From the NCBI RefSeq assembly GCF_019008365.1, contig NZ_JAHHUL010000007.1, forward strand, positions 112,362 through 144,361: a DNA stretch of 32,000 nucleotides. Direction: 5' to 3'. Shown here piece by piece: positions 1 to 32,000 of the stretch. A model generated the notes under the pieces. It ran no database searches. It saw nothing but the letters and a program-made list of their open reading frames with translations, and was not told the DNA's origin. The position numbers and the translations under genes were made by a program. The stretch comes from Phosphitispora fastidiosa (lineage in GTDB: Bacteria; Bacillota; Thermincolia; Thermincolales; UBA2595). Positions within the stretch are counted from its first letter, which is position 1; each line of letters opens with the position of its first letter.

Positions 1-93
1 CCGGACAGGCATGTGCCAACCGGCTTTTTTGTTGTTATTCGCTGGCTGGAATAACTCTGGTGATGATATAATAGGTAAAACATTCGAAATAGG

Positions 94-771
94 ATGCGTA
101 TAATTATGGTGAAATTGTTTGAAATAAGAGACATTGTTTTTTCACCCGGCGGTGATAAGCGACAGATCCGGGTTTCCGGGACGCTTGATGAGGGGCGTTT
201 CATGGGGGTCCGGGGCCCGTCAGGCTCCGGGAAAACGACACTGCTGCGAATACTGGCCAGGCTGAGGGAAACCGAGGCAGGCATGGCCCTGCTGGAAGGC
301 AGGGGGTGGTCTGAGTTTACCCCTGTTGAGTGGAGGCGTAAGGTCCATTACCTGTCCCAAAAACCGGTTATATTTGACGGTACAGTTGGGCAAAACCTCA
401 GGATGCCTTTTGGACTGGCTGCTGTGCATAGAGATGTATCTTTTGACAGCAGCCGTGTCTCAGCTTATTTGAAGCGCCTGTATTTGAGTGAAAGCATTCT
501 GGAACAGGATGCCCGGACACTGTCCGGGGGCGAGGCGGCAAGGATAGCCTTAATCAGGGCTCTTATCACAGCCCCCAGGGTTCTGCTGCTGGATGAGCCG
601 CTGGCGGCGCTGGACTTAAAAGCTGCTGCCGCTGTGACCGGCCTTGTTTGTGAGTGGGTTAGCGGGGAACCGGGGCGGGGTGTGGTAATAGTTTCACACA
701 CCGGTGATATTGCTGCACTTCCGGGGATTTCCTATGTGGAAATCGGTGTGGAAGAGGGTGGCTCTAAATGA
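94..771 (+). CDS. fetA: ABC transporter ATP-binding protein, FetA/YbbL-like
   Basis: 225-aa ORF with Walker A GPSGSGKTT, ABC signature LSGGEAARIAL and Walker B LLLDEP. Its stop overlaps (ATGA) the start of the FetB-like permease. Exact start is uncertain; ATG at 106 is also possible. Confidence 0.85.
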   Translation: MRIIMVKLFEIRDIVFSPGGDKRQIRVSGTLDEGRFMGVRGPSGSGKTTLLRILARLRETEAGMALLEGRGWSEFTPVEWRRKVHYLSQKPVIFDGTVGQNLRMPFGLAAVHRDVSFDSSRVSAYLKRLYLSESILEQDARTLSGGEAARIALIRALITAPRVLLLDEPLAALDLKAAAAVTGLVCEWVSGEPGRGVVIVSHTGDIAALPGISYVEIGVEEGGSK

Positions 772-1568
772 ACAATGGTATAATCCCCATTTCAGATGTC
801 CAGCTTGCCCTTAGTGTCATCCTGGTTCTGGTTGCCGGGGGTATTTCGGCCCTGCTGAGGCTGGGGCTGCTTAAAGCACTGCTATGGGGGACCGTAAGGA
901 CATTTGTCCAGCTGACATTTGTCGGATATATGCTGAAATACGTGTTTTCCGCAAACAACCTTTGGATTATAGCAGGGCTTATTGTGGTAATGTGTTTTAT
1001 TGCCGCCAGGGCTTCTGTAAAAAGGACCCCCAATGTGCCCAATTATCCTGTGGCCCTTGCATTCTGGTCCATTTTAGCCAGCACGGTTTTGGTGGGGTTT
1101 GTGGTAGTGCGGATAATTATCGACCCTGAGCCGTGGTATTCCGCCAGGATAGTGATACCTGTGTTTGGCATGATTCTGGGGAATTCCATGAACGGGATAG
1201 CCCTTTCCATTGACCGGCTTTATGGAGAGGTGAAATCAAGGGCGGATGAAATTGAGACTCTCCTGGCATTCGGGGCTGCGCCATGGGAAGCAGTCAGAGA
1301 CTGTGTCCGGGAAGCGCTCAGGTCAGGAATGACACCTACGATTAATTCCCTTATGGTTGTTGGACTGGTAAGCCTGCCCGGGATGATGACAGGCCAGATT
1401 CTCAGCGGCGCGGACCCTCATGAAGCGGTACGATACCAGATTGTTGTTATGCTGATGATTGCCGCCGCTGTAGCCATAGGCTGTCTCCTGCTGGTGGGAT
1501 TGTCCTACAAGAAATTGTTTACCCCTGAGGGGGCTTTAAAAGCAGAGCTATCCAAAAGCAAAAAATGA
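768..1568 (+). CDS. fetB: Iron-export ABC transporter permease, FetB/YbbM (UPF0014) family
   Basis: 266-aa multi-TM ORF. Segments FVQLTFVGYMLKYVFS and VGLVSLPGMMTGQILSGADPHEAVRYQIVVM closely resemble E. coli FetB as I recall it. RBS GAGGGTGG lies upstream. Confidence 0.85.
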   Translation: MNNGIIPISDVQLALSVILVLVAGGISALLRLGLLKALLWGTVRTFVQLTFVGYMLKYVFSANNLWIIAGLIVVMCFIAARASVKRTPNVPNYPVALAFWSILASTVLVGFVVVRIIIDPEPWYSARIVIPVFGMILGNSMNGIALSIDRLYGEVKSRADEIETLLAFGAAPWEAVRDCVREALRSGMTPTINSLMVVGLVSLPGMMTGQILSGADPHEAVRYQIVVMLMIAAAVAIGCLLLVGLSYKKLFTPEGALKAELSKSKK

Positions 1569-1569
1569 C

Positions 1570-1598
1570 TTTACATTGTTTTGTAAAAATGGTAATAT
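1570..1598 (+). promoter_or_regulatory. Sigma-A-type promoter candidate (TTTACA-17 nt-TAATAT) for a ~300-nt leader upstream of aor
   Basis: TTTACA at 1570-1575, a 17-nt spacer, then TAATAT at 1593-1598, immediately after the fetB stop. Confidence 0.45.
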
Positions 1599-1624
1599 GG
1601 CCTTGGATGACGATTGCAAATACG

Positions 1625-1716
1625 TACACTTCCGATTTATACTGTCCTTACGGGACGGTGTAAACGAAAGGGTATTGGGAGCAATTCCGGTGCCTGCCAT
1701 TGAGCAAAGGAAGGTA
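1625..1716 (+). promoter_or_regulatory. Candidate Moco/Tuco (molybdenum/tungsten cofactor) riboswitch aptamer
   Basis: CTTCC (1629-1633) can pair with GGAAG (1709-1713) as a closing stem. Inside are CTTCCGA, GCCTGCC and AAAGGAAG strings resembling the remembered CUCCGAG...GCCUGGGCA...AAAGGAG consensus. There is an internal hairpin at 1642-1658 and a GNRA-capped hairpin (GGGA-GCAA-TTCC, 1677-1688). The downstream genes (tungsten AOR and MoaD) are the typical genomic context. The consensus is recalled from memory, not aligned. Confidence 0.4.
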
Positions 1717-1744
1717 ACTTTTCGGAGTTTACTTTTCTTTGCTC
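1702..1744 (+). promoter_or_regulatory. Long leader hairpin overlapping the 3' strand of the putative riboswitch closing stem (possible attenuator)
   Basis: GAGCAAAGGAAGGTAAC can pair with GTTTACTTTTCTTTGCTC for ~16 bp including G-U pairs. The following tract TTCTGCTTTCC is only a weak U-run. Confidence 0.3.
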
Positions 1745-1912
1745 TTCTGCTTTCCGATTTATTTCCAGTACTTCATATTCACTGTATTTCCAGTATTTCA
1801 TATTTACAATGATGATTTCATATAGGGGCTGATTTTTTACGATTTTAAGGCTCTGCCATCTGGCAGCAGATGGGCAGTTGAGCCTGTAAAATAAAGAGGG
1901 AGGTAGATAGAA

Positions 1913-3637
1913 TTGAAAATTTTCCGTGTCAACATGACAAACCAGACGGTTACTGCGGAGGATGTTCCGCAGGAGCTGCAGGGCTTTGGGGGAAGAGCTC
2001 TGACTTCGGCCATAGTTGCCAAAGAGGTTGAGCCTACCTGCCATGCGCTGGGGCCCAATAACAAACTGGTATTTGCCCCTGGGCTCTTGTCAGGGACTAC
2101 GGCTCCAAGCTCCGGAAGAATGTCGGTAGGAGGGAAAAGCCCCCTTACCGGTACTATTAAGGAGAGTAACGTTGGTGGCACGGCATCCCAGAAGCTTGCC
2201 AGGCTGGGAGTAAAGGCGATAATTATTGAAGGACAGCCCCAAGGCGATAGTTTTTACTGCCTTCATGTGGATAAAACCGGGGTTAAGATCGAGGAGGACC
2301 GGGTTCTGGTCGGAAAGGGCAATTATGAAGTTGTCAAGAAACTGACCGAAAGATTCAGCGAAAAAATTGGTGTAATGACAATAGGTCAGGCCGGGGAACG
2401 CAAGATGCTGTCAGCAAATATTTCAGTCAAGGACCCTGACGGCGGTCTGCGCAGTGCGGGACGAGGCGGTCTGGGAGCGGTTATGGGCTCCAAGAAAATA
2501 AAATATATCACTATTGATGATACAGATGCTCCCGGAGTAGCTGTGGCTGACCCGGAAAAATTCAAAGAAGCCGCCAGGGTTTTTGCCAAGGGACTGACTG
2601 AACATCCGGTTACCGGACAGGGGCTGCCGACATATGGTACCGATGTTTTGGTTAATATAGTCAACGAGGCCGGCGGCCTTCCGACAATGAACTTCAGTGC
2701 AGGGCGCTTTAAAGGGGCAAACAAGATAGGTGGAGAAACAATGCATGACATAATTGTCAGCAGAAACGGAAAACCTACTCATGCATGCCATCCCGGTTGT
2801 GTTATCAGGTGCTCCCAGGTCTATAATGACAAGGACGGTAATTACCTGACCTCAGGCTTTGAATATGAAACGATCTGGGCCTTTGGCGCAGACTGCTGCA
2901 TTGACGACCTTGATGTTATCGCCAATGCTGACCGCATTTGTGACGATATTGGTATTGATACTATAGAGACTGCAGTCGCGATAGGTGTAGCCATGGAAGG
3001 CGGGGTTGTTTCCTTTGGAGACGGCCAGGGGATGCTGAACCTGATGGGTGAAATTGAAAAGGGCAGTTATCTCGGGAGGATATTGGGTAATGGCGCGGAA
3101 TTTGCCGGCAAGGCCTTTGGGGTAACCAGAGTGCCGACTGTTAAAGGACAGGCGATTCCTGCTTATGATCCCAGGGCAGTTAAGGGAATTGGGATTACCT
3201 ATGCAACAACTACTATGGGCGCCGACCATACCGCGGGTTATTCGGTGGCAACCAATATTCTGAAGGTTGGCGGGGACATTAACCCCCTGGTCAAGGAAGG
3301 TAATATGGATCTGTCGCGGAACCTGCAGATCGCTACAGCGGCTGTTGACAGTACCGGCCTCTGCCTGTTTGTGGCCTTCTGTATCCTGGATAATGCCGAG
3401 GCCTTCCAGGCAATTATCGATATGCTTAATGCCCAGTACGGTCTGAGCATGACTGCTGATGACGTAACAGAACTGGGTAAAACCGTACTTAAGACCGAAC
3501 GTGCGTTTAACCAGGGCGCCGGGTTTACAGCCAAACATGACCGCCTGCCTGAATTCTTCAAGAGGGAAACCTGTCCGCCCCATGATGCTATTTGGGACTT
3601 TACGGATGAAGAAATTGACTCATTCTGGAACTTCTAA
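1913..3637 (+). CDS. aor: Tungsten-containing aldehyde:ferredoxin oxidoreductase (AOR family)
   Basis: 574 aa with a TTG start 10 nt after GAGGGAGG. Strong similarity by eye to P. furiosus AOR: KSPLTG, AGRGGLGAVMGSKKIKYI, GLPTYGTDVLVNIVNE, EYETIWAFGA, PAYDPR, DSTGLCLF, plus a Cys cluster CHPGCVIRC. Confidence 0.93.
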   Translation: MKIFRVNMTNQTVTAEDVPQELQGFGGRALTSAIVAKEVEPTCHALGPNNKLVFAPGLLSGTTAPSSGRMSVGGKSPLTGTIKESNVGGTASQKLARLGVKAIIIEGQPQGDSFYCLHVDKTGVKIEEDRVLVGKGNYEVVKKLTERFSEKIGVMTIGQAGERKMLSANISVKDPDGGLRSAGRGGLGAVMGSKKIKYITIDDTDAPGVAVADPEKFKEAARVFAKGLTEHPVTGQGLPTYGTDVLVNIVNEAGGLPTMNFSAGRFKGANKIGGETMHDIIVSRNGKPTHACHPGCVIRCSQVYNDKDGNYLTSGFEYETIWAFGADCCIDDLDVIANADRICDDIGIDTIETAVAIGVAMEGGVVSFGDGQGMLNLMGEIEKGSYLGRILGNGAEFAGKAFGVTRVPTVKGQAIPAYDPRAVKGIGITYATTTMGADHTAGYSVATNILKVGGDINPLVKEGNMDLSRNLQIATAAVDSTGLCLFVAFCILDNAEAFQAIIDMLNAQYGLSMTADDVTELGKTVLKTERAFNQGAGFTAKHDRLPEFFKRETCPPHDAIWDFTDEEIDSFWNF

Positions 3638-3668
3638 CAGAACTGTTAATTAACCTGGAGGTGTACCC

Positions 3669-3914
3669 GTGGAACTGGAAATCAGGCTGTTCACCGGACT
3701 AAAATGCAATAATCAGGAACTCCCCTGTTTCGGGAAACAGGAATTTTACCTGGATGCACCGGATGAAATTACAGTCAGGGAGCTTCACGGAATACTCGGC
3801 CTTGATCGGAAAACTTCCCTAATCAGCCTGATAAATGGGTTGTCCAGGCCGGACGAGTGGGTACTGAAAAACAAAGACAGGGTAGGAATCTTCCCACCTG
3901 TTGGCGGAGGTTAA
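3669..3914 (+). CDS. MoaD/ThiS-family small sulfur-carrier-like protein
   Basis: 81 aa with a GTG start after GGAGGTG and a C-terminal ...PPVGGG diglycine end. It sits immediately downstream of aor. Confidence 0.75.
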   Translation: MELEIRLFTGLKCNNQELPCFGKQEFYLDAPDEITVRELHGILGLDRKTSLISLINGLSRPDEWVLKNKDRVGIFPPVGGG

Positions 3915-3924
3915 AAGTCATATA

Positions 3925-3980
3925 AGAGGCTGTCCTGAGATGATGAACTGTCAGTTCATTACAGGGCAGCCTCTTTTGAT
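3925..3980 (+). terminator. Rho-independent terminator after aor-moaD
   Basis: AGAGGCTGTCCTG (3925-3937) pairs with CAGGGCAGCCTCT (3962-3974) with one G-U pair, and an inner ATGAACT/AGTTCAT stem is present. It is followed by TTTTGAT. Confidence 0.75.
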
Positions 3981-4084
3981 GCAGGGGTATTTCTTTGATA
4001 TAATAAATTTTTATAACTATTACAATCATACATTGTTATGATAATATATTCATATATGTTTGATATAGGGAAGGTGGGATATAG

Positions 4085-4465
4085 TTGTATGAAATATCTG
4101 CAGTAAGCCATTTTGATGCAGCCCATTTTTTGCGCGGTTACCCCGGTAAGTGTGCCAACATTCACGGACACCGTTGGAAGGTAGCCATAATGTTAACAGG
4201 CTCCGAGCTGAATGACCTGGGCATCCTGGTGGATTTTATGGATGTCAAGCAGCTCCTTAAAGAGGTTACGGAAATGTTTGATCATAAGCTGATAAATGAC
4301 GTGCCCCCTTTTGACCGGCTTAACCCTACAGCTGAAAATATTGCCAAAATGATTTTTGATGAAATGAAAGCCAGGCTGCAGGACGGGACCCAGGGTCAGG
4401 TAAATATCGCCAGGGTTACTGTCTGGGAATCGGAAAACGCTTCCGCAGCATATTACGACATTTAG
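4085..4465 (+). CDS. queD: 6-carboxy-5,6,7,8-tetrahydropterin synthase
   Basis: 126 aa with TTG start and RBS GGAAGGTGGG. Shows the small-PTPS/QueD pattern SAVSHFDAAHFL...CANIHGHRW. Confidence 0.85.
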   Translation: MYEISAVSHFDAAHFLRGYPGKCANIHGHRWKVAIMLTGSELNDLGILVDFMDVKQLLKEVTEMFDHKLINDVPPFDRLNPTAENIAKMIFDEMKARLQDGTQGQVNIARVTVWESENASAAYYDI

Positions 4466-4477
4466 GAGGACTTAAAT

Positions 4478-5173
4478 ATGAAAGCTGTTGTCCTGCTTTC
4501 AGGGGGACTGGACTCAACTGTTTGTATGAGTGTGGCCGCAAAAGAGGGATACGAAATTTATCCAATCAGTTTTGCGTATGGTCAGAGGCATGACCGGGAA
4601 ACGGAATGTGCCAAGAGGGTAGCTGAATATTACGGTGTCGCCAGGCACCTGATTATTTCGACAAATATGGGCGCTATCGGGGGCAGCGCCTTAACGGCTG
4701 ATATCGATGTCCCAGACGGTGATGATAACAGGAAAGATATTCCGGTTACTTATGTTCCGGCGCGGAATCTGATATTTTTGAGTTATGCTCTGGGGTATGC
4801 GGAGGTCCTCGGTGCGGGCAAGATATATATAGGAGTTAATGCGGTGGATTATTCGGGTTATCCTGACTGCCGCCCGGAGTTTATTGATAGGTTCCAGCAG
4901 TTGGCTGATTACTCTACCAGGGCCGCAGCACAGGATAACAAGCTGATCAGGGTGGAGACCCCCTTAATCAACTTGTCTAAAGGAGATATTATCAAACTGG
5001 GGAGGGCCAACGGAGCCCCGCTGGACCTGACCACAAGCTGCTACCGGGGCGGAGAAAGGGCATGTGGTTCCTGTGACAGCTGTCTGTTAAGACTTCGGGG
5101 GTTCAGGGAAGCGGGGTATAGAGATCCGATTCCCTATATCGAAGAAATACTCAGGGAAAATGGAGTGATATGA
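4478..5173 (+). CDS. queC: 7-cyano-7-deazaguanine synthase
   Basis: 231 aa with PP-loop LLSGGLDS, YVPARN, and a C-terminal zinc Cys cluster CYRGGERACGSCDSC. RBS AGGAGG. Confidence 0.92.
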   Translation: MKAVVLLSGGLDSTVCMSVAAKEGYEIYPISFAYGQRHDRETECAKRVAEYYGVARHLIISTNMGAIGGSALTADIDVPDGDDNRKDIPVTYVPARNLIFLSYALGYAEVLGAGKIYIGVNAVDYSGYPDCRPEFIDRFQQLADYSTRAAAQDNKLIRVETPLINLSKGDIIKLGRANGAPLDLTTSCYRGGERACGSCDSCLLRLRGFREAGYRDPIPYIEEILRENGVI

Positions 5174-5505
5174 TGACAGAAAATGTTGAAATCCTGATAT
5201 TTGGCTCGCGGATTCTGGACAACTGCCGCCGTACCGGGTGAGGACCGGTGCAGTCTCAGGCTGAGACTGTCAGGGTATTGGGTGAAATCCTGAAAACGAA
5301 ATATGGTGAGATGATTAAGACAAAATATATTGATGTCATCGATGATGAACTGGACGATTACCCGGAAGTTGAGGATTACCTGAAAAGGTCAGGAATGCAG
5401 CTGCCTCTTTTGGTCATTGGCGGTAAAATACTCAGGCCGGGTACAGGTCTCAACTATATGGAAATCACAGAAGAACTTGACAGTATGGGAATTGCCAAAA
5501 CATAG
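5173..5505 (+). CDS. Thioredoxin-fold (possibly YuzD/DUF1462-like) small protein with in-frame UGA at 5239-5241: candidate selenoprotein. The conservative model is GTG 5248..5505.
   Basis: ATG at 5173 overlaps the queC stop (TGATG) and lies 6 nt after GGAG. The 22 codons MTENVEILIFGSRILDNCRRTG are in the same frame as the 85-aa track ORF, separated only by TGA. A hairpin follows 9 nt after the TGA. Confidence 0.5.
5251..5269 (+). promoter_or_regulatory. SECIS-like hairpin downstream of the in-frame UGA
   Basis: CAGTCTCA-GGC-TGAGACTG forms a perfect 8-bp stem with a G-containing apical loop. The loop lies ~18-20 nt after the UGA, within the spacing range described for bacterial SECIS elements. 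Confidence 0.4.
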
Positions 5506-5542
5506 CAAAGAGGATGCTCCTTTGCAAGGGCATCCTCTTTGC
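5505..5542. terminator. Bidirectional hairpin terminator between convergent genes
   Basis: GCAAAGAGGATGC (5505-5517) pairs with GCATCCTCTTTGC (5530-5542) as a perfect 13-bp stem. The U-run is better on the minus-strand side (TGTTTTGG). Confidence 0.7.
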
Positions 5543-5548
5543 TGCCTG

Positions 5549-6007
5549 TTATTGTCCCTGAAAGCGCCTCATCAGTCTCTCGCGAAAAACCGAATCTTCA
5601 GGGGTGCTGTTTTCTACATTAGCCATCTGTTCGAGAATATAGTCTATCGAATCGGGAATGCTCCTTTCGAAAAATCCGGCCCGCCTGTCTTTCCATGCCA
5701 ACAGCCAGTTATTAAAACCCCTGGCTTCATCCTCGGTAATTTCAGCCATGCCAATCTCCTTGCAGTTAGAAGACTTCAAAGCAGGAAGATACATGGGCAT
5801 ATGTATAACCAAGGGCCTCAATTCCGCGGGGTTAATTTCTTCCGGAACTGAATCAAAAGAATTTGAGTATGTAACGACACCGATAATTGGTTCCTTACTG
5901 GTTTCTGTAATACCGGTAACTTTACATACTCCGTAAGTATCACCTTCCATATTGAATGCCAAAAGCATTCCGGGTTTAAAATCCATATCTCCAAACCTCC
6001 TTGCCAT
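5549..6007 (-). CDS. Hypothetical protein (152 aa)
   Basis: Clean ORF with RBS GGAGGTTTGGAG upstream of the ATG and convergent with the terminator hairpin. I recognise no family. Confidence 0.6.
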   Translation of the reverse strand: MARRFGDMDFKPGMLLAFNMEGDTYGVCKVTGITETSKEPIIGVVTYSNSFDSVPEEINPAELRPLVIHMPMYLPALKSSNCKEIGMAEITEDEARGFNNWLLAWKDRRAGFFERSIPDSIDYILEQMANVENSTPEDSVFRERLMRRFQGQ

Positions 6008-6165
6008 TTCCTTAAGATGTGATTAAACTTTATTCGATACTGCCGGGCTATTATCCTTCCCATAATTTGAAGAAAGTAAACCTTTTCATTGACGCACCCA
6101 CCTGCCCTTTGATAAAATTAGCTCAGTTAAAGAAGACATCAACGCTAACTGTGGATGGTGAAAAA

Positions 6166-6888
6166 ATGCTAAGAACAGTCTGGTTCTATATGATACTTGT
6201 GCTATCTGTACTGGCGACAACAATAGCTCTGCCGGTCTGGCATGTTTTTGGATTGCTGGGCATGAAAGATGCCCAGCATAAATGCGGGCATTATGTCGCT
6301 TATTACTGGGGCAGAATTCTCTTGTCTGCTGCTGCGGTGAAGGTTGAAATACAGGGACTTGAAAATGTTCCGGCTGAGGGGTCGGTGGTTTTTGTGGGTA
6401 ACCACCAAAGTAATTTTGATATTTTTGTTCTCCTGGGCTGTATCAACAAGTCCAAGAGCTTTCTTGCCAAGGTAGAACTTGCTAAGATACCGATTGTTCA
6501 TTCATGGATGCAAAAAATGAAATGTGTGTTCATTGACAGGGGCAACATGAGGCAGTCCATTAAAGCCATTCAACGATGTATTGAGGTAATAAAAGAAGGG
6601 CAGTCCATGGTTATTTTCCCTGAAGGCACCCGCAGCAAGGGACCGGATATGGGAGAGTTCAAAAAGGGCAGCCTGCGTGTGGCCGAAAAGTCGGGGGCTC
6701 CTGTTGTACCTGTTGCCATAAGCGGCACATACCGCATCATGGAAGCAAATAACGGCAGAATAAGTCCTGTTGCAGTTACGGTTAAAATTGCCCCGCCAAT
6801 TATTTATGACAGTCTCTCCAAAGAGGAACAGGGAAATATTCACACAATCCTTCGGGACACAATTGCCGAAAACGTTTCGGATAAATAA
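6166..6888 (+). CDS. plsC: 1-acyl-sn-glycerol-3-phosphate acyltransferase
   Basis: Acyltransferase motifs NHQSNFD (HX4D), FPEGTRS and VPVAISG, with an N-terminal TM helix. The start is chosen at ATG 6166 (MLRTVWFYM) rather than the track start at 6019, which would overlap the upstream divergent promoter region. Confidence 0.85.
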   Translation: MLRTVWFYMILVLSVLATTIALPVWHVFGLLGMKDAQHKCGHYVAYYWGRILLSAAAVKVEIQGLENVPAEGSVVFVGNHQSNFDIFVLLGCINKSKSFLAKVELAKIPIVHSWMQKMKCVFIDRGNMRQSIKAIQRCIEVIKEGQSMVIFPEGTRSKGPDMGEFKKGSLRVAEKSGAPVVPVAISGTYRIMEANNGRISPVAVTVKIAPPIIYDSLSKEEQGNIHTILRDTIAENVSDK

Positions 6889-6893
6889 GTAAG

Positions 6894-7625
6894 CTATAAT
6901 TTTTTGAGCAGTTCGGCAACATTTTGCTGACAGTGGTTGATGAAAGCCGGGAAGGAACTCTCAACAATATCAACTGCTTCTTCAATCACACTTGCAGCAG
7001 CCATGATATCAATGGTGATGCCGTGCTTTTTTGCAGTCTGCTTACCGTACTTTGTGGCCAATTCAACCGGCGTTATTTCACCGGTAGGCACATATTCCCC
7101 ATATATGGGGAAACTCATGGCCAGTTTGGCGGCGGGAACGTCAAAAAACGGAGCCAGAACCTGACTTATGGCAAGAACCAGAGTCTGATTGTTCAGGGCT
7201 TTCTTGAGGCCCCCGTGAAATTCCGGGCGCTTTTCATAAAGCCATACATCAGCCGCCATTTCGATAAAGTTATGAGCCTTCCACCAGCCCATTTCCTGAG
7301 GCAGGTTACAGCTTTTGATGACCTTTTCCACCAGGGGCCGGGCCATTTCAAAGGCATAGCCTTTTTCGTAATCCAGATATTTTTCATCACAGTAGTAATC
7401 AAGGCCTCTCGGTGTGGTGCTGTGGGTAATGACTGCCATGGAGAAGTCCCCAAGTACAGACAGCCCGTTAAGATACCTGTGCAGGGCAGGGGCCTGGTTA
7501 TGGGCAGTACTATGTTCAAGAAACCCGGCAATAATAGTATCAGGGAATACCGCGCCGAGGATTATTTCGTCACTTATTTTGCCCAGAACATCATTGGCAA
7601 AGCAGATATGTGTGTATGGAAACAA
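6894..7625 (-). CDS. Hypothetical His-rich protein (243 aa), possibly a metal-dependent hydrolase
   Basis: TTG start 6 nt after GGGAGTG. Its composition is more protein-like than the overlapping plus-strand shadow ORF. No confident family assignment. Confidence 0.6.
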   Translation of the reverse strand: MFPYTHICFANDVLGKISDEIILGAVFPDTIIAGFLEHSTAHNQAPALHRYLNGLSVLGDFSMAVITHSTTPRGLDYYCDEKYLDYEKGYAFEMARPLVEKVIKSCNLPQEMGWWKAHNFIEMAADVWLYEKRPEFHGGLKKALNNQTLVLAISQVLAPFFDVPAAKLAMSFPIYGEYVPTGEITPVELATKYGKQTAKKHGITIDIMAAASVIEEAVDIVESSFPAFINHCQQNVAELLKKL

Positions 7626-7747
7626 ATTATAACACTCCCTATTATGTAATATGGACTACACTCACTTCTACAAAATATTAATTTTTCCTGTAAAAAGGCA
7701 AAACCAATTTGTGGCAGCCGTTGGCTTGCAGGTTTCAATTATTGGCA

Positions 7748-7776
7748 TTGACAACTTGGGTTTCCGGGGCTAACAT
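7748..7776 (+). promoter_or_regulatory. Sigma-A-type promoter candidate (TTGACA-17 nt-TAACAT) upstream of the FmdE-family gene
   Basis: TTGACA at 7748-7753 and TAACAT at 7771-7776. Confidence 0.4.
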
Positions 7777-7831
7777 AGTATTATACCCCAAGGGGGTACG
7801 TAACGTTGAAAGGGGGAGTTTGGCAGTGTGT

Positions 7832-8371
7832 ATGGAAAAAACCCCATGGGAGCAGGCAGTGGAATTTCATGGTCATGCCTGTCCCGGACTGGCACTAGGG
7901 TTCAAGGCAGCAGAAGCTGCAATCAGGGAACTCGGGTATGCCAGGGATGTTGATGAAGAAATGGTGGCTATTGTGGAGAATGATAGCTGCTCCATTGATG
8001 CCATCCAGTTGATTCTTGGCTGTACGGCAGGGAAGGGAAACCTGATTTTTCGCAACAACGGGAAACAGGTATTCACTATTGGGCGCAGGAATGAGGGCAA
8101 AGCTGTCAGGATTGCCCTTAAGTATGAAATTATGTCAGGGGCTGGGAAAGATGAATCCCGGGAAGATAAAATGAAGCGCATTTTGGAAAGTGACCCCGGA
8201 GACCTGTTTGAGATCAGGGAAGCAGAGCTGGACCTGCCGGAAAAAGCAGTGATTTTTAAGAGCGTAAAATGTTCCCGCTGCGGGGAAGGGGTCATGGAGT
8301 CCAAGGCCCGCCTCAGTGACGGCAAACCTGTATGCTCCGACTGCTTTGCGGACTATACCAGGGGATGGTAA
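7832..8371 (+). CDS. FmdE-family protein with C-terminal zinc ribbon
   Basis: FHGHACPGLALGF and CSIDAIQLILGCTAGKGNL motifs, plus CSRCGE...CSDC at the C-terminus. The start is chosen at ATG 7832 after GGGGGAG; the track start at 7709 is unlikely. Confidence 0.8.
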   Translation: MEKTPWEQAVEFHGHACPGLALGFKAAEAAIRELGYARDVDEEMVAIVENDSCSIDAIQLILGCTAGKGNLIFRNNGKQVFTIGRRNEGKAVRIALKYEIMSGAGKDESREDKMKRILESDPGDLFEIREAELDLPEKAVIFKSVKCSRCGEGVMESKARLSDGKPVCSDCFADYTRGW

Positions 8372-8491
8372 GACACCGGTTTTTTGCTTCTCACAAAATA
8401 CCAGATAGAAGTATGAAAATCCCCTTGATTTTGAATAATGTTTCTGTTATAATCTAAATTGCTCTTGGCAATCAGCCAGGCAGCATTAAAT

Positions 8492-8575
8492 GCGGTCGTG
8501 GCGGAACTGGCAGACGCGCACGTTTGAGGGGCGTGTGGTTTAACCGTGAGGGTTCAAGTCCCTCCGACCGCACCA
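8492..8575 (+). tRNA. tRNA-Leu (anticodon GAG), type II with long variable arm, CCA encoded
   Basis: Acceptor GCGGTCG pairs with CGACCGC. Anticodon stem CACGT/GCGTG carries loop TTGAGGG. T-arm is GGTTCAAGTCC, followed by a terminal ACCA. Confidence 0.9.
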
Positions 8576-8606
8576 AAACGAAATTTTAAACCCTTATATA
8601 TCAAAC

Positions 8607-8656
8607 AAGGCTTTACGGGTGTTTACCAAGTGTAAACCACGTAAGGCCTTTTTGTT
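8607..8656 (+). terminator. Rho-independent terminator after tRNA-Leu
   Basis: AAGGCTTTACG pairs with CGTAAGGCCTT as an 11-bp stem with one G-U, with an inner GTTTAC/GTAAAC stem. It is followed by TTTTTGTTTATT. Confidence 0.7.
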
Positions 8657-9134
8657 TATTGCCTGTGCATTGGACGTGTGCAGTAAACGCGTGTGCACCG
8701 GCGGAAAGGTGAACTTCAAAAATAAAAGACCTACGGTAATATGTCAAGACCCTAGGGTCAAAATTTTCGAGTAATTTTTTAAAAAAAGGCAGTGGGAATG
8801 GGTCTAAGATTTTAAAATCCCACATGATAGGGAAAGGTATACCGAAGGCAAAGCAGAATTTATTAGCGCGCGAATGTATATTAATAAATGAAGTGAGTCA
8901 GCTTTAAAAGCGTTGGCGTTAGTGTCGGCGCTTTTTTTGAGTTTAAACCAAATCTATCTAAGGTAAAACATCTTGTTCCCAACAGATGGTTATGCGAAAG
9001 ATCAAAAATAATAGTCAATTTGAAGGAGTCATCCATTGATCTGGTATTGTAAAATCTTTATTTATACAGAAGGATTCTTGCAAATTCAAGTGGAATTATG
9101 AACCATGTATTCGAAATTCGGAAGGTGATTCTGC

Positions 9135-10358
9135 TTGGCTCATGATGTGTTTATCAGCTACTCATCAAAAGATAAAAACATTGCAAATGCGGTATGTAAT
9201 TTTCTGGAATCCAAACGGGTTAGATGCTGGATTGCTCCGAGGGATATTCCTCCGGGGGTTGAATATGCAGAAGCCCTGGTCGACGCGATTGATAACTGCC
9301 GTATATTTCTCCTGATTGTAACCTCTAATTCTATTGAATCTTTACACGTCAGGAGAGAGGTTGACAGGGCCATAAACAAGGTCAGTCATATTCTTCCGTT
9401 CAGGGTCCAGGATGTTCCTTTATCCAAAACCCTGCAATATTACATAGGAAATTATCATTGGCTTGATGCCTTAACTCCTCCACTCGAGATACACTTGGAG
9501 AAACTGGCATCATTTCTTGAGAACATTGTTTCAGGCACTATTTCTGATTATTTGAAACCCCAAAGGGAAACTGCCACACATACCATAATAGACGATGACT
9601 CTTTATTCGAGAAAAACAAATTGGAAATAGAGAAACAGACTAAACTTGATAGATTGGCTTTTGGCCTGAGCCTGGATGACCAGGGCGAAGATACAGTTGA
9701 TTGGATACATCATTATGAATATATTAAGAGACTGGATATACTTGATATTGAAAATTCGCTCATGAATAGTTACAGGTGGTTAGTGATTCGTAATATGAGT
9801 GATACCCCTTCAAATTTTATAGTGCATAAAGAGTGCGGGGAAAATAAGATTCATTTTAGGGACATGCATGTTCGAGCCCATGAAAACACACATACCGGAT
9901 CTAAGCTACAGGTCAACAGTATAATAGAAAGGCAGCCTTCTTTTGTCCAGAACTTAAAAATAAACTTCTTAAAGCCTCTTTCTCCCAGTGAATCCATGAA
10001 GATATTTTATCGCTTGAGTTGGCCTGATGAGCCTAAGTCGTACAGTGGCAGCGAACATAGTCAAAGCATTTCGCTAACTCGTTATAAAAAGGGGGTTTCA
10101 TACCTGCAATTCGGGGTTCTGGAACGAAGGCCCATGATTGGCATTTATGGAGAGGAACTATCAAAAACGTATGAATTAACCAAGGTGCCTCAGGTACCGA
10201 CCTATTTTTCAGCAGATGACGATGAAGATTTGGTACCTTTGCATGGGAAAAGTCTGCAGGGGTTTTACTATTGTTTTGAAAATCCTAAATCCCTGGCATA
10301 CCGGGCACATTATCAGCTTTTATACGATAATGAAAAAGAAGACAATGAAGAATTTTAG
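9135..10358 (+). CDS. TIR-domain protein with ~270-aa C-terminal domain of unknown family
   Basis: TTG start 7 nt after GAAGGTG. The N-terminus HDVFISYSSKDKNIANAVCNFLESKRVRCWIAPRDIPPGVEY...IFLLIVTSNSIESLHVRREVDRAI is a typical TIR_2 pattern, including the candidate catalytic Glu. Confidence 0.85.
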   Translation: MAHDVFISYSSKDKNIANAVCNFLESKRVRCWIAPRDIPPGVEYAEALVDAIDNCRIFLLIVTSNSIESLHVRREVDRAINKVSHILPFRVQDVPLSKTLQYYIGNYHWLDALTPPLEIHLEKLASFLENIVSGTISDYLKPQRETATHTIIDDDSLFEKNKLEIEKQTKLDRLAFGLSLDDQGEDTVDWIHHYEYIKRLDILDIENSLMNSYRWLVIRNMSDTPSNFIVHKECGENKIHFRDMHVRAHENTHTGSKLQVNSIIERQPSFVQNLKINFLKPLSPSESMKIFYRLSWPDEPKSYSGSEHSQSISLTRYKKGVSYLQFGVLERRPMIGIYGEELSKTYELTKVPQVPTYFSADDDEDLVPLHGKSLQGFYYCFENPKSLAYRAHYQLLYDNEKEDNEEF

Positions 10359-10375
10359 TGTATAGGGGTGATAAA

Positions 10376-11161
10376 ATGAAGGACTACGATAAAACCCCCA
10401 GTTTTTATAAAACTGACGAAGTTTTTCAGAAGTACCTGGGAAGGACTTCTTATTATGTTGCCCTTCAGTCCGCTGTAAGCAAAATAGTATCCCTATCCAA
10501 ACCAAAAGAAATCCTTGAGCTGGGTACGGGAACTGGGGCTACGGCCCACCGATTAGCCGAAGAAAATCCCGAGTGCATCATTGTAAGCATAGATGTGAGG
10601 GAAGAAATGGTCCAAACCGCAATATCAATTGCTTCCGATAAAGGTATAAATAATGTTAAATTTCTGAAAGCGGATATGGTGGAGTATGTTAGAAACATAC
10701 AGGTATTGCCGGAACTCTTAATACTCTTATATTCGTTTCACCACATAATGGATCCTATTGAAGAAAAGGTAGGCTTTTTAAAAACATGTTTGGAAAAGTT
10801 GCCGGTGGGTGGAAGAATCTGTATAGCTGAGACTTTTTTGCCTGGAGCGAAATCAGAAATTATGATCGAGGCGGAAACCAGAAGGCTGTGGTCGTCACGT
10901 ATAATTGAAGGTTATGCCAGTACCTTCTGGGCAGCTCTTGATGGTTTGTCACAAGACAATATTTCTTATGCCAGGGAAATTGCGGTTTTCTCCAAAAACA
11001 ACGAATTAAAGGCAGGGGAACTGGTAGTAAAAAGGGATGATGAATTCTTGGTATCCATGGATTGGCTTTGCAGGACCGCCATAAAAACGGGATTTGTGGT
11101 AGAAATTGCAGAGCCTTGTAATAGTGTCGGTGATGGGATAGTGCTGATATTAAAAAAGTAA
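10376..11161 (+). CDS. Class I SAM-dependent methyltransferase
   Basis: Motif I ILELGTGTGATAHRLA. ATG at 10376 follows AGGGGTGA; an alternative GTG at 10358 overlaps the TIR gene's stop (TAGTG). Confidence 0.8.
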   Translation: MKDYDKTPSFYKTDEVFQKYLGRTSYYVALQSAVSKIVSLSKPKEILELGTGTGATAHRLAEENPECIIVSIDVREEMVQTAISIASDKGINNVKFLKADMVEYVRNIQVLPELLILLYSFHHIMDPIEEKVGFLKTCLEKLPVGGRICIAETFLPGAKSEIMIEAETRRLWSSRIIEGYASTFWAALDGLSQDNISYAREIAVFSKNNELKAGELVVKRDDEFLVSMDWLCRTAIKTGFVVEIAEPCNSVGDGIVLILKK

Positions 11162-11478
11162 ATAAATATTGGGACACCAGCTTTTTTGGAGAGGATTCTG
11201 CTGAGGTGATAAAAGGAGACAGAAAAAATGGCATATAAGCCAGAGGTTTGATGGGGGTTGGCCCTTTGGTCCCAGGAGGAATGATAAGACAAAAGAGCAC
11301 CCTTATCTGGTGCTTTATAAGGAACTGCCAGACTTACTTAATAAAAATTTACCTATCAATCTATCACTCCAGAACACTGGGGAAGCAATTCAACCCAGTC
11401 CTATAACCAGCCTCACAATGATTGAAGTCAGTAGATTTTATTCTTCTGTAAACATTTAATAAAGAAAAGGGGCCTGTT

Positions 11479-13272
11479 ATGAAGTTTACTGCTCCAGTCA
11501 GGGCTAGAAAACGAAGTCCTGCTGTTCAATTGTTCAGGGATTATGAATGGCTTATAATAGTCCTGCTCTTTTTCTTCTTTTTAGCCCTGGGGTGTATCGG
11601 TTATGCGAAAAATTACGCTGCCCAGGGAAAACCTCTATATGCTCCCTCCATCCTCTATCAATCATTACAGTTGTTTTTCTCAAACTTTAATGCCGGAAAC
11701 GGACCAATACCCATTGAATTGGAACTGGGCAGGTTTTTAGCGCCCCTGCTGTTCTTATATACTGCCGGCAAAGCCTTGGCGGTGATTCTACATAAACAGT
11801 TTTCTCTGATCTTTTTGAGACTGTTCTACAAAGAACATGTTATTATTTGCGGTTTAGGAACAAAAGGATTGTATCTGACGGCTGATTTTTGCCGGAATGG
11901 TTACCGGGTTGTTGTTATTGAGCTTGACAAGGAAAATGACATGATAGACCAGTGCAGGGAGCATGGGGCAATAGTCTTGACGGGGAATGCCGCGGATTCA
12001 GAGATGCTGTACAAAGCCAAGGCGACAAAGGCCCGCTATGTTGTTGCAACCTGCGGGCATGATGGGGTTAATGCTGAAATAGCGGTAAACATCCGGCAAA
12101 TGATTCAAAAACGCAGAGGGAAAACCCTGACATGTTATGTACATATCAGTGATGTGCAATTATGTAATATACTAAAAGAACGTGAATTAATGGGAGGAAA
12201 AGACGACTCTTTTTTACTGGAGTTCTTTAATATTTATAACAGTGGAGCCCGTATCCTGGCAAACACCTTTTTTAATTTTAATCAGGGTTGTTTGGACATT
12301 CGCAGCAATAACGCCGGTAAGAGTTCCCCATCCGGTATTGCAATAGCAGGGTTTGACAGTCTGGGTGAATGCCTCATATTATATGCGGTCAAAAGCTGGA
12401 GAAAAGTCTTTAATTTATATGGGGAAAAACTCAGGTTTACAGTGGTTGATGAAAATGCTCAAGCCAAAATCAATGATTTCATTTTGAGATATCCCCTGAC
12501 AGAAGAGTACTGTGAAATTCAGTCCTGCGAAGCCGATTGCGAACAGGGTGATTTTAACATTATCTTTATTCAAAAGAGCGATGAATCGGCGGGTTTAAAG
12601 ACAGCTTTATCCCTGCTCAATAAAAACCGGAAAACCCAGGTCGCATTGTGCACGATGAATACGGGAGGAGTTCCGGAGCTTCTTCGGGGAGAACACTCAA
12701 GTGACAGTTTACTGAGTGATAATGACAAATATCAAAGACTGCATGCCTTTGGGTTGTTGGATATGACGTGCCGGGTTGAGGCACTGCTTAGCGGTACTCA
12801 TGAAACCCTTGCTATAGCAATGCACAATTTGTATGTAGAACAAAATAAAAATGATGCAAAGAAAAAGGGTACCCTGGTCCATTGGGTTCAACTGGATGAA
12901 AGTCACAAGGAACAAAGCAGGCGTGAAGCTGGTTTTATTGGGGAGTTGCTGAAGGAGGTTTCATGTGAACTTATACTCCTGGCGGAGCTGAAAGAAGAAC
13001 AGTTTCAGTTTACTCCGGAAGAAGCGGAAAAAATGGCTGAACTTGAACATGACCGGTGGTACAAGCACCGTGTAAATGAAGGATGGAAGTATGGCGAGGT
13101 GCGAGATGATGCACGTAAGATAAACAATATGCTTTTGCCTTGGGCAGACCTGCCATATGAGGGCAAAAAATATAACATTGATATGGTGAATAAATTGCCT
13201 GAACTGATTGAAGAAGTTGGTTTCCGCATTTATCGAGTCAAGGGCGGAAGCCAAGCCCAAGCTGATTATTGA
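11479..13272 (+). CDS. Membrane protein: N-terminal TM region + Rossmann (TrkA-N/RCK-like) domain + C-terminal tandem RyR domains
   Basis: TM helices WLIIVLLFFFFLALGCIGY and FLAPLLFLYTAGKALAVIL. Rossmann motif HVIICGLGTKGLYLTADFCRNGYRVVVIE. C-terminal EHDRWYKHRVNEGWKYGEVRDDARKINNMLLPWADLPYEGKKYNIDMV matches the RyR domain pattern, preceded by a second degenerate copy (LAIAMHNLYVEQ...WVQLDESHKEQSR). Confidence 0.8.
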   Translation: MKFTAPVRARKRSPAVQLFRDYEWLIIVLLFFFFLALGCIGYAKNYAAQGKPLYAPSILYQSLQLFFSNFNAGNGPIPIELELGRFLAPLLFLYTAGKALAVILHKQFSLIFLRLFYKEHVIICGLGTKGLYLTADFCRNGYRVVVIELDKENDMIDQCREHGAIVLTGNAADSEMLYKAKATKARYVVATCGHDGVNAEIAVNIRQMIQKRRGKTLTCYVHISDVQLCNILKERELMGGKDDSFLLEFFNIYNSGARILANTFFNFNQGCLDIRSNNAGKSSPSGIAIAGFDSLGECLILYAVKSWRKVFNLYGEKLRFTVVDENAQAKINDFILRYPLTEEYCEIQSCEADCEQGDFNIIFIQKSDESAGLKTALSLLNKNRKTQVALCTMNTGGVPELLRGEHSSDSLLSDNDKYQRLHAFGLLDMTCRVEALLSGTHETLAIAMHNLYVEQNKNDAKKKGTLVHWVQLDESHKEQSRREAGFIGELLKEVSCELILLAELKEEQFQFTPEEAEKMAELEHDRWYKHRVNEGWKYGEVRDDARKINNMLLPWADLPYEGKKYNIDMVNKLPELIEEVGFRIYRVKGGSQAQADY

Positions 13273-13307
13273 GGTATACGGTAGAAATATAAAAACCGGG
13301 AGGTCTT

Positions 13308-15110
13308 ATGAACAATACAAACTGTGGTTCACACCCTCCCCGGGCGAAACTTGCTATAAGGGTAGGGGTAACGGGTCACCGCCCGGGAGGCCTTGCGAGA
13401 GCTGATTTGAAGATTCTTAAGGAAAAAATCAGACATGTCCTTCAGGAAATCAAAGTAAAGGCAGAGGAAATATCCCGTGAAACAAACAGCCTTTACCATG
13501 GCCTTCAACCTGTTTTACGGATTATATCGCCTCTTGCTGAGGGCAGTGACAGGATTGTGGCACATGAAGCGATTGACTTGGGCTACCAACTTCAGTGTCC
13601 ACTTCCCTATGAACGTAATGAGTATAAAAAGGACTTTTCTACAGGGGATTCCTGTGTGGAGTTCGATTCTTTACTGGAACAGGCTACTTCTGTGTTTGAA
13701 ATGGACGGAAGCCGCTTAGCAGAAGACAGCCCTTATTTATCAGTAGGAAGACTGGTACTTGAACAGTCAGATATCTTGGTGACTGTGTGGGACGGGTTCC
13801 AGCCCCGGGGCAGCGGAGGTACAGGCCAAATTGTCATGGAAGCCGTTGAACATATGATTCCCGTGATATGGATTAATTCCCGGCAGCCTCATGATATCAC
13901 TATCCTAGGTATGGCTGCTGATGATATAAAAGGATGGGTCGAATATCTCAGGAAACAGATGACATATCTCTTTCTTTTGCCGGTCTCGGAGGGTGATATA
14001 AAGGCAGATAAACTTACAATTAACCTTTCTGATTATTATCTCTCAGAATATCACAGAGAAACCAGGCATAGTTACAGAGGGGTAGCATATAAATTGTTCC
14101 GAAAATTGTTTGGAACCAATTTTTCTGCTTGTGAACAGGAAAAAGAAACGAAACAACAAACCCGGGCAATTACTCTGCCTGATAACATAAATAAAAGCAT
14201 CGATAGTGTCCTGAATTGCCATTTTAAATGGGCAGATGACCTGGCAAACTACTATGCTGCTTTATACAGAAACTCTTTTATTGCAAATTACCTGCTGGGC
14301 GGGTTGGCTGTTTTTTTCGCATTGTTTTCTTATGCTTTGGGATGGGTTGATACATACAGCAGGTACTACCATTACCAATGGGTGCCAACGGTTATTGAAC
14401 TGGTAATCATTTTATATATTATTGTCATTACGGTGTACGGAAACAAATCCAGGTGGCATGGAAAATGGATTGACTACCGGCTGTTGGCGGAACTTCTCAG
14501 GCATATGAAATTCCTTGCACCATTGGGCAGGGTAAATAATTCCTTCAGGATACCTGCCCATCAGATGCATAACGATATCAGAAATTCATGGGTAAACTGG
14601 CAGTTTAGGGCACTGGTCAGAGAACTCGGTTTGCTCAGTGTAAAATGTGACGGTAATTATCTTGAATCATATAGGGAATATTTGGCCAAAAATGAAATTG
14701 AAAACCAGATAGGTTTTCACGTGTTAAACGCCGGGCATTACCGGAGGATCACACACCGGCTGCACCTGCTGGGGCTGTTCCTGTTTGGCGGGACACTGGT
14801 TGCCTGTTTCCTGCATATTTTTTACCACGGTTATTATAATGCCTGGCTGACTCTGCTTTCGGCGGTACTTCCAGCTTTAGGCGCGGGATTTGCAGGGATC
14901 CTGTTTCAGGGCGAATTCCACCGGTTGGAACAGCGCTCTGCTGCGATGGCAAAAAGGCTTCAGGAACTGAAGAGCAGCCTGGATGAAATGAAAGATTTTT
15001 CCTATGCAGACCTTAGCCGGATTGCAAAGGTAACGGCTGAGGTGATGATAACCGAGGTCCTCGATTGGCGGATTATGTTCCAGGCGAGGCCGCTGCAGCT
15101 GCCGAGCTGA
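13308..15110 (+). CDS. SLOG (LOG/YpsA-like nucleotide-binding) domain fused to a C-terminal SLATT-type multi-TM domain
   Basis: N-terminal RVGVTGHRP...ISPLAEGSDRIVA...VWDG...GSGGTGQIV fits the SLOG/YpsA-like pattern. About four C-terminal TM helices (FIANYLLGGLAVFFALFSYAL, VIELVIILYIIVITVYG, LLGLFLFGGTLVACFLHIF, LLSAVLPALGAGFAGILF) fit the SLATT/DUF4231-like pattern. RBS CGGGAGG. Confidence 0.75.
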   Translation: MNNTNCGSHPPRAKLAIRVGVTGHRPGGLARADLKILKEKIRHVLQEIKVKAEEISRETNSLYHGLQPVLRIISPLAEGSDRIVAHEAIDLGYQLQCPLPYERNEYKKDFSTGDSCVEFDSLLEQATSVFEMDGSRLAEDSPYLSVGRLVLEQSDILVTVWDGFQPRGSGGTGQIVMEAVEHMIPVIWINSRQPHDITILGMAADDIKGWVEYLRKQMTYLFLLPVSEGDIKADKLTINLSDYYLSEYHRETRHSYRGVAYKLFRKLFGTNFSACEQEKETKQQTRAITLPDNINKSIDSVLNCHFKWADDLANYYAALYRNSFIANYLLGGLAVFFALFSYALGWVDTYSRYYHYQWVPTVIELVIILYIIVITVYGNKSRWHGKWIDYRLLAELLRHMKFLAPLGRVNNSFRIPAHQMHNDIRNSWVNWQFRALVRELGLLSVKCDGNYLESYREYLAKNEIENQIGFHVLNAGHYRRITHRLHLLGLFLFGGTLVACFLHIFYHGYYNAWLTLLSAVLPALGAGFAGILFQGEFHRLEQRSAAMAKRLQELKSSLDEMKDFSYADLSRIAKVTAEVMITEVLDWRIMFQARPLQLPS

Positions 15111-15169
15111 GAGTTCATAGACAATAACATGGTAGGATATACTAATACCTTTTATTGGGGGGTTGTTTT

Positions 15170-18049
15170 TTGAATGTATTCCTAAGTTATGGTCATGATG
15201 CATATGTTGAGTTAGCTAAGCGTATTAAAACTGATTTAGAAGCACAGGGGTATAAGGTTTGGTTCGACGAAGACAGGATAAACACAACTCACGATTGGGA
15301 AATCTCTATTGAAAAAGGGGTTATTACTTCTGATTGGATAGTAGTCTTAATGACTCCTCATTCCATGAGACGGCCTGACGGAGTGTGCTTAGATGAGCTT
15401 AGTTATGCCCGTTTCCTGGGCAAACAAATTGCCCCAATTATGGTTAGAATTGTACCACCACCTCTGTCTATAGCGCGGATTCAGTGGTTGGATATGCAAA
15501 ACTGTGTGTCTGATGAAACTGGAAAGATTAACGAAGAGCTTTACCAGGACAAGCTTCGCACCCTTTTGAAAACGCTAAATGGCGAATTTGCTCTTGGTTT
15601 TGAAGGGGAACAAGCCAGGTTGCGAGATATCTTAAGGCCCTTAGATAATGAAGCGGATATTGACCGTCATATAAAAGATTTCTATGGACGCCAGTGGATG
15701 TTTGATGCTTTCAAAAAATGGGTAACCGGAGATTTTTCGTCAAGAATTTTTTGGGTTAAAGGAAAAGCCGGCGTAGGGAAGACGGCTTTTGTTGCAGCAC
15801 TTTGCCATAGGGAACCGGTTGTAGTAGCGGTTCATTTTTGTAAGTTCAATGATAATGAGCGAGCAGATTCAAAGAAAGCAATCAGTTCAATATGTTATCA
15901 GCTTGCAATGCAATTACCTGAATACCAAGCAGCGTTGATTGATTTGCCAGAATTAAACATGCTAAGAGAAAAAAATACTAAGAATCTTTTCAATTACCTT
16001 TTGGTTGAGCCATTACGTTCCATTACTAATCCCGGCAAAAGAATGGTTATTGTTATAGATGCTCTTGATGAAGCTTCATGGGGTGGTAAAAACGAATTGG
16101 TTGATGTTTTAACTCAAGAATTTGATAGTATTCCAGAGTGGCTTGGAATTGTGGTAAGCTCCAGGCCTGAACCCGAAATGCTTCGAAAATTATCTAAGTT
16201 TAAACCATATGAATTAGACAATATGGATTTGAGAAATATGGATGATATTAGAGGATATTTTTCGGCCAAACTCTCAAATTATTCTTCAGAGGGACATAAA
16301 GAGGCTGTTGTTCAGAAACTTGTAACTAAAAGTGAGGGTATATTTTTATATGCCCAAGAGGTAATAAAGGAAATTGAGATCAAAAGACTTTCATTGGATA
16401 ATGTTGATGATTTTCCTACGGGACTTACTGGTATCTATCTTAATTACTTTGAACGCCAATTTCAGGATTATAAGTTTTATCAAGAATTAATCCGGCCATT
16501 ATTTGAACTTATTTCTGTAAACTTTGAACCCTTAGCTGTAAATGTTGCTGAAACAATTTTAGGCTGGGATGAATATGACCGGGACGATATATTAGAAAAA
16601 ATAAGCACAATTTTTCCGCTTCGGCAGCTTTGTATTGAGCCTATTCATAAAAGTGTGGTTGATTGGATGACTGATTCGGGGAAAAGTGGCCGTTATCGGA
16701 TAAGCGCCAAAAAGGGCCATCAACGGTTTAGCGATGGTTTATGGAAATTATACAAGAAAGACTTGAATCAACTTCCGGCTTATGGAGTTAAGTATATGGT
16801 ATCTCACTTACTGTTTATCGAAAAGTGGGATGAGTCCATTGAGGCTCTAAACGATTATAGTTTACAGGAAAAGCGTATCAAAATTGTTAGCTTGGATAGT
16901 GCAATGAGAGCGTATTTCATGGAACTTAATCAGGTTTTTATGTTAAGGCCGGAGTTAGTAACTATAGTATTAACTGGAGAGACTTTTCAGTGCCTAATGG
17001 CATTACATAGAAGGTATCTTTACGACTCAGGTTTATTTCTTGATCTTCAGAAAATGGGATTTGATAAAATTCTGGCAGAAAAAAAAGAATTTTGGTTACC
17101 TAAAGCTGAAGTTGCTTGTGCTTTTTATTTATATTTAACGGAAAATTTTATAGAAACTATAGAAAGAGCAAAAAAAATACAGAACTTCGGTATTGTTGAT
17201 AATACAAATACATTGCTGCAATCTGAGTTATACAACCTAATAGGTCTTAATTATAGAAAACTGGCTTGTTTTCAAGAAGCCCGTGATTCATTTGAAAAAT
17301 CAATACAACTCGCTGAATCATCAGGAGATTTATATGAAGCCTCCGCAGGATATATGAATATTGCCAAACTAAATTACCATATGCTCGATTTTGAAGACGC
17401 CTATATGAATAATAATAAAGGGATAGCTCTGTTAACAGAACTGCTGGAATCTAAACTGAAGAGCAATGCTGGTGAGTGTACCAGTTTAAAGCTATTTCTG
17501 GCCGAATATCACCGCCTAGCTGCTGAGACATATCAATGGAACGAGAAAATTAAGGAAGCACTAATCCACCTAGAAATTGCCGGCAATATTTATAAGGAAA
17601 CTAAAGTACGCGACCGGTATTATGTTAGGTGGCTGTATACTTCTGCTTTTCAGCAAATATTGTCAGGTGATTATCATTCGATTAGAAACGATTTTCATTA
17701 TATTACAGGCCTAATCAAGAACGAGTATGACCGGTCGAGAGCGTTCTTTACTGCAAGTTTTGCTAAACTGCTTGAATTTGGTCATACTGGCAACGGAAGG
17801 GTGCTGAGTGATGCAGGCCTGTATGCCAAGGAAGCAATAAAACGGGCAAAGTCAATTAACGCAGTGATTGAAGAACAGGAGGCACAGGTACTGTACAACA
17901 TAATTGCTAAAAAATCCGGAGAAAAGGCGAATTATGAACTCCCTCATGGGAGTAAACAATATATAAAGGATTGGGTTATTTACGTAAATAATTATATCTC
18001 CAAATTTCTAAGGAGGGTGTTAAAACATGAAGATAATATTTTTGGGTAG
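15170..18049 (+). CDS. TIR-STAND (NACHT-like P-loop NTPase)-TPR/helical-repeat protein
   Basis: TIR pattern VFLSYGHD...KVWFDEDRI...VVLMTP...CLDELSYA. Walker A GKAGVGKTAF and Walker B MVIVIDALDEA, plus VVSSRPEP, and a helical-repeat C-terminus. The TTG start at 15170 is preferred (7 nt after GGGGGG, and aligned with the paralogue's start); the track start is 15155. Confidence 0.85.
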   Translation: MNVFLSYGHDAYVELAKRIKTDLEAQGYKVWFDEDRINTTHDWEISIEKGVITSDWIVVLMTPHSMRRPDGVCLDELSYARFLGKQIAPIMVRIVPPPLSIARIQWLDMQNCVSDETGKINEELYQDKLRTLLKTLNGEFALGFEGEQARLRDILRPLDNEADIDRHIKDFYGRQWMFDAFKKWVTGDFSSRIFWVKGKAGVGKTAFVAALCHREPVVVAVHFCKFNDNERADSKKAISSICYQLAMQLPEYQAALIDLPELNMLREKNTKNLFNYLLVEPLRSITNPGKRMVIVIDALDEASWGGKNELVDVLTQEFDSIPEWLGIVVSSRPEPEMLRKLSKFKPYELDNMDLRNMDDIRGYFSAKLSNYSSEGHKEAVVQKLVTKSEGIFLYAQEVIKEIEIKRLSLDNVDDFPTGLTGIYLNYFERQFQDYKFYQELIRPLFELISVNFEPLAVNVAETILGWDEYDRDDILEKISTIFPLRQLCIEPIHKSVVDWMTDSGKSGRYRISAKKGHQRFSDGLWKLYKKDLNQLPAYGVKYMVSHLLFIEKWDESIEALNDYSLQEKRIKIVSLDSAMRAYFMELNQVFMLRPELVTIVLTGETFQCLMALHRRYLYDSGLFLDLQKMGFDKILAEKKEFWLPKAEVACAFYLYLTENFIETIERAKKIQNFGIVDNTNTLLQSELYNLIGLNYRKLACFQEARDSFEKSIQLAESSGDLYEASAGYMNIAKLNYHMLDFEDAYMNNNKGIALLTELLESKLKSNAGECTSLKLFLAEYHRLAAETYQWNEKIKEALIHLEIAGNIYKETKVRDRYYVRWLYTSAFQQILSGDYHSIRNDFHYITGLIKNEYDRSRAFFTASFAKLLEFGHTGNGRVLSDAGLYAKEAIKRAKSINAVIEEQEAQVLYNIIAKKSGEKANYELPHGSKQYIKDWVIYVNNYISKFLRRVLKHEDNIFG

Positions 18050-18776
18050 CGGTGGTTGGATTCCTACCTTTAAAAGGCAGACATGTAGTTTTTTATTGAT
18101 TACCGATAGAAATCTTATATTACTCGATGCTGGTAGTGGCATTTGGCACCTAGGTAATCATACCGATTTACTAAAAAAGTACAGTAAACTAGATATTATA
18201 TTCAGCCATTACCATCTTGACCATGTAATGGGCTTAGCTTTTCTCCCCAATTGGGTTAAAGGATTAACTCTTAATATTTGGGGACCGGGTAAGAAATTTT
18301 ATTGTAACAAATGTGAGGACATTTTAACTCAACTAACATCATCACCTTATTTTTCGCTTCCCATTCAACGTTTTTCAGATGAAGTCATTATTAATGATTA
18401 TGATTTAAACGGGTTTAATATTGGTAATTTAGCTGTTGAGATTACTGCCCAGCAGCATAGTGACCCCTCTTTTGGGATAACTGTTAACGGCTTATTACAT
18501 TATGCAACCGATACGACAGTATTGAAAACTACATTTGAAAAAGCGCGTGATGTCAAATTACTTCTCCATGAATGCTGGGATATTGATAGGGTGGAAAAAT
18601 CTGAGCACTCATCGTTGGATGAAATTGAAGAGATGCTCTCTAATTATGAAGTACCCCTGACAGGACTTATACACATTAATCCCAACTGGGGTCAATCGGA
18701 ATTTGATAAAGCCATCAAGAGAATCAACGGTAGTAAGATATTCCTTGCTAGAGATGATATCGTTGTTAATTTATAA
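18027..18776 (+). CDS. MBL-fold metallo-hydrolase (RNase Z / phosphodiesterase-like)
   Basis: KIIFLGSGG...LLDAGSG...SHYHLDHVMG (HxHxDH motif). RBS AGGAGGG. The gene overlaps the upstream STAND gene by 23 nt. Confidence 0.8.
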   Translation: MKIIFLGSGGWIPTFKRQTCSFLLITDRNLILLDAGSGIWHLGNHTDLLKKYSKLDIIFSHYHLDHVMGLAFLPNWVKGLTLNIWGPGKKFYCNKCEDILTQLTSSPYFSLPIQRFSDEVIINDYDLNGFNIGNLAVEITAQQHSDPSFGITVNGLLHYATDTTVLKTTFEKARDVKLLLHECWDIDRVEKSEHSSLDEIEEMLSNYEVPLTGLIHINPNWGQSEFDKAIKRINGSKIFLARDDIVVNL

Positions 18777-18807
18777 TTATTAGTTTTTTAAATACGGGTG
18801 ATGAGGG

Positions 18808-19590
18808 ATGGATCTAAAACTTGAAAAAATTATAAATGCGGTTATATCTGCTGGAAAGATTGTTTCTTCCAGTATTGGGGATGAAAAATTGATTAAAGAA
18901 AAATCCTATGCTAATTATGTTACAAATATAGATTTGCAGGTCAGCGATTATTTAACAGGTTTTTTGATGAAAGAAGGTTTTACAAACCAAGTCATTACTG
19001 AAGAAAATGAAGTCACGCAATTTGATTTTTCGGAGCCGGTTTGGATTTTAGATCCTATAGATGGTACGACAAACCTGGTTCATGATTATCCTCACTTAGC
19101 TATATCACTGGCCTTTTATGATAGGAAGGGAATATTTGGGGTTATTTATAACCCTATTACTGAGGAACTATTCCATGCAGAGTCAGGTAAAGGAGCCTAT
19201 TTAAACGGAAAGAAAATCAAAGTGTCAAACAATGCTTATCTGAAGGATTCTTTGATAGGGTTTGGATTTCCTTACAACCGTTAATTTACATCGGCGACTT
19301 TTTTTGCTATACAAGATGTTTACTCTGAAAGCCATGATTTACGCAGGACTGGGTCAGCTGCCTTGGATCTGGCATATGTGGCATGTGGTCGGCTAGATGG
19401 TTATTTTGAGATTGGTCTAGGGAGTTGGGATGTTGCCGCTGGAGCGATTATTGTCTTGGAAGCTTGCGGAAAAGTTACGAATTGGCAGGGAAAAGATTGG
19501 AGATTGCGTAAAACTAATAATATAGTTGCCACTAATGCCTTTATTCATGATGAAATATTAAATTATATTTCTGATAAAGGAATAATCTAA
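18808..19590 (+). pseudogene. Inositol monophosphatase (SuhB/CysQ) family gene interrupted by a single in-frame TAA at 19282-19284
   Basis: The two track ORFs (18808-19284 and 19363-19590) are in the same frame. Read-through gives ...[64 protein letters not shown]... This has the spacing seen in E. coli SuhB between its GFPF and [14 protein letters not shown] motifs. N-terminal motifs are EEN and WILDPIDGTTN. Confidence 0.8.
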
Positions 19591-19642
19591 AAGAAATACG
19601 TTTTCTCACAGAAGGAATTAGAAACCTAAGGGGGTCACCAAT

Positions 19643-20641
19643 ATGACCGAAGACCGCAAGGGGAGAAACAGGGACAGGATTAAAGCTTTGGAGGAAATCT
19701 TCAGGGACTGCTACACTGCGGACAGAGAAATATCCATGAGTCAAATAATTGAGCAACTTATCTTACGTGGTATCAGTGCCGAAAGACGGACAATTTATTC
19801 TGATATAGATTTACTGAATGAGATCTGGGATTACAATATAGAAAGAACCTATAGAAAATATAAAGTCACCCGTGGCAGTGGATTCAATGAGGAAGAACTC
19901 CAAATAATCATAGATGCTCTCCTTTCGGCCAGGTTTATTTCCCGGGAAAACACCAGGGAGTTAATTAATAAGCTGCAGGATACCCTTGCTGTCAAGAAGG
20001 AAAAAGGTGCCCTCAACAAGATCAGGGTACAGGAAAGGGTCAAGTACAGCAACAGGGCGATAAAGGAAAACATCTCACGAATAAATGAAGCCATGAGGAA
20101 AAACAAAAAGATTGGGTTTGAATACTGGAAATACATGATGGGACCAGAACCGGAAATGGTCAGGAAAGACTGCCTGGCAAGCCCTTATGGGGTTGCGTGG
20201 TATGAAGATTTTTATTATATGCTGGGTAATTATCAGGAAAAAAGACTGTCATATTACAGGATTGACAGGATGAACAACGTTGTCATTACAGAAGAGCCGC
20301 GGGCAAGCCTTTACGAGGTAATGGGGCGGCATGAACAGTTAAACATAGGTGACCTTTTAAGCAAGCTTGTTTCTCCTGCTTCCGGTGATGAGACCGGAAT
20401 TTCCTTAAGGGTTGACAAGGCTTATCTGGCCCAGGTAAGGGACAAGTTCGGGGACAGGATCAGGGTCAGGGATGAGAATAGCAGAGAGGCCAAGGTCGAT
20501 GTTACCGTAATCAATAATAAGAAGCTTATTCCCTGGATATTGAGCTTCAGAGAAGGAGTAGAGGTCCTTTATCCCAGGGAATTAAGGGAAAGGATAATCT
20601 CAGTGATTGATAAAATGAAAGATAAATACTATGATGAGTAA
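19643..20641 (+). CDS. WYL-domain transcriptional regulator (HTH-WYL-C-terminal extension; BrxR/CapW-like architecture)
   Basis: 332 aa with RBS AAGGGGG. It has an N-terminal HTH-like region and a central PYGVAWYEDFYYMLGNY...YRIDRMNNV WYL-type segment. Confidence 0.7.
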   Translation: MTEDRKGRNRDRIKALEEIFRDCYTADREISMSQIIEQLILRGISAERRTIYSDIDLLNEIWDYNIERTYRKYKVTRGSGFNEEELQIIIDALLSARFISRENTRELINKLQDTLAVKKEKGALNKIRVQERVKYSNRAIKENISRINEAMRKNKKIGFEYWKYMMGPEPEMVRKDCLASPYGVAWYEDFYYMLGNYQEKRLSYYRIDRMNNVVITEEPRASLYEVMGRHEQLNIGDLLSKLVSPASGDETGISLRVDKAYLAQVRDKFGDRIRVRDENSREAKVDVTVINNKKLIPWILSFREGVEVLYPRELRERIISVIDKMKDKYYDE

Positions 20642-20649
20642 ATTTTAGG

Positions 20650-22450
20650 GCGTAAAGCTCTTTTTTTTTGCCTTGTTTTAAGTGTTCGTTTTTTTGTACA
20701 GTAAACCTGGTACACTGCCATTAGACCAGAAAAAATATTAACGAGGAGCATTCCTGTAATAAACAAAAATGAACTTTGAAAAAAGAAGTACCTCACGATA
20801 GAATTGAATTGTGCGATTTGGCCAAAGCACAACAAATCAAAACTACGGGAGGTACCTAAAATGAAGTATACCCAGAATGAAAAGATTCTGCAAGTCACAG
20901 AAAGCACTTTGATTATCGGCGTGGACATAGCCAGCGAAATACACTATGCAAGAGTCTTTGACCAGAGAGGCATCGAATTAGCTAAACTGATTAAATTCAG
21001 TAACGATGCCGAGGGGTTTAAAGAATTTGTCTCATGGGCCGAGGAAATCAAAGACAAGAACAACAAGCATAAAGTAATGGTCGGCATGGAGCCAACAGGT
21101 CATTATTGGTTTAACATAGCTCCTTATCTTAAGGATCACGGAATTAAAATAGTGTTGGTGAATCCGTTTCATGTAAAGCGGAGCAAGGAACTGGATGATA
21201 ACAATCCAACCAAAAATGATCGTAAGGACCCAAAGACCATAGCGATGCTCGTAAAGGATGGTCGATACATGGAGCCGTATATACCGGAAGGAATATACAG
21301 CGAATTAAGGACCGCCATGGAAACACGCTGGCAGATAGTGAAGCAGCTAAACGTAATAAGAAACCGCGTAAAGCGGTGGATTAGTATATACTTCCCTGAA
21401 TTCAACAGAGTATTTGGTGACTGGGAAGGGAAAGCCTCATTGATAATATTAAAGGAGTTCTCAACACCTGCCAAGCTAATTGAAAAGGGCATAGATGGCA
21501 TTATAGCCAGGTGGAAGCAAGATAAACTGAGAGCAGTAGGAAGAAAGCGAGCAAGTGCGCTGATTGAGGTTGCCAGGACCTCTGTCGGAGTGAGAGAAGG
21601 GCTGGTTGCTGCAGAGAATGACCTTGCAATACTGATTGAAGACTATGAAATGAGAATGCAGCAGTACGAGCGGACCCTGCTTATGATTGAGCAACTTGCG
21701 TATCAAATACCAGGAATGCTCGAAATCCTTAAGATAAAAGGTATTGGCCTTGTTACAGCAGCAGGCTTCATAGCAGAAGTTGGTGATATCAGTAGGTTTG
21801 AGCATCCGAAGCAGATACAGAAACTGGCTGGTCTAAGCTTAAAAGAAAATAGCTCTGGTAAACACAAAGGCAAGACAACGATCAGTAAACGGGGCCGAAG
21901 GCGGTTAAGGGCTTTACTATTTCAAGGAATCATGCCGGTGGCAGCTAAAAACCCAGAGTTTCGTGAACTGCACAGCCACTATACCACCAGGAAAAAGAAC
22001 CCGCTAAAGAAAAAGCAGTCTTTAATACTGTTGAGCTGCAAGTTAATCCGAATATTTTTTGCATTGCTAACAAAAGGCGTAGCGTATGACCCACAAAAGA
22101 TGATTAATGATATCAAGAGACCCTTATTACAGGAAGCTGCTTAAGTAAAAAAGTCTCATGCAATCGCAGGTTGAACATTGACAAAACGAGCCGGGATTAG
22201 TCAGGTTGAATCAATTCCATAAGGGCACAAGACCCAGTCGAAGGAGCACAACTGACATCCACCTCATGGGCAGGCAGAACGAAGGAATTTAGGGCACAGA
22301 CCCTGTGAGACATGGGAGGGTTGCCGCCGGAGAACAAGTGGATACCATCGGCCGAAATAAGCGAAAAACTCATAGGGCTTATTAAGGTCAACCTTGTTCA
22401 TCCAGATATATGCAAAAATAGGCATATTGCCCAGATGGCTCGTTTTGAAA
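20650..22450 (+). mobile_element. IS110-family insertion sequence (boundaries approximate)
   Basis: Contains the DEDD-type transposase gene with long non-coding flanks. IS110 elements lack classical terminal IRs, so the ends cannot be fixed from one copy. Confidence 0.6.
20861..22144 (+). CDS. IS110-family (DEDD) transposase/recombinase
   Basis: ATG at 20861 follows GGGAGG. The IGVDIASEIHY, VGMEPTGHYW, NPTKNDRKDPKTIA and IKGIGLVTAAGFIAEVGDISRF motifs are typical of the Transposase_9 and Transposase_20 domains. Confidence 0.9.
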   Translation: MKYTQNEKILQVTESTLIIGVDIASEIHYARVFDQRGIELAKLIKFSNDAEGFKEFVSWAEEIKDKNNKHKVMVGMEPTGHYWFNIAPYLKDHGIKIVLVNPFHVKRSKELDDNNPTKNDRKDPKTIAMLVKDGRYMEPYIPEGIYSELRTAMETRWQIVKQLNVIRNRVKRWISIYFPEFNRVFGDWEGKASLIILKEFSTPAKLIEKGIDGIIARWKQDKLRAVGRKRASALIEVARTSVGVREGLVAAENDLAILIEDYEMRMQQYERTLLMIEQLAYQIPGMLEILKIKGIGLVTAAGFIAEVGDISRFEHPKQIQKLAGLSLKENSSGKHKGKTTISKRGRRRLRALLFQGIMPVAAKNPEFRELHSHYTTRKKNPLKKKQSLILLSCKLIRIFFALLTKGVAYDPQKMINDIKRPLLQEAA

Positions 22451-22519
22451 AATGTGAAAATCTAAGATTTCAAGAGCAAATTAAAGAAAATGAAAGATTA
22501 TAGAGGGAGGAATGCGAAA

Positions 22520-23233
22520 ATGAAAAATGGAACCTTGAAGGGTAAAAGAATTGCCATCCTGGTATTGATTGCTTTTATGACTGCCCTGTTTGCCACTCCG
22601 GCTTATGCATGGCACGGTTCAGGTGAATATGCAACTGAACAGGACGTGCATCTGACTGATACTTACTGGTGGGCGAGAGACATGGGATTTGCCGTTAATG
22701 AAGCAAAAACAATTGCCAGGGCTTGTGACGGTGTGGATTTTAGTTGGAAATATTTTGACAAGGACTGGCACCTGGATCGGCGGGAAGACAGCGGTGATAC
22801 TATTGATACCAGGGAGAGACATGCCATCCAGGAAATGAACAAAGCCAAATATTATATCAGCAAAGTGCCGGGATCCGGTTATTGGAAAGCCCGGTATTAC
22901 AGGAATGAAGCATGGAAACACCTGGGCAGAGGCCTTCATGCGCTACAGGACATATATGGCCATATGGATGCCGGGGTTGGCAAACCCATCGATGATGACA
23001 GGTATCCTTTCAGCCACGGAATGGCCGGTGTTATGGTGGACGCGACAGATGTGGACGGCACAGTCAGGGAAATGGCTGTGGAAAACCTCTATGATGATGT
23101 ATTATGGGATTATACCGAGGAAGAGGGCTGGCATCGTCACCATACCAAAGAGGAAGGTACCAGGTGGACAGAGACGAAAAAGGCTTCAAAAAAATATATG
23201 TATGAATTCCTGTCATATGGATACGGGTCTTAA
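22520..23233 (+). CDS. Secreted zinc-dependent phospholipase C-like protein
   Basis: Signal peptide KRIAILVLIAFMTALFATPAYA|WHG leaves an N-terminal Trp after cleavage. LHALQDIYGHMDA resembles the PLC zinc motif (B. cereus LHYLGDVNQPMHA, as recalled). ATG at 22520 follows GGGAGG. Confidence 0.5.
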   Translation: MKNGTLKGKRIAILVLIAFMTALFATPAYAWHGSGEYATEQDVHLTDTYWWARDMGFAVNEAKTIARACDGVDFSWKYFDKDWHLDRREDSGDTIDTRERHAIQEMNKAKYYISKVPGSGYWKARYYRNEAWKHLGRGLHALQDIYGHMDAGVGKPIDDDRYPFSHGMAGVMVDATDVDGTVREMAVENLYDDVLWDYTEEEGWHRHHTKEEGTRWTETKKASKKYMYEFLSYGYGS

Positions 23234-23269
23234 AGGAAAGTTTGAGAAGTTTGGGAGAGAGGCAGCTCT

Positions 23270-25438
23270 ATGTCTGAACTGGAATACCTGATAGATAGGT
23301 TAATAAAGTTGGCCAGAAAAAACGCTTCAGATACCGGTCTGTCGGCAGTGGAGTCCGGCCTGCCGGTCTTCACCGAGAGAACAGTAACCTACCTCTTGAG
23401 GGAAGCCTTCAGAAAGGGTGACCTTGGGAAGTCGTTCCGGATAGCCCGGGCCCAGAAGAATTTACGCCTAATGGCCCGGGTGGGCCGGATTTGGCTGAAA
23501 ATGGGTCAGAGGGATTTCGGCCTGAAAGCAGCTGTAGAATCCGGGGATGACCTGTTATTAAGGGATATTATCTCAGAACAGTGTAAAACCGGTGATGTGT
23601 TTGGGGCTTTATCCCTGGCCGGGAGTATAAAAGACCGGCGGATCAGGAATTATGCATGTGGGCAGATCGCCCAAAAGTATTTGGATCTGGGCCTTATAAA
23701 AGATGCCATTAACCTTATCCAGGGCATAGAAAACCCTGCAGACCGTTTTGATGCGGAGAAAGAAATGGCAGGGTGGCTTTTTGATGCAGGCTATTCAGTT
23801 GCTGCCCTGAGAATGGCCTCAGGTATTGAGAATGAAGGCTGCCGGGTAATGGCCATGGGAGGAATCCAGGCGAAAGTACAGGCAAAAATACAGGCAACAG
23901 TCCGGGCAACAGGTCAAAAATGCCTTGGTTACTGCAGGAAAACCCTTAAAATACTTGACACAGTCAACCAAAGCGGCTATAAGGGTCCTTGCATAAGGGA
24001 AACAGCTCTAAGCCTGCTTTTAATGGGATATCCCGGCAAGGGGCTGGCATTAATAAACAGGATTGAAGATCCGTTCGAAAAAACTTACGCCCTGGCCGAA
24101 GCATCGATAAAGCTTTTGCAGATGGGATTTGATAGAACCGGGGCATTACGCGCTTTGAAGTGGTGCCAGGACTGTATGGATAAAATGCAGGGCCTTAATT
24201 ATAATGTTTATATTACTGTTGAAGAGCCGGCCCGTTATTTTTCGATGTCTGATGATGAACATGCCAGGGTAATCTCCCATGAGCATCATTTCATGCTGGA
24301 TTTATTTGCTGATGGGGAAAAAATGATTGCGACCCTGTTAAAGCTTTCCTTCATGCTTCATGAATTGGGTTATACCGGCACAGCGTATCAGGTACTGCAA
24401 AAAGCGGTGCAGGTTAATGAAAACAGCCGTACTTACCTGGAAGACCACTCGGGCAATAAAATCCATGACTGTGACAACCTGGATAGGCTTATTTCCGAAA
24501 TGTTAAGGCAGGGATACGGCGAAGAGGCCTTCAAATTAGCAGCAGAGCTGGATACGGTACGACTGGTAAAAACATCATCAATACTATACCAGACGGGATA
24601 TGCGGATTTTGCGGCAGACCTCCTGACTGCCTGTGTCCGGGATGACAATGAACCTGGTGATATGCTCAAGTTATCCCATGAGTTATACAACCAGGGCCAG
24701 CCTAATGCGGCGGTAAAATGCCTGGACAGGTGCCTTGATAAATGTATCAATGAATATATTAAGTCTTCCGGTAATTCAGGCGGACTGGAAGAACTGTATG
24801 AAACCATGTTAGAAATATCATGGGAGTACAGCAGGCAGGGCAACCGGGGCAAGGCGCTTGAACTGCTGGATAAGTGTGTGAAGTTCGGGGTGTCAGGGGA
24901 CAATGCAAAGGCTGGGACATATTGGGCGATGTGCGGCTGCAGGGACTTCCGCTTAAGGGTTTTCCATGAGTGCCTGAAAAGGGAGTATTATGACGGGGCC
25001 TTTAAAATTTTAAGGCATTGTATCGAAGGACTGAGTGGAAGCCGTGAATACACCCAAAATAGTGAGCATATCACTGAACTGTCCCTTTTGCTGGAGAAGT
25101 CCTGCAATGAGACTGAAGCGGGCATAGCCAGTAATAAGGCTGGTTTGGATATGGTTCTTGAGGTTTTGGAATTATTGGAGGAAACAGCTGTTCCCCCGGA
25201 AACCAAACAATCCGTATACATAGACTTTATCGGCCGTATTCACCTGTACAAAAAGCGCCTGCCGGAGATTGCTGTCCGGCTGGCGCCTATGGTGTCAAAG
25301 CACAGGGAAACAGTGTTGTTATTATTGTACGCCTGTGCTGTATATGTGAGGTTTTATTCGGGATACGGTCCTTCTGAAGTGAACAGAATTTTGACTAAGG
25401 TCAGCAAAGTGATTGATGTCCATGAAATGTTTGTTTAG
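23270..25438 (+). CDS. Large alpha-helical repeat protein of unknown function (722 aa)
   Basis: Long clean ORF with RBS GGGAGAGAGG. Shows recurring ~35-aa helical-repeat-like periodicity and a short QAKVQAKIQATVRAT low-complexity tract. Confidence 0.7.
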   Translation: MSELEYLIDRLIKLARKNASDTGLSAVESGLPVFTERTVTYLLREAFRKGDLGKSFRIARAQKNLRLMARVGRIWLKMGQRDFGLKAAVESGDDLLLRDIISEQCKTGDVFGALSLAGSIKDRRIRNYACGQIAQKYLDLGLIKDAINLIQGIENPADRFDAEKEMAGWLFDAGYSVAALRMASGIENEGCRVMAMGGIQAKVQAKIQATVRATGQKCLGYCRKTLKILDTVNQSGYKGPCIRETALSLLLMGYPGKGLALINRIEDPFEKTYALAEASIKLLQMGFDRTGALRALKWCQDCMDKMQGLNYNVYITVEEPARYFSMSDDEHARVISHEHHFMLDLFADGEKMIATLLKLSFMLHELGYTGTAYQVLQKAVQVNENSRTYLEDHSGNKIHDCDNLDRLISEMLRQGYGEEAFKLAAELDTVRLVKTSSILYQTGYADFAADLLTACVRDDNEPGDMLKLSHELYNQGQPNAAVKCLDRCLDKCINEYIKSSGNSGGLEELYETMLEISWEYSRQGNRGKALELLDKCVKFGVSGDNAKAGTYWAMCGCRDFRLRVFHECLKREYYDGAFKILRHCIEGLSGSREYTQNSEHITELSLLLEKSCNETEAGIASNKAGLDMVLEVLELLEETAVPPETKQSVYIDFIGRIHLYKKRLPEIAVRLAPMVSKHRETVLLLLYACAVYVRFYSGYGPSEVNRILTKVSKVIDVHEMFV

Positions 25439-25451
25439 CCTTTATACCCAG

Positions 25452-28046
25452 TTAGTCCTGGTCCAGTCTGTAAATCTCCATTCCGGCGTCTTTGAGGATA
25501 TTCTGGTAATTAGTAACGAAGTCCACATCATATTCCCTTATTTCTACTGGAAGGTCGGACCAGGCCACGAGATGGGGGGATATTTTTTTGTCTACATCCT
25601 TTTGCTCTCCATACCGCCAGCCGCTGTTAAGCCTTTCTATGACCCATCGTCCATGTTCCATTATAGCCATCTCTTCAATTTGTGACGGTGTCAGTTCCAC
25701 AAGGCAGGGTTCTGTGGTAGTGTTTCTTATACCATACCCGCAGCTTCTTAGGATTTCTGCCATGTATTTTATGTGATGCCTGTTGGATAACTTGAGGTCC
25801 TCGTTGAGCTTGTCCCATGTTTTACGGGATGCTTCAGTGGGCTGGGTGGTATTAAGGTAGTGGGCATGTGCTGCCTGTGCTGCCTTTTCGACCTGTTCCT
25901 CAGCAAGGAAGGGCTGTGTTTTCTGCATAATAAATGCTCTGATTATCATGGGGTCAGGGGGAAGGCTGAATAGATAATTGCTGCCACCAAAGGCGGCATC
26001 TGTGGTAATTTGTGAAGCAGTGCTGCCAGCGGAACCGATAACAGCGACCCTTGCGCCCAGGGCCAGGGCCAGCTTGTATTCCAGTGCGGAGATGGTGCCT
26101 CCGCCAATACCCAGTACAGAAACTTCTGATGGTTTAACCCCTTGGGAAACCAAGTCCACCCAGTACTGAACCGGCTCTCCGGGTCCGAAACCGTGGTCAG
26201 GGGAGCAGAAGATACTGTCATAATTGTCGTCCCGTGTTGCGTCAAATGGAATTGTTTTTGGAAGGTATCCAAGCAGGCAAACAGCAATTCTGCCGTCCTT
26301 TCTCAGCTCATTTACCAGCTTGCCAACCATGCCAGGGACGCCGGAAGTGATGCCTCCCGATATTATTGTGCCCCGGAACCCTTTCAATACCTGCAGTAAA
26401 TCGTTACAGAGGATTGGACAATCTTCATCCAGACCGCTGCTGGTACTACCGGCTATGATCAGTACCGGCCGGTCAAACCCGGTGGTTTTGGCAGCGAGGC
26501 TCTTCAACACTTCCAAGGACCGGGGACTCTTATCTTCAAAGAGGCAGGCCTTCCCCACGTGCAGCACATTGGTTATCCAGGCAAGTTCAGCCGTGGTTTT
26601 ATATCCAAGTTCAGTATTTTTAAGGAACGCCAGTTCATTGTCAAAGGCCTCCTTAAAAGAGTCTTCAAAGTCGTCTTTAAAGTTACTGATATCTTTTTCC
26701 ACTTTCAAGGAGTTGCAGTAATGGATGGCGTTGATATAAGATTCCAGACTGTTTGTATATACACCAAGAATATAAAAGAAACGGCCCATAGTCAGGTATG
26801 CCCTGAGGATCTCAATACCGGCGCTGATATGGGCTTTGCAGGTAGTGATGGCCTCGTTTATGCTGTTTTTTAGCAGGGGGAAATAATCCTCTTCTTCAAT
26901 AAACTGCTCAATACAGTCTGCCAGGAAGTATGGGTTTTGCGGGTCTTTTTCGAAAGCCTGCAGGTTAAGCTGTCTGGCTGTTTTTTTATTTTGAAGCAGT
27001 TTTTGAGTCCAGGCCAGGGCTGACAGCGCCCTGGCCTGAAGAAGGTATTCTTCTTTGGTAATGGGTGCCGGACACATGCTATATTTATCTGGCAGAGCAA
27101 CATAGCCGATATATTGTTGACCTGTGTGGAATTCTTTGCTGTCAGGCTTTTTTTTGTGCTTCATGCATAAAGCATAACCCAGTTCCAGAAAAACCTGGGC
27201 CTTAAGATAGGGATTATCCATTTCGTCAACAGCCAAGCTTTGCAGGACCTCTACGATTGTATCCCATTTTTTGATAACCTCCGCGATTTTGGCTATCCGT
27301 AAGGCCAGGCCCGGTTTATTCTTTTTAGACTGCTCGTTATTAAATACGGTTTTCAGTGTTTCTATCTCGTTAGCAATATCAACCAGGTTAGAATATGTAT
27401 TGTAATTTAGTTGATAGGAATCAATAGACTGCACGAATTCACCAAACAAACTGTCGGCGTTTTCCATTAAGGCGGCCAACCTGGCACTGTCACGCCTGAG
27501 CTTGCCGGGGACACTGAAGTTACTCTTATAGATGCGGTCATGGGTTATATCTGACCATGCATGCTGAAGTATGGTACGGATCTGGATTTCGGCTTTCCTA
27601 GGCCCGATGGATTCAGGTATATCAATACCCAGTACCGGCTTTTGAGGCAGGGATATGACATAGTGGACGGAACGGTAGCCGAACTGGTCCTTCTGCAGGC
27701 GGGAACTGACATCCAGGCTGTTTTCCCAGTCAATAATAAAATTTGCTTCTATAAACTTGCTGATGGCATCAACCTGGGCCAGGGTATGGGTAATTACCCG
27801 GGCCCCGCATAAATCGGTGAACTGATAAGCCGGTTGACTATACTTGGACCGCTTTCTGACTGCCTTCTCAGCAAAGCTCGACAGATTCTTTGCCCTGGCC
27901 TGAACTATGGCATTGGGAGCATATGAATCACAGGCCTTCTCCAGAATCTGCCTTAAGATGCCGGCATATTCTTTATAAAAGCTATATTCTTCAGAGTACT
28001 TATTAATCTGCTCCAGGTGCCAGTTTTTATCAATTGTTGATGACAA
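25452..28046 (-). CDS. RelA/SpoT-type nucleotidyl (pyrophospho)transferase fused to a helical linker, a SLOG (LOG-like) domain and C-terminal tandem RyR domains
   Basis: TTG start 6 nt after GGGAGGTG. Synthetase motifs: LCGARVITH, FGYRSVHYV, EIQIRTILQHAWSDITHDRIYK. SLOG motifs: LIIAGSTSSG...ISGGITSGVPGMVG...GIGGGTISALEYKLALALGARV. RyR motif: MEHGRWVIERLNSGWRYGEQKDVDKKISPHLVAWSDLPVEIREYDVDFV. Confidence 0.85.
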   Translation of the reverse strand: MSSTIDKNWHLEQINKYSEEYSFYKEYAGILRQILEKACDSYAPNAIVQARAKNLSSFAEKAVRKRSKYSQPAYQFTDLCGARVITHTLAQVDAISKFIEANFIIDWENSLDVSSRLQKDQFGYRSVHYVISLPQKPVLGIDIPESIGPRKAEIQIRTILQHAWSDITHDRIYKSNFSVPGKLRRDSARLAALMENADSLFGEFVQSIDSYQLNYNTYSNLVDIANEIETLKTVFNNEQSKKNKPGLALRIAKIAEVIKKWDTIVEVLQSLAVDEMDNPYLKAQVFLELGYALCMKHKKKPDSKEFHTGQQYIGYVALPDKYSMCPAPITKEEYLLQARALSALAWTQKLLQNKKTARQLNLQAFEKDPQNPYFLADCIEQFIEEEDYFPLLKNSINEAITTCKAHISAGIEILRAYLTMGRFFYILGVYTNSLESYINAIHYCNSLKVEKDISNFKDDFEDSFKEAFDNELAFLKNTELGYKTTAELAWITNVLHVGKACLFEDKSPRSLEVLKSLAAKTTGFDRPVLIIAGSTSSGLDEDCPILCNDLLQVLKGFRGTIISGGITSGVPGMVGKLVNELRKDGRIAVCLLGYLPKTIPFDATRDDNYDSIFCSPDHGFGPGEPVQYWVDLVSQGVKPSEVSVLGIGGGTISALEYKLALALGARVAVIGSAGSTASQITTDAAFGGSNYLFSLPPDPMIIRAFIMQKTQPFLAEEQVEKAAQAAHAHYLNTTQPTEASRKTWDKLNEDLKLSNRHHIKYMAEILRSCGYGIRNTTTEPCLVELTPSQIEEMAIMEHGRWVIERLNSGWRYGEQKDVDKKISPHLVAWSDLPVEIREYDVDFVTNYQNILKDAGMEIYRLDQD

Positions 28047-28049
28047 TGT

Positions 28050-28484
28050 TTACACCTCCCCTTTGATGCTGAGTAAATAATCTAAAGCCTTCCTGTATTT
28101 CTCATGCCGTTTATAGCTTTTAGAGGTTGGATCTTTAATCCTGTTCAAATCAAGGTTGTCTGTCAGATCAGCGATCTTAACAGCAGTGGCCAGGGGGTTA
28201 GCGGATACTTTTAATAAGTACTGATCATATGGTTCGTCTTGATGGCGGGTAAGGCAGGACAGCGCCTCTATAATGTTGTCAGGTACTCCTTCTTCCCTGA
28301 GCCTTTCGGGTGAGCACCCTCCGTCTTCGATGGTATCGTGAAGCACTGCGGTAATCATTTCCTCTTCATTTGAAGTATTCAGCATTACCCTGAGACAATG
28401 CAGCATATATGGTTTTCCTGCCTTGTCCTGCTGGCCCTCATGTGCCCGGGCAGCAAGAATGACGGCTTTTTCCAGATTAAACAG
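28050..28484 (-). CDS. Small HD-domain alarmone hydrolase-like protein (SAH-like); start uncertain, possibly CTG at 28484
   Basis: The track ORF starts at ATG 28406, but the frame stays open upstream to a TGA at 28491-28493. That extension encodes NLEKAVILAARAHEGQQDKAGKPY, the conserved first His segment of RelA/SpoT-type HD hydrolases. LHDTIEDGG lies downstream. RBS AAGGGAG lies 9 nt before CTG 28484, and there is no ATG/GTG/TTG in between. Confidence 0.7.
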   Translation of the reverse strand: MFNLEKAVILAARAHEGQQDKAGKPYMLHCLRVMLNTSNEEEMITAVLHDTIEDGGCSPERLREEGVPDNIIEALSCLTRHQDEPYDQYLLKVSANPLATAVKIADLTDNLDLNRIKDPTSKSYKRHEKYRKALDYLLSIKGEV

Positions 28485-28576
28485 AAAAAATCACTCCCTT
28501 AAGCAGGTAATTTACAAATAAATGGAGAAAATCCACGAATATTATAATTCGCCAAATTATAGCAGTTTCCTTTTGG

Positions 28577-29332
28577 TTATATCGCGGCAGCAATCAGGAT
28601 GCGGCGAAACGGGTAGAAGACTTCCCCGGATGGACAATACTGCCTGGCTTTGACACGATACCTTTGGACAAAGGTATTATGAATCTGTTGTGGCAGGCAT
28701 TCAAAATAGGGGAGAAGTACAGTACCTGAAACCCAATCAGTCAGGGCGTCAATATTTTCTAATATATGTGGATAGACCTTTTCTATAACGGTTATTTTTT
28801 GGCAGCCGAAATCGTGCAGAATTGTTGCATATTGATTAATGGAGAGAACCGGGGATACTCTGAACCACTGCTTTAGTATGGTGCGAAACGGTTCCTCTCG
28901 GGCAACATCAGCAACAAGTCCGTGAGAAAGATAATTCTCACAAGACGGTATTTGAAGGGCTAGCTGTCCGTTTGGGTTGAGAAGTGAGAGCAGTTTTGGA
29001 ATCAGTTCCTCATGACTATCGACCCACTGGATGGCTGAGTGAGAAAAAACCAGGTCCCAGCTTCCGGTGGCATTTTCAATAGACCGAAGTTCAAAATCTA
29101 ATCCCGGGCATGCAAATTGAACTGATTGTGCCAGCATCTCTACTGAGGAGTCTATTCCGAGTACCTTCCCATCCGGAATCATATCAAGTATTTTTCTGGT
29201 CAGTTCCCCTGTGCCGCAGCCCAGGTCTATAACCTTCATTCCTGGATTAACAGTTATCATATTTATCAGGTCATTAAAGGGTTGGAAACGTTCTGCTTTA
29301 AATTTCAGGTATGAATCAGGATTCCAAACCAT
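28577..29332 (-). CDS. Class I SAM-dependent methyltransferase, trans-aconitate methyltransferase (Tam)-like
   Basis: MVWNPDSYLKFKAERFQPFNDLI at the N-terminus, and VIDLGCGTGELT as motif I. RBS AAGGAGG lies 7 nt upstream. Confidence 0.8.
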   Translation of the reverse strand: MVWNPDSYLKFKAERFQPFNDLINMITVNPGMKVIDLGCGTGELTRKILDMIPDGKVLGIDSSVEMLAQSVQFACPGLDFELRSIENATGSWDLVFSHSAIQWVDSHEELIPKLLSLLNPNGQLALQIPSCENYLSHGLVADVAREEPFRTILKQWFRVSPVLSINQYATILHDFGCQKITVIEKVYPHILENIDALTDWVSGTVLLPYFECLPQQIHNTFVQRYRVKARQYCPSGEVFYPFRRILIAAAI

Positions 29333-29645
29333 TCAGCGGCCTCCTTAATATTTAGTGTACCTAAATTGTTGGCCGTTTTTTTGCACATCAGATATATTAC
29401 CTTAAATATATGATATAGGCACATCGTGCCGGTGTAAATGGGTTAGTACCAAATTCTTACCACGGAAAAGGGAGTTTGTGTGTTAAAGCTGAAGAGGGAG
29501 AAGTAGTAATACTTGAAATTAAAGACGGTAAAGACGGTATAGAGGAATTCTTTCCCAAAGAAAGAATGATGGATGAGTCTGGTGATGGCGATGACTTTTA
29601 AGTTTGCGTGGATTTGGGTACAGGAAATTTTCGGGAGGGATAGTA

Positions 29646-32000
29646 TTGAACATTTTTTTAAGCTACGGGCATGATGAATACTCAAAGCTGGCCAGGAGGA
29701 TTAAGGCCGATCTGGAAGTAGAGGGGTATCACGTGTGGTATGACGAGGAGAAGATCAAGAATACCCATGATTGGGAGATTTCCATTGAAAAAGGTATTAC
29801 CCTGTCAGATTGGGTAGTTGTTCTGATGACCCCGCACTCAATGCGGCGCCCTGACGGGTATTGCCTGGACGAGCTGAGCTTTGCCCGTTTTCAGGGAAAA
29901 CCGATCGCTCCCCTAATGGCCCAAAATGTAGTACCGCCGCTATGTATTGCCAGGCTCCAGTGGCTGGATATGCAGAGGTGTTTCGACCAGAATACGGGAG
30001 AAATCAATGAACCGGTATATGCAGAGAAATACCAGGCCATATTGAAGGCAGTCAGGGGCGAGTTTCAACTGGGGTTCGAGGGTGAACTGGCCACTCTTCG
30101 GGATATTCTGAGGCCGCTTGATAATGATGTGGAGATTGACCACAGAATTAGGAATTTTACCGGGCGGGAGTGGGTATTTGAAGCTTTTCGCAACTGGCTG
30201 GAACATGATTCATCCAGGGTTTATTGGATACAGGGGAAAACAGGGGTGGGGAAAACAGCCCTGGCCGCTAAACTGTGCCACCAGGAGCCATCAGTGGTTG
30301 GGGCTCATTTCTGTAAATATAATGACAGCACCAGGTCTGACCCTAAACGGGCCATATGTTCCCTGGCCTACACCCTTGCTACACAGGTGCCGGGATATAT
30401 GCAGAGACTGATAGAAGACAAAGAGTCAAAAAAAATTGACGAAATGAATCCAGCAGCCCTATTTACATACCTGTTGGTGGAAAAACTGAATAAAGTAATT
30501 CCGCCCCGGGGACGAAAAGTCCTCGTAATTGATGCTCTTGACGAGTCAGAGATGCAGAGCCAGAACGGTTTGGCAGACATATTGGCTTCCCAGGGTGAAA
30601 CTCTGCCCAAATGGCTGGGGATAGTAATTACCAGCAGGCCGGAATCCCGGCTGCTGAGGGTTTTTTCAGGTTTGCGCACGCCACTGATAATGGAATATGA
30701 TGATGCCAGAAACATTAGGGACATAAGGGAGTTTCTAAACAAAAAACTAACTGCATTCGGGGATGCAGCCCAGGTCCCGGGAGCGGTTGATAAGCTGGTG
30801 AGTAAAAGCCAGGGGAATTTCCGGTATATTGAGACGGTATTGAAGGAATTTGAGAAAGGCACCATGGATTTGACCAGGGTTGATGAATACCCCGAAGGAT
30901 TAAACGGGGTATATACACTCTTGTTTGAGAGGCAGTTTCCTGACATTGAGAAATATGCAGGAAATCACCGGAGATTGTTTGAACTGATTGCAGCTACTGT
31001 GGAACCACTGGAAACCAAAATGGTTGAGAAAATACTGGGCAGGGATTATGAGGTCGATAAAACAGTGCTGTCCCTGGGGTCCCTGTTTGATTCAAGCAAA
31101 GGCAGAATTGAGCCCTTTCATAAAAGTGTTATCGAGTGGCTTATGGATCTTTATAAGAGCGGTGAATACAGGGTAAGAGTAAATAAGGGACACGAAGCTC
31201 TGGCCAGGCATGGGTTAAAAGAATACCAAAGGGGCCTGAAAAAAATGTCCCCCTATCTGAGGGACCACCTGCCGGTTCATCTGGAACGCCTGATAGATGA
31301 GGCTATTGAAGACGGGGATATTGACATGGAACATTTTAGCCATATGGAAGAAGTGTGCCGCAATCTTGCTGATAATGCATATAAAAGGAAACGTTATTCT
31401 ATTGCTGGGCAGGGTTATGCTGTTGCATTAAGGGCGGGTCAGGAATTGCTAAAAAATGAGTCAGGGAATGTCGGACATTTGAAGCTTGTCTTAGAGACCG
31501 CTTATTGTGCGGGTAGGTGCTGGAAGGCTTACGGCAGCTTAAGTGGTGCTTTACCTTACTATCATGAGGCTGAAGACATATTGAAAAAACTGTGTGAAAT
31601 GGAACCTGAAAACAAAGATTATTTGAAAAGTTATTCAAAAAACTGTACAGAATTAGGTGATATCTATCGTTCTTTGGGTAACCGGGTGAAAGCCCAGAAA
31701 TATTACGAGAAATCGCTGGCTATTGATGAGGCCCTGGTTGAGCTAGACCCTGACAGTGCGGAATATAGGCGGGGCGTGTCTGTAAGCTATGAAAGACTGG
31801 GAGACTATCACGAAAGCCAGGGAAACGGCGCGAAGGCCCTGGAATATTACCAAAAATCGCTGGCTATTGATGAGACCCTGGTAGAGCTTGATCCTGACAG
31901 TGCGGATTACCGGCGGGACCTGTCTGTAAGCTATAACAAACTGGGAGATTATCACAAAAGCCAGGGTAACGGCGCGAAGGCCCTGGAATATTACGAAAAA
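29646..32000 (+). CDS. TIR-STAND (NACHT-like)-TPR protein, paralogue of 15170-18049; 3' end outside the window
   Basis: This ORF is not in the track because it has no stop inside the window. I translated it by hand: TTG at 29646 lies 7 nt after GGGAGG, giving NIFLSYGHDEYSKLARRIKADLEVEGYHVWYDEEKI...CLDELSFA. Walker A is GKTGVGKTAL, Walker B VLVIDALDES, plus ITSRPES. The frame stayed open to 32000 across 30360-31709 (translated codon by codon), and the start and final 300 nt read in frame; 29900-30360 was read less carefully. It ends in TPR-type repeats. Confidence 0.85.
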   Translation, partial: MNIFLSYGHDEYSKLARRIKADLEVEGYHVWYDEEKIKNTHDWEISIEKGITLSDWVVVLMTPHSMRRPDGYCLDELSFARFQGKPIAPLMAQNVVPPLCIARLQWLDMQRCFDQNTGEINEPVYAEKYQAILKAVRGEFQLGFEGELATLRDILRPLDNDVEIDHRIRNFTGREWVFEAFRNWLEHDSSRVYWIQGKTGVGKTALAAKLCHQEPSVVGAHFCKYNDSTRSDPKRAICSLAYTLATQVPGYMQRLIEDKESKKIDEMNPAALFTYLLVEKLNKVIPPRGRKVLVIDALDESEMQSQNGLADILASQGETLPKWLGIVITSRPESRLLRVFSGLRTPLIMEYDDARNIRDIREFLNKKLTAFGDAAQVPGAVDKLVSKSQGNFRYIETVLKEFEKGTMDLTRVDEYPEGLNGVYTLLFERQFPDIEKYAGNHRRLFELIAATVEPLETKMVEKILGRDYEVDKTVLSLGSLFDSSKGRIEPFHKSVIEWLMDLYKSGEYRVRVNKGHEALARHGLKEYQRGLKKMSPYLRDHLPVHLERLIDEAIEDGDIDMEHFSHMEEVCRNLADNAYKRKRYSIAGQGYAVALRAGQELLKNESGNVGHLKLVLETAYCAGRCWKAYGSLSGALPYYHEAEDILKKLCEMEPENKDYLKSYSKNCTELGDIYRSLGNRVKAQKYYEKSLAIDEALVELDPDSAEYRRGVSVSYERLGDYHESQGNGAKALEYYQKSLAIDETLVELDPDSADYRRDLSVSYNKLGDYHKSQGNGAKALEYYEK
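31701..32000 (+). repeat. Tandem 144-bp (48-aa) coding repeats in the TPR sensor region
   Basis: Units starting at 31701, 31845 and 31989 (TATTAC...ATCGCTGGCTATTGATGAG...) are ~85% identical at the DNA level by eye. A more diverged unit lies upstream from ~31560. Confidence 0.8.

Follow-up and report, generated by a model that had tools for sequence, protein, structure and literature searches.

The window, a stretch of 32,000 nucleotides from Phosphitispora fastidiosa, carries on its reverse strand a gene for an HD hydrolase of the Aph1 type followed by a gene for an 864-aa protein. Sequence and modelled structure support the large protein as an RSH synthetase whose active site is intact and which is fused to two predicted nucleotide-binding modules. 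With a probability somewhat above even, the pair is read here as a Thoeris-like system, in which the large protein would make an alarmone upon binding of a nucleotide signal and the hydrolase would degrade the product. The sequence-only reading did not know this fusion as a described architecture, and indeed no description of an RSH-TPR-SLOG-RyR protein was found in a literature search.

The gene junction and the HD hydrolase

The HD gene (28050..28484, reverse strand, 144 codons plus stop) encodes a member of the (p)ppApp hydrolase family and ends with the TAA at 28052-28050. After a spacer ACA, the TTG start of the 864-aa gene follows at 28046-28044, 3 nt past the stop, and the Shine-Dalgarno sequence GGGAGGTG of this second gene (28053..28060, reverse strand) lies within the final HD codons, 6 nt before TTG 28046. 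These elements of the junction had been noticed before and were all re-read in the sequence as described, but the limit of 28493 given earlier for the HD gene was wrong, as 28493-28491 is an in-frame TGA and the frame is open only from 28490. As judged from the sequence, translation probably starts at CTG 28484; in alignment, the TTG start of the closest homologue (locus L083) and the ATG start of the homologue in L058 fall at this codon. A Shine-Dalgarno-like AAGGGAG, read from the sequence and the frame translation, is located 9 nt upstream of CTG 28484 (28494..28500, reverse strand). ATG 28406, the sole canonical start in the frame, is downstream of the conserved N-terminus; the NCBI annotation begins there and gives a truncated 118-aa "GTP pyrophosphokinase", which lacks the specificity Asp and the first of the metal-binding His residues. 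The full-length protein can be obtained only from CTG 28484 with its good Shine-Dalgarno sequence.

The HD protein matches HD_4 of Pfam at 2e-6 and, over aa 4-137, the "(p)ppApp hydrolase" of PDB entry 7SMG with an E-value of 6.6e-33, and its LHDTIED motif is intact. The (p)ppApp specificity of Aph1 is set by D24, R96, D116, R119, K133 and Y134 (PMC10083569). The corresponding residues in the window protein are D20, K92, D112, R115, K129 and Y130, five of the six being identical and the sixth a conservative change from R to K. By this sequence signature the protein is of the Aph1 type, a (p)ppApp-specific hydrolase family; the earlier assignment as an alarmone hydrolase was thereby borne out and narrowed. 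The signature was found in every HD protein linked to a member of the family (the window, L083, L084, L058 and L007), judged in the partial L084 copy on the four positions covered, and is absent from the SAHs that adjoin short SAS genes in L001 and L002. An Aph1-type partner points to (p)ppApp as the product of the synthetase, and linkage to aph1 was likewise taken as evidence for adenosine 3'-pyrophosphokinase activity in PMC12226406.

Domains of the 864-aa protein

The 864-aa gene, listed as an open reading frame with a TTG start (25452..28046, reverse strand), encodes an RSH synthetase, a TPR-like region, an SLOG domain and two RyR repeats. Its product is 100% identical to the NCBI "RyR domain-containing protein" of Phosphitispora fastidiosa, homologues span the full length, and the AlphaFold2 model has a pLDDT of 85.9 and a pTM of 0.79. 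Profile searches for RelA_SpoT, HD_4, SLOG and RyR all returned matches, that of SLOG being below the cut-off in the window protein itself.

The RelA/SpoT-type pyrophosphokinase domain (aa 1-215; 27402..28046, reverse strand) was assigned by Pfam, by profile matches to RelP/RelQ structures and by fold matches. RelA_SpoT (PF04607) was detected at aa 51-176 with 58.6 bits against a cut-off of 27 (E 9e-16). The motifs GARV (aa 81-84), YRSVHYV (124-130) and EIQIRT..QH.W (153-164), already recognized in the sequence-only reading, are invariant or nearly so among 33 aligned homologues, in all of which R51, K53, K61, D78, G81, R83, Y124, H128, E153, Q155, R157, Q161 and H162 are kept. The set of catalytic and substrate-binding motifs that was checked, namely the R/K cluster, D-x-x-G-x-R, G-Y-x-S-x-H, E-I-Q-I-R-T and Q-H-x-W, is retained throughout, and the active site is intact. 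Against solved structures the synthetase profile matches RelP and RelQ at 1e-20 to 1e-16, and Foldseek places the domain in the small-alarmone-synthetase fold, with RelQ and RelP at E-values of 3e-6 and above and target TM-scores of 0.62-0.81. The same profile reaches only 2e-4 with CapRel and 0.7 with FaRel2; no (p)ppApp synthetase was matched among the solved structures, the closest being the (p)ppGpp synthetases RelP and RelQ.

The region of about 300 aa that had been described as helical is all-helical and TPR-like in the model (aa 216-520; 26487..27401, reverse strand) and is seen as a linker or scaffold from its secondary structure, its fold matches and the Pfam matches of homologues. 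TPR proteins (SPY, OGT, consensus TPR) are among the fold matches, and homologues carry TPR matches in Pfam. The SLOG domain (aa 521-707; 25926..26486, reverse strand) contains the glycine loops GGITSGVPGMVG and GIGGGTISALE. LSDAT_prok (PF18171) was found at aa 526-685 at 1e-4 and 22 bits, under the cut-off of 25.4; the cut-off is passed by the homologues P0148 and P0121 (26.8 bits), and PF18171 is present in many homologues. The model of this region has a pLDDT of 88.9, and its best Foldseek matches are the MHR1/2 regions of TRPM2, TRPM4 and TRPM8, including ADPR-bound TRPM2, with E-values of 3.5e-6 and above and query TM-scores of 0.51-0.69. A sequence-only PDB search with the SLOG region gave nothing significant. 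The earlier label of a LOG-like SLOG domain thus holds for SLOG but not for LOG-like, the model fold being of the TRPM (LSDAT) type. The carrier protein MCP was also among the top Foldseek matches of the SLOG model.

Two RyR repeats complete the protein, as had been proposed. Repeat 1 (aa 708-780; 25707..25925, reverse strand) is degenerate and keeps H727, Y730, W744 and N755; repeat 2 (aa 781-864; 25455..25706, reverse strand), assigned by its matches to Pfam RyR and to RyR R12 in the PDB, keeps H798, W801 and D840, whose counterparts contact the ligand in both RyDEP and RyR R12. RyR (PF02026) was detected at aa 789-858 with 40.3 bits against a cut-off of 27.4 (E 4e-10), hhalign aligned residues 708-780 with 781-864 at a probability of 97.5% (E 5e-12), and the pair matches the fold of the RyR Repeat12 domain (RyR3 R12) over 173-197 columns. 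Phage RyR-domain proteins bind or cleave 2'/3'cADPR via H, W and D residues, and in RyDEP the ligand is contacted by H75, W78, H100 and D117 (PMC13232231). The equivalents H798, W801 and D840 are conserved in 33, 30 and 32 of the 33 homologues, respectively, whereas the position of H100, the phosphate-contacting His in RyDEP, is Ser in 27 and His in five of the 33. The R12 fold is shared with RyR3, in which it binds adenine nucleotides, and with RyDEP, in which it binds 2'/3'cADPR. The SLOG fold is shared with TRPM2, in which SLOG (MHR1/2) binds ADPR and is paired with a Nudix module (NUDT9H), as SLOG is paired with Nudix in this family; the output here is an enzyme instead of the ion channel of TRPM2 and RyR.

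Family distribution and partner hydrolases

A survey of the architecture revealed a large and widespread family and not a one-off fusion. Misassembly, a concern for so unusual a protein, is ruled out by hundreds of full-length homologues with identical domain order. Searched by itself, the SLOG-RyR part hits 487 protein clusters (E<=1e-30), and it also occurs fused to Ser/Thr kinases; by its sequence distribution it is a portable regulatory cassette. A systematic survey of TIR systems makes no mention of the RSH-SLOG-RyR family, and in PADLOC no known Thoeris type is matched by it.

Among the 48 informative loci, defined as those with both flanks, a MutT-like Nudix gene is adjacent in 34, and 14 (about 30%) have no adjacent hydrolase. 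The HD gene replaces Nudix in the clade of the window and in L058, all without Nudix, and in one case (P0228) the Nudix is fused, giving a single protein of NUDIX, RelA_SpoT, TPR, SLOG and RyR. Two unrelated hydrolase folds are thus exchanged in one slot beside the synthetase. HD is the partner in the clade of the window, but in the family as a whole Nudix is usual and the Aph1 type is confined to a minority clade; the Aph1-like gene of L007 forms a coupled pair with a different gene, for an RyR-NTPase, and not with the synthetase gene. The partner Nudix is generic MutT-like by sequence and matches the PADLOC defence-candidate family PDC-S07 at 5e-24. Nudix enzymes are reported to hydrolyse (p)ppGpp to pGpp; by analogy with the Nudix module of TRPM2, the partner could instead degrade an ADPR-type signal.

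These observations bear on the alternative of a classical toxSAS pair, in which toxicity of the large protein would be constitutive and could stem, for example, from pyrophosphorylation of tRNA CCA ends as with CapRel and FaRel2, the HD protein would be a type IV antitoxin, and the C-terminal domains would be secondary. Translational coupling in the order hydrolase to synthetase speaks for it, as do the stand-alone relatives nearest to the RSH domain (genes of 340-380 aa, 35-47% identity), which are found on plasmids, on prophages and on a phage satellite, or else in a coupled pair with an SAH gene, the match of the RSH domain to the PADLOC candidate family PDC-S33 at 4.6e-16, and the finding that the SAH antitoxin ATfaRel neutralises all toxSAS tested in PMC7229694. 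However, the 14 of 48 loci without a hydrolase are hard to square with an essential antitoxin and make a strict toxin-antitoxin reading unlikely. Across phyla, the C-terminal region of about 650 aa is conserved and its ligand-pocket residues are invariant, and this speaks for its being the main regulator; CapRel and FaRel2 are matched weakly by the profile, a soluble adenine nucleotide is indicated by the Aph1 signature, and at 864 aa with five structural modules the protein is not a small single-domain toxSAS. Of the toxSAS-like module with its safety or antitoxin hydrolase, proposed in the sequence-only reading, the alarmone hydrolase partner stands, an obligatory antitoxin role looks unlikely, and for the tRNA-modifying activity also considered there the evidence speaks neither for nor against. 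Given the loci that lack one and the weak CTG start in the window, the hydrolase looks like a buffer or reset enzyme, and its dispensability fits a self-inhibiting synthetase. The classical toxSAS pair is unlikely, even if it is the strongest of the alternatives.

The comparison with characterized toxins follows the same line. FaRel-ATfaRel and Apk2-IapK-Aph1 also couple an RSH-fold synthetase to an HD hydrolase that destroys the product, predicted here from the Aph1 signature. Their toxins are small, stand-alone or delivered as polymorphic toxins, and controlled by protein partners or secretion, whereas nucleotide-sensor domains of about 650 aa are attached to the present synthetase, whose partner hydrolase is often Nudix or absent; no IapK-like binding immunity protein was seen with the RSH-SLOG-RyR family. 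CapRel(SJ46) resembles the window protein in joining an N-terminal RSH domain and a C-terminal region, the autoinhibitory sensor of CapRel, in one polypeptide, and, among stand-alone proteins, the window RSH domain is nearest to the products of single genes of similar size that sit on mobile elements. In contrast, CapRel senses a phage capsid protein via a small zinc-finger-like domain and modifies tRNA, while the C-terminal region here consists of small-molecule-binding folds (SLOG, RyR) and the linked hydrolase points to (p)ppApp.

Genomic neighbourhood and possible mechanism

A divergent TIR_2-STAND(NACHT/NPHP3_N)-TPR gene, assigned by Pfam, begins at 29595 on the forward strand and runs past the window end (29595..32000); its paralogue lies at 15155-18049, and it is a candidate upstream sensor and signal generator. 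Between it and the HD gene lies a Tam-like SAM methyltransferase gene (28577..29332, reverse strand; Pfam and NCBIfam), which is upstream of the HD gene on the same strand and may be co-transcribed with the HD-synthetase pair, but is absent from the conserved neighbour clusters of the family. The TIR-STAND gene and the pair do not form one operon. The link to TIR-STAND genes suspected in the sequence-only reading recurs family-wide: at least 22 of 51 loci have a TIR_2- or DUF4062-STAND gene no more than 7 kb away, often adjoining and on the same strand. In about half of the loci with long flanks, neither a TIR nor a DUF4062 gene is seen, and a test for similarity of DUF4062 to TIR did not demonstrate any. 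Family members have RyR-NTPases as neighbours in 14 loci. The window itself is a densely packed island of three TIR genes, two RyR genes, the second of which encodes a TrkA_N-RyR protein, a WYL regulator and an IS110 transposase.

Such a neighbourhood weighs against a non-immune stress or metabolic regulator, which would make (p)ppGpp or (p)ppApp when SLOG and RyR sense a cellular metabolite, for example NAD(P)-derived nucleotides, ADPR or ATP, with Nudix or HD for normal turnover and the TIR-STAND neighbours coincidental. The solved structures nearest the synthetase are housekeeping RelP and RelQ, Aph1 homologues occur in diverse genomic contexts with suggested physiological (p)ppApp roles (PMC10083569), a TIR gene is missing at many loci, and no full-length fusion copies were found on plasmids or phages, all of which would suit such a regulator. 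But TIR- or DUF4062-STAND and RyR-STAND NTPase genes recur next to the family, often on the same strand, far above chance for rare genes, the PDC-S07 match of the partner Nudix and the gene content of the window island point to defence, and partners and fusions vary by locus, as is typical of conflict systems. This alternative ranks second and is improbable. The least probable is reversed signalling or signal conversion, in which the SLOG-RyR protein would make a second messenger, (p)ppApp or a 3'-pyrophosphorylated ADPR derivative, for components such as STAND NTPases and RyR-NTPases, with Nudix or HD ending the signal: RyR domains on several neighbours suggest receivers that may share one ligand, the Aph1-type gene of L007 is coupled to an RyR-NTPase gene and the RyR catalytic pair H and D is retained, but no downstream effector is consistently present, many loci consist of the Nudix and synthetase genes only, and (p)ppApp synthesis by itself inhibits growth in known systems (PMC10083569).

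The Thoeris-like effector has its nearest parallel in type I Thoeris, composed of the TIR sensor ThsB and the SIR2-SLOG effector ThsA. Both have an effector enzyme fused to SLOG and TIR genes nearby, and both would be expected to end in growth arrest or abortive infection. In ThsA, the best-studied case, the ligand of SLOG is 3'cADPR, a cADPR isomer made by TIR. The present protein differs in an RSH pyrophosphokinase in place of SIR2, a TRPM (LSDAT) SLOG in place of the ThsA type, the addition of two RyR repeats and the TPR-like region, a dedicated hydrolase gene, and a TIR partner that is usually a large STAND NTPase and not always present.

From the observed domains and Aph1 signature, the residues for catalysis and ligand contact that remain intact, the exchange of Nudix and HD, the Nudix fusion and the recurrent TIR/DUF4062-STAND neighbourhood, we infer a product, an activating ligand, a direction of signalling, toxicity and an immune role as follows. 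The C-terminal part, with the TPR-like region, SLOG and two RyR repeats, would be a built-in sensor and brake on the RSH pyrophosphokinase. An adenine-nucleotide signal, in the most plausible case an ADP-ribose derivative made by the TIR-STAND neighbours, would occupy the SLOG and/or RyR pockets and release the synthetase, which would use ATP to pyrophosphorylate adenine nucleotides at the 3'-OH and so form (p)ppApp. This would drain ATP and ADP and arrest growth as known (p)ppApp toxins do. The Aph1-type hydrolase, or Nudix in most family members, would clear the product of leaky or finished activation. In conclusion, the pair is a member of a widespread and unstudied family that probably halts growth via (p)ppApp upon an immune signal.

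Architecture and spread of the RSH fusion family

The 864-aa protein (25452-28046, minus strand) was described in the sequence-only reading as a synthetase with intact motifs followed by a helical region, a SLOG domain and two RyR repeats, and all of these structural claims were upheld by Pfam, alignment, AlphaFold2 modelling and fold search. Pfam assigned RelA_SpoT to aa 51-176 (9e-16) and RyR to aa 789-858 (4e-10), and aa 526-685 matched the "SLOG in TRPM" family LSDAT_prok slightly under the cut-off (1e-4). The synthetase motifs were all invariant in an alignment of 33 full-length homologues (35-53% identity). This alignment yielded a confident AlphaFold2 model (pLDDT 85.9, pTM 0.79) of five parts: the synthetase domain at aa 1-215 is alpha/beta, some 300 residues form paired helices, aa 521-707 have a Rossmann-like fold, and two helix-helix-strand repeats end the protein. 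In the fold search the N-terminus matched RelQ and RelP and the C-terminus aligned over 173-197 columns with RyR Repeat12, itself a two-repeat domain; the two RyR repeats aligned with each other at an hhalign probability of 97.5% (E 5e-12). A SLOG profile searched against the PDB by sequence only gave no significant match, with TRPM entries at E ~1. The type of SLOG was settled by fold comparison: a separate model of this region (pLDDT 88.9) found its best match in TRPM MHR1/2, including ADPR-bound TRPM2. The SLOG domain is of the TRPM (LSDAT) type, and not LOG-like as first proposed.

A word-indexed search recovered 577 relatives. Almost all of the best 120 have lengths of 800-990 aa and a query coverage of at least 98%, and the matches listed span Chloroflexi, Acidobacteria, Thermodesulfobacteriota, KSB1 and Hydrogenedentes, among other phyla. 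When the last 364 residues (SLOG and RyR) served as query, an exhaustive search returned 487 representative clusters at E<=1e-30, defined at 50% identity, covering many phyla and mostly from sediment, peat and freshwater metagenomes. The majority of these clusters have the overall length and layout of the window protein; the architecture is that of a widespread family. Misassembly, which the sequence-only reading had considered, is ruled out by this domain order in hundreds of homologues and by the even base composition. In a few cluster representatives (P0151, P0243) the SLOG-RyR cassette lies N-terminal to a Ser/Thr protein kinase domain instead of C-terminal to an RSH synthetase, which makes it a portable regulatory unit. 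Sequenced plasmids and phages yielded no full-length copy, their RSH genes being only 340-380 aa long at 35-41% identity, and a genome-contig scan with a single protein query gave, among the matches listed, two short SAS-only relatives. Membership of PDC-S33 was rejected, as the profile was matched only in part (33-175 of 349). The RSH-SLOG-RyR system is absent from defence catalogues; Burroughs et al. 2015 (NAR), who reportedly defined SLOG and LSDAT, may mention the architecture.

Neighbouring hydrolase and sensor genes

Neighbour ORFs were clustered across 80 metagenomic loci obtained by a scan with the alignment as query. The commonest neighbour is a gene of about 150 aa, mostly directly upstream on the same strand and at times directly downstream, whose product, a Nudix hydrolase (PF00293, E 1e-21 to 1e-23), is nearest to the MutT and NudG models and to the PADLOC defence-candidate family PDC-S07. 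Of 48 loci flanked by over 600 bp on each side, 34 have the Nudix gene and 14 lack it. The usual operon partners are joined into one gene in the 1025-aa cluster representative P0228, which has NUDIX, RelA_SpoT, TPR, SLOG and RyR in a single protein. The Nudix slot is occupied by an HD gene in the window (28050-28484, minus strand), in its two closest relatives, L083 (52% identity) and L084 (46%), and in a further locus, L058, where it lies directly downstream of the family member; no Nudix gene was found in the window or in L058. The HD partner proposed by the sequence-only reading is indeed a hydrolase gene upstream of the synthetase, but the usual partner in the family is Nudix. Two unrelated hydrolase folds in one operon position argue for a shared task, which would be removal of the synthetase product. 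In TRPM2, however, a Nudix module clears an ADPR-type signal, and by this analogy the family Nudix could clear the signal and not the product.

Chance would not account for how often TIR-type sensor genes adjoin the family. Of the 51 loci that have over 3 kb of flank, at least 22 hold a TIR_2- or DUF4062-STAND gene within 7 kb, a count that rests on a strict motif and is an underestimate, and these genes often directly adjoin the family member on the same strand. Loci of the type of L009, L046 and L079 combine Nudix, synthetase and DUF4062/TIR-STAND genes. The DUF4062 N-termini are not claimed to be TIR-like, because hhalign against TIR_2 gave a probability of 5.7% from shallow alignments. The TIR-STAND coupling suggested earlier is recurrent near the family, although in the window this gene (29595 onward) is divergent, with a methyltransferase gene in between. 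As the methyltransferase is no conserved neighbour of the family, it was rejected as a system component. In 14 further loci there is a STAND-like NTPase with its own C-terminal RyR domain. These RyR-NTPase genes (for example L069 1252-4035 and L007 954-3545, minus strand) encode proteins of about 860-930 aa with an uncharacterised N-terminal domain, a STAND-like P-loop NTPase and RyR. At L007, an Aph1-type HD gene overlaps the RyR-NTPase gene and is coupled to it, not to the synthetase gene, an arrangement that would fit a model in which a messenger is shared. One locus, L029, has a 689-aa phosphofructokinase-domain protein (PF00365, 6e-51; 5344-7410) immediately downstream of the family member and between it and a DUF4062 gene, which is unusual for a conflict locus.

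The window itself is a dense island of TIR genes, RyR genes, a WYL/WCX regulator and an IS110 transposase. Four plus-strand genes may form a second TIR-plus-RyR system; they encode, in order, a protein with TIR_2 (9135-10358), a methyltransferase (10358-11161), a protein with TrkA_N (NAD-binding) and RyR domains (11479-13272) and a product of 600 aa that weakly matches DUF2207_C (13308-15110). Two TIR_2-NPHP3_N/NACHT-TPR genes, at 15155-18049 and in a frame that opens at 29595 (29595-32000), both plus strand, are paralogues with 50% identity over TIR and NTPase; both keep a C-L-D-E-L motif with the TIR catalytic Glu position, and their C-terminal repeat regions are unrelated, as expected for diversifying sensors. 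Within 18027-22144 (plus strand) lie a metallo-beta-lactamase-fold gene and a 158-aa inositol-monophosphatase-family ORF covering about half of its profile, along with the WYL/WCX regulator (19643-20641, plus strand) and the IS110 transposase (20804-22144, plus strand). In the homologous locus L084 a WYL/WCX gene also stands beside a TIR-NACHT gene. A 722-aa TPR-containing protein (23270-25438, plus strand) is convergent with the synthetase gene, with 13 nt between the stop codons and no terminator-like site found there.

The hydrolase signature, the probable product and the HD start codon

The window HD protein matched the "(p)ppApp hydrolase" Aph1 (PDB 7SMG) over its whole length at E 6.6e-33, against about 1e-5 at best for (p)ppGpp hydrolases. 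According to Ahmad et al. 2023 (PMC10083569), six residues mark (p)ppApp hydrolases (D24, R96, D116, R119, K133 and Y134), and ppApp was hydrolysed by each of the 12 Aph1 homologues purified. The window HD protein reads D, K, D, R, K and Y at these positions. Apart from conservative changes, its signature is shared by the family-linked HD proteins of L083, L084, L058 and L007, the partial L084 copy spanning only the last four positions. The SAHs beside short stand-alone SAS genes in two other loci, L001 and L002, have ordinary (p)ppGpp-type residues. There, RSH proteins of about 350 aa (L001 7971-9553; L002 7872-9454), 41-47% identical to the window synthetase domain, are each encoded in translational coupling with a 174-aa SAH, again of the ordinary (p)ppGpp-hydrolase type, and look like uncharacterised toxSAS-SAH pairs in metagenome-assembled Spirochaetia and Clostridia genomes.

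For MuF toxins, linkage to an aph1 gene with the signature was taken as evidence of adenosine 3'-pyrophosphokinase activity (PMC12226406). Based on this precedent and on the Aph1 match and signature of the linked HD protein, the product of the family synthetase is probably (p)ppApp. The case for (p)ppApp is weakened by the comparison of the synthetase domain with solved structures, which places it closer to the (p)ppGpp synthetases RelP and RelQ (1e-20 to 1e-16) than to CapRel (2e-4) or FaRel2 (0.7). A tRNA ending in adenosine 3'-pyrophosphate is a possible alternative product.

The gene junction reads as the sequence-only reading had it: the 864-aa ORF on the minus strand begins at TTG 28046 and ends with the stop codon 25454-25452, the HD-frame stop TAA (28052-28050) lies three bases 5' of this TTG, and the putative ribosome-binding site GGGAGGTG occupies 28060-28053 within the end of the HD gene. 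The product is 100% identical to the NCBI "RyR domain-containing protein" of Phosphitispora fastidiosa. The outer limit of 28493 did not hold, since an in-frame TGA occupies 28493-28491 and the frame is open from 28490. The first canonical HD start, ATG 28406, lies downstream of the conserved N-terminus LEKA..A.AH.GQ.DKAG.PY..H, and was rejected because the 26 codons 5' of it are conserved with Aph1, including a metal-binding His and D20. GTG 28494 was also rejected, being out of frame unless a T6 run is miscounted and having zero spacing from the Shine-Dalgarno sequence. CTG 28484, preceded by a Shine-Dalgarno-like AAGGGAG at 9 nt (minus strand), aligns codon for codon with the TTG start in L083, the closest homologous locus, and with the ATG start in L058; it is the sole plausible start giving a complete HD protein (144 aa) and appears to be the true one. 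Relative to the closest homologue, this would be a TTG-to-CTG change. The NCBI entry WP_231683529.1 begins the gene at ATG 28406 (118 aa) under the name "GTP pyrophosphokinase"; both start and name look wrong for an HD hydrolase, and the shortened record calls for correction. Promoter and terminator scans gave scores no better than shuffled sequence.

Proposed ligand gating and significance

The sequence-only reading had cast the HD protein as a safety device or antitoxin. A product-destroying hydrolase agrees with the evidence, but an essential antitoxin looks unlikely, as a hydrolase is missing in about 30% of loci and the window gene has a weak CTG start. These two observations suggest that the C-terminal region probably keeps the synthetase inactive, a restraint that would resemble that of CapRel, which is controlled by its own C-terminal region. 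Both C-terminal folds are adenine-nucleotide binders in characterised proteins, from which ligand gating is predicted here. TRPM2 MHR1/2 binds ADPR, with ADPR-bound entries among the fold matches, and 3'cADPR is a ligand of the SLOG domain in ThsA. Phage proteins with RyR domains use H75, W78, H100 and D117 to bind or cleave 2'/3'cADPR (2026 preprint, PMC13232231); the family equivalents H798, W801 and D840 are conserved, and the fourth contact position is Ser in most members.

In sum, the family is large, uncharacterised and associated with TIR/STAND conflict systems, and the module is probably a sensor-gated, (p)ppApp-producing RSH effector with an exchangeable, product-destroying hydrolase. 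For the mechanistic steps we infer, as the simplest and Thoeris-like model, that a TIR-STAND sensor would generate an ADPR-derived signal, the SLOG-RyR cassette would read it, the signal-bound cassette would let the RSH synthetase fire, and the hydrolase would remove the product. Such a module would be akin to Thoeris-type effectors and, together with its hydrolase, to toxSAS with hydrolase immunity. That it represents a widespread immune pathway, leading from TIR- or DUF4062-STAND through an ADPR-derived signal, SLOG and RyR-Repeat12 to a (p)ppApp synthetase and cell shutdown, with Nudix or Aph1 hydrolases setting the threshold, is a tentative proposal and rather unlikely. If true, it would join alarmone (RSH) toxins to TIR/Thoeris-type nucleotide signalling, fields so far studied apart, and make (p)ppApp a regulated immune effector. 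Bacterial RyR domains, for which binding of cADPR isomers is newly reported and in phage proteins only, gain a cellular context. SLOG and RyR-Repeat12 also serve as ligand-binding folds in the animal channels TRPM2 and RyR; the family mirrors the SLOG and Nudix pairing of TRPM2 and, in its RyR repeats, the Repeat12 domain of RyR. Given these parallels, the family offers a tractable soluble model for the reading of ADPR-type ligands, and, if the pathway is true, two regulatory modules of Ca2+ channels would originate in bacterial immune sensors.

Follow-up and report, generated by a model that had tools for sequence, protein, structure and literature searches.

A tandem RyR module shared by a RelA/SpoT–SLOG protein and a channel-like protein in a putative TIR-centred gene island of Phosphitispora fastidiosa

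The window analysed here is a stretch of 32,000 nucleotides from Phosphitispora fastidiosa (contig NZ_JAHHUL010000007.1) and encodes two multidomain proteins, A and B, which carry a RyR module at their C-termini. The genes considered below are the following.

9135..10358, plus strand: T1, a TIR protein of 407 aa (TIR_2, Pfam 2.6e-21) with a C-terminal domain that has no family match
11228..11333, plus strand: decayed remnant of a small, single-repeat, RyR-only gene (RyR HMM, E 1.2e-7)
11479..13272, plus strand: protein B, 597 aa, a 2TM–RCK channel-like protein with a RyR module (Pfam)
13308..15110, plus strand: SLOG–SLATT membrane protein (P600), 36 nt downstream of B
15155..18049, plus strand: T2, a TIR–NACHT(NPHP3_N)–TPR STAND protein (Pfam)
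20804..22144, plus strand: IS110-family transposase between the B and A clusters (Pfam DEDD_Tnp_IS110, Transposase_20)
25452..28046, minus strand: protein A, 864 aa, RelA/SpoT–helical–SLOG–RyR (Pfam)
28050..28484, minus strand: Aph1-like (p)ppApp hydrolase of the HD-domain type, immediately upstream of A (PDB 7smg, E 1.8e-23)

B is flanked on its own strand by T1, 1.1 kb upstream, and by T2, 1.9 kb downstream, and the conserved (catalytic) TIR glutamate is present in both TIR proteins. Between A and B, which are 12 kb apart on opposite strands, lie the IS110 element, a WYL regulator gene and further genes. In the window A has no adjoining TIR gene, the nearest one ending 7.4 kb off, beyond the IS110 element. 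The region between 9 and 22 kb is low in G+C. PADLOC 2023 assigns neither B nor the SLOG–SLATT protein to a system and gives only weak ThsB matches for the TIR proteins, T1 included. The SLOG–SLATT protein (AF2 pLDDT 86.7) has an N-domain that matches the SLOG-fold proteins YpsA and DprA in Foldseek, followed by four TM helices with weak SLATT matches below the Pfam cut-offs; its homologues carry PF14015/PF18181.

The C-terminal modules of A and B, and the repeats within them, were delimited as follows.

12802..13239, plus strand: RyR module of B (B residues 442-587), two RyR stretches (Pfam, alignment)
12802-13023 and 13024-13239, plus strand: repeats 1 and 2 of the B module
25455..25901, minus strand: RyR module of A (A residues 719-860), tandem RyR, Repeat12-like (sequence, Pfam, AF2, Foldseek)
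25677-25901, minus strand: repeat 1 of the A module, degenerate, without the GWxYG loop
25455-25676, minus strand: repeat 2 of the A module (Pfam RyR)

An earlier note on this DNA had proposed that the same module of about 170 aa caps two otherwise unrelated proteins, and the peptide strings that it quoted for both C-termini are present where it had located them. Both modules exceed the gathering score of Pfam RyR (PF02026, 27.4), with 40.3 bits for A and 58.9 bits for B, and they align in BLASTP with 48/147 identities (33%), 54% positives and an E value of 4e-26. This similarity reflects neither chance nor low complexity, as indicated by a Smith-Waterman score of 218 compared to 30.5 +/- 5.1 in 2000 shuffles (z = 36.5). 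Outside the module A and B are unrelated (best BLASTP E 0.15), and the proposal of one module on two unrelated proteins therefore holds. Its length was overestimated, the module measuring about 147 aa, and "the same" is apt for a real, shared RyR domain but too strong for two modules that are only 33% identical.

Pfam detects only the second repeat, the first being degenerate with its GWxYG loop deleted. We assign the first stretch as an RyR repeat because GWxYG is kept in the first repeat of the homologues P0008 and P0009, because the N-half of the module profile (E 2.7e-42 against RyR2) aligns to RyR2 repeat 4, and because the AF2 model of the A module (pLDDT 92.4) superposes on RyR3 Repeat12. 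In Foldseek, the best match of this model is the whole two-repeat human RyR3 Repeat12 (9l9b; TMq 0.72, E 1.9e-7, ~186 columns), the best structural matches being RyR3 Repeat12 bound to ADP or AMP-PCP. Nucleotide binding is a property of this domain family, and the RyR3 Repeat12 crystal structures hold ADP, AMP-PCP and ATP. In the model, the two tandem RyR repeats make up a single pseudo-symmetric helical domain of the Repeat12 type, and the sequence comparisons support a real, shared domain of a presumably ligand-binding type. The two-repeat fold is common to animal Repeat12 (TMq ~0.7), where a nucleotide- and dantrolene-binding pocket is attached to a cation channel, a likeness that we count together with the architecture of B. 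However, the animal and bacterial domains share 18-20% identity, the GWxYG loop is missing from the first bacterial repeat, and the animal RyR pore is six-TM whereas the channel part of B is 2TM–RCK.

The N-terminal part of B comprises two recognisable features.

11530-11790, plus strand: a pair of TM helices joined by a conserved LQLF loop
11839-12111, plus strand: TrkA_N/RCK domain (Pfam)

Like MthK/TrkA-type RCK channels, B thus combines two TM helices with an RCK (TrkA_N) domain, and a profile of its N-terminus can be aligned with MthK residues 23-201, a range that takes in the pore TMs. Unlike MthK, it has no TVGYG-type selectivity filter, the inter-TM loop reading LQLFFSNFNAGNG (consensus of B-type proteins, LQLFxxxxGxxxGP), and it possesses an extra middle domain, located between RCK and the RyR module, as well as the C-terminal RyR module itself. 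Pfam and PDB searches returned no match for this middle domain, for the C-terminal domain of T1 or for the N-domain of the AAA–RyR class described below.

Upstream of its RyR module, A consists of three parts.

27519-27896, minus strand: RelA/SpoT synthetase domain (PF04607)
26487-27359, minus strand: middle region, helical/TPR-like
25992-26471, minus strand: SLOG domain, LSDAT-type

The RelA/SpoT domain scores 58.6 bits against PF04607 (cut-off 27) and resembles the RelQ/YjbM small alarmone synthetases (E 1.5e-9), keeping the EIQIRT motif in the alignment to RelQ; by Pfam, the ribosome-binding domains of long RSH enzymes are absent. The SLOG assignment reflects a match to "SLOG in TRPM, prokaryote" at 22 bits, below the cut-off of 25.4. 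The same overall architecture was found again in 71/80 fetched loci. The product of the gene directly upstream matches PDB 7smg, a (p)ppApp hydrolase. Its conserved N-terminus has no ATG, GTG or TTG start; translation probably begins at a CTG at 28484, 9 nt after AAGGGAG, and the Pfam HD_4 cut-off is passed only with the N-terminal extension. The Aph1 signature D24/R96/D116/R119/K133/Y134 reads D/K/D/R/K/Y in this protein, with 5/6 residues kept and the sixth exchange conservative. In other genomes the hydrolase is replaced by a NUDIX gene, the commonest upstream neighbour of A-type genes.

The adjacency of a synthetase-like RelA/SpoT domain and an Aph1-family HD hydrolase is akin to the (p)ppApp toxin/hydrolase pairs (Tas1/Apk with Aph1; toxSAS with SAH). 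Unlike in those pairs, the synthetase of A is fused to a TPR-like region and to SLOG and RyR regulatory domains, and A is neither a secreted polymorphic toxin nor part of a simple toxin-antitoxin pair. A second parallel concerns TRPM2, in which the ligand modules are LSDAT/SLOG MHR1/2 and NUDT9-H, the SLOG and NUDIX modules both binding ADPR. This arrangement is echoed by the TRPM-type SLOG match of A and by the NUDIX gene commonly found upstream of A-type genes; unlike in TRPM2, the SLOG and NUDIX parts sit on separate proteins, the SLOG match in the window is below cut-off, and ADPR binding would be an analogy.

TrkA_N/RCK and RelA/SpoT are housekeeping-type domains, and an archaeal SLOG–RyR protein (P0101) is encoded among housekeeping genes. 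One could accordingly regard B as a regulated K+ or cation channel and A as a stringent-response enzyme, both serving ordinary physiology with no role in conflict. We consider this highly improbable, since the neighbours in the window are TIR, STAND and SLATT genes, an IS element and a WYL regulator within low-G+C DNA, since B has no TVGYG-type filter, and since the ribosome-binding domains typical of long RSH enzymes are missing from A, whose gene directly follows one for a detoxifying hydrolase.

The neighbourhoods of homologues were analysed within 10 kb of the anchor gene in 72 A-type loci of other species and in 42 B-type loci fetched independently with the B N-terminus only; the fetched loci are mostly MAG contigs with some near-duplicates, and all counts are approximate. 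TIR_2 genes lie within 10 kb in 30/72 A-type loci (all 46 such ORFs being confirmed as TIR_2), with no TIR in the other 42/72; of the 37 A-type loci that extend 6 kb or more in each direction, 15 have TIR and 22 have TIR or STAND. Among B-type loci, 22/42 have TIR within 10 kb. The density of TIR ORFs falls with distance from the anchor, from 9.0% (A-type) and 12.2% (B-type) within 2.5 kb to 1.0% and 0%, respectively, at 7.5-10 kb. SLOG–SLATT genes also recur in islands with A-type and B-type genes, being a conserved B-type partner that adjoins the B homologue in L001 and other loci, and these islands also hold a third RyR-capped class, C-type, whose members measure about 900 aa and carry an AAA ATPase domain. 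Thus, A-type, B-type, SLOG–SLATT, NUDIX and TIR/STAND genes are recurrently associated, and RyR proteins show the strong association with TIR, SLOG and STAND genes whose absence would have spoken against the earlier note.

A-type and B-type genes are also found together. A B-type gene lies within 10 kb in 12/72 A-anchored loci and an A-type gene in 9 (+3 truncated) of the 42 B-anchored loci. The two are directly adjacent in L018, L026, L040, L072, L077 and L087, some pairs overlap or adjoin on the same strand, and gene orders B–TIR–A (L103-L106) and A–NUDIX–B (L104, L107-L109) are encountered. Owing to this recurrent and often adjacent pairing in other genomes, the view that A and B are more than chance neighbours is borne out.

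These data bear on an explanation in which A and B are parts of independent systems brought together by chance in one defence or mobile island, the RyR module being a promiscuous C-terminal domain that serves separate inputs. An exhaustive homology search recovered 14,564 cluster representatives of the RyR module family, with partner domains including TrkA_N, DUF7701, AAA, RelA, sigma-54 activators and others, as expected for a huge and promiscuous family. The separation of A and B in the window, with the IS110 element between them, fits this explanation, as do the 33% identity of their modules with no same-genome co-variation, the 83% of A-type loci without a B-type gene, and the B-type loci without TIR (e.g. 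L086, L130). Set against this are the reciprocal co-occurrence of 17-29% within 10 kb, compared to a chance expectation of ~0.4% even at one copy of each gene per 5-Mb genome, the overlapping and same-strand pairs, and the fact that A-type and B-type genes each track TIR genes with a decay over distance. We therefore regard independent systems as unlikely.

The adenine nucleotides held by the RyR3 Repeat12 crystal structures suggest another possibility, in which the module would sense ATP/ADP, and thereby the energy state, or (p)ppApp from A, placing A upstream of B in a cascade or feedback. The co-occurrence of both types and the adenine-based alarmone predicted for A from its Aph1-like neighbour are compatible with this. 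However, many B-type loci have TIR and no A-type gene (e.g. L101, L110, L125, L127, L131, L138, L147, L156) and A-type genes mostly occur without B-type genes, so that B cannot generally depend on the product of A; moreover, the neighbour common to both types is TIR. We judge sensing of these nucleotides to be decidedly improbable.

We then considered the module sequences themselves. Identity is 41% among A-type modules, 36% among B-type modules and 33% between the two, and sharing a locus does not make A and B modules more similar (34.5% within a locus vs 33.3% across loci, p = 0.27). These values indicate that A-type and B-type modules form old, separate lineages. Recent exchange or co-evolution of the A and B modules is ruled out by this lack of same-genome co-variation.

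A 2026 preprint reports that phage RyR-domain proteins bind 2'/3'cADPR at nanomolar affinity or cleave it, through pocket residues H75, W78, H100 and D117 (PMC13232231). One of them, RyDEP, is a glycosidase with an H75/D117 dyad, other members of the phage family are sponges, and 6/8 phage homologues with the conserved residues bound the signal without cleaving it (PMC13232231). We mapped the RyDEP residues by offset (0, +3, +25, +42) and family consensus rather than by direct alignment to RyDEP. On this mapping, the H/W/D equivalents are near-invariant in repeat 2, the H occurring in all A-type (77/77) and C-type (10/10) modules and in 14/15 B-type ones, and the D in 77/77 A-type and 12/15 B-type modules. 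The same offsets give H, W, S and D at the H75/W78/H100/D117 positions of A in the window, with an H at +27, and H, W, N and N in B; hence the H100 equivalent is absent from both window modules (S in A, N in B), which differ further at a ligand-contact site, the D117 equivalent being D in A and N in B. Because of the 33% identity, the old, separate lineages, the lack of same-locus likeness and the differing ligand-contact positions, a single ligand for A and B is something that we infer rather than read from the modules.

The phage proteins and the A/B modules have in common the Pfam family PF02026 and, on the offset mapping, the H/W/D pocket residues; a link to cADPR isomers made by TIR proteins is probably shared as well. 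RyDEP, however, is a homodimer of an unfused single repeat and works for the phage (PMC13232231), whereas the A/B modules are two tandem-fused repeats, the first degenerate, at the C-termini of host multidomain proteins, with no H100 equivalent and, in B, an N at the D117 position.

The module could also be a built-in signal remover, i.e. a RyDEP-like glycosidase or sponge by which the system is reset or its threshold set, with SLOG in A and RCK in B acting as the sensors. The glycosidase and sponge activities of the phage proteins and the invariance of the offset-mapped H and D equivalents in A-type repeat 2 agree with such a function, as do the stand-alone RyR ORFs of 94-99 aa, with one repeat each, that lie in these host loci and of which the window has one decayed copy. 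SLOG is the established 3'cADPR sensor of ThsA (work cited in 10.64898/2025.12.03.692087); A already has a SLOG domain, and its RyR module may therefore not be the sensor. On the other hand, the N at the D117 position of B corresponds to D117N, a mutant made by RyDEP's authors (PMC13232231), both window modules lack the H100 equivalent, most of the phage homologues with conserved residues bound without cleaving, and no nucleotide-sensor domain besides RyR was matched in the C-type AAA–RyR proteins. A signal-removing role thus appears quite unlikely.

Overall, we favour, with a probability of about one half, a model in which the region from ~9.1 to 28.5 kb is a Thoeris-like, TIR-centred multi-effector island in which the RyR module serves the host as receptor or co-receptor of the TIR product. 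Upon infection, a TIR enzyme, with T1 and possibly the TIR of T2 as candidates, would turn NAD+ into an ADP-ribose-derived signal, which would then occupy the pseudo-dimeric pocket formed by the two RyR repeats. In a STAND protein such as T2, the TIR may instead be an NADase effector that makes no signal. In A, binding of the signal would activate the RelA/SpoT domain, with its likeness to small alarmone synthetases, either alongside the LSDAT-type SLOG or in its stead, and the likely product would be toxic (p)ppApp, with the Aph1-like hydrolase upstream removing basal (p)ppApp. In B, it would gate the MthK-like 2TM–RCK pore that has no K+ filter, leading to collapse of the membrane potential, and the neighbouring SLOG–SLATT protein would provide a third, membrane-breaching arm of this putative phage defence. 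This reading draws on the domain identities, the fold, the conserved pocket residues and the recurrent gene associations described above. Counted against it are the distance between A and B, their opposite strands, the lack of a TIR gene beside A, the 42/72 A-type loci with no TIR, the SLOG domain that A already has, the missing H100 equivalents, the N at the D117 position of B, the lack of co-variation and the negative PADLOC result for B and the SLOG–SLATT protein.

In common with Thoeris (ThsB TIR plus a ligand-activated effector, e.g. ThsA SIR2–SLOG; types I-XI), the island has TIR proteins with the catalytic Glu beside nucleotide-sensor effectors, and membrane-targeting and metabolite-depleting effector classes are both represented; two effectors in one TIR operon have a precedent in the Thoeris survey (10.64898/2025.12.03.692087). 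The Thoeris-type placement of a TIR gene beside the effector is seen for B in the window and for A in 30/72 loci, including the homologues P0153 and P0028, which adjoin ThsB_TIR and TIR_2 genes, but not for A in the window. Unlike a tight Thoeris operon, the window genes are spread over an island. A RyR Repeat12-like sensor and RelA/SpoT synthetase or MthK-like channel effectors are absent from the text and supplements of the Thoeris survey (10.64898/2025.12.03.692087) as well as from PADLOC. In the literature covered, we found no paper joining "RyR domain" with "TrkA", and two Aravind-group surveys contain no RyR.

More tentatively, and with rather less confidence than an even chance would warrant, we propose that in bacteria and archaea Repeat12 is a dedicated receptor for TIR-made (c)ADPR-type signals on at least three effectors (RelA/SpoT–SLOG, MthK-like channel and AAA ATPase), constituting a new and widespread multi-effector branch of TIR immunity. 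The channel–RyR combination would then be a prokaryotic antecedent of cADPR-modulated ryanodine receptors, and phage RyDEP a captured host receptor domain. The only known functional data on RyR domains outside animals come from phage proteins, which bind TIR signals or destroy them (PMC13232231); if the proposal is true, the RyR-capped effectors that hosts encode next to TIR genes would represent the opposing party, so far missing, in this arms race. TIR immunity would acquire a further receptor domain together with two effectors, one a channel and one that synthesises an alarmone, TIR signalling would be connected to (p)ppApp toxicity, and the disputed link between cADPR and the animal ryanodine receptor would be given an evolutionary origin that can be tested directly. 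With thousands of clusters in the family, numerous genes labelled "TrkA/RyR" or "GTP pyrophosphokinase" would need new annotations.

Among the 35 non-TIR STAND neighbours, 26 have DUF4062 as their N-domain, for which hhalign against the TIR profile gave a probability of 8.6%. Finally, the window holds a third RyR copy, decayed, at 11228-11333, in which "MAYK" is joined out of frame to "QRFDGGWPFGPRRNDKTKEHPYLVLYKELPD"; intact counterparts of 94-95 aa are present in L011, L138 and L147.

We compared the C-termini of two proteins encoded in the window, which the earlier note had read as the same module of ~170 residues capping otherwise unrelated chains:

25452-28046, minus strand: protein A, 864 aa (Pfam: RelA_SpoT, weak LSDAT_prok (SLOG), RyR)
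11479-13272, plus strand: protein B, 597 aa (Pfam: TrkA_N, RyR)

The C-terminal strings quoted there match the window translations exactly, and the sharing of the module was confirmed, its length being ~147 rather than ~170 aa. Alignment of the last ~190 residues covered 147 positions with 33% identity (BLASTP E 4e-26), with a local-alignment score of 218 versus 30.5 ± 5.1 in 2000 shuffles (z = 36.5). Outside the module, A and B indeed share no sequence (best E 0.15). A recent duplication or exchange of one cassette between the two was ruled out by comparing module identities, which averaged 41% among homologues of A (A-type), 36% among homologues of B (B-type) and 33% between the two types, with 34.5% for A–B pairs from the same locus (n = 13) versus 33.3% for pairs from different genomes (n = 182; p = 0.27).

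In both proteins, the Pfam RyR match covers only the final ~70 residues, and B carries an additional RyR stretch below threshold. Four results identify the upstream half of the module as a degenerate RyR repeat lacking the GWxYG loop. BLAST of one half against the other was weakly positive (E about 0.02), and GW(T/K)YG is kept in the first half of the homologues P0008 and P0009. A 10-sequence module profile matched ryanodine receptors with E 2.7e-42, its first half aligning to RyR2 repeat 4. Finally, the module of A as modelled by AlphaFold2 (pLDDT 92.4, pTM 0.83) superposed over its full length on human RyR3 Repeat12, a two-repeat domain whose crystal structure contains dantrolene and ADP (9l9b, TMq 0.72, E 1.9e-7), and also on a Bacteroides/human chimera (6uhi). 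Together these results make the module a compact tandem RyR domain resembling Repeat12.

RyDEP, a mycobacteriophage RyR-domain protein, cleaves 2'/3'cADPR, and further phage RyR homologues bind these molecules with nanomolar affinity (PMC13232231, a 2026 preprint). The ligand contacts of RyDEP are H75, W78, H100 and D117, with H75/D117 as catalytic dyad, and all four are conserved across PF02026, including animal Repeat12 domains (PMC13232231). We mapped these positions by offset only (0, +3, +25, +42), matching the conserved H, W, H and D of the family consensus.

Residues of repeat 2 at the RyDEP contact positions (C-type, AAA–RyR class)
H (0): A-type 77/77, B-type 14/15, C-type 10/10; window A, H; window B, H
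W (+3): A-type 74/77, B-type 13/15, C-type 10/10; window A, W; window B, W
+25: A-type S49, H18; B-type S6, N4; C-type H9; window A, S; window B, N
D (+42): A-type 77/77, B-type 12/15, C-type 10/10; window A, D; window B, N

On this offset mapping, the repeat 2 counts indicate a conserved pocket; repeat 1 retains H, an aromatic residue and N. The contact positions differ between the two window modules, and the natural N of B at +42 equals the change that the RyDEP authors engineered as D117N, an argument for at least B being a candidate binder rather than an enzyme. That RyR is a built-in signal degrader or sponge, sensing being left to SLOG or RCK, is a quite improbable reading; both dyad positions are kept in A.

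The surroundings of B are as follows:

9135-10358: T1, TIR_2 plus a C-terminal domain with no family assignment, upstream of B
11228-11333, plus strand: decayed single-repeat RyR-only gene, between a methyltransferase gene and B
13308-15110, plus strand: SLOG–SLATT fusion, 600 aa (from AF2, Foldseek, TM helices and family assignment)
18027-18776, plus strand: MBL-fold hydrolase gene, overlapping the end of the T2 gene by 23 nt
18808-19284, plus strand: truncated inositol-monophosphatase-family ORF, 158 aa (profile positions 10-161 of 271)

The N-terminus of B has two TM helices around a conserved LQLF…G loop, and its profile aligns to MthK residues 23-201 (pore and RCK); a TVGYG filter is absent. 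The T1 gene overlaps that of the SAM-dependent methyltransferase. In the decayed RyR gene, 'MAYK' is joined out of frame to 'QRFDGGWPFGPRRNDKTKEHPYLVLYKELPD'; intact single-repeat RyR genes (94-99 aa) occur in similar loci of other genomes (L002, L011, L138, L147), and phage RyDEP/sponge proteins share the single-repeat architecture of these small host proteins. A gap of 36 nt separates B from the gene for the 600-aa protein, whose N-domain has the fold of the SLOG proteins YpsA and DprA (AF2 pLDDT 86.7; Foldseek E 1.2e-4, TMt 0.72) and whose C-terminal part, with four TM helices, is DUF4231/SLATT_1; it is a SLOG–SLATT effector-type protein. Full-length relatives in its family number at least 405, most of them unnamed or labelled 'DUF4231', and the family recurs as a partner of B-type genes; short forms without SLOG (about 200-390 aa) are found in other loci.

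Further 3' follow T2 (TIR–NACHT–TPR), the MBL-fold hydrolase, the inositol monophosphatase ORF, a WYL regulator and an IS110 transposase. The conserved TIR Glu is kept in both T1 and T2. The MBL-fold hydrolase may be co-translated with T2 and could act on nucleotides; the inositol monophosphatase ORF lies close to the WYL regulator gene and the IS110 element and probably represents a gene fragment. Across the TIR/B/STAND block (9000-22000), G+C is 0.34-0.44 versus 0.45-0.52 in flanking housekeeping genes (AFOR, QueC, QueD, FmdE), consistent with an acquired island.

A has different neighbours:

22490-23233, plus strand: 247-aa protein with a signal or TM segment, convergent with A
23270-25438, plus strand: 722-aa TPR-like protein, convergent with A
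28050-28484, minus strand: Aph1-like HD hydrolase, putative (p)ppApp hydrolase, directly upstream of A

The 247-aa and 722-aa proteins had no homologue in any fetched RyR locus and no significant family match. The solved structures nearest to the RelA/SpoT domain of A are the small alarmone synthetases RelQ and RelP, and the EIQIRT motif is kept. The 118-aa ORF upstream of A matches the (p)ppApp hydrolase Aph1 (PDB 7smg, E 1.8e-23). Its conserved N-terminal 26 residues, including the signature residue D24, continue in frame to a CTG codon, without an ATG, GTG or TTG start, 9 nt after a strong AAGGGAG, reflecting either a non-canonical start or a start-codon mutation. Only the extended form passes the Pfam HD_4 cut-off. 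Of the six residues that set Aph1 specificity (PMC10083569), five are identical and the other shows a conservative R-to-K change. This upstream slot, held by the HD hydrolase in the window, is occupied in 20 of 72 other loci by the gene for a ~140-aa NUDIX hydrolase, directly 5' of the A-type gene and often overlapping it (e.g. L015:7413-7832); in four metagenome loci A and B are separated by a NUDIX gene.

When 1.84 billion cluster representatives were searched exhaustively with the profile, 14,564 proteins matched the module at E <= 1e-3, of which 2,528 reached E <= 1e-30. Among the best 147 of the 14,564 matches, the partner domains were TrkA_N (65 proteins), DUF7701 (26), AAA-type ATPases (about 15), RelA_SpoT (3) and LSDAT_prok (2), and many proteins carried two modules. 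The architecture of B was commonest there and that of A appeared rare, an impression revised by a module-profile scan of GTDB species representatives, in which 71 of 80 loci held the full RelA–helical–SLOG–RyR architecture (Verrucomicrobiota, Planctomycetota, Acidobacteriota, Desulfobacterota, Chloroflexota and archaea).

Loci were annotated from our own ORF calls with profiles seeded from window domains, key classes being checked against Pfam; they are mostly MAG contigs, and counts are unweighted for kinship, with near-duplicates including L015/L016, L108/L109 and L127/L128. TIR genes lay within 10 kb in 30 of 72 A-type loci, all 46 such ORFs carrying Pfam TIR_2, many fused to TPR, WD40 or NB-ARC/NACHT. 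STAND NTPases without TIR_2 occurred in 21 of the 72 (DUF4062 N-terminal in 26/35 such proteins), B-type genes in 12, AAA–RyR genes in 10 and homologues of the 600-aa protein in 8; A-type and B-type genes were directly adjacent in L018, L026, L040, L072 and L077. A separate metagenome fetch with the N-terminal 439 residues of B, free of RyR sequence, gave 42 loci of at least 6 kb: 22 held TIR, 9 a complete A-type gene (3 more being truncated at the contig end), 7 the 600-aa family and 9 STAND proteins, and the orders B–TIR–A and A–NUDIX–B recurred. As an internal control, the TIR share of ORFs dropped with distance, from 9.0% within 2.5 kb of A-type anchors to 1.0% at 7.5-10 kb, and from 12.2% to 0% for B-type anchors.

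Precomputed annotations accord with this linkage: the A homologue P0153 shows the order NUDIX–A–small RyR–ThsB_TIR–DUF4062-STAND, the P0028 gene is directly 3' of a TIR_2 gene, the B homologue P0121 is flanked by a DUF4062–STAND–TPR gene and a 600-aa-protein homologue, and a TIR–Macro gene lies near P0016. Two exceptions are P0149, with no TIR on its 10-kb contig, and P0101, an archaeal SLOG–RyR protein in housekeeping surroundings with NUDIX and phosphodiesterase neighbours. A purely housekeeping role, which the latter setting would suit, is extremely unlikely. RyR-module proteins are clearly enriched near TIR, SLOG or STAND genes, so that the lack of enrichment named in the earlier note as a refutation was not observed.

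A-type and B-type proteins are recurrent partners, and the earlier reading is supported in part, for the functional link between the two and for the association with TIR, SLOG and STAND genes; a single ligand for both modules is a hypothesis. Independent systems sharing one island plus a promiscuous domain appear an unlikely explanation. We give a probability of about one half to a Thoeris-like model, whose basis is domain identity, fold, residue conservation and genomic association and whose every biochemical step we infer. TIR enzymes would produce an ADPR-derived signal, received by the RyR module alone or jointly with SLOG in A and RCK in B. Activated A would make a toxic alarmone, probably (p)ppApp, buffered by the Aph1-like hydrolase (NUDIX in other genomes); activated B would open a non-selective pore, and the SLOG–SLATT protein may form an additional membrane arm. 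A single operon with two effector types answering one TIR signal has precedent (10.64898/2025.12.03.692087). Sensing of ATP/ADP or of A's own product by RyR is a very improbable alternative to this TIR-signalled model, weakened by the many loci that combine B-type with TIR genes but lack an A-type gene.

Neither B nor the SLOG–SLATT protein is covered by a PADLOC (2023) model, and for the RelA part of A there is only a candidate family, PDC-S33. RyR or RelA effectors are unmentioned in the text and supplements of the survey of TIR signalling systems (types I-XI), and RyR in two Aravind-group conflict-system surveys; the RyDEP preprint (PMC13232231) covers viral proteins only, and the literature searched contained no paper combining 'RyR domain' with 'TrkA'. 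Host-encoded RyR-capped effectors tied to TIR genes are undescribed in the searchable literature. These islands appear akin to TIR-signalling defence and are not a demonstrated Thoeris type; the defining phenotype and signal are predicted, and A in the window has no adjacent TIR gene. The phage-side RyR discovery is hereby recast as a testable host-side hypothesis, which bears on the origin of (c)ADPR-sensing modules in RyR and TRPM2 channels.

A third RyR-capped class, absent from the window, joins a conserved N-domain (no match in a Pfam search), an AAA ATPase and the RyR module in about 900 aa (850-1020). It co-occurs with A-type and B-type genes and is found in L011, L017, L023, L030, L036, L038, L048, L075, L079 and L083, and further in L093, L095, L098, L111, L113 and L122. 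In L135 and L136, a 980-aa TrkA–SLOG–RyR hybrid ORF, combining parts of A-type and B-type proteins, lies directly 5' of the gene for a 1010-aa TIR protein.
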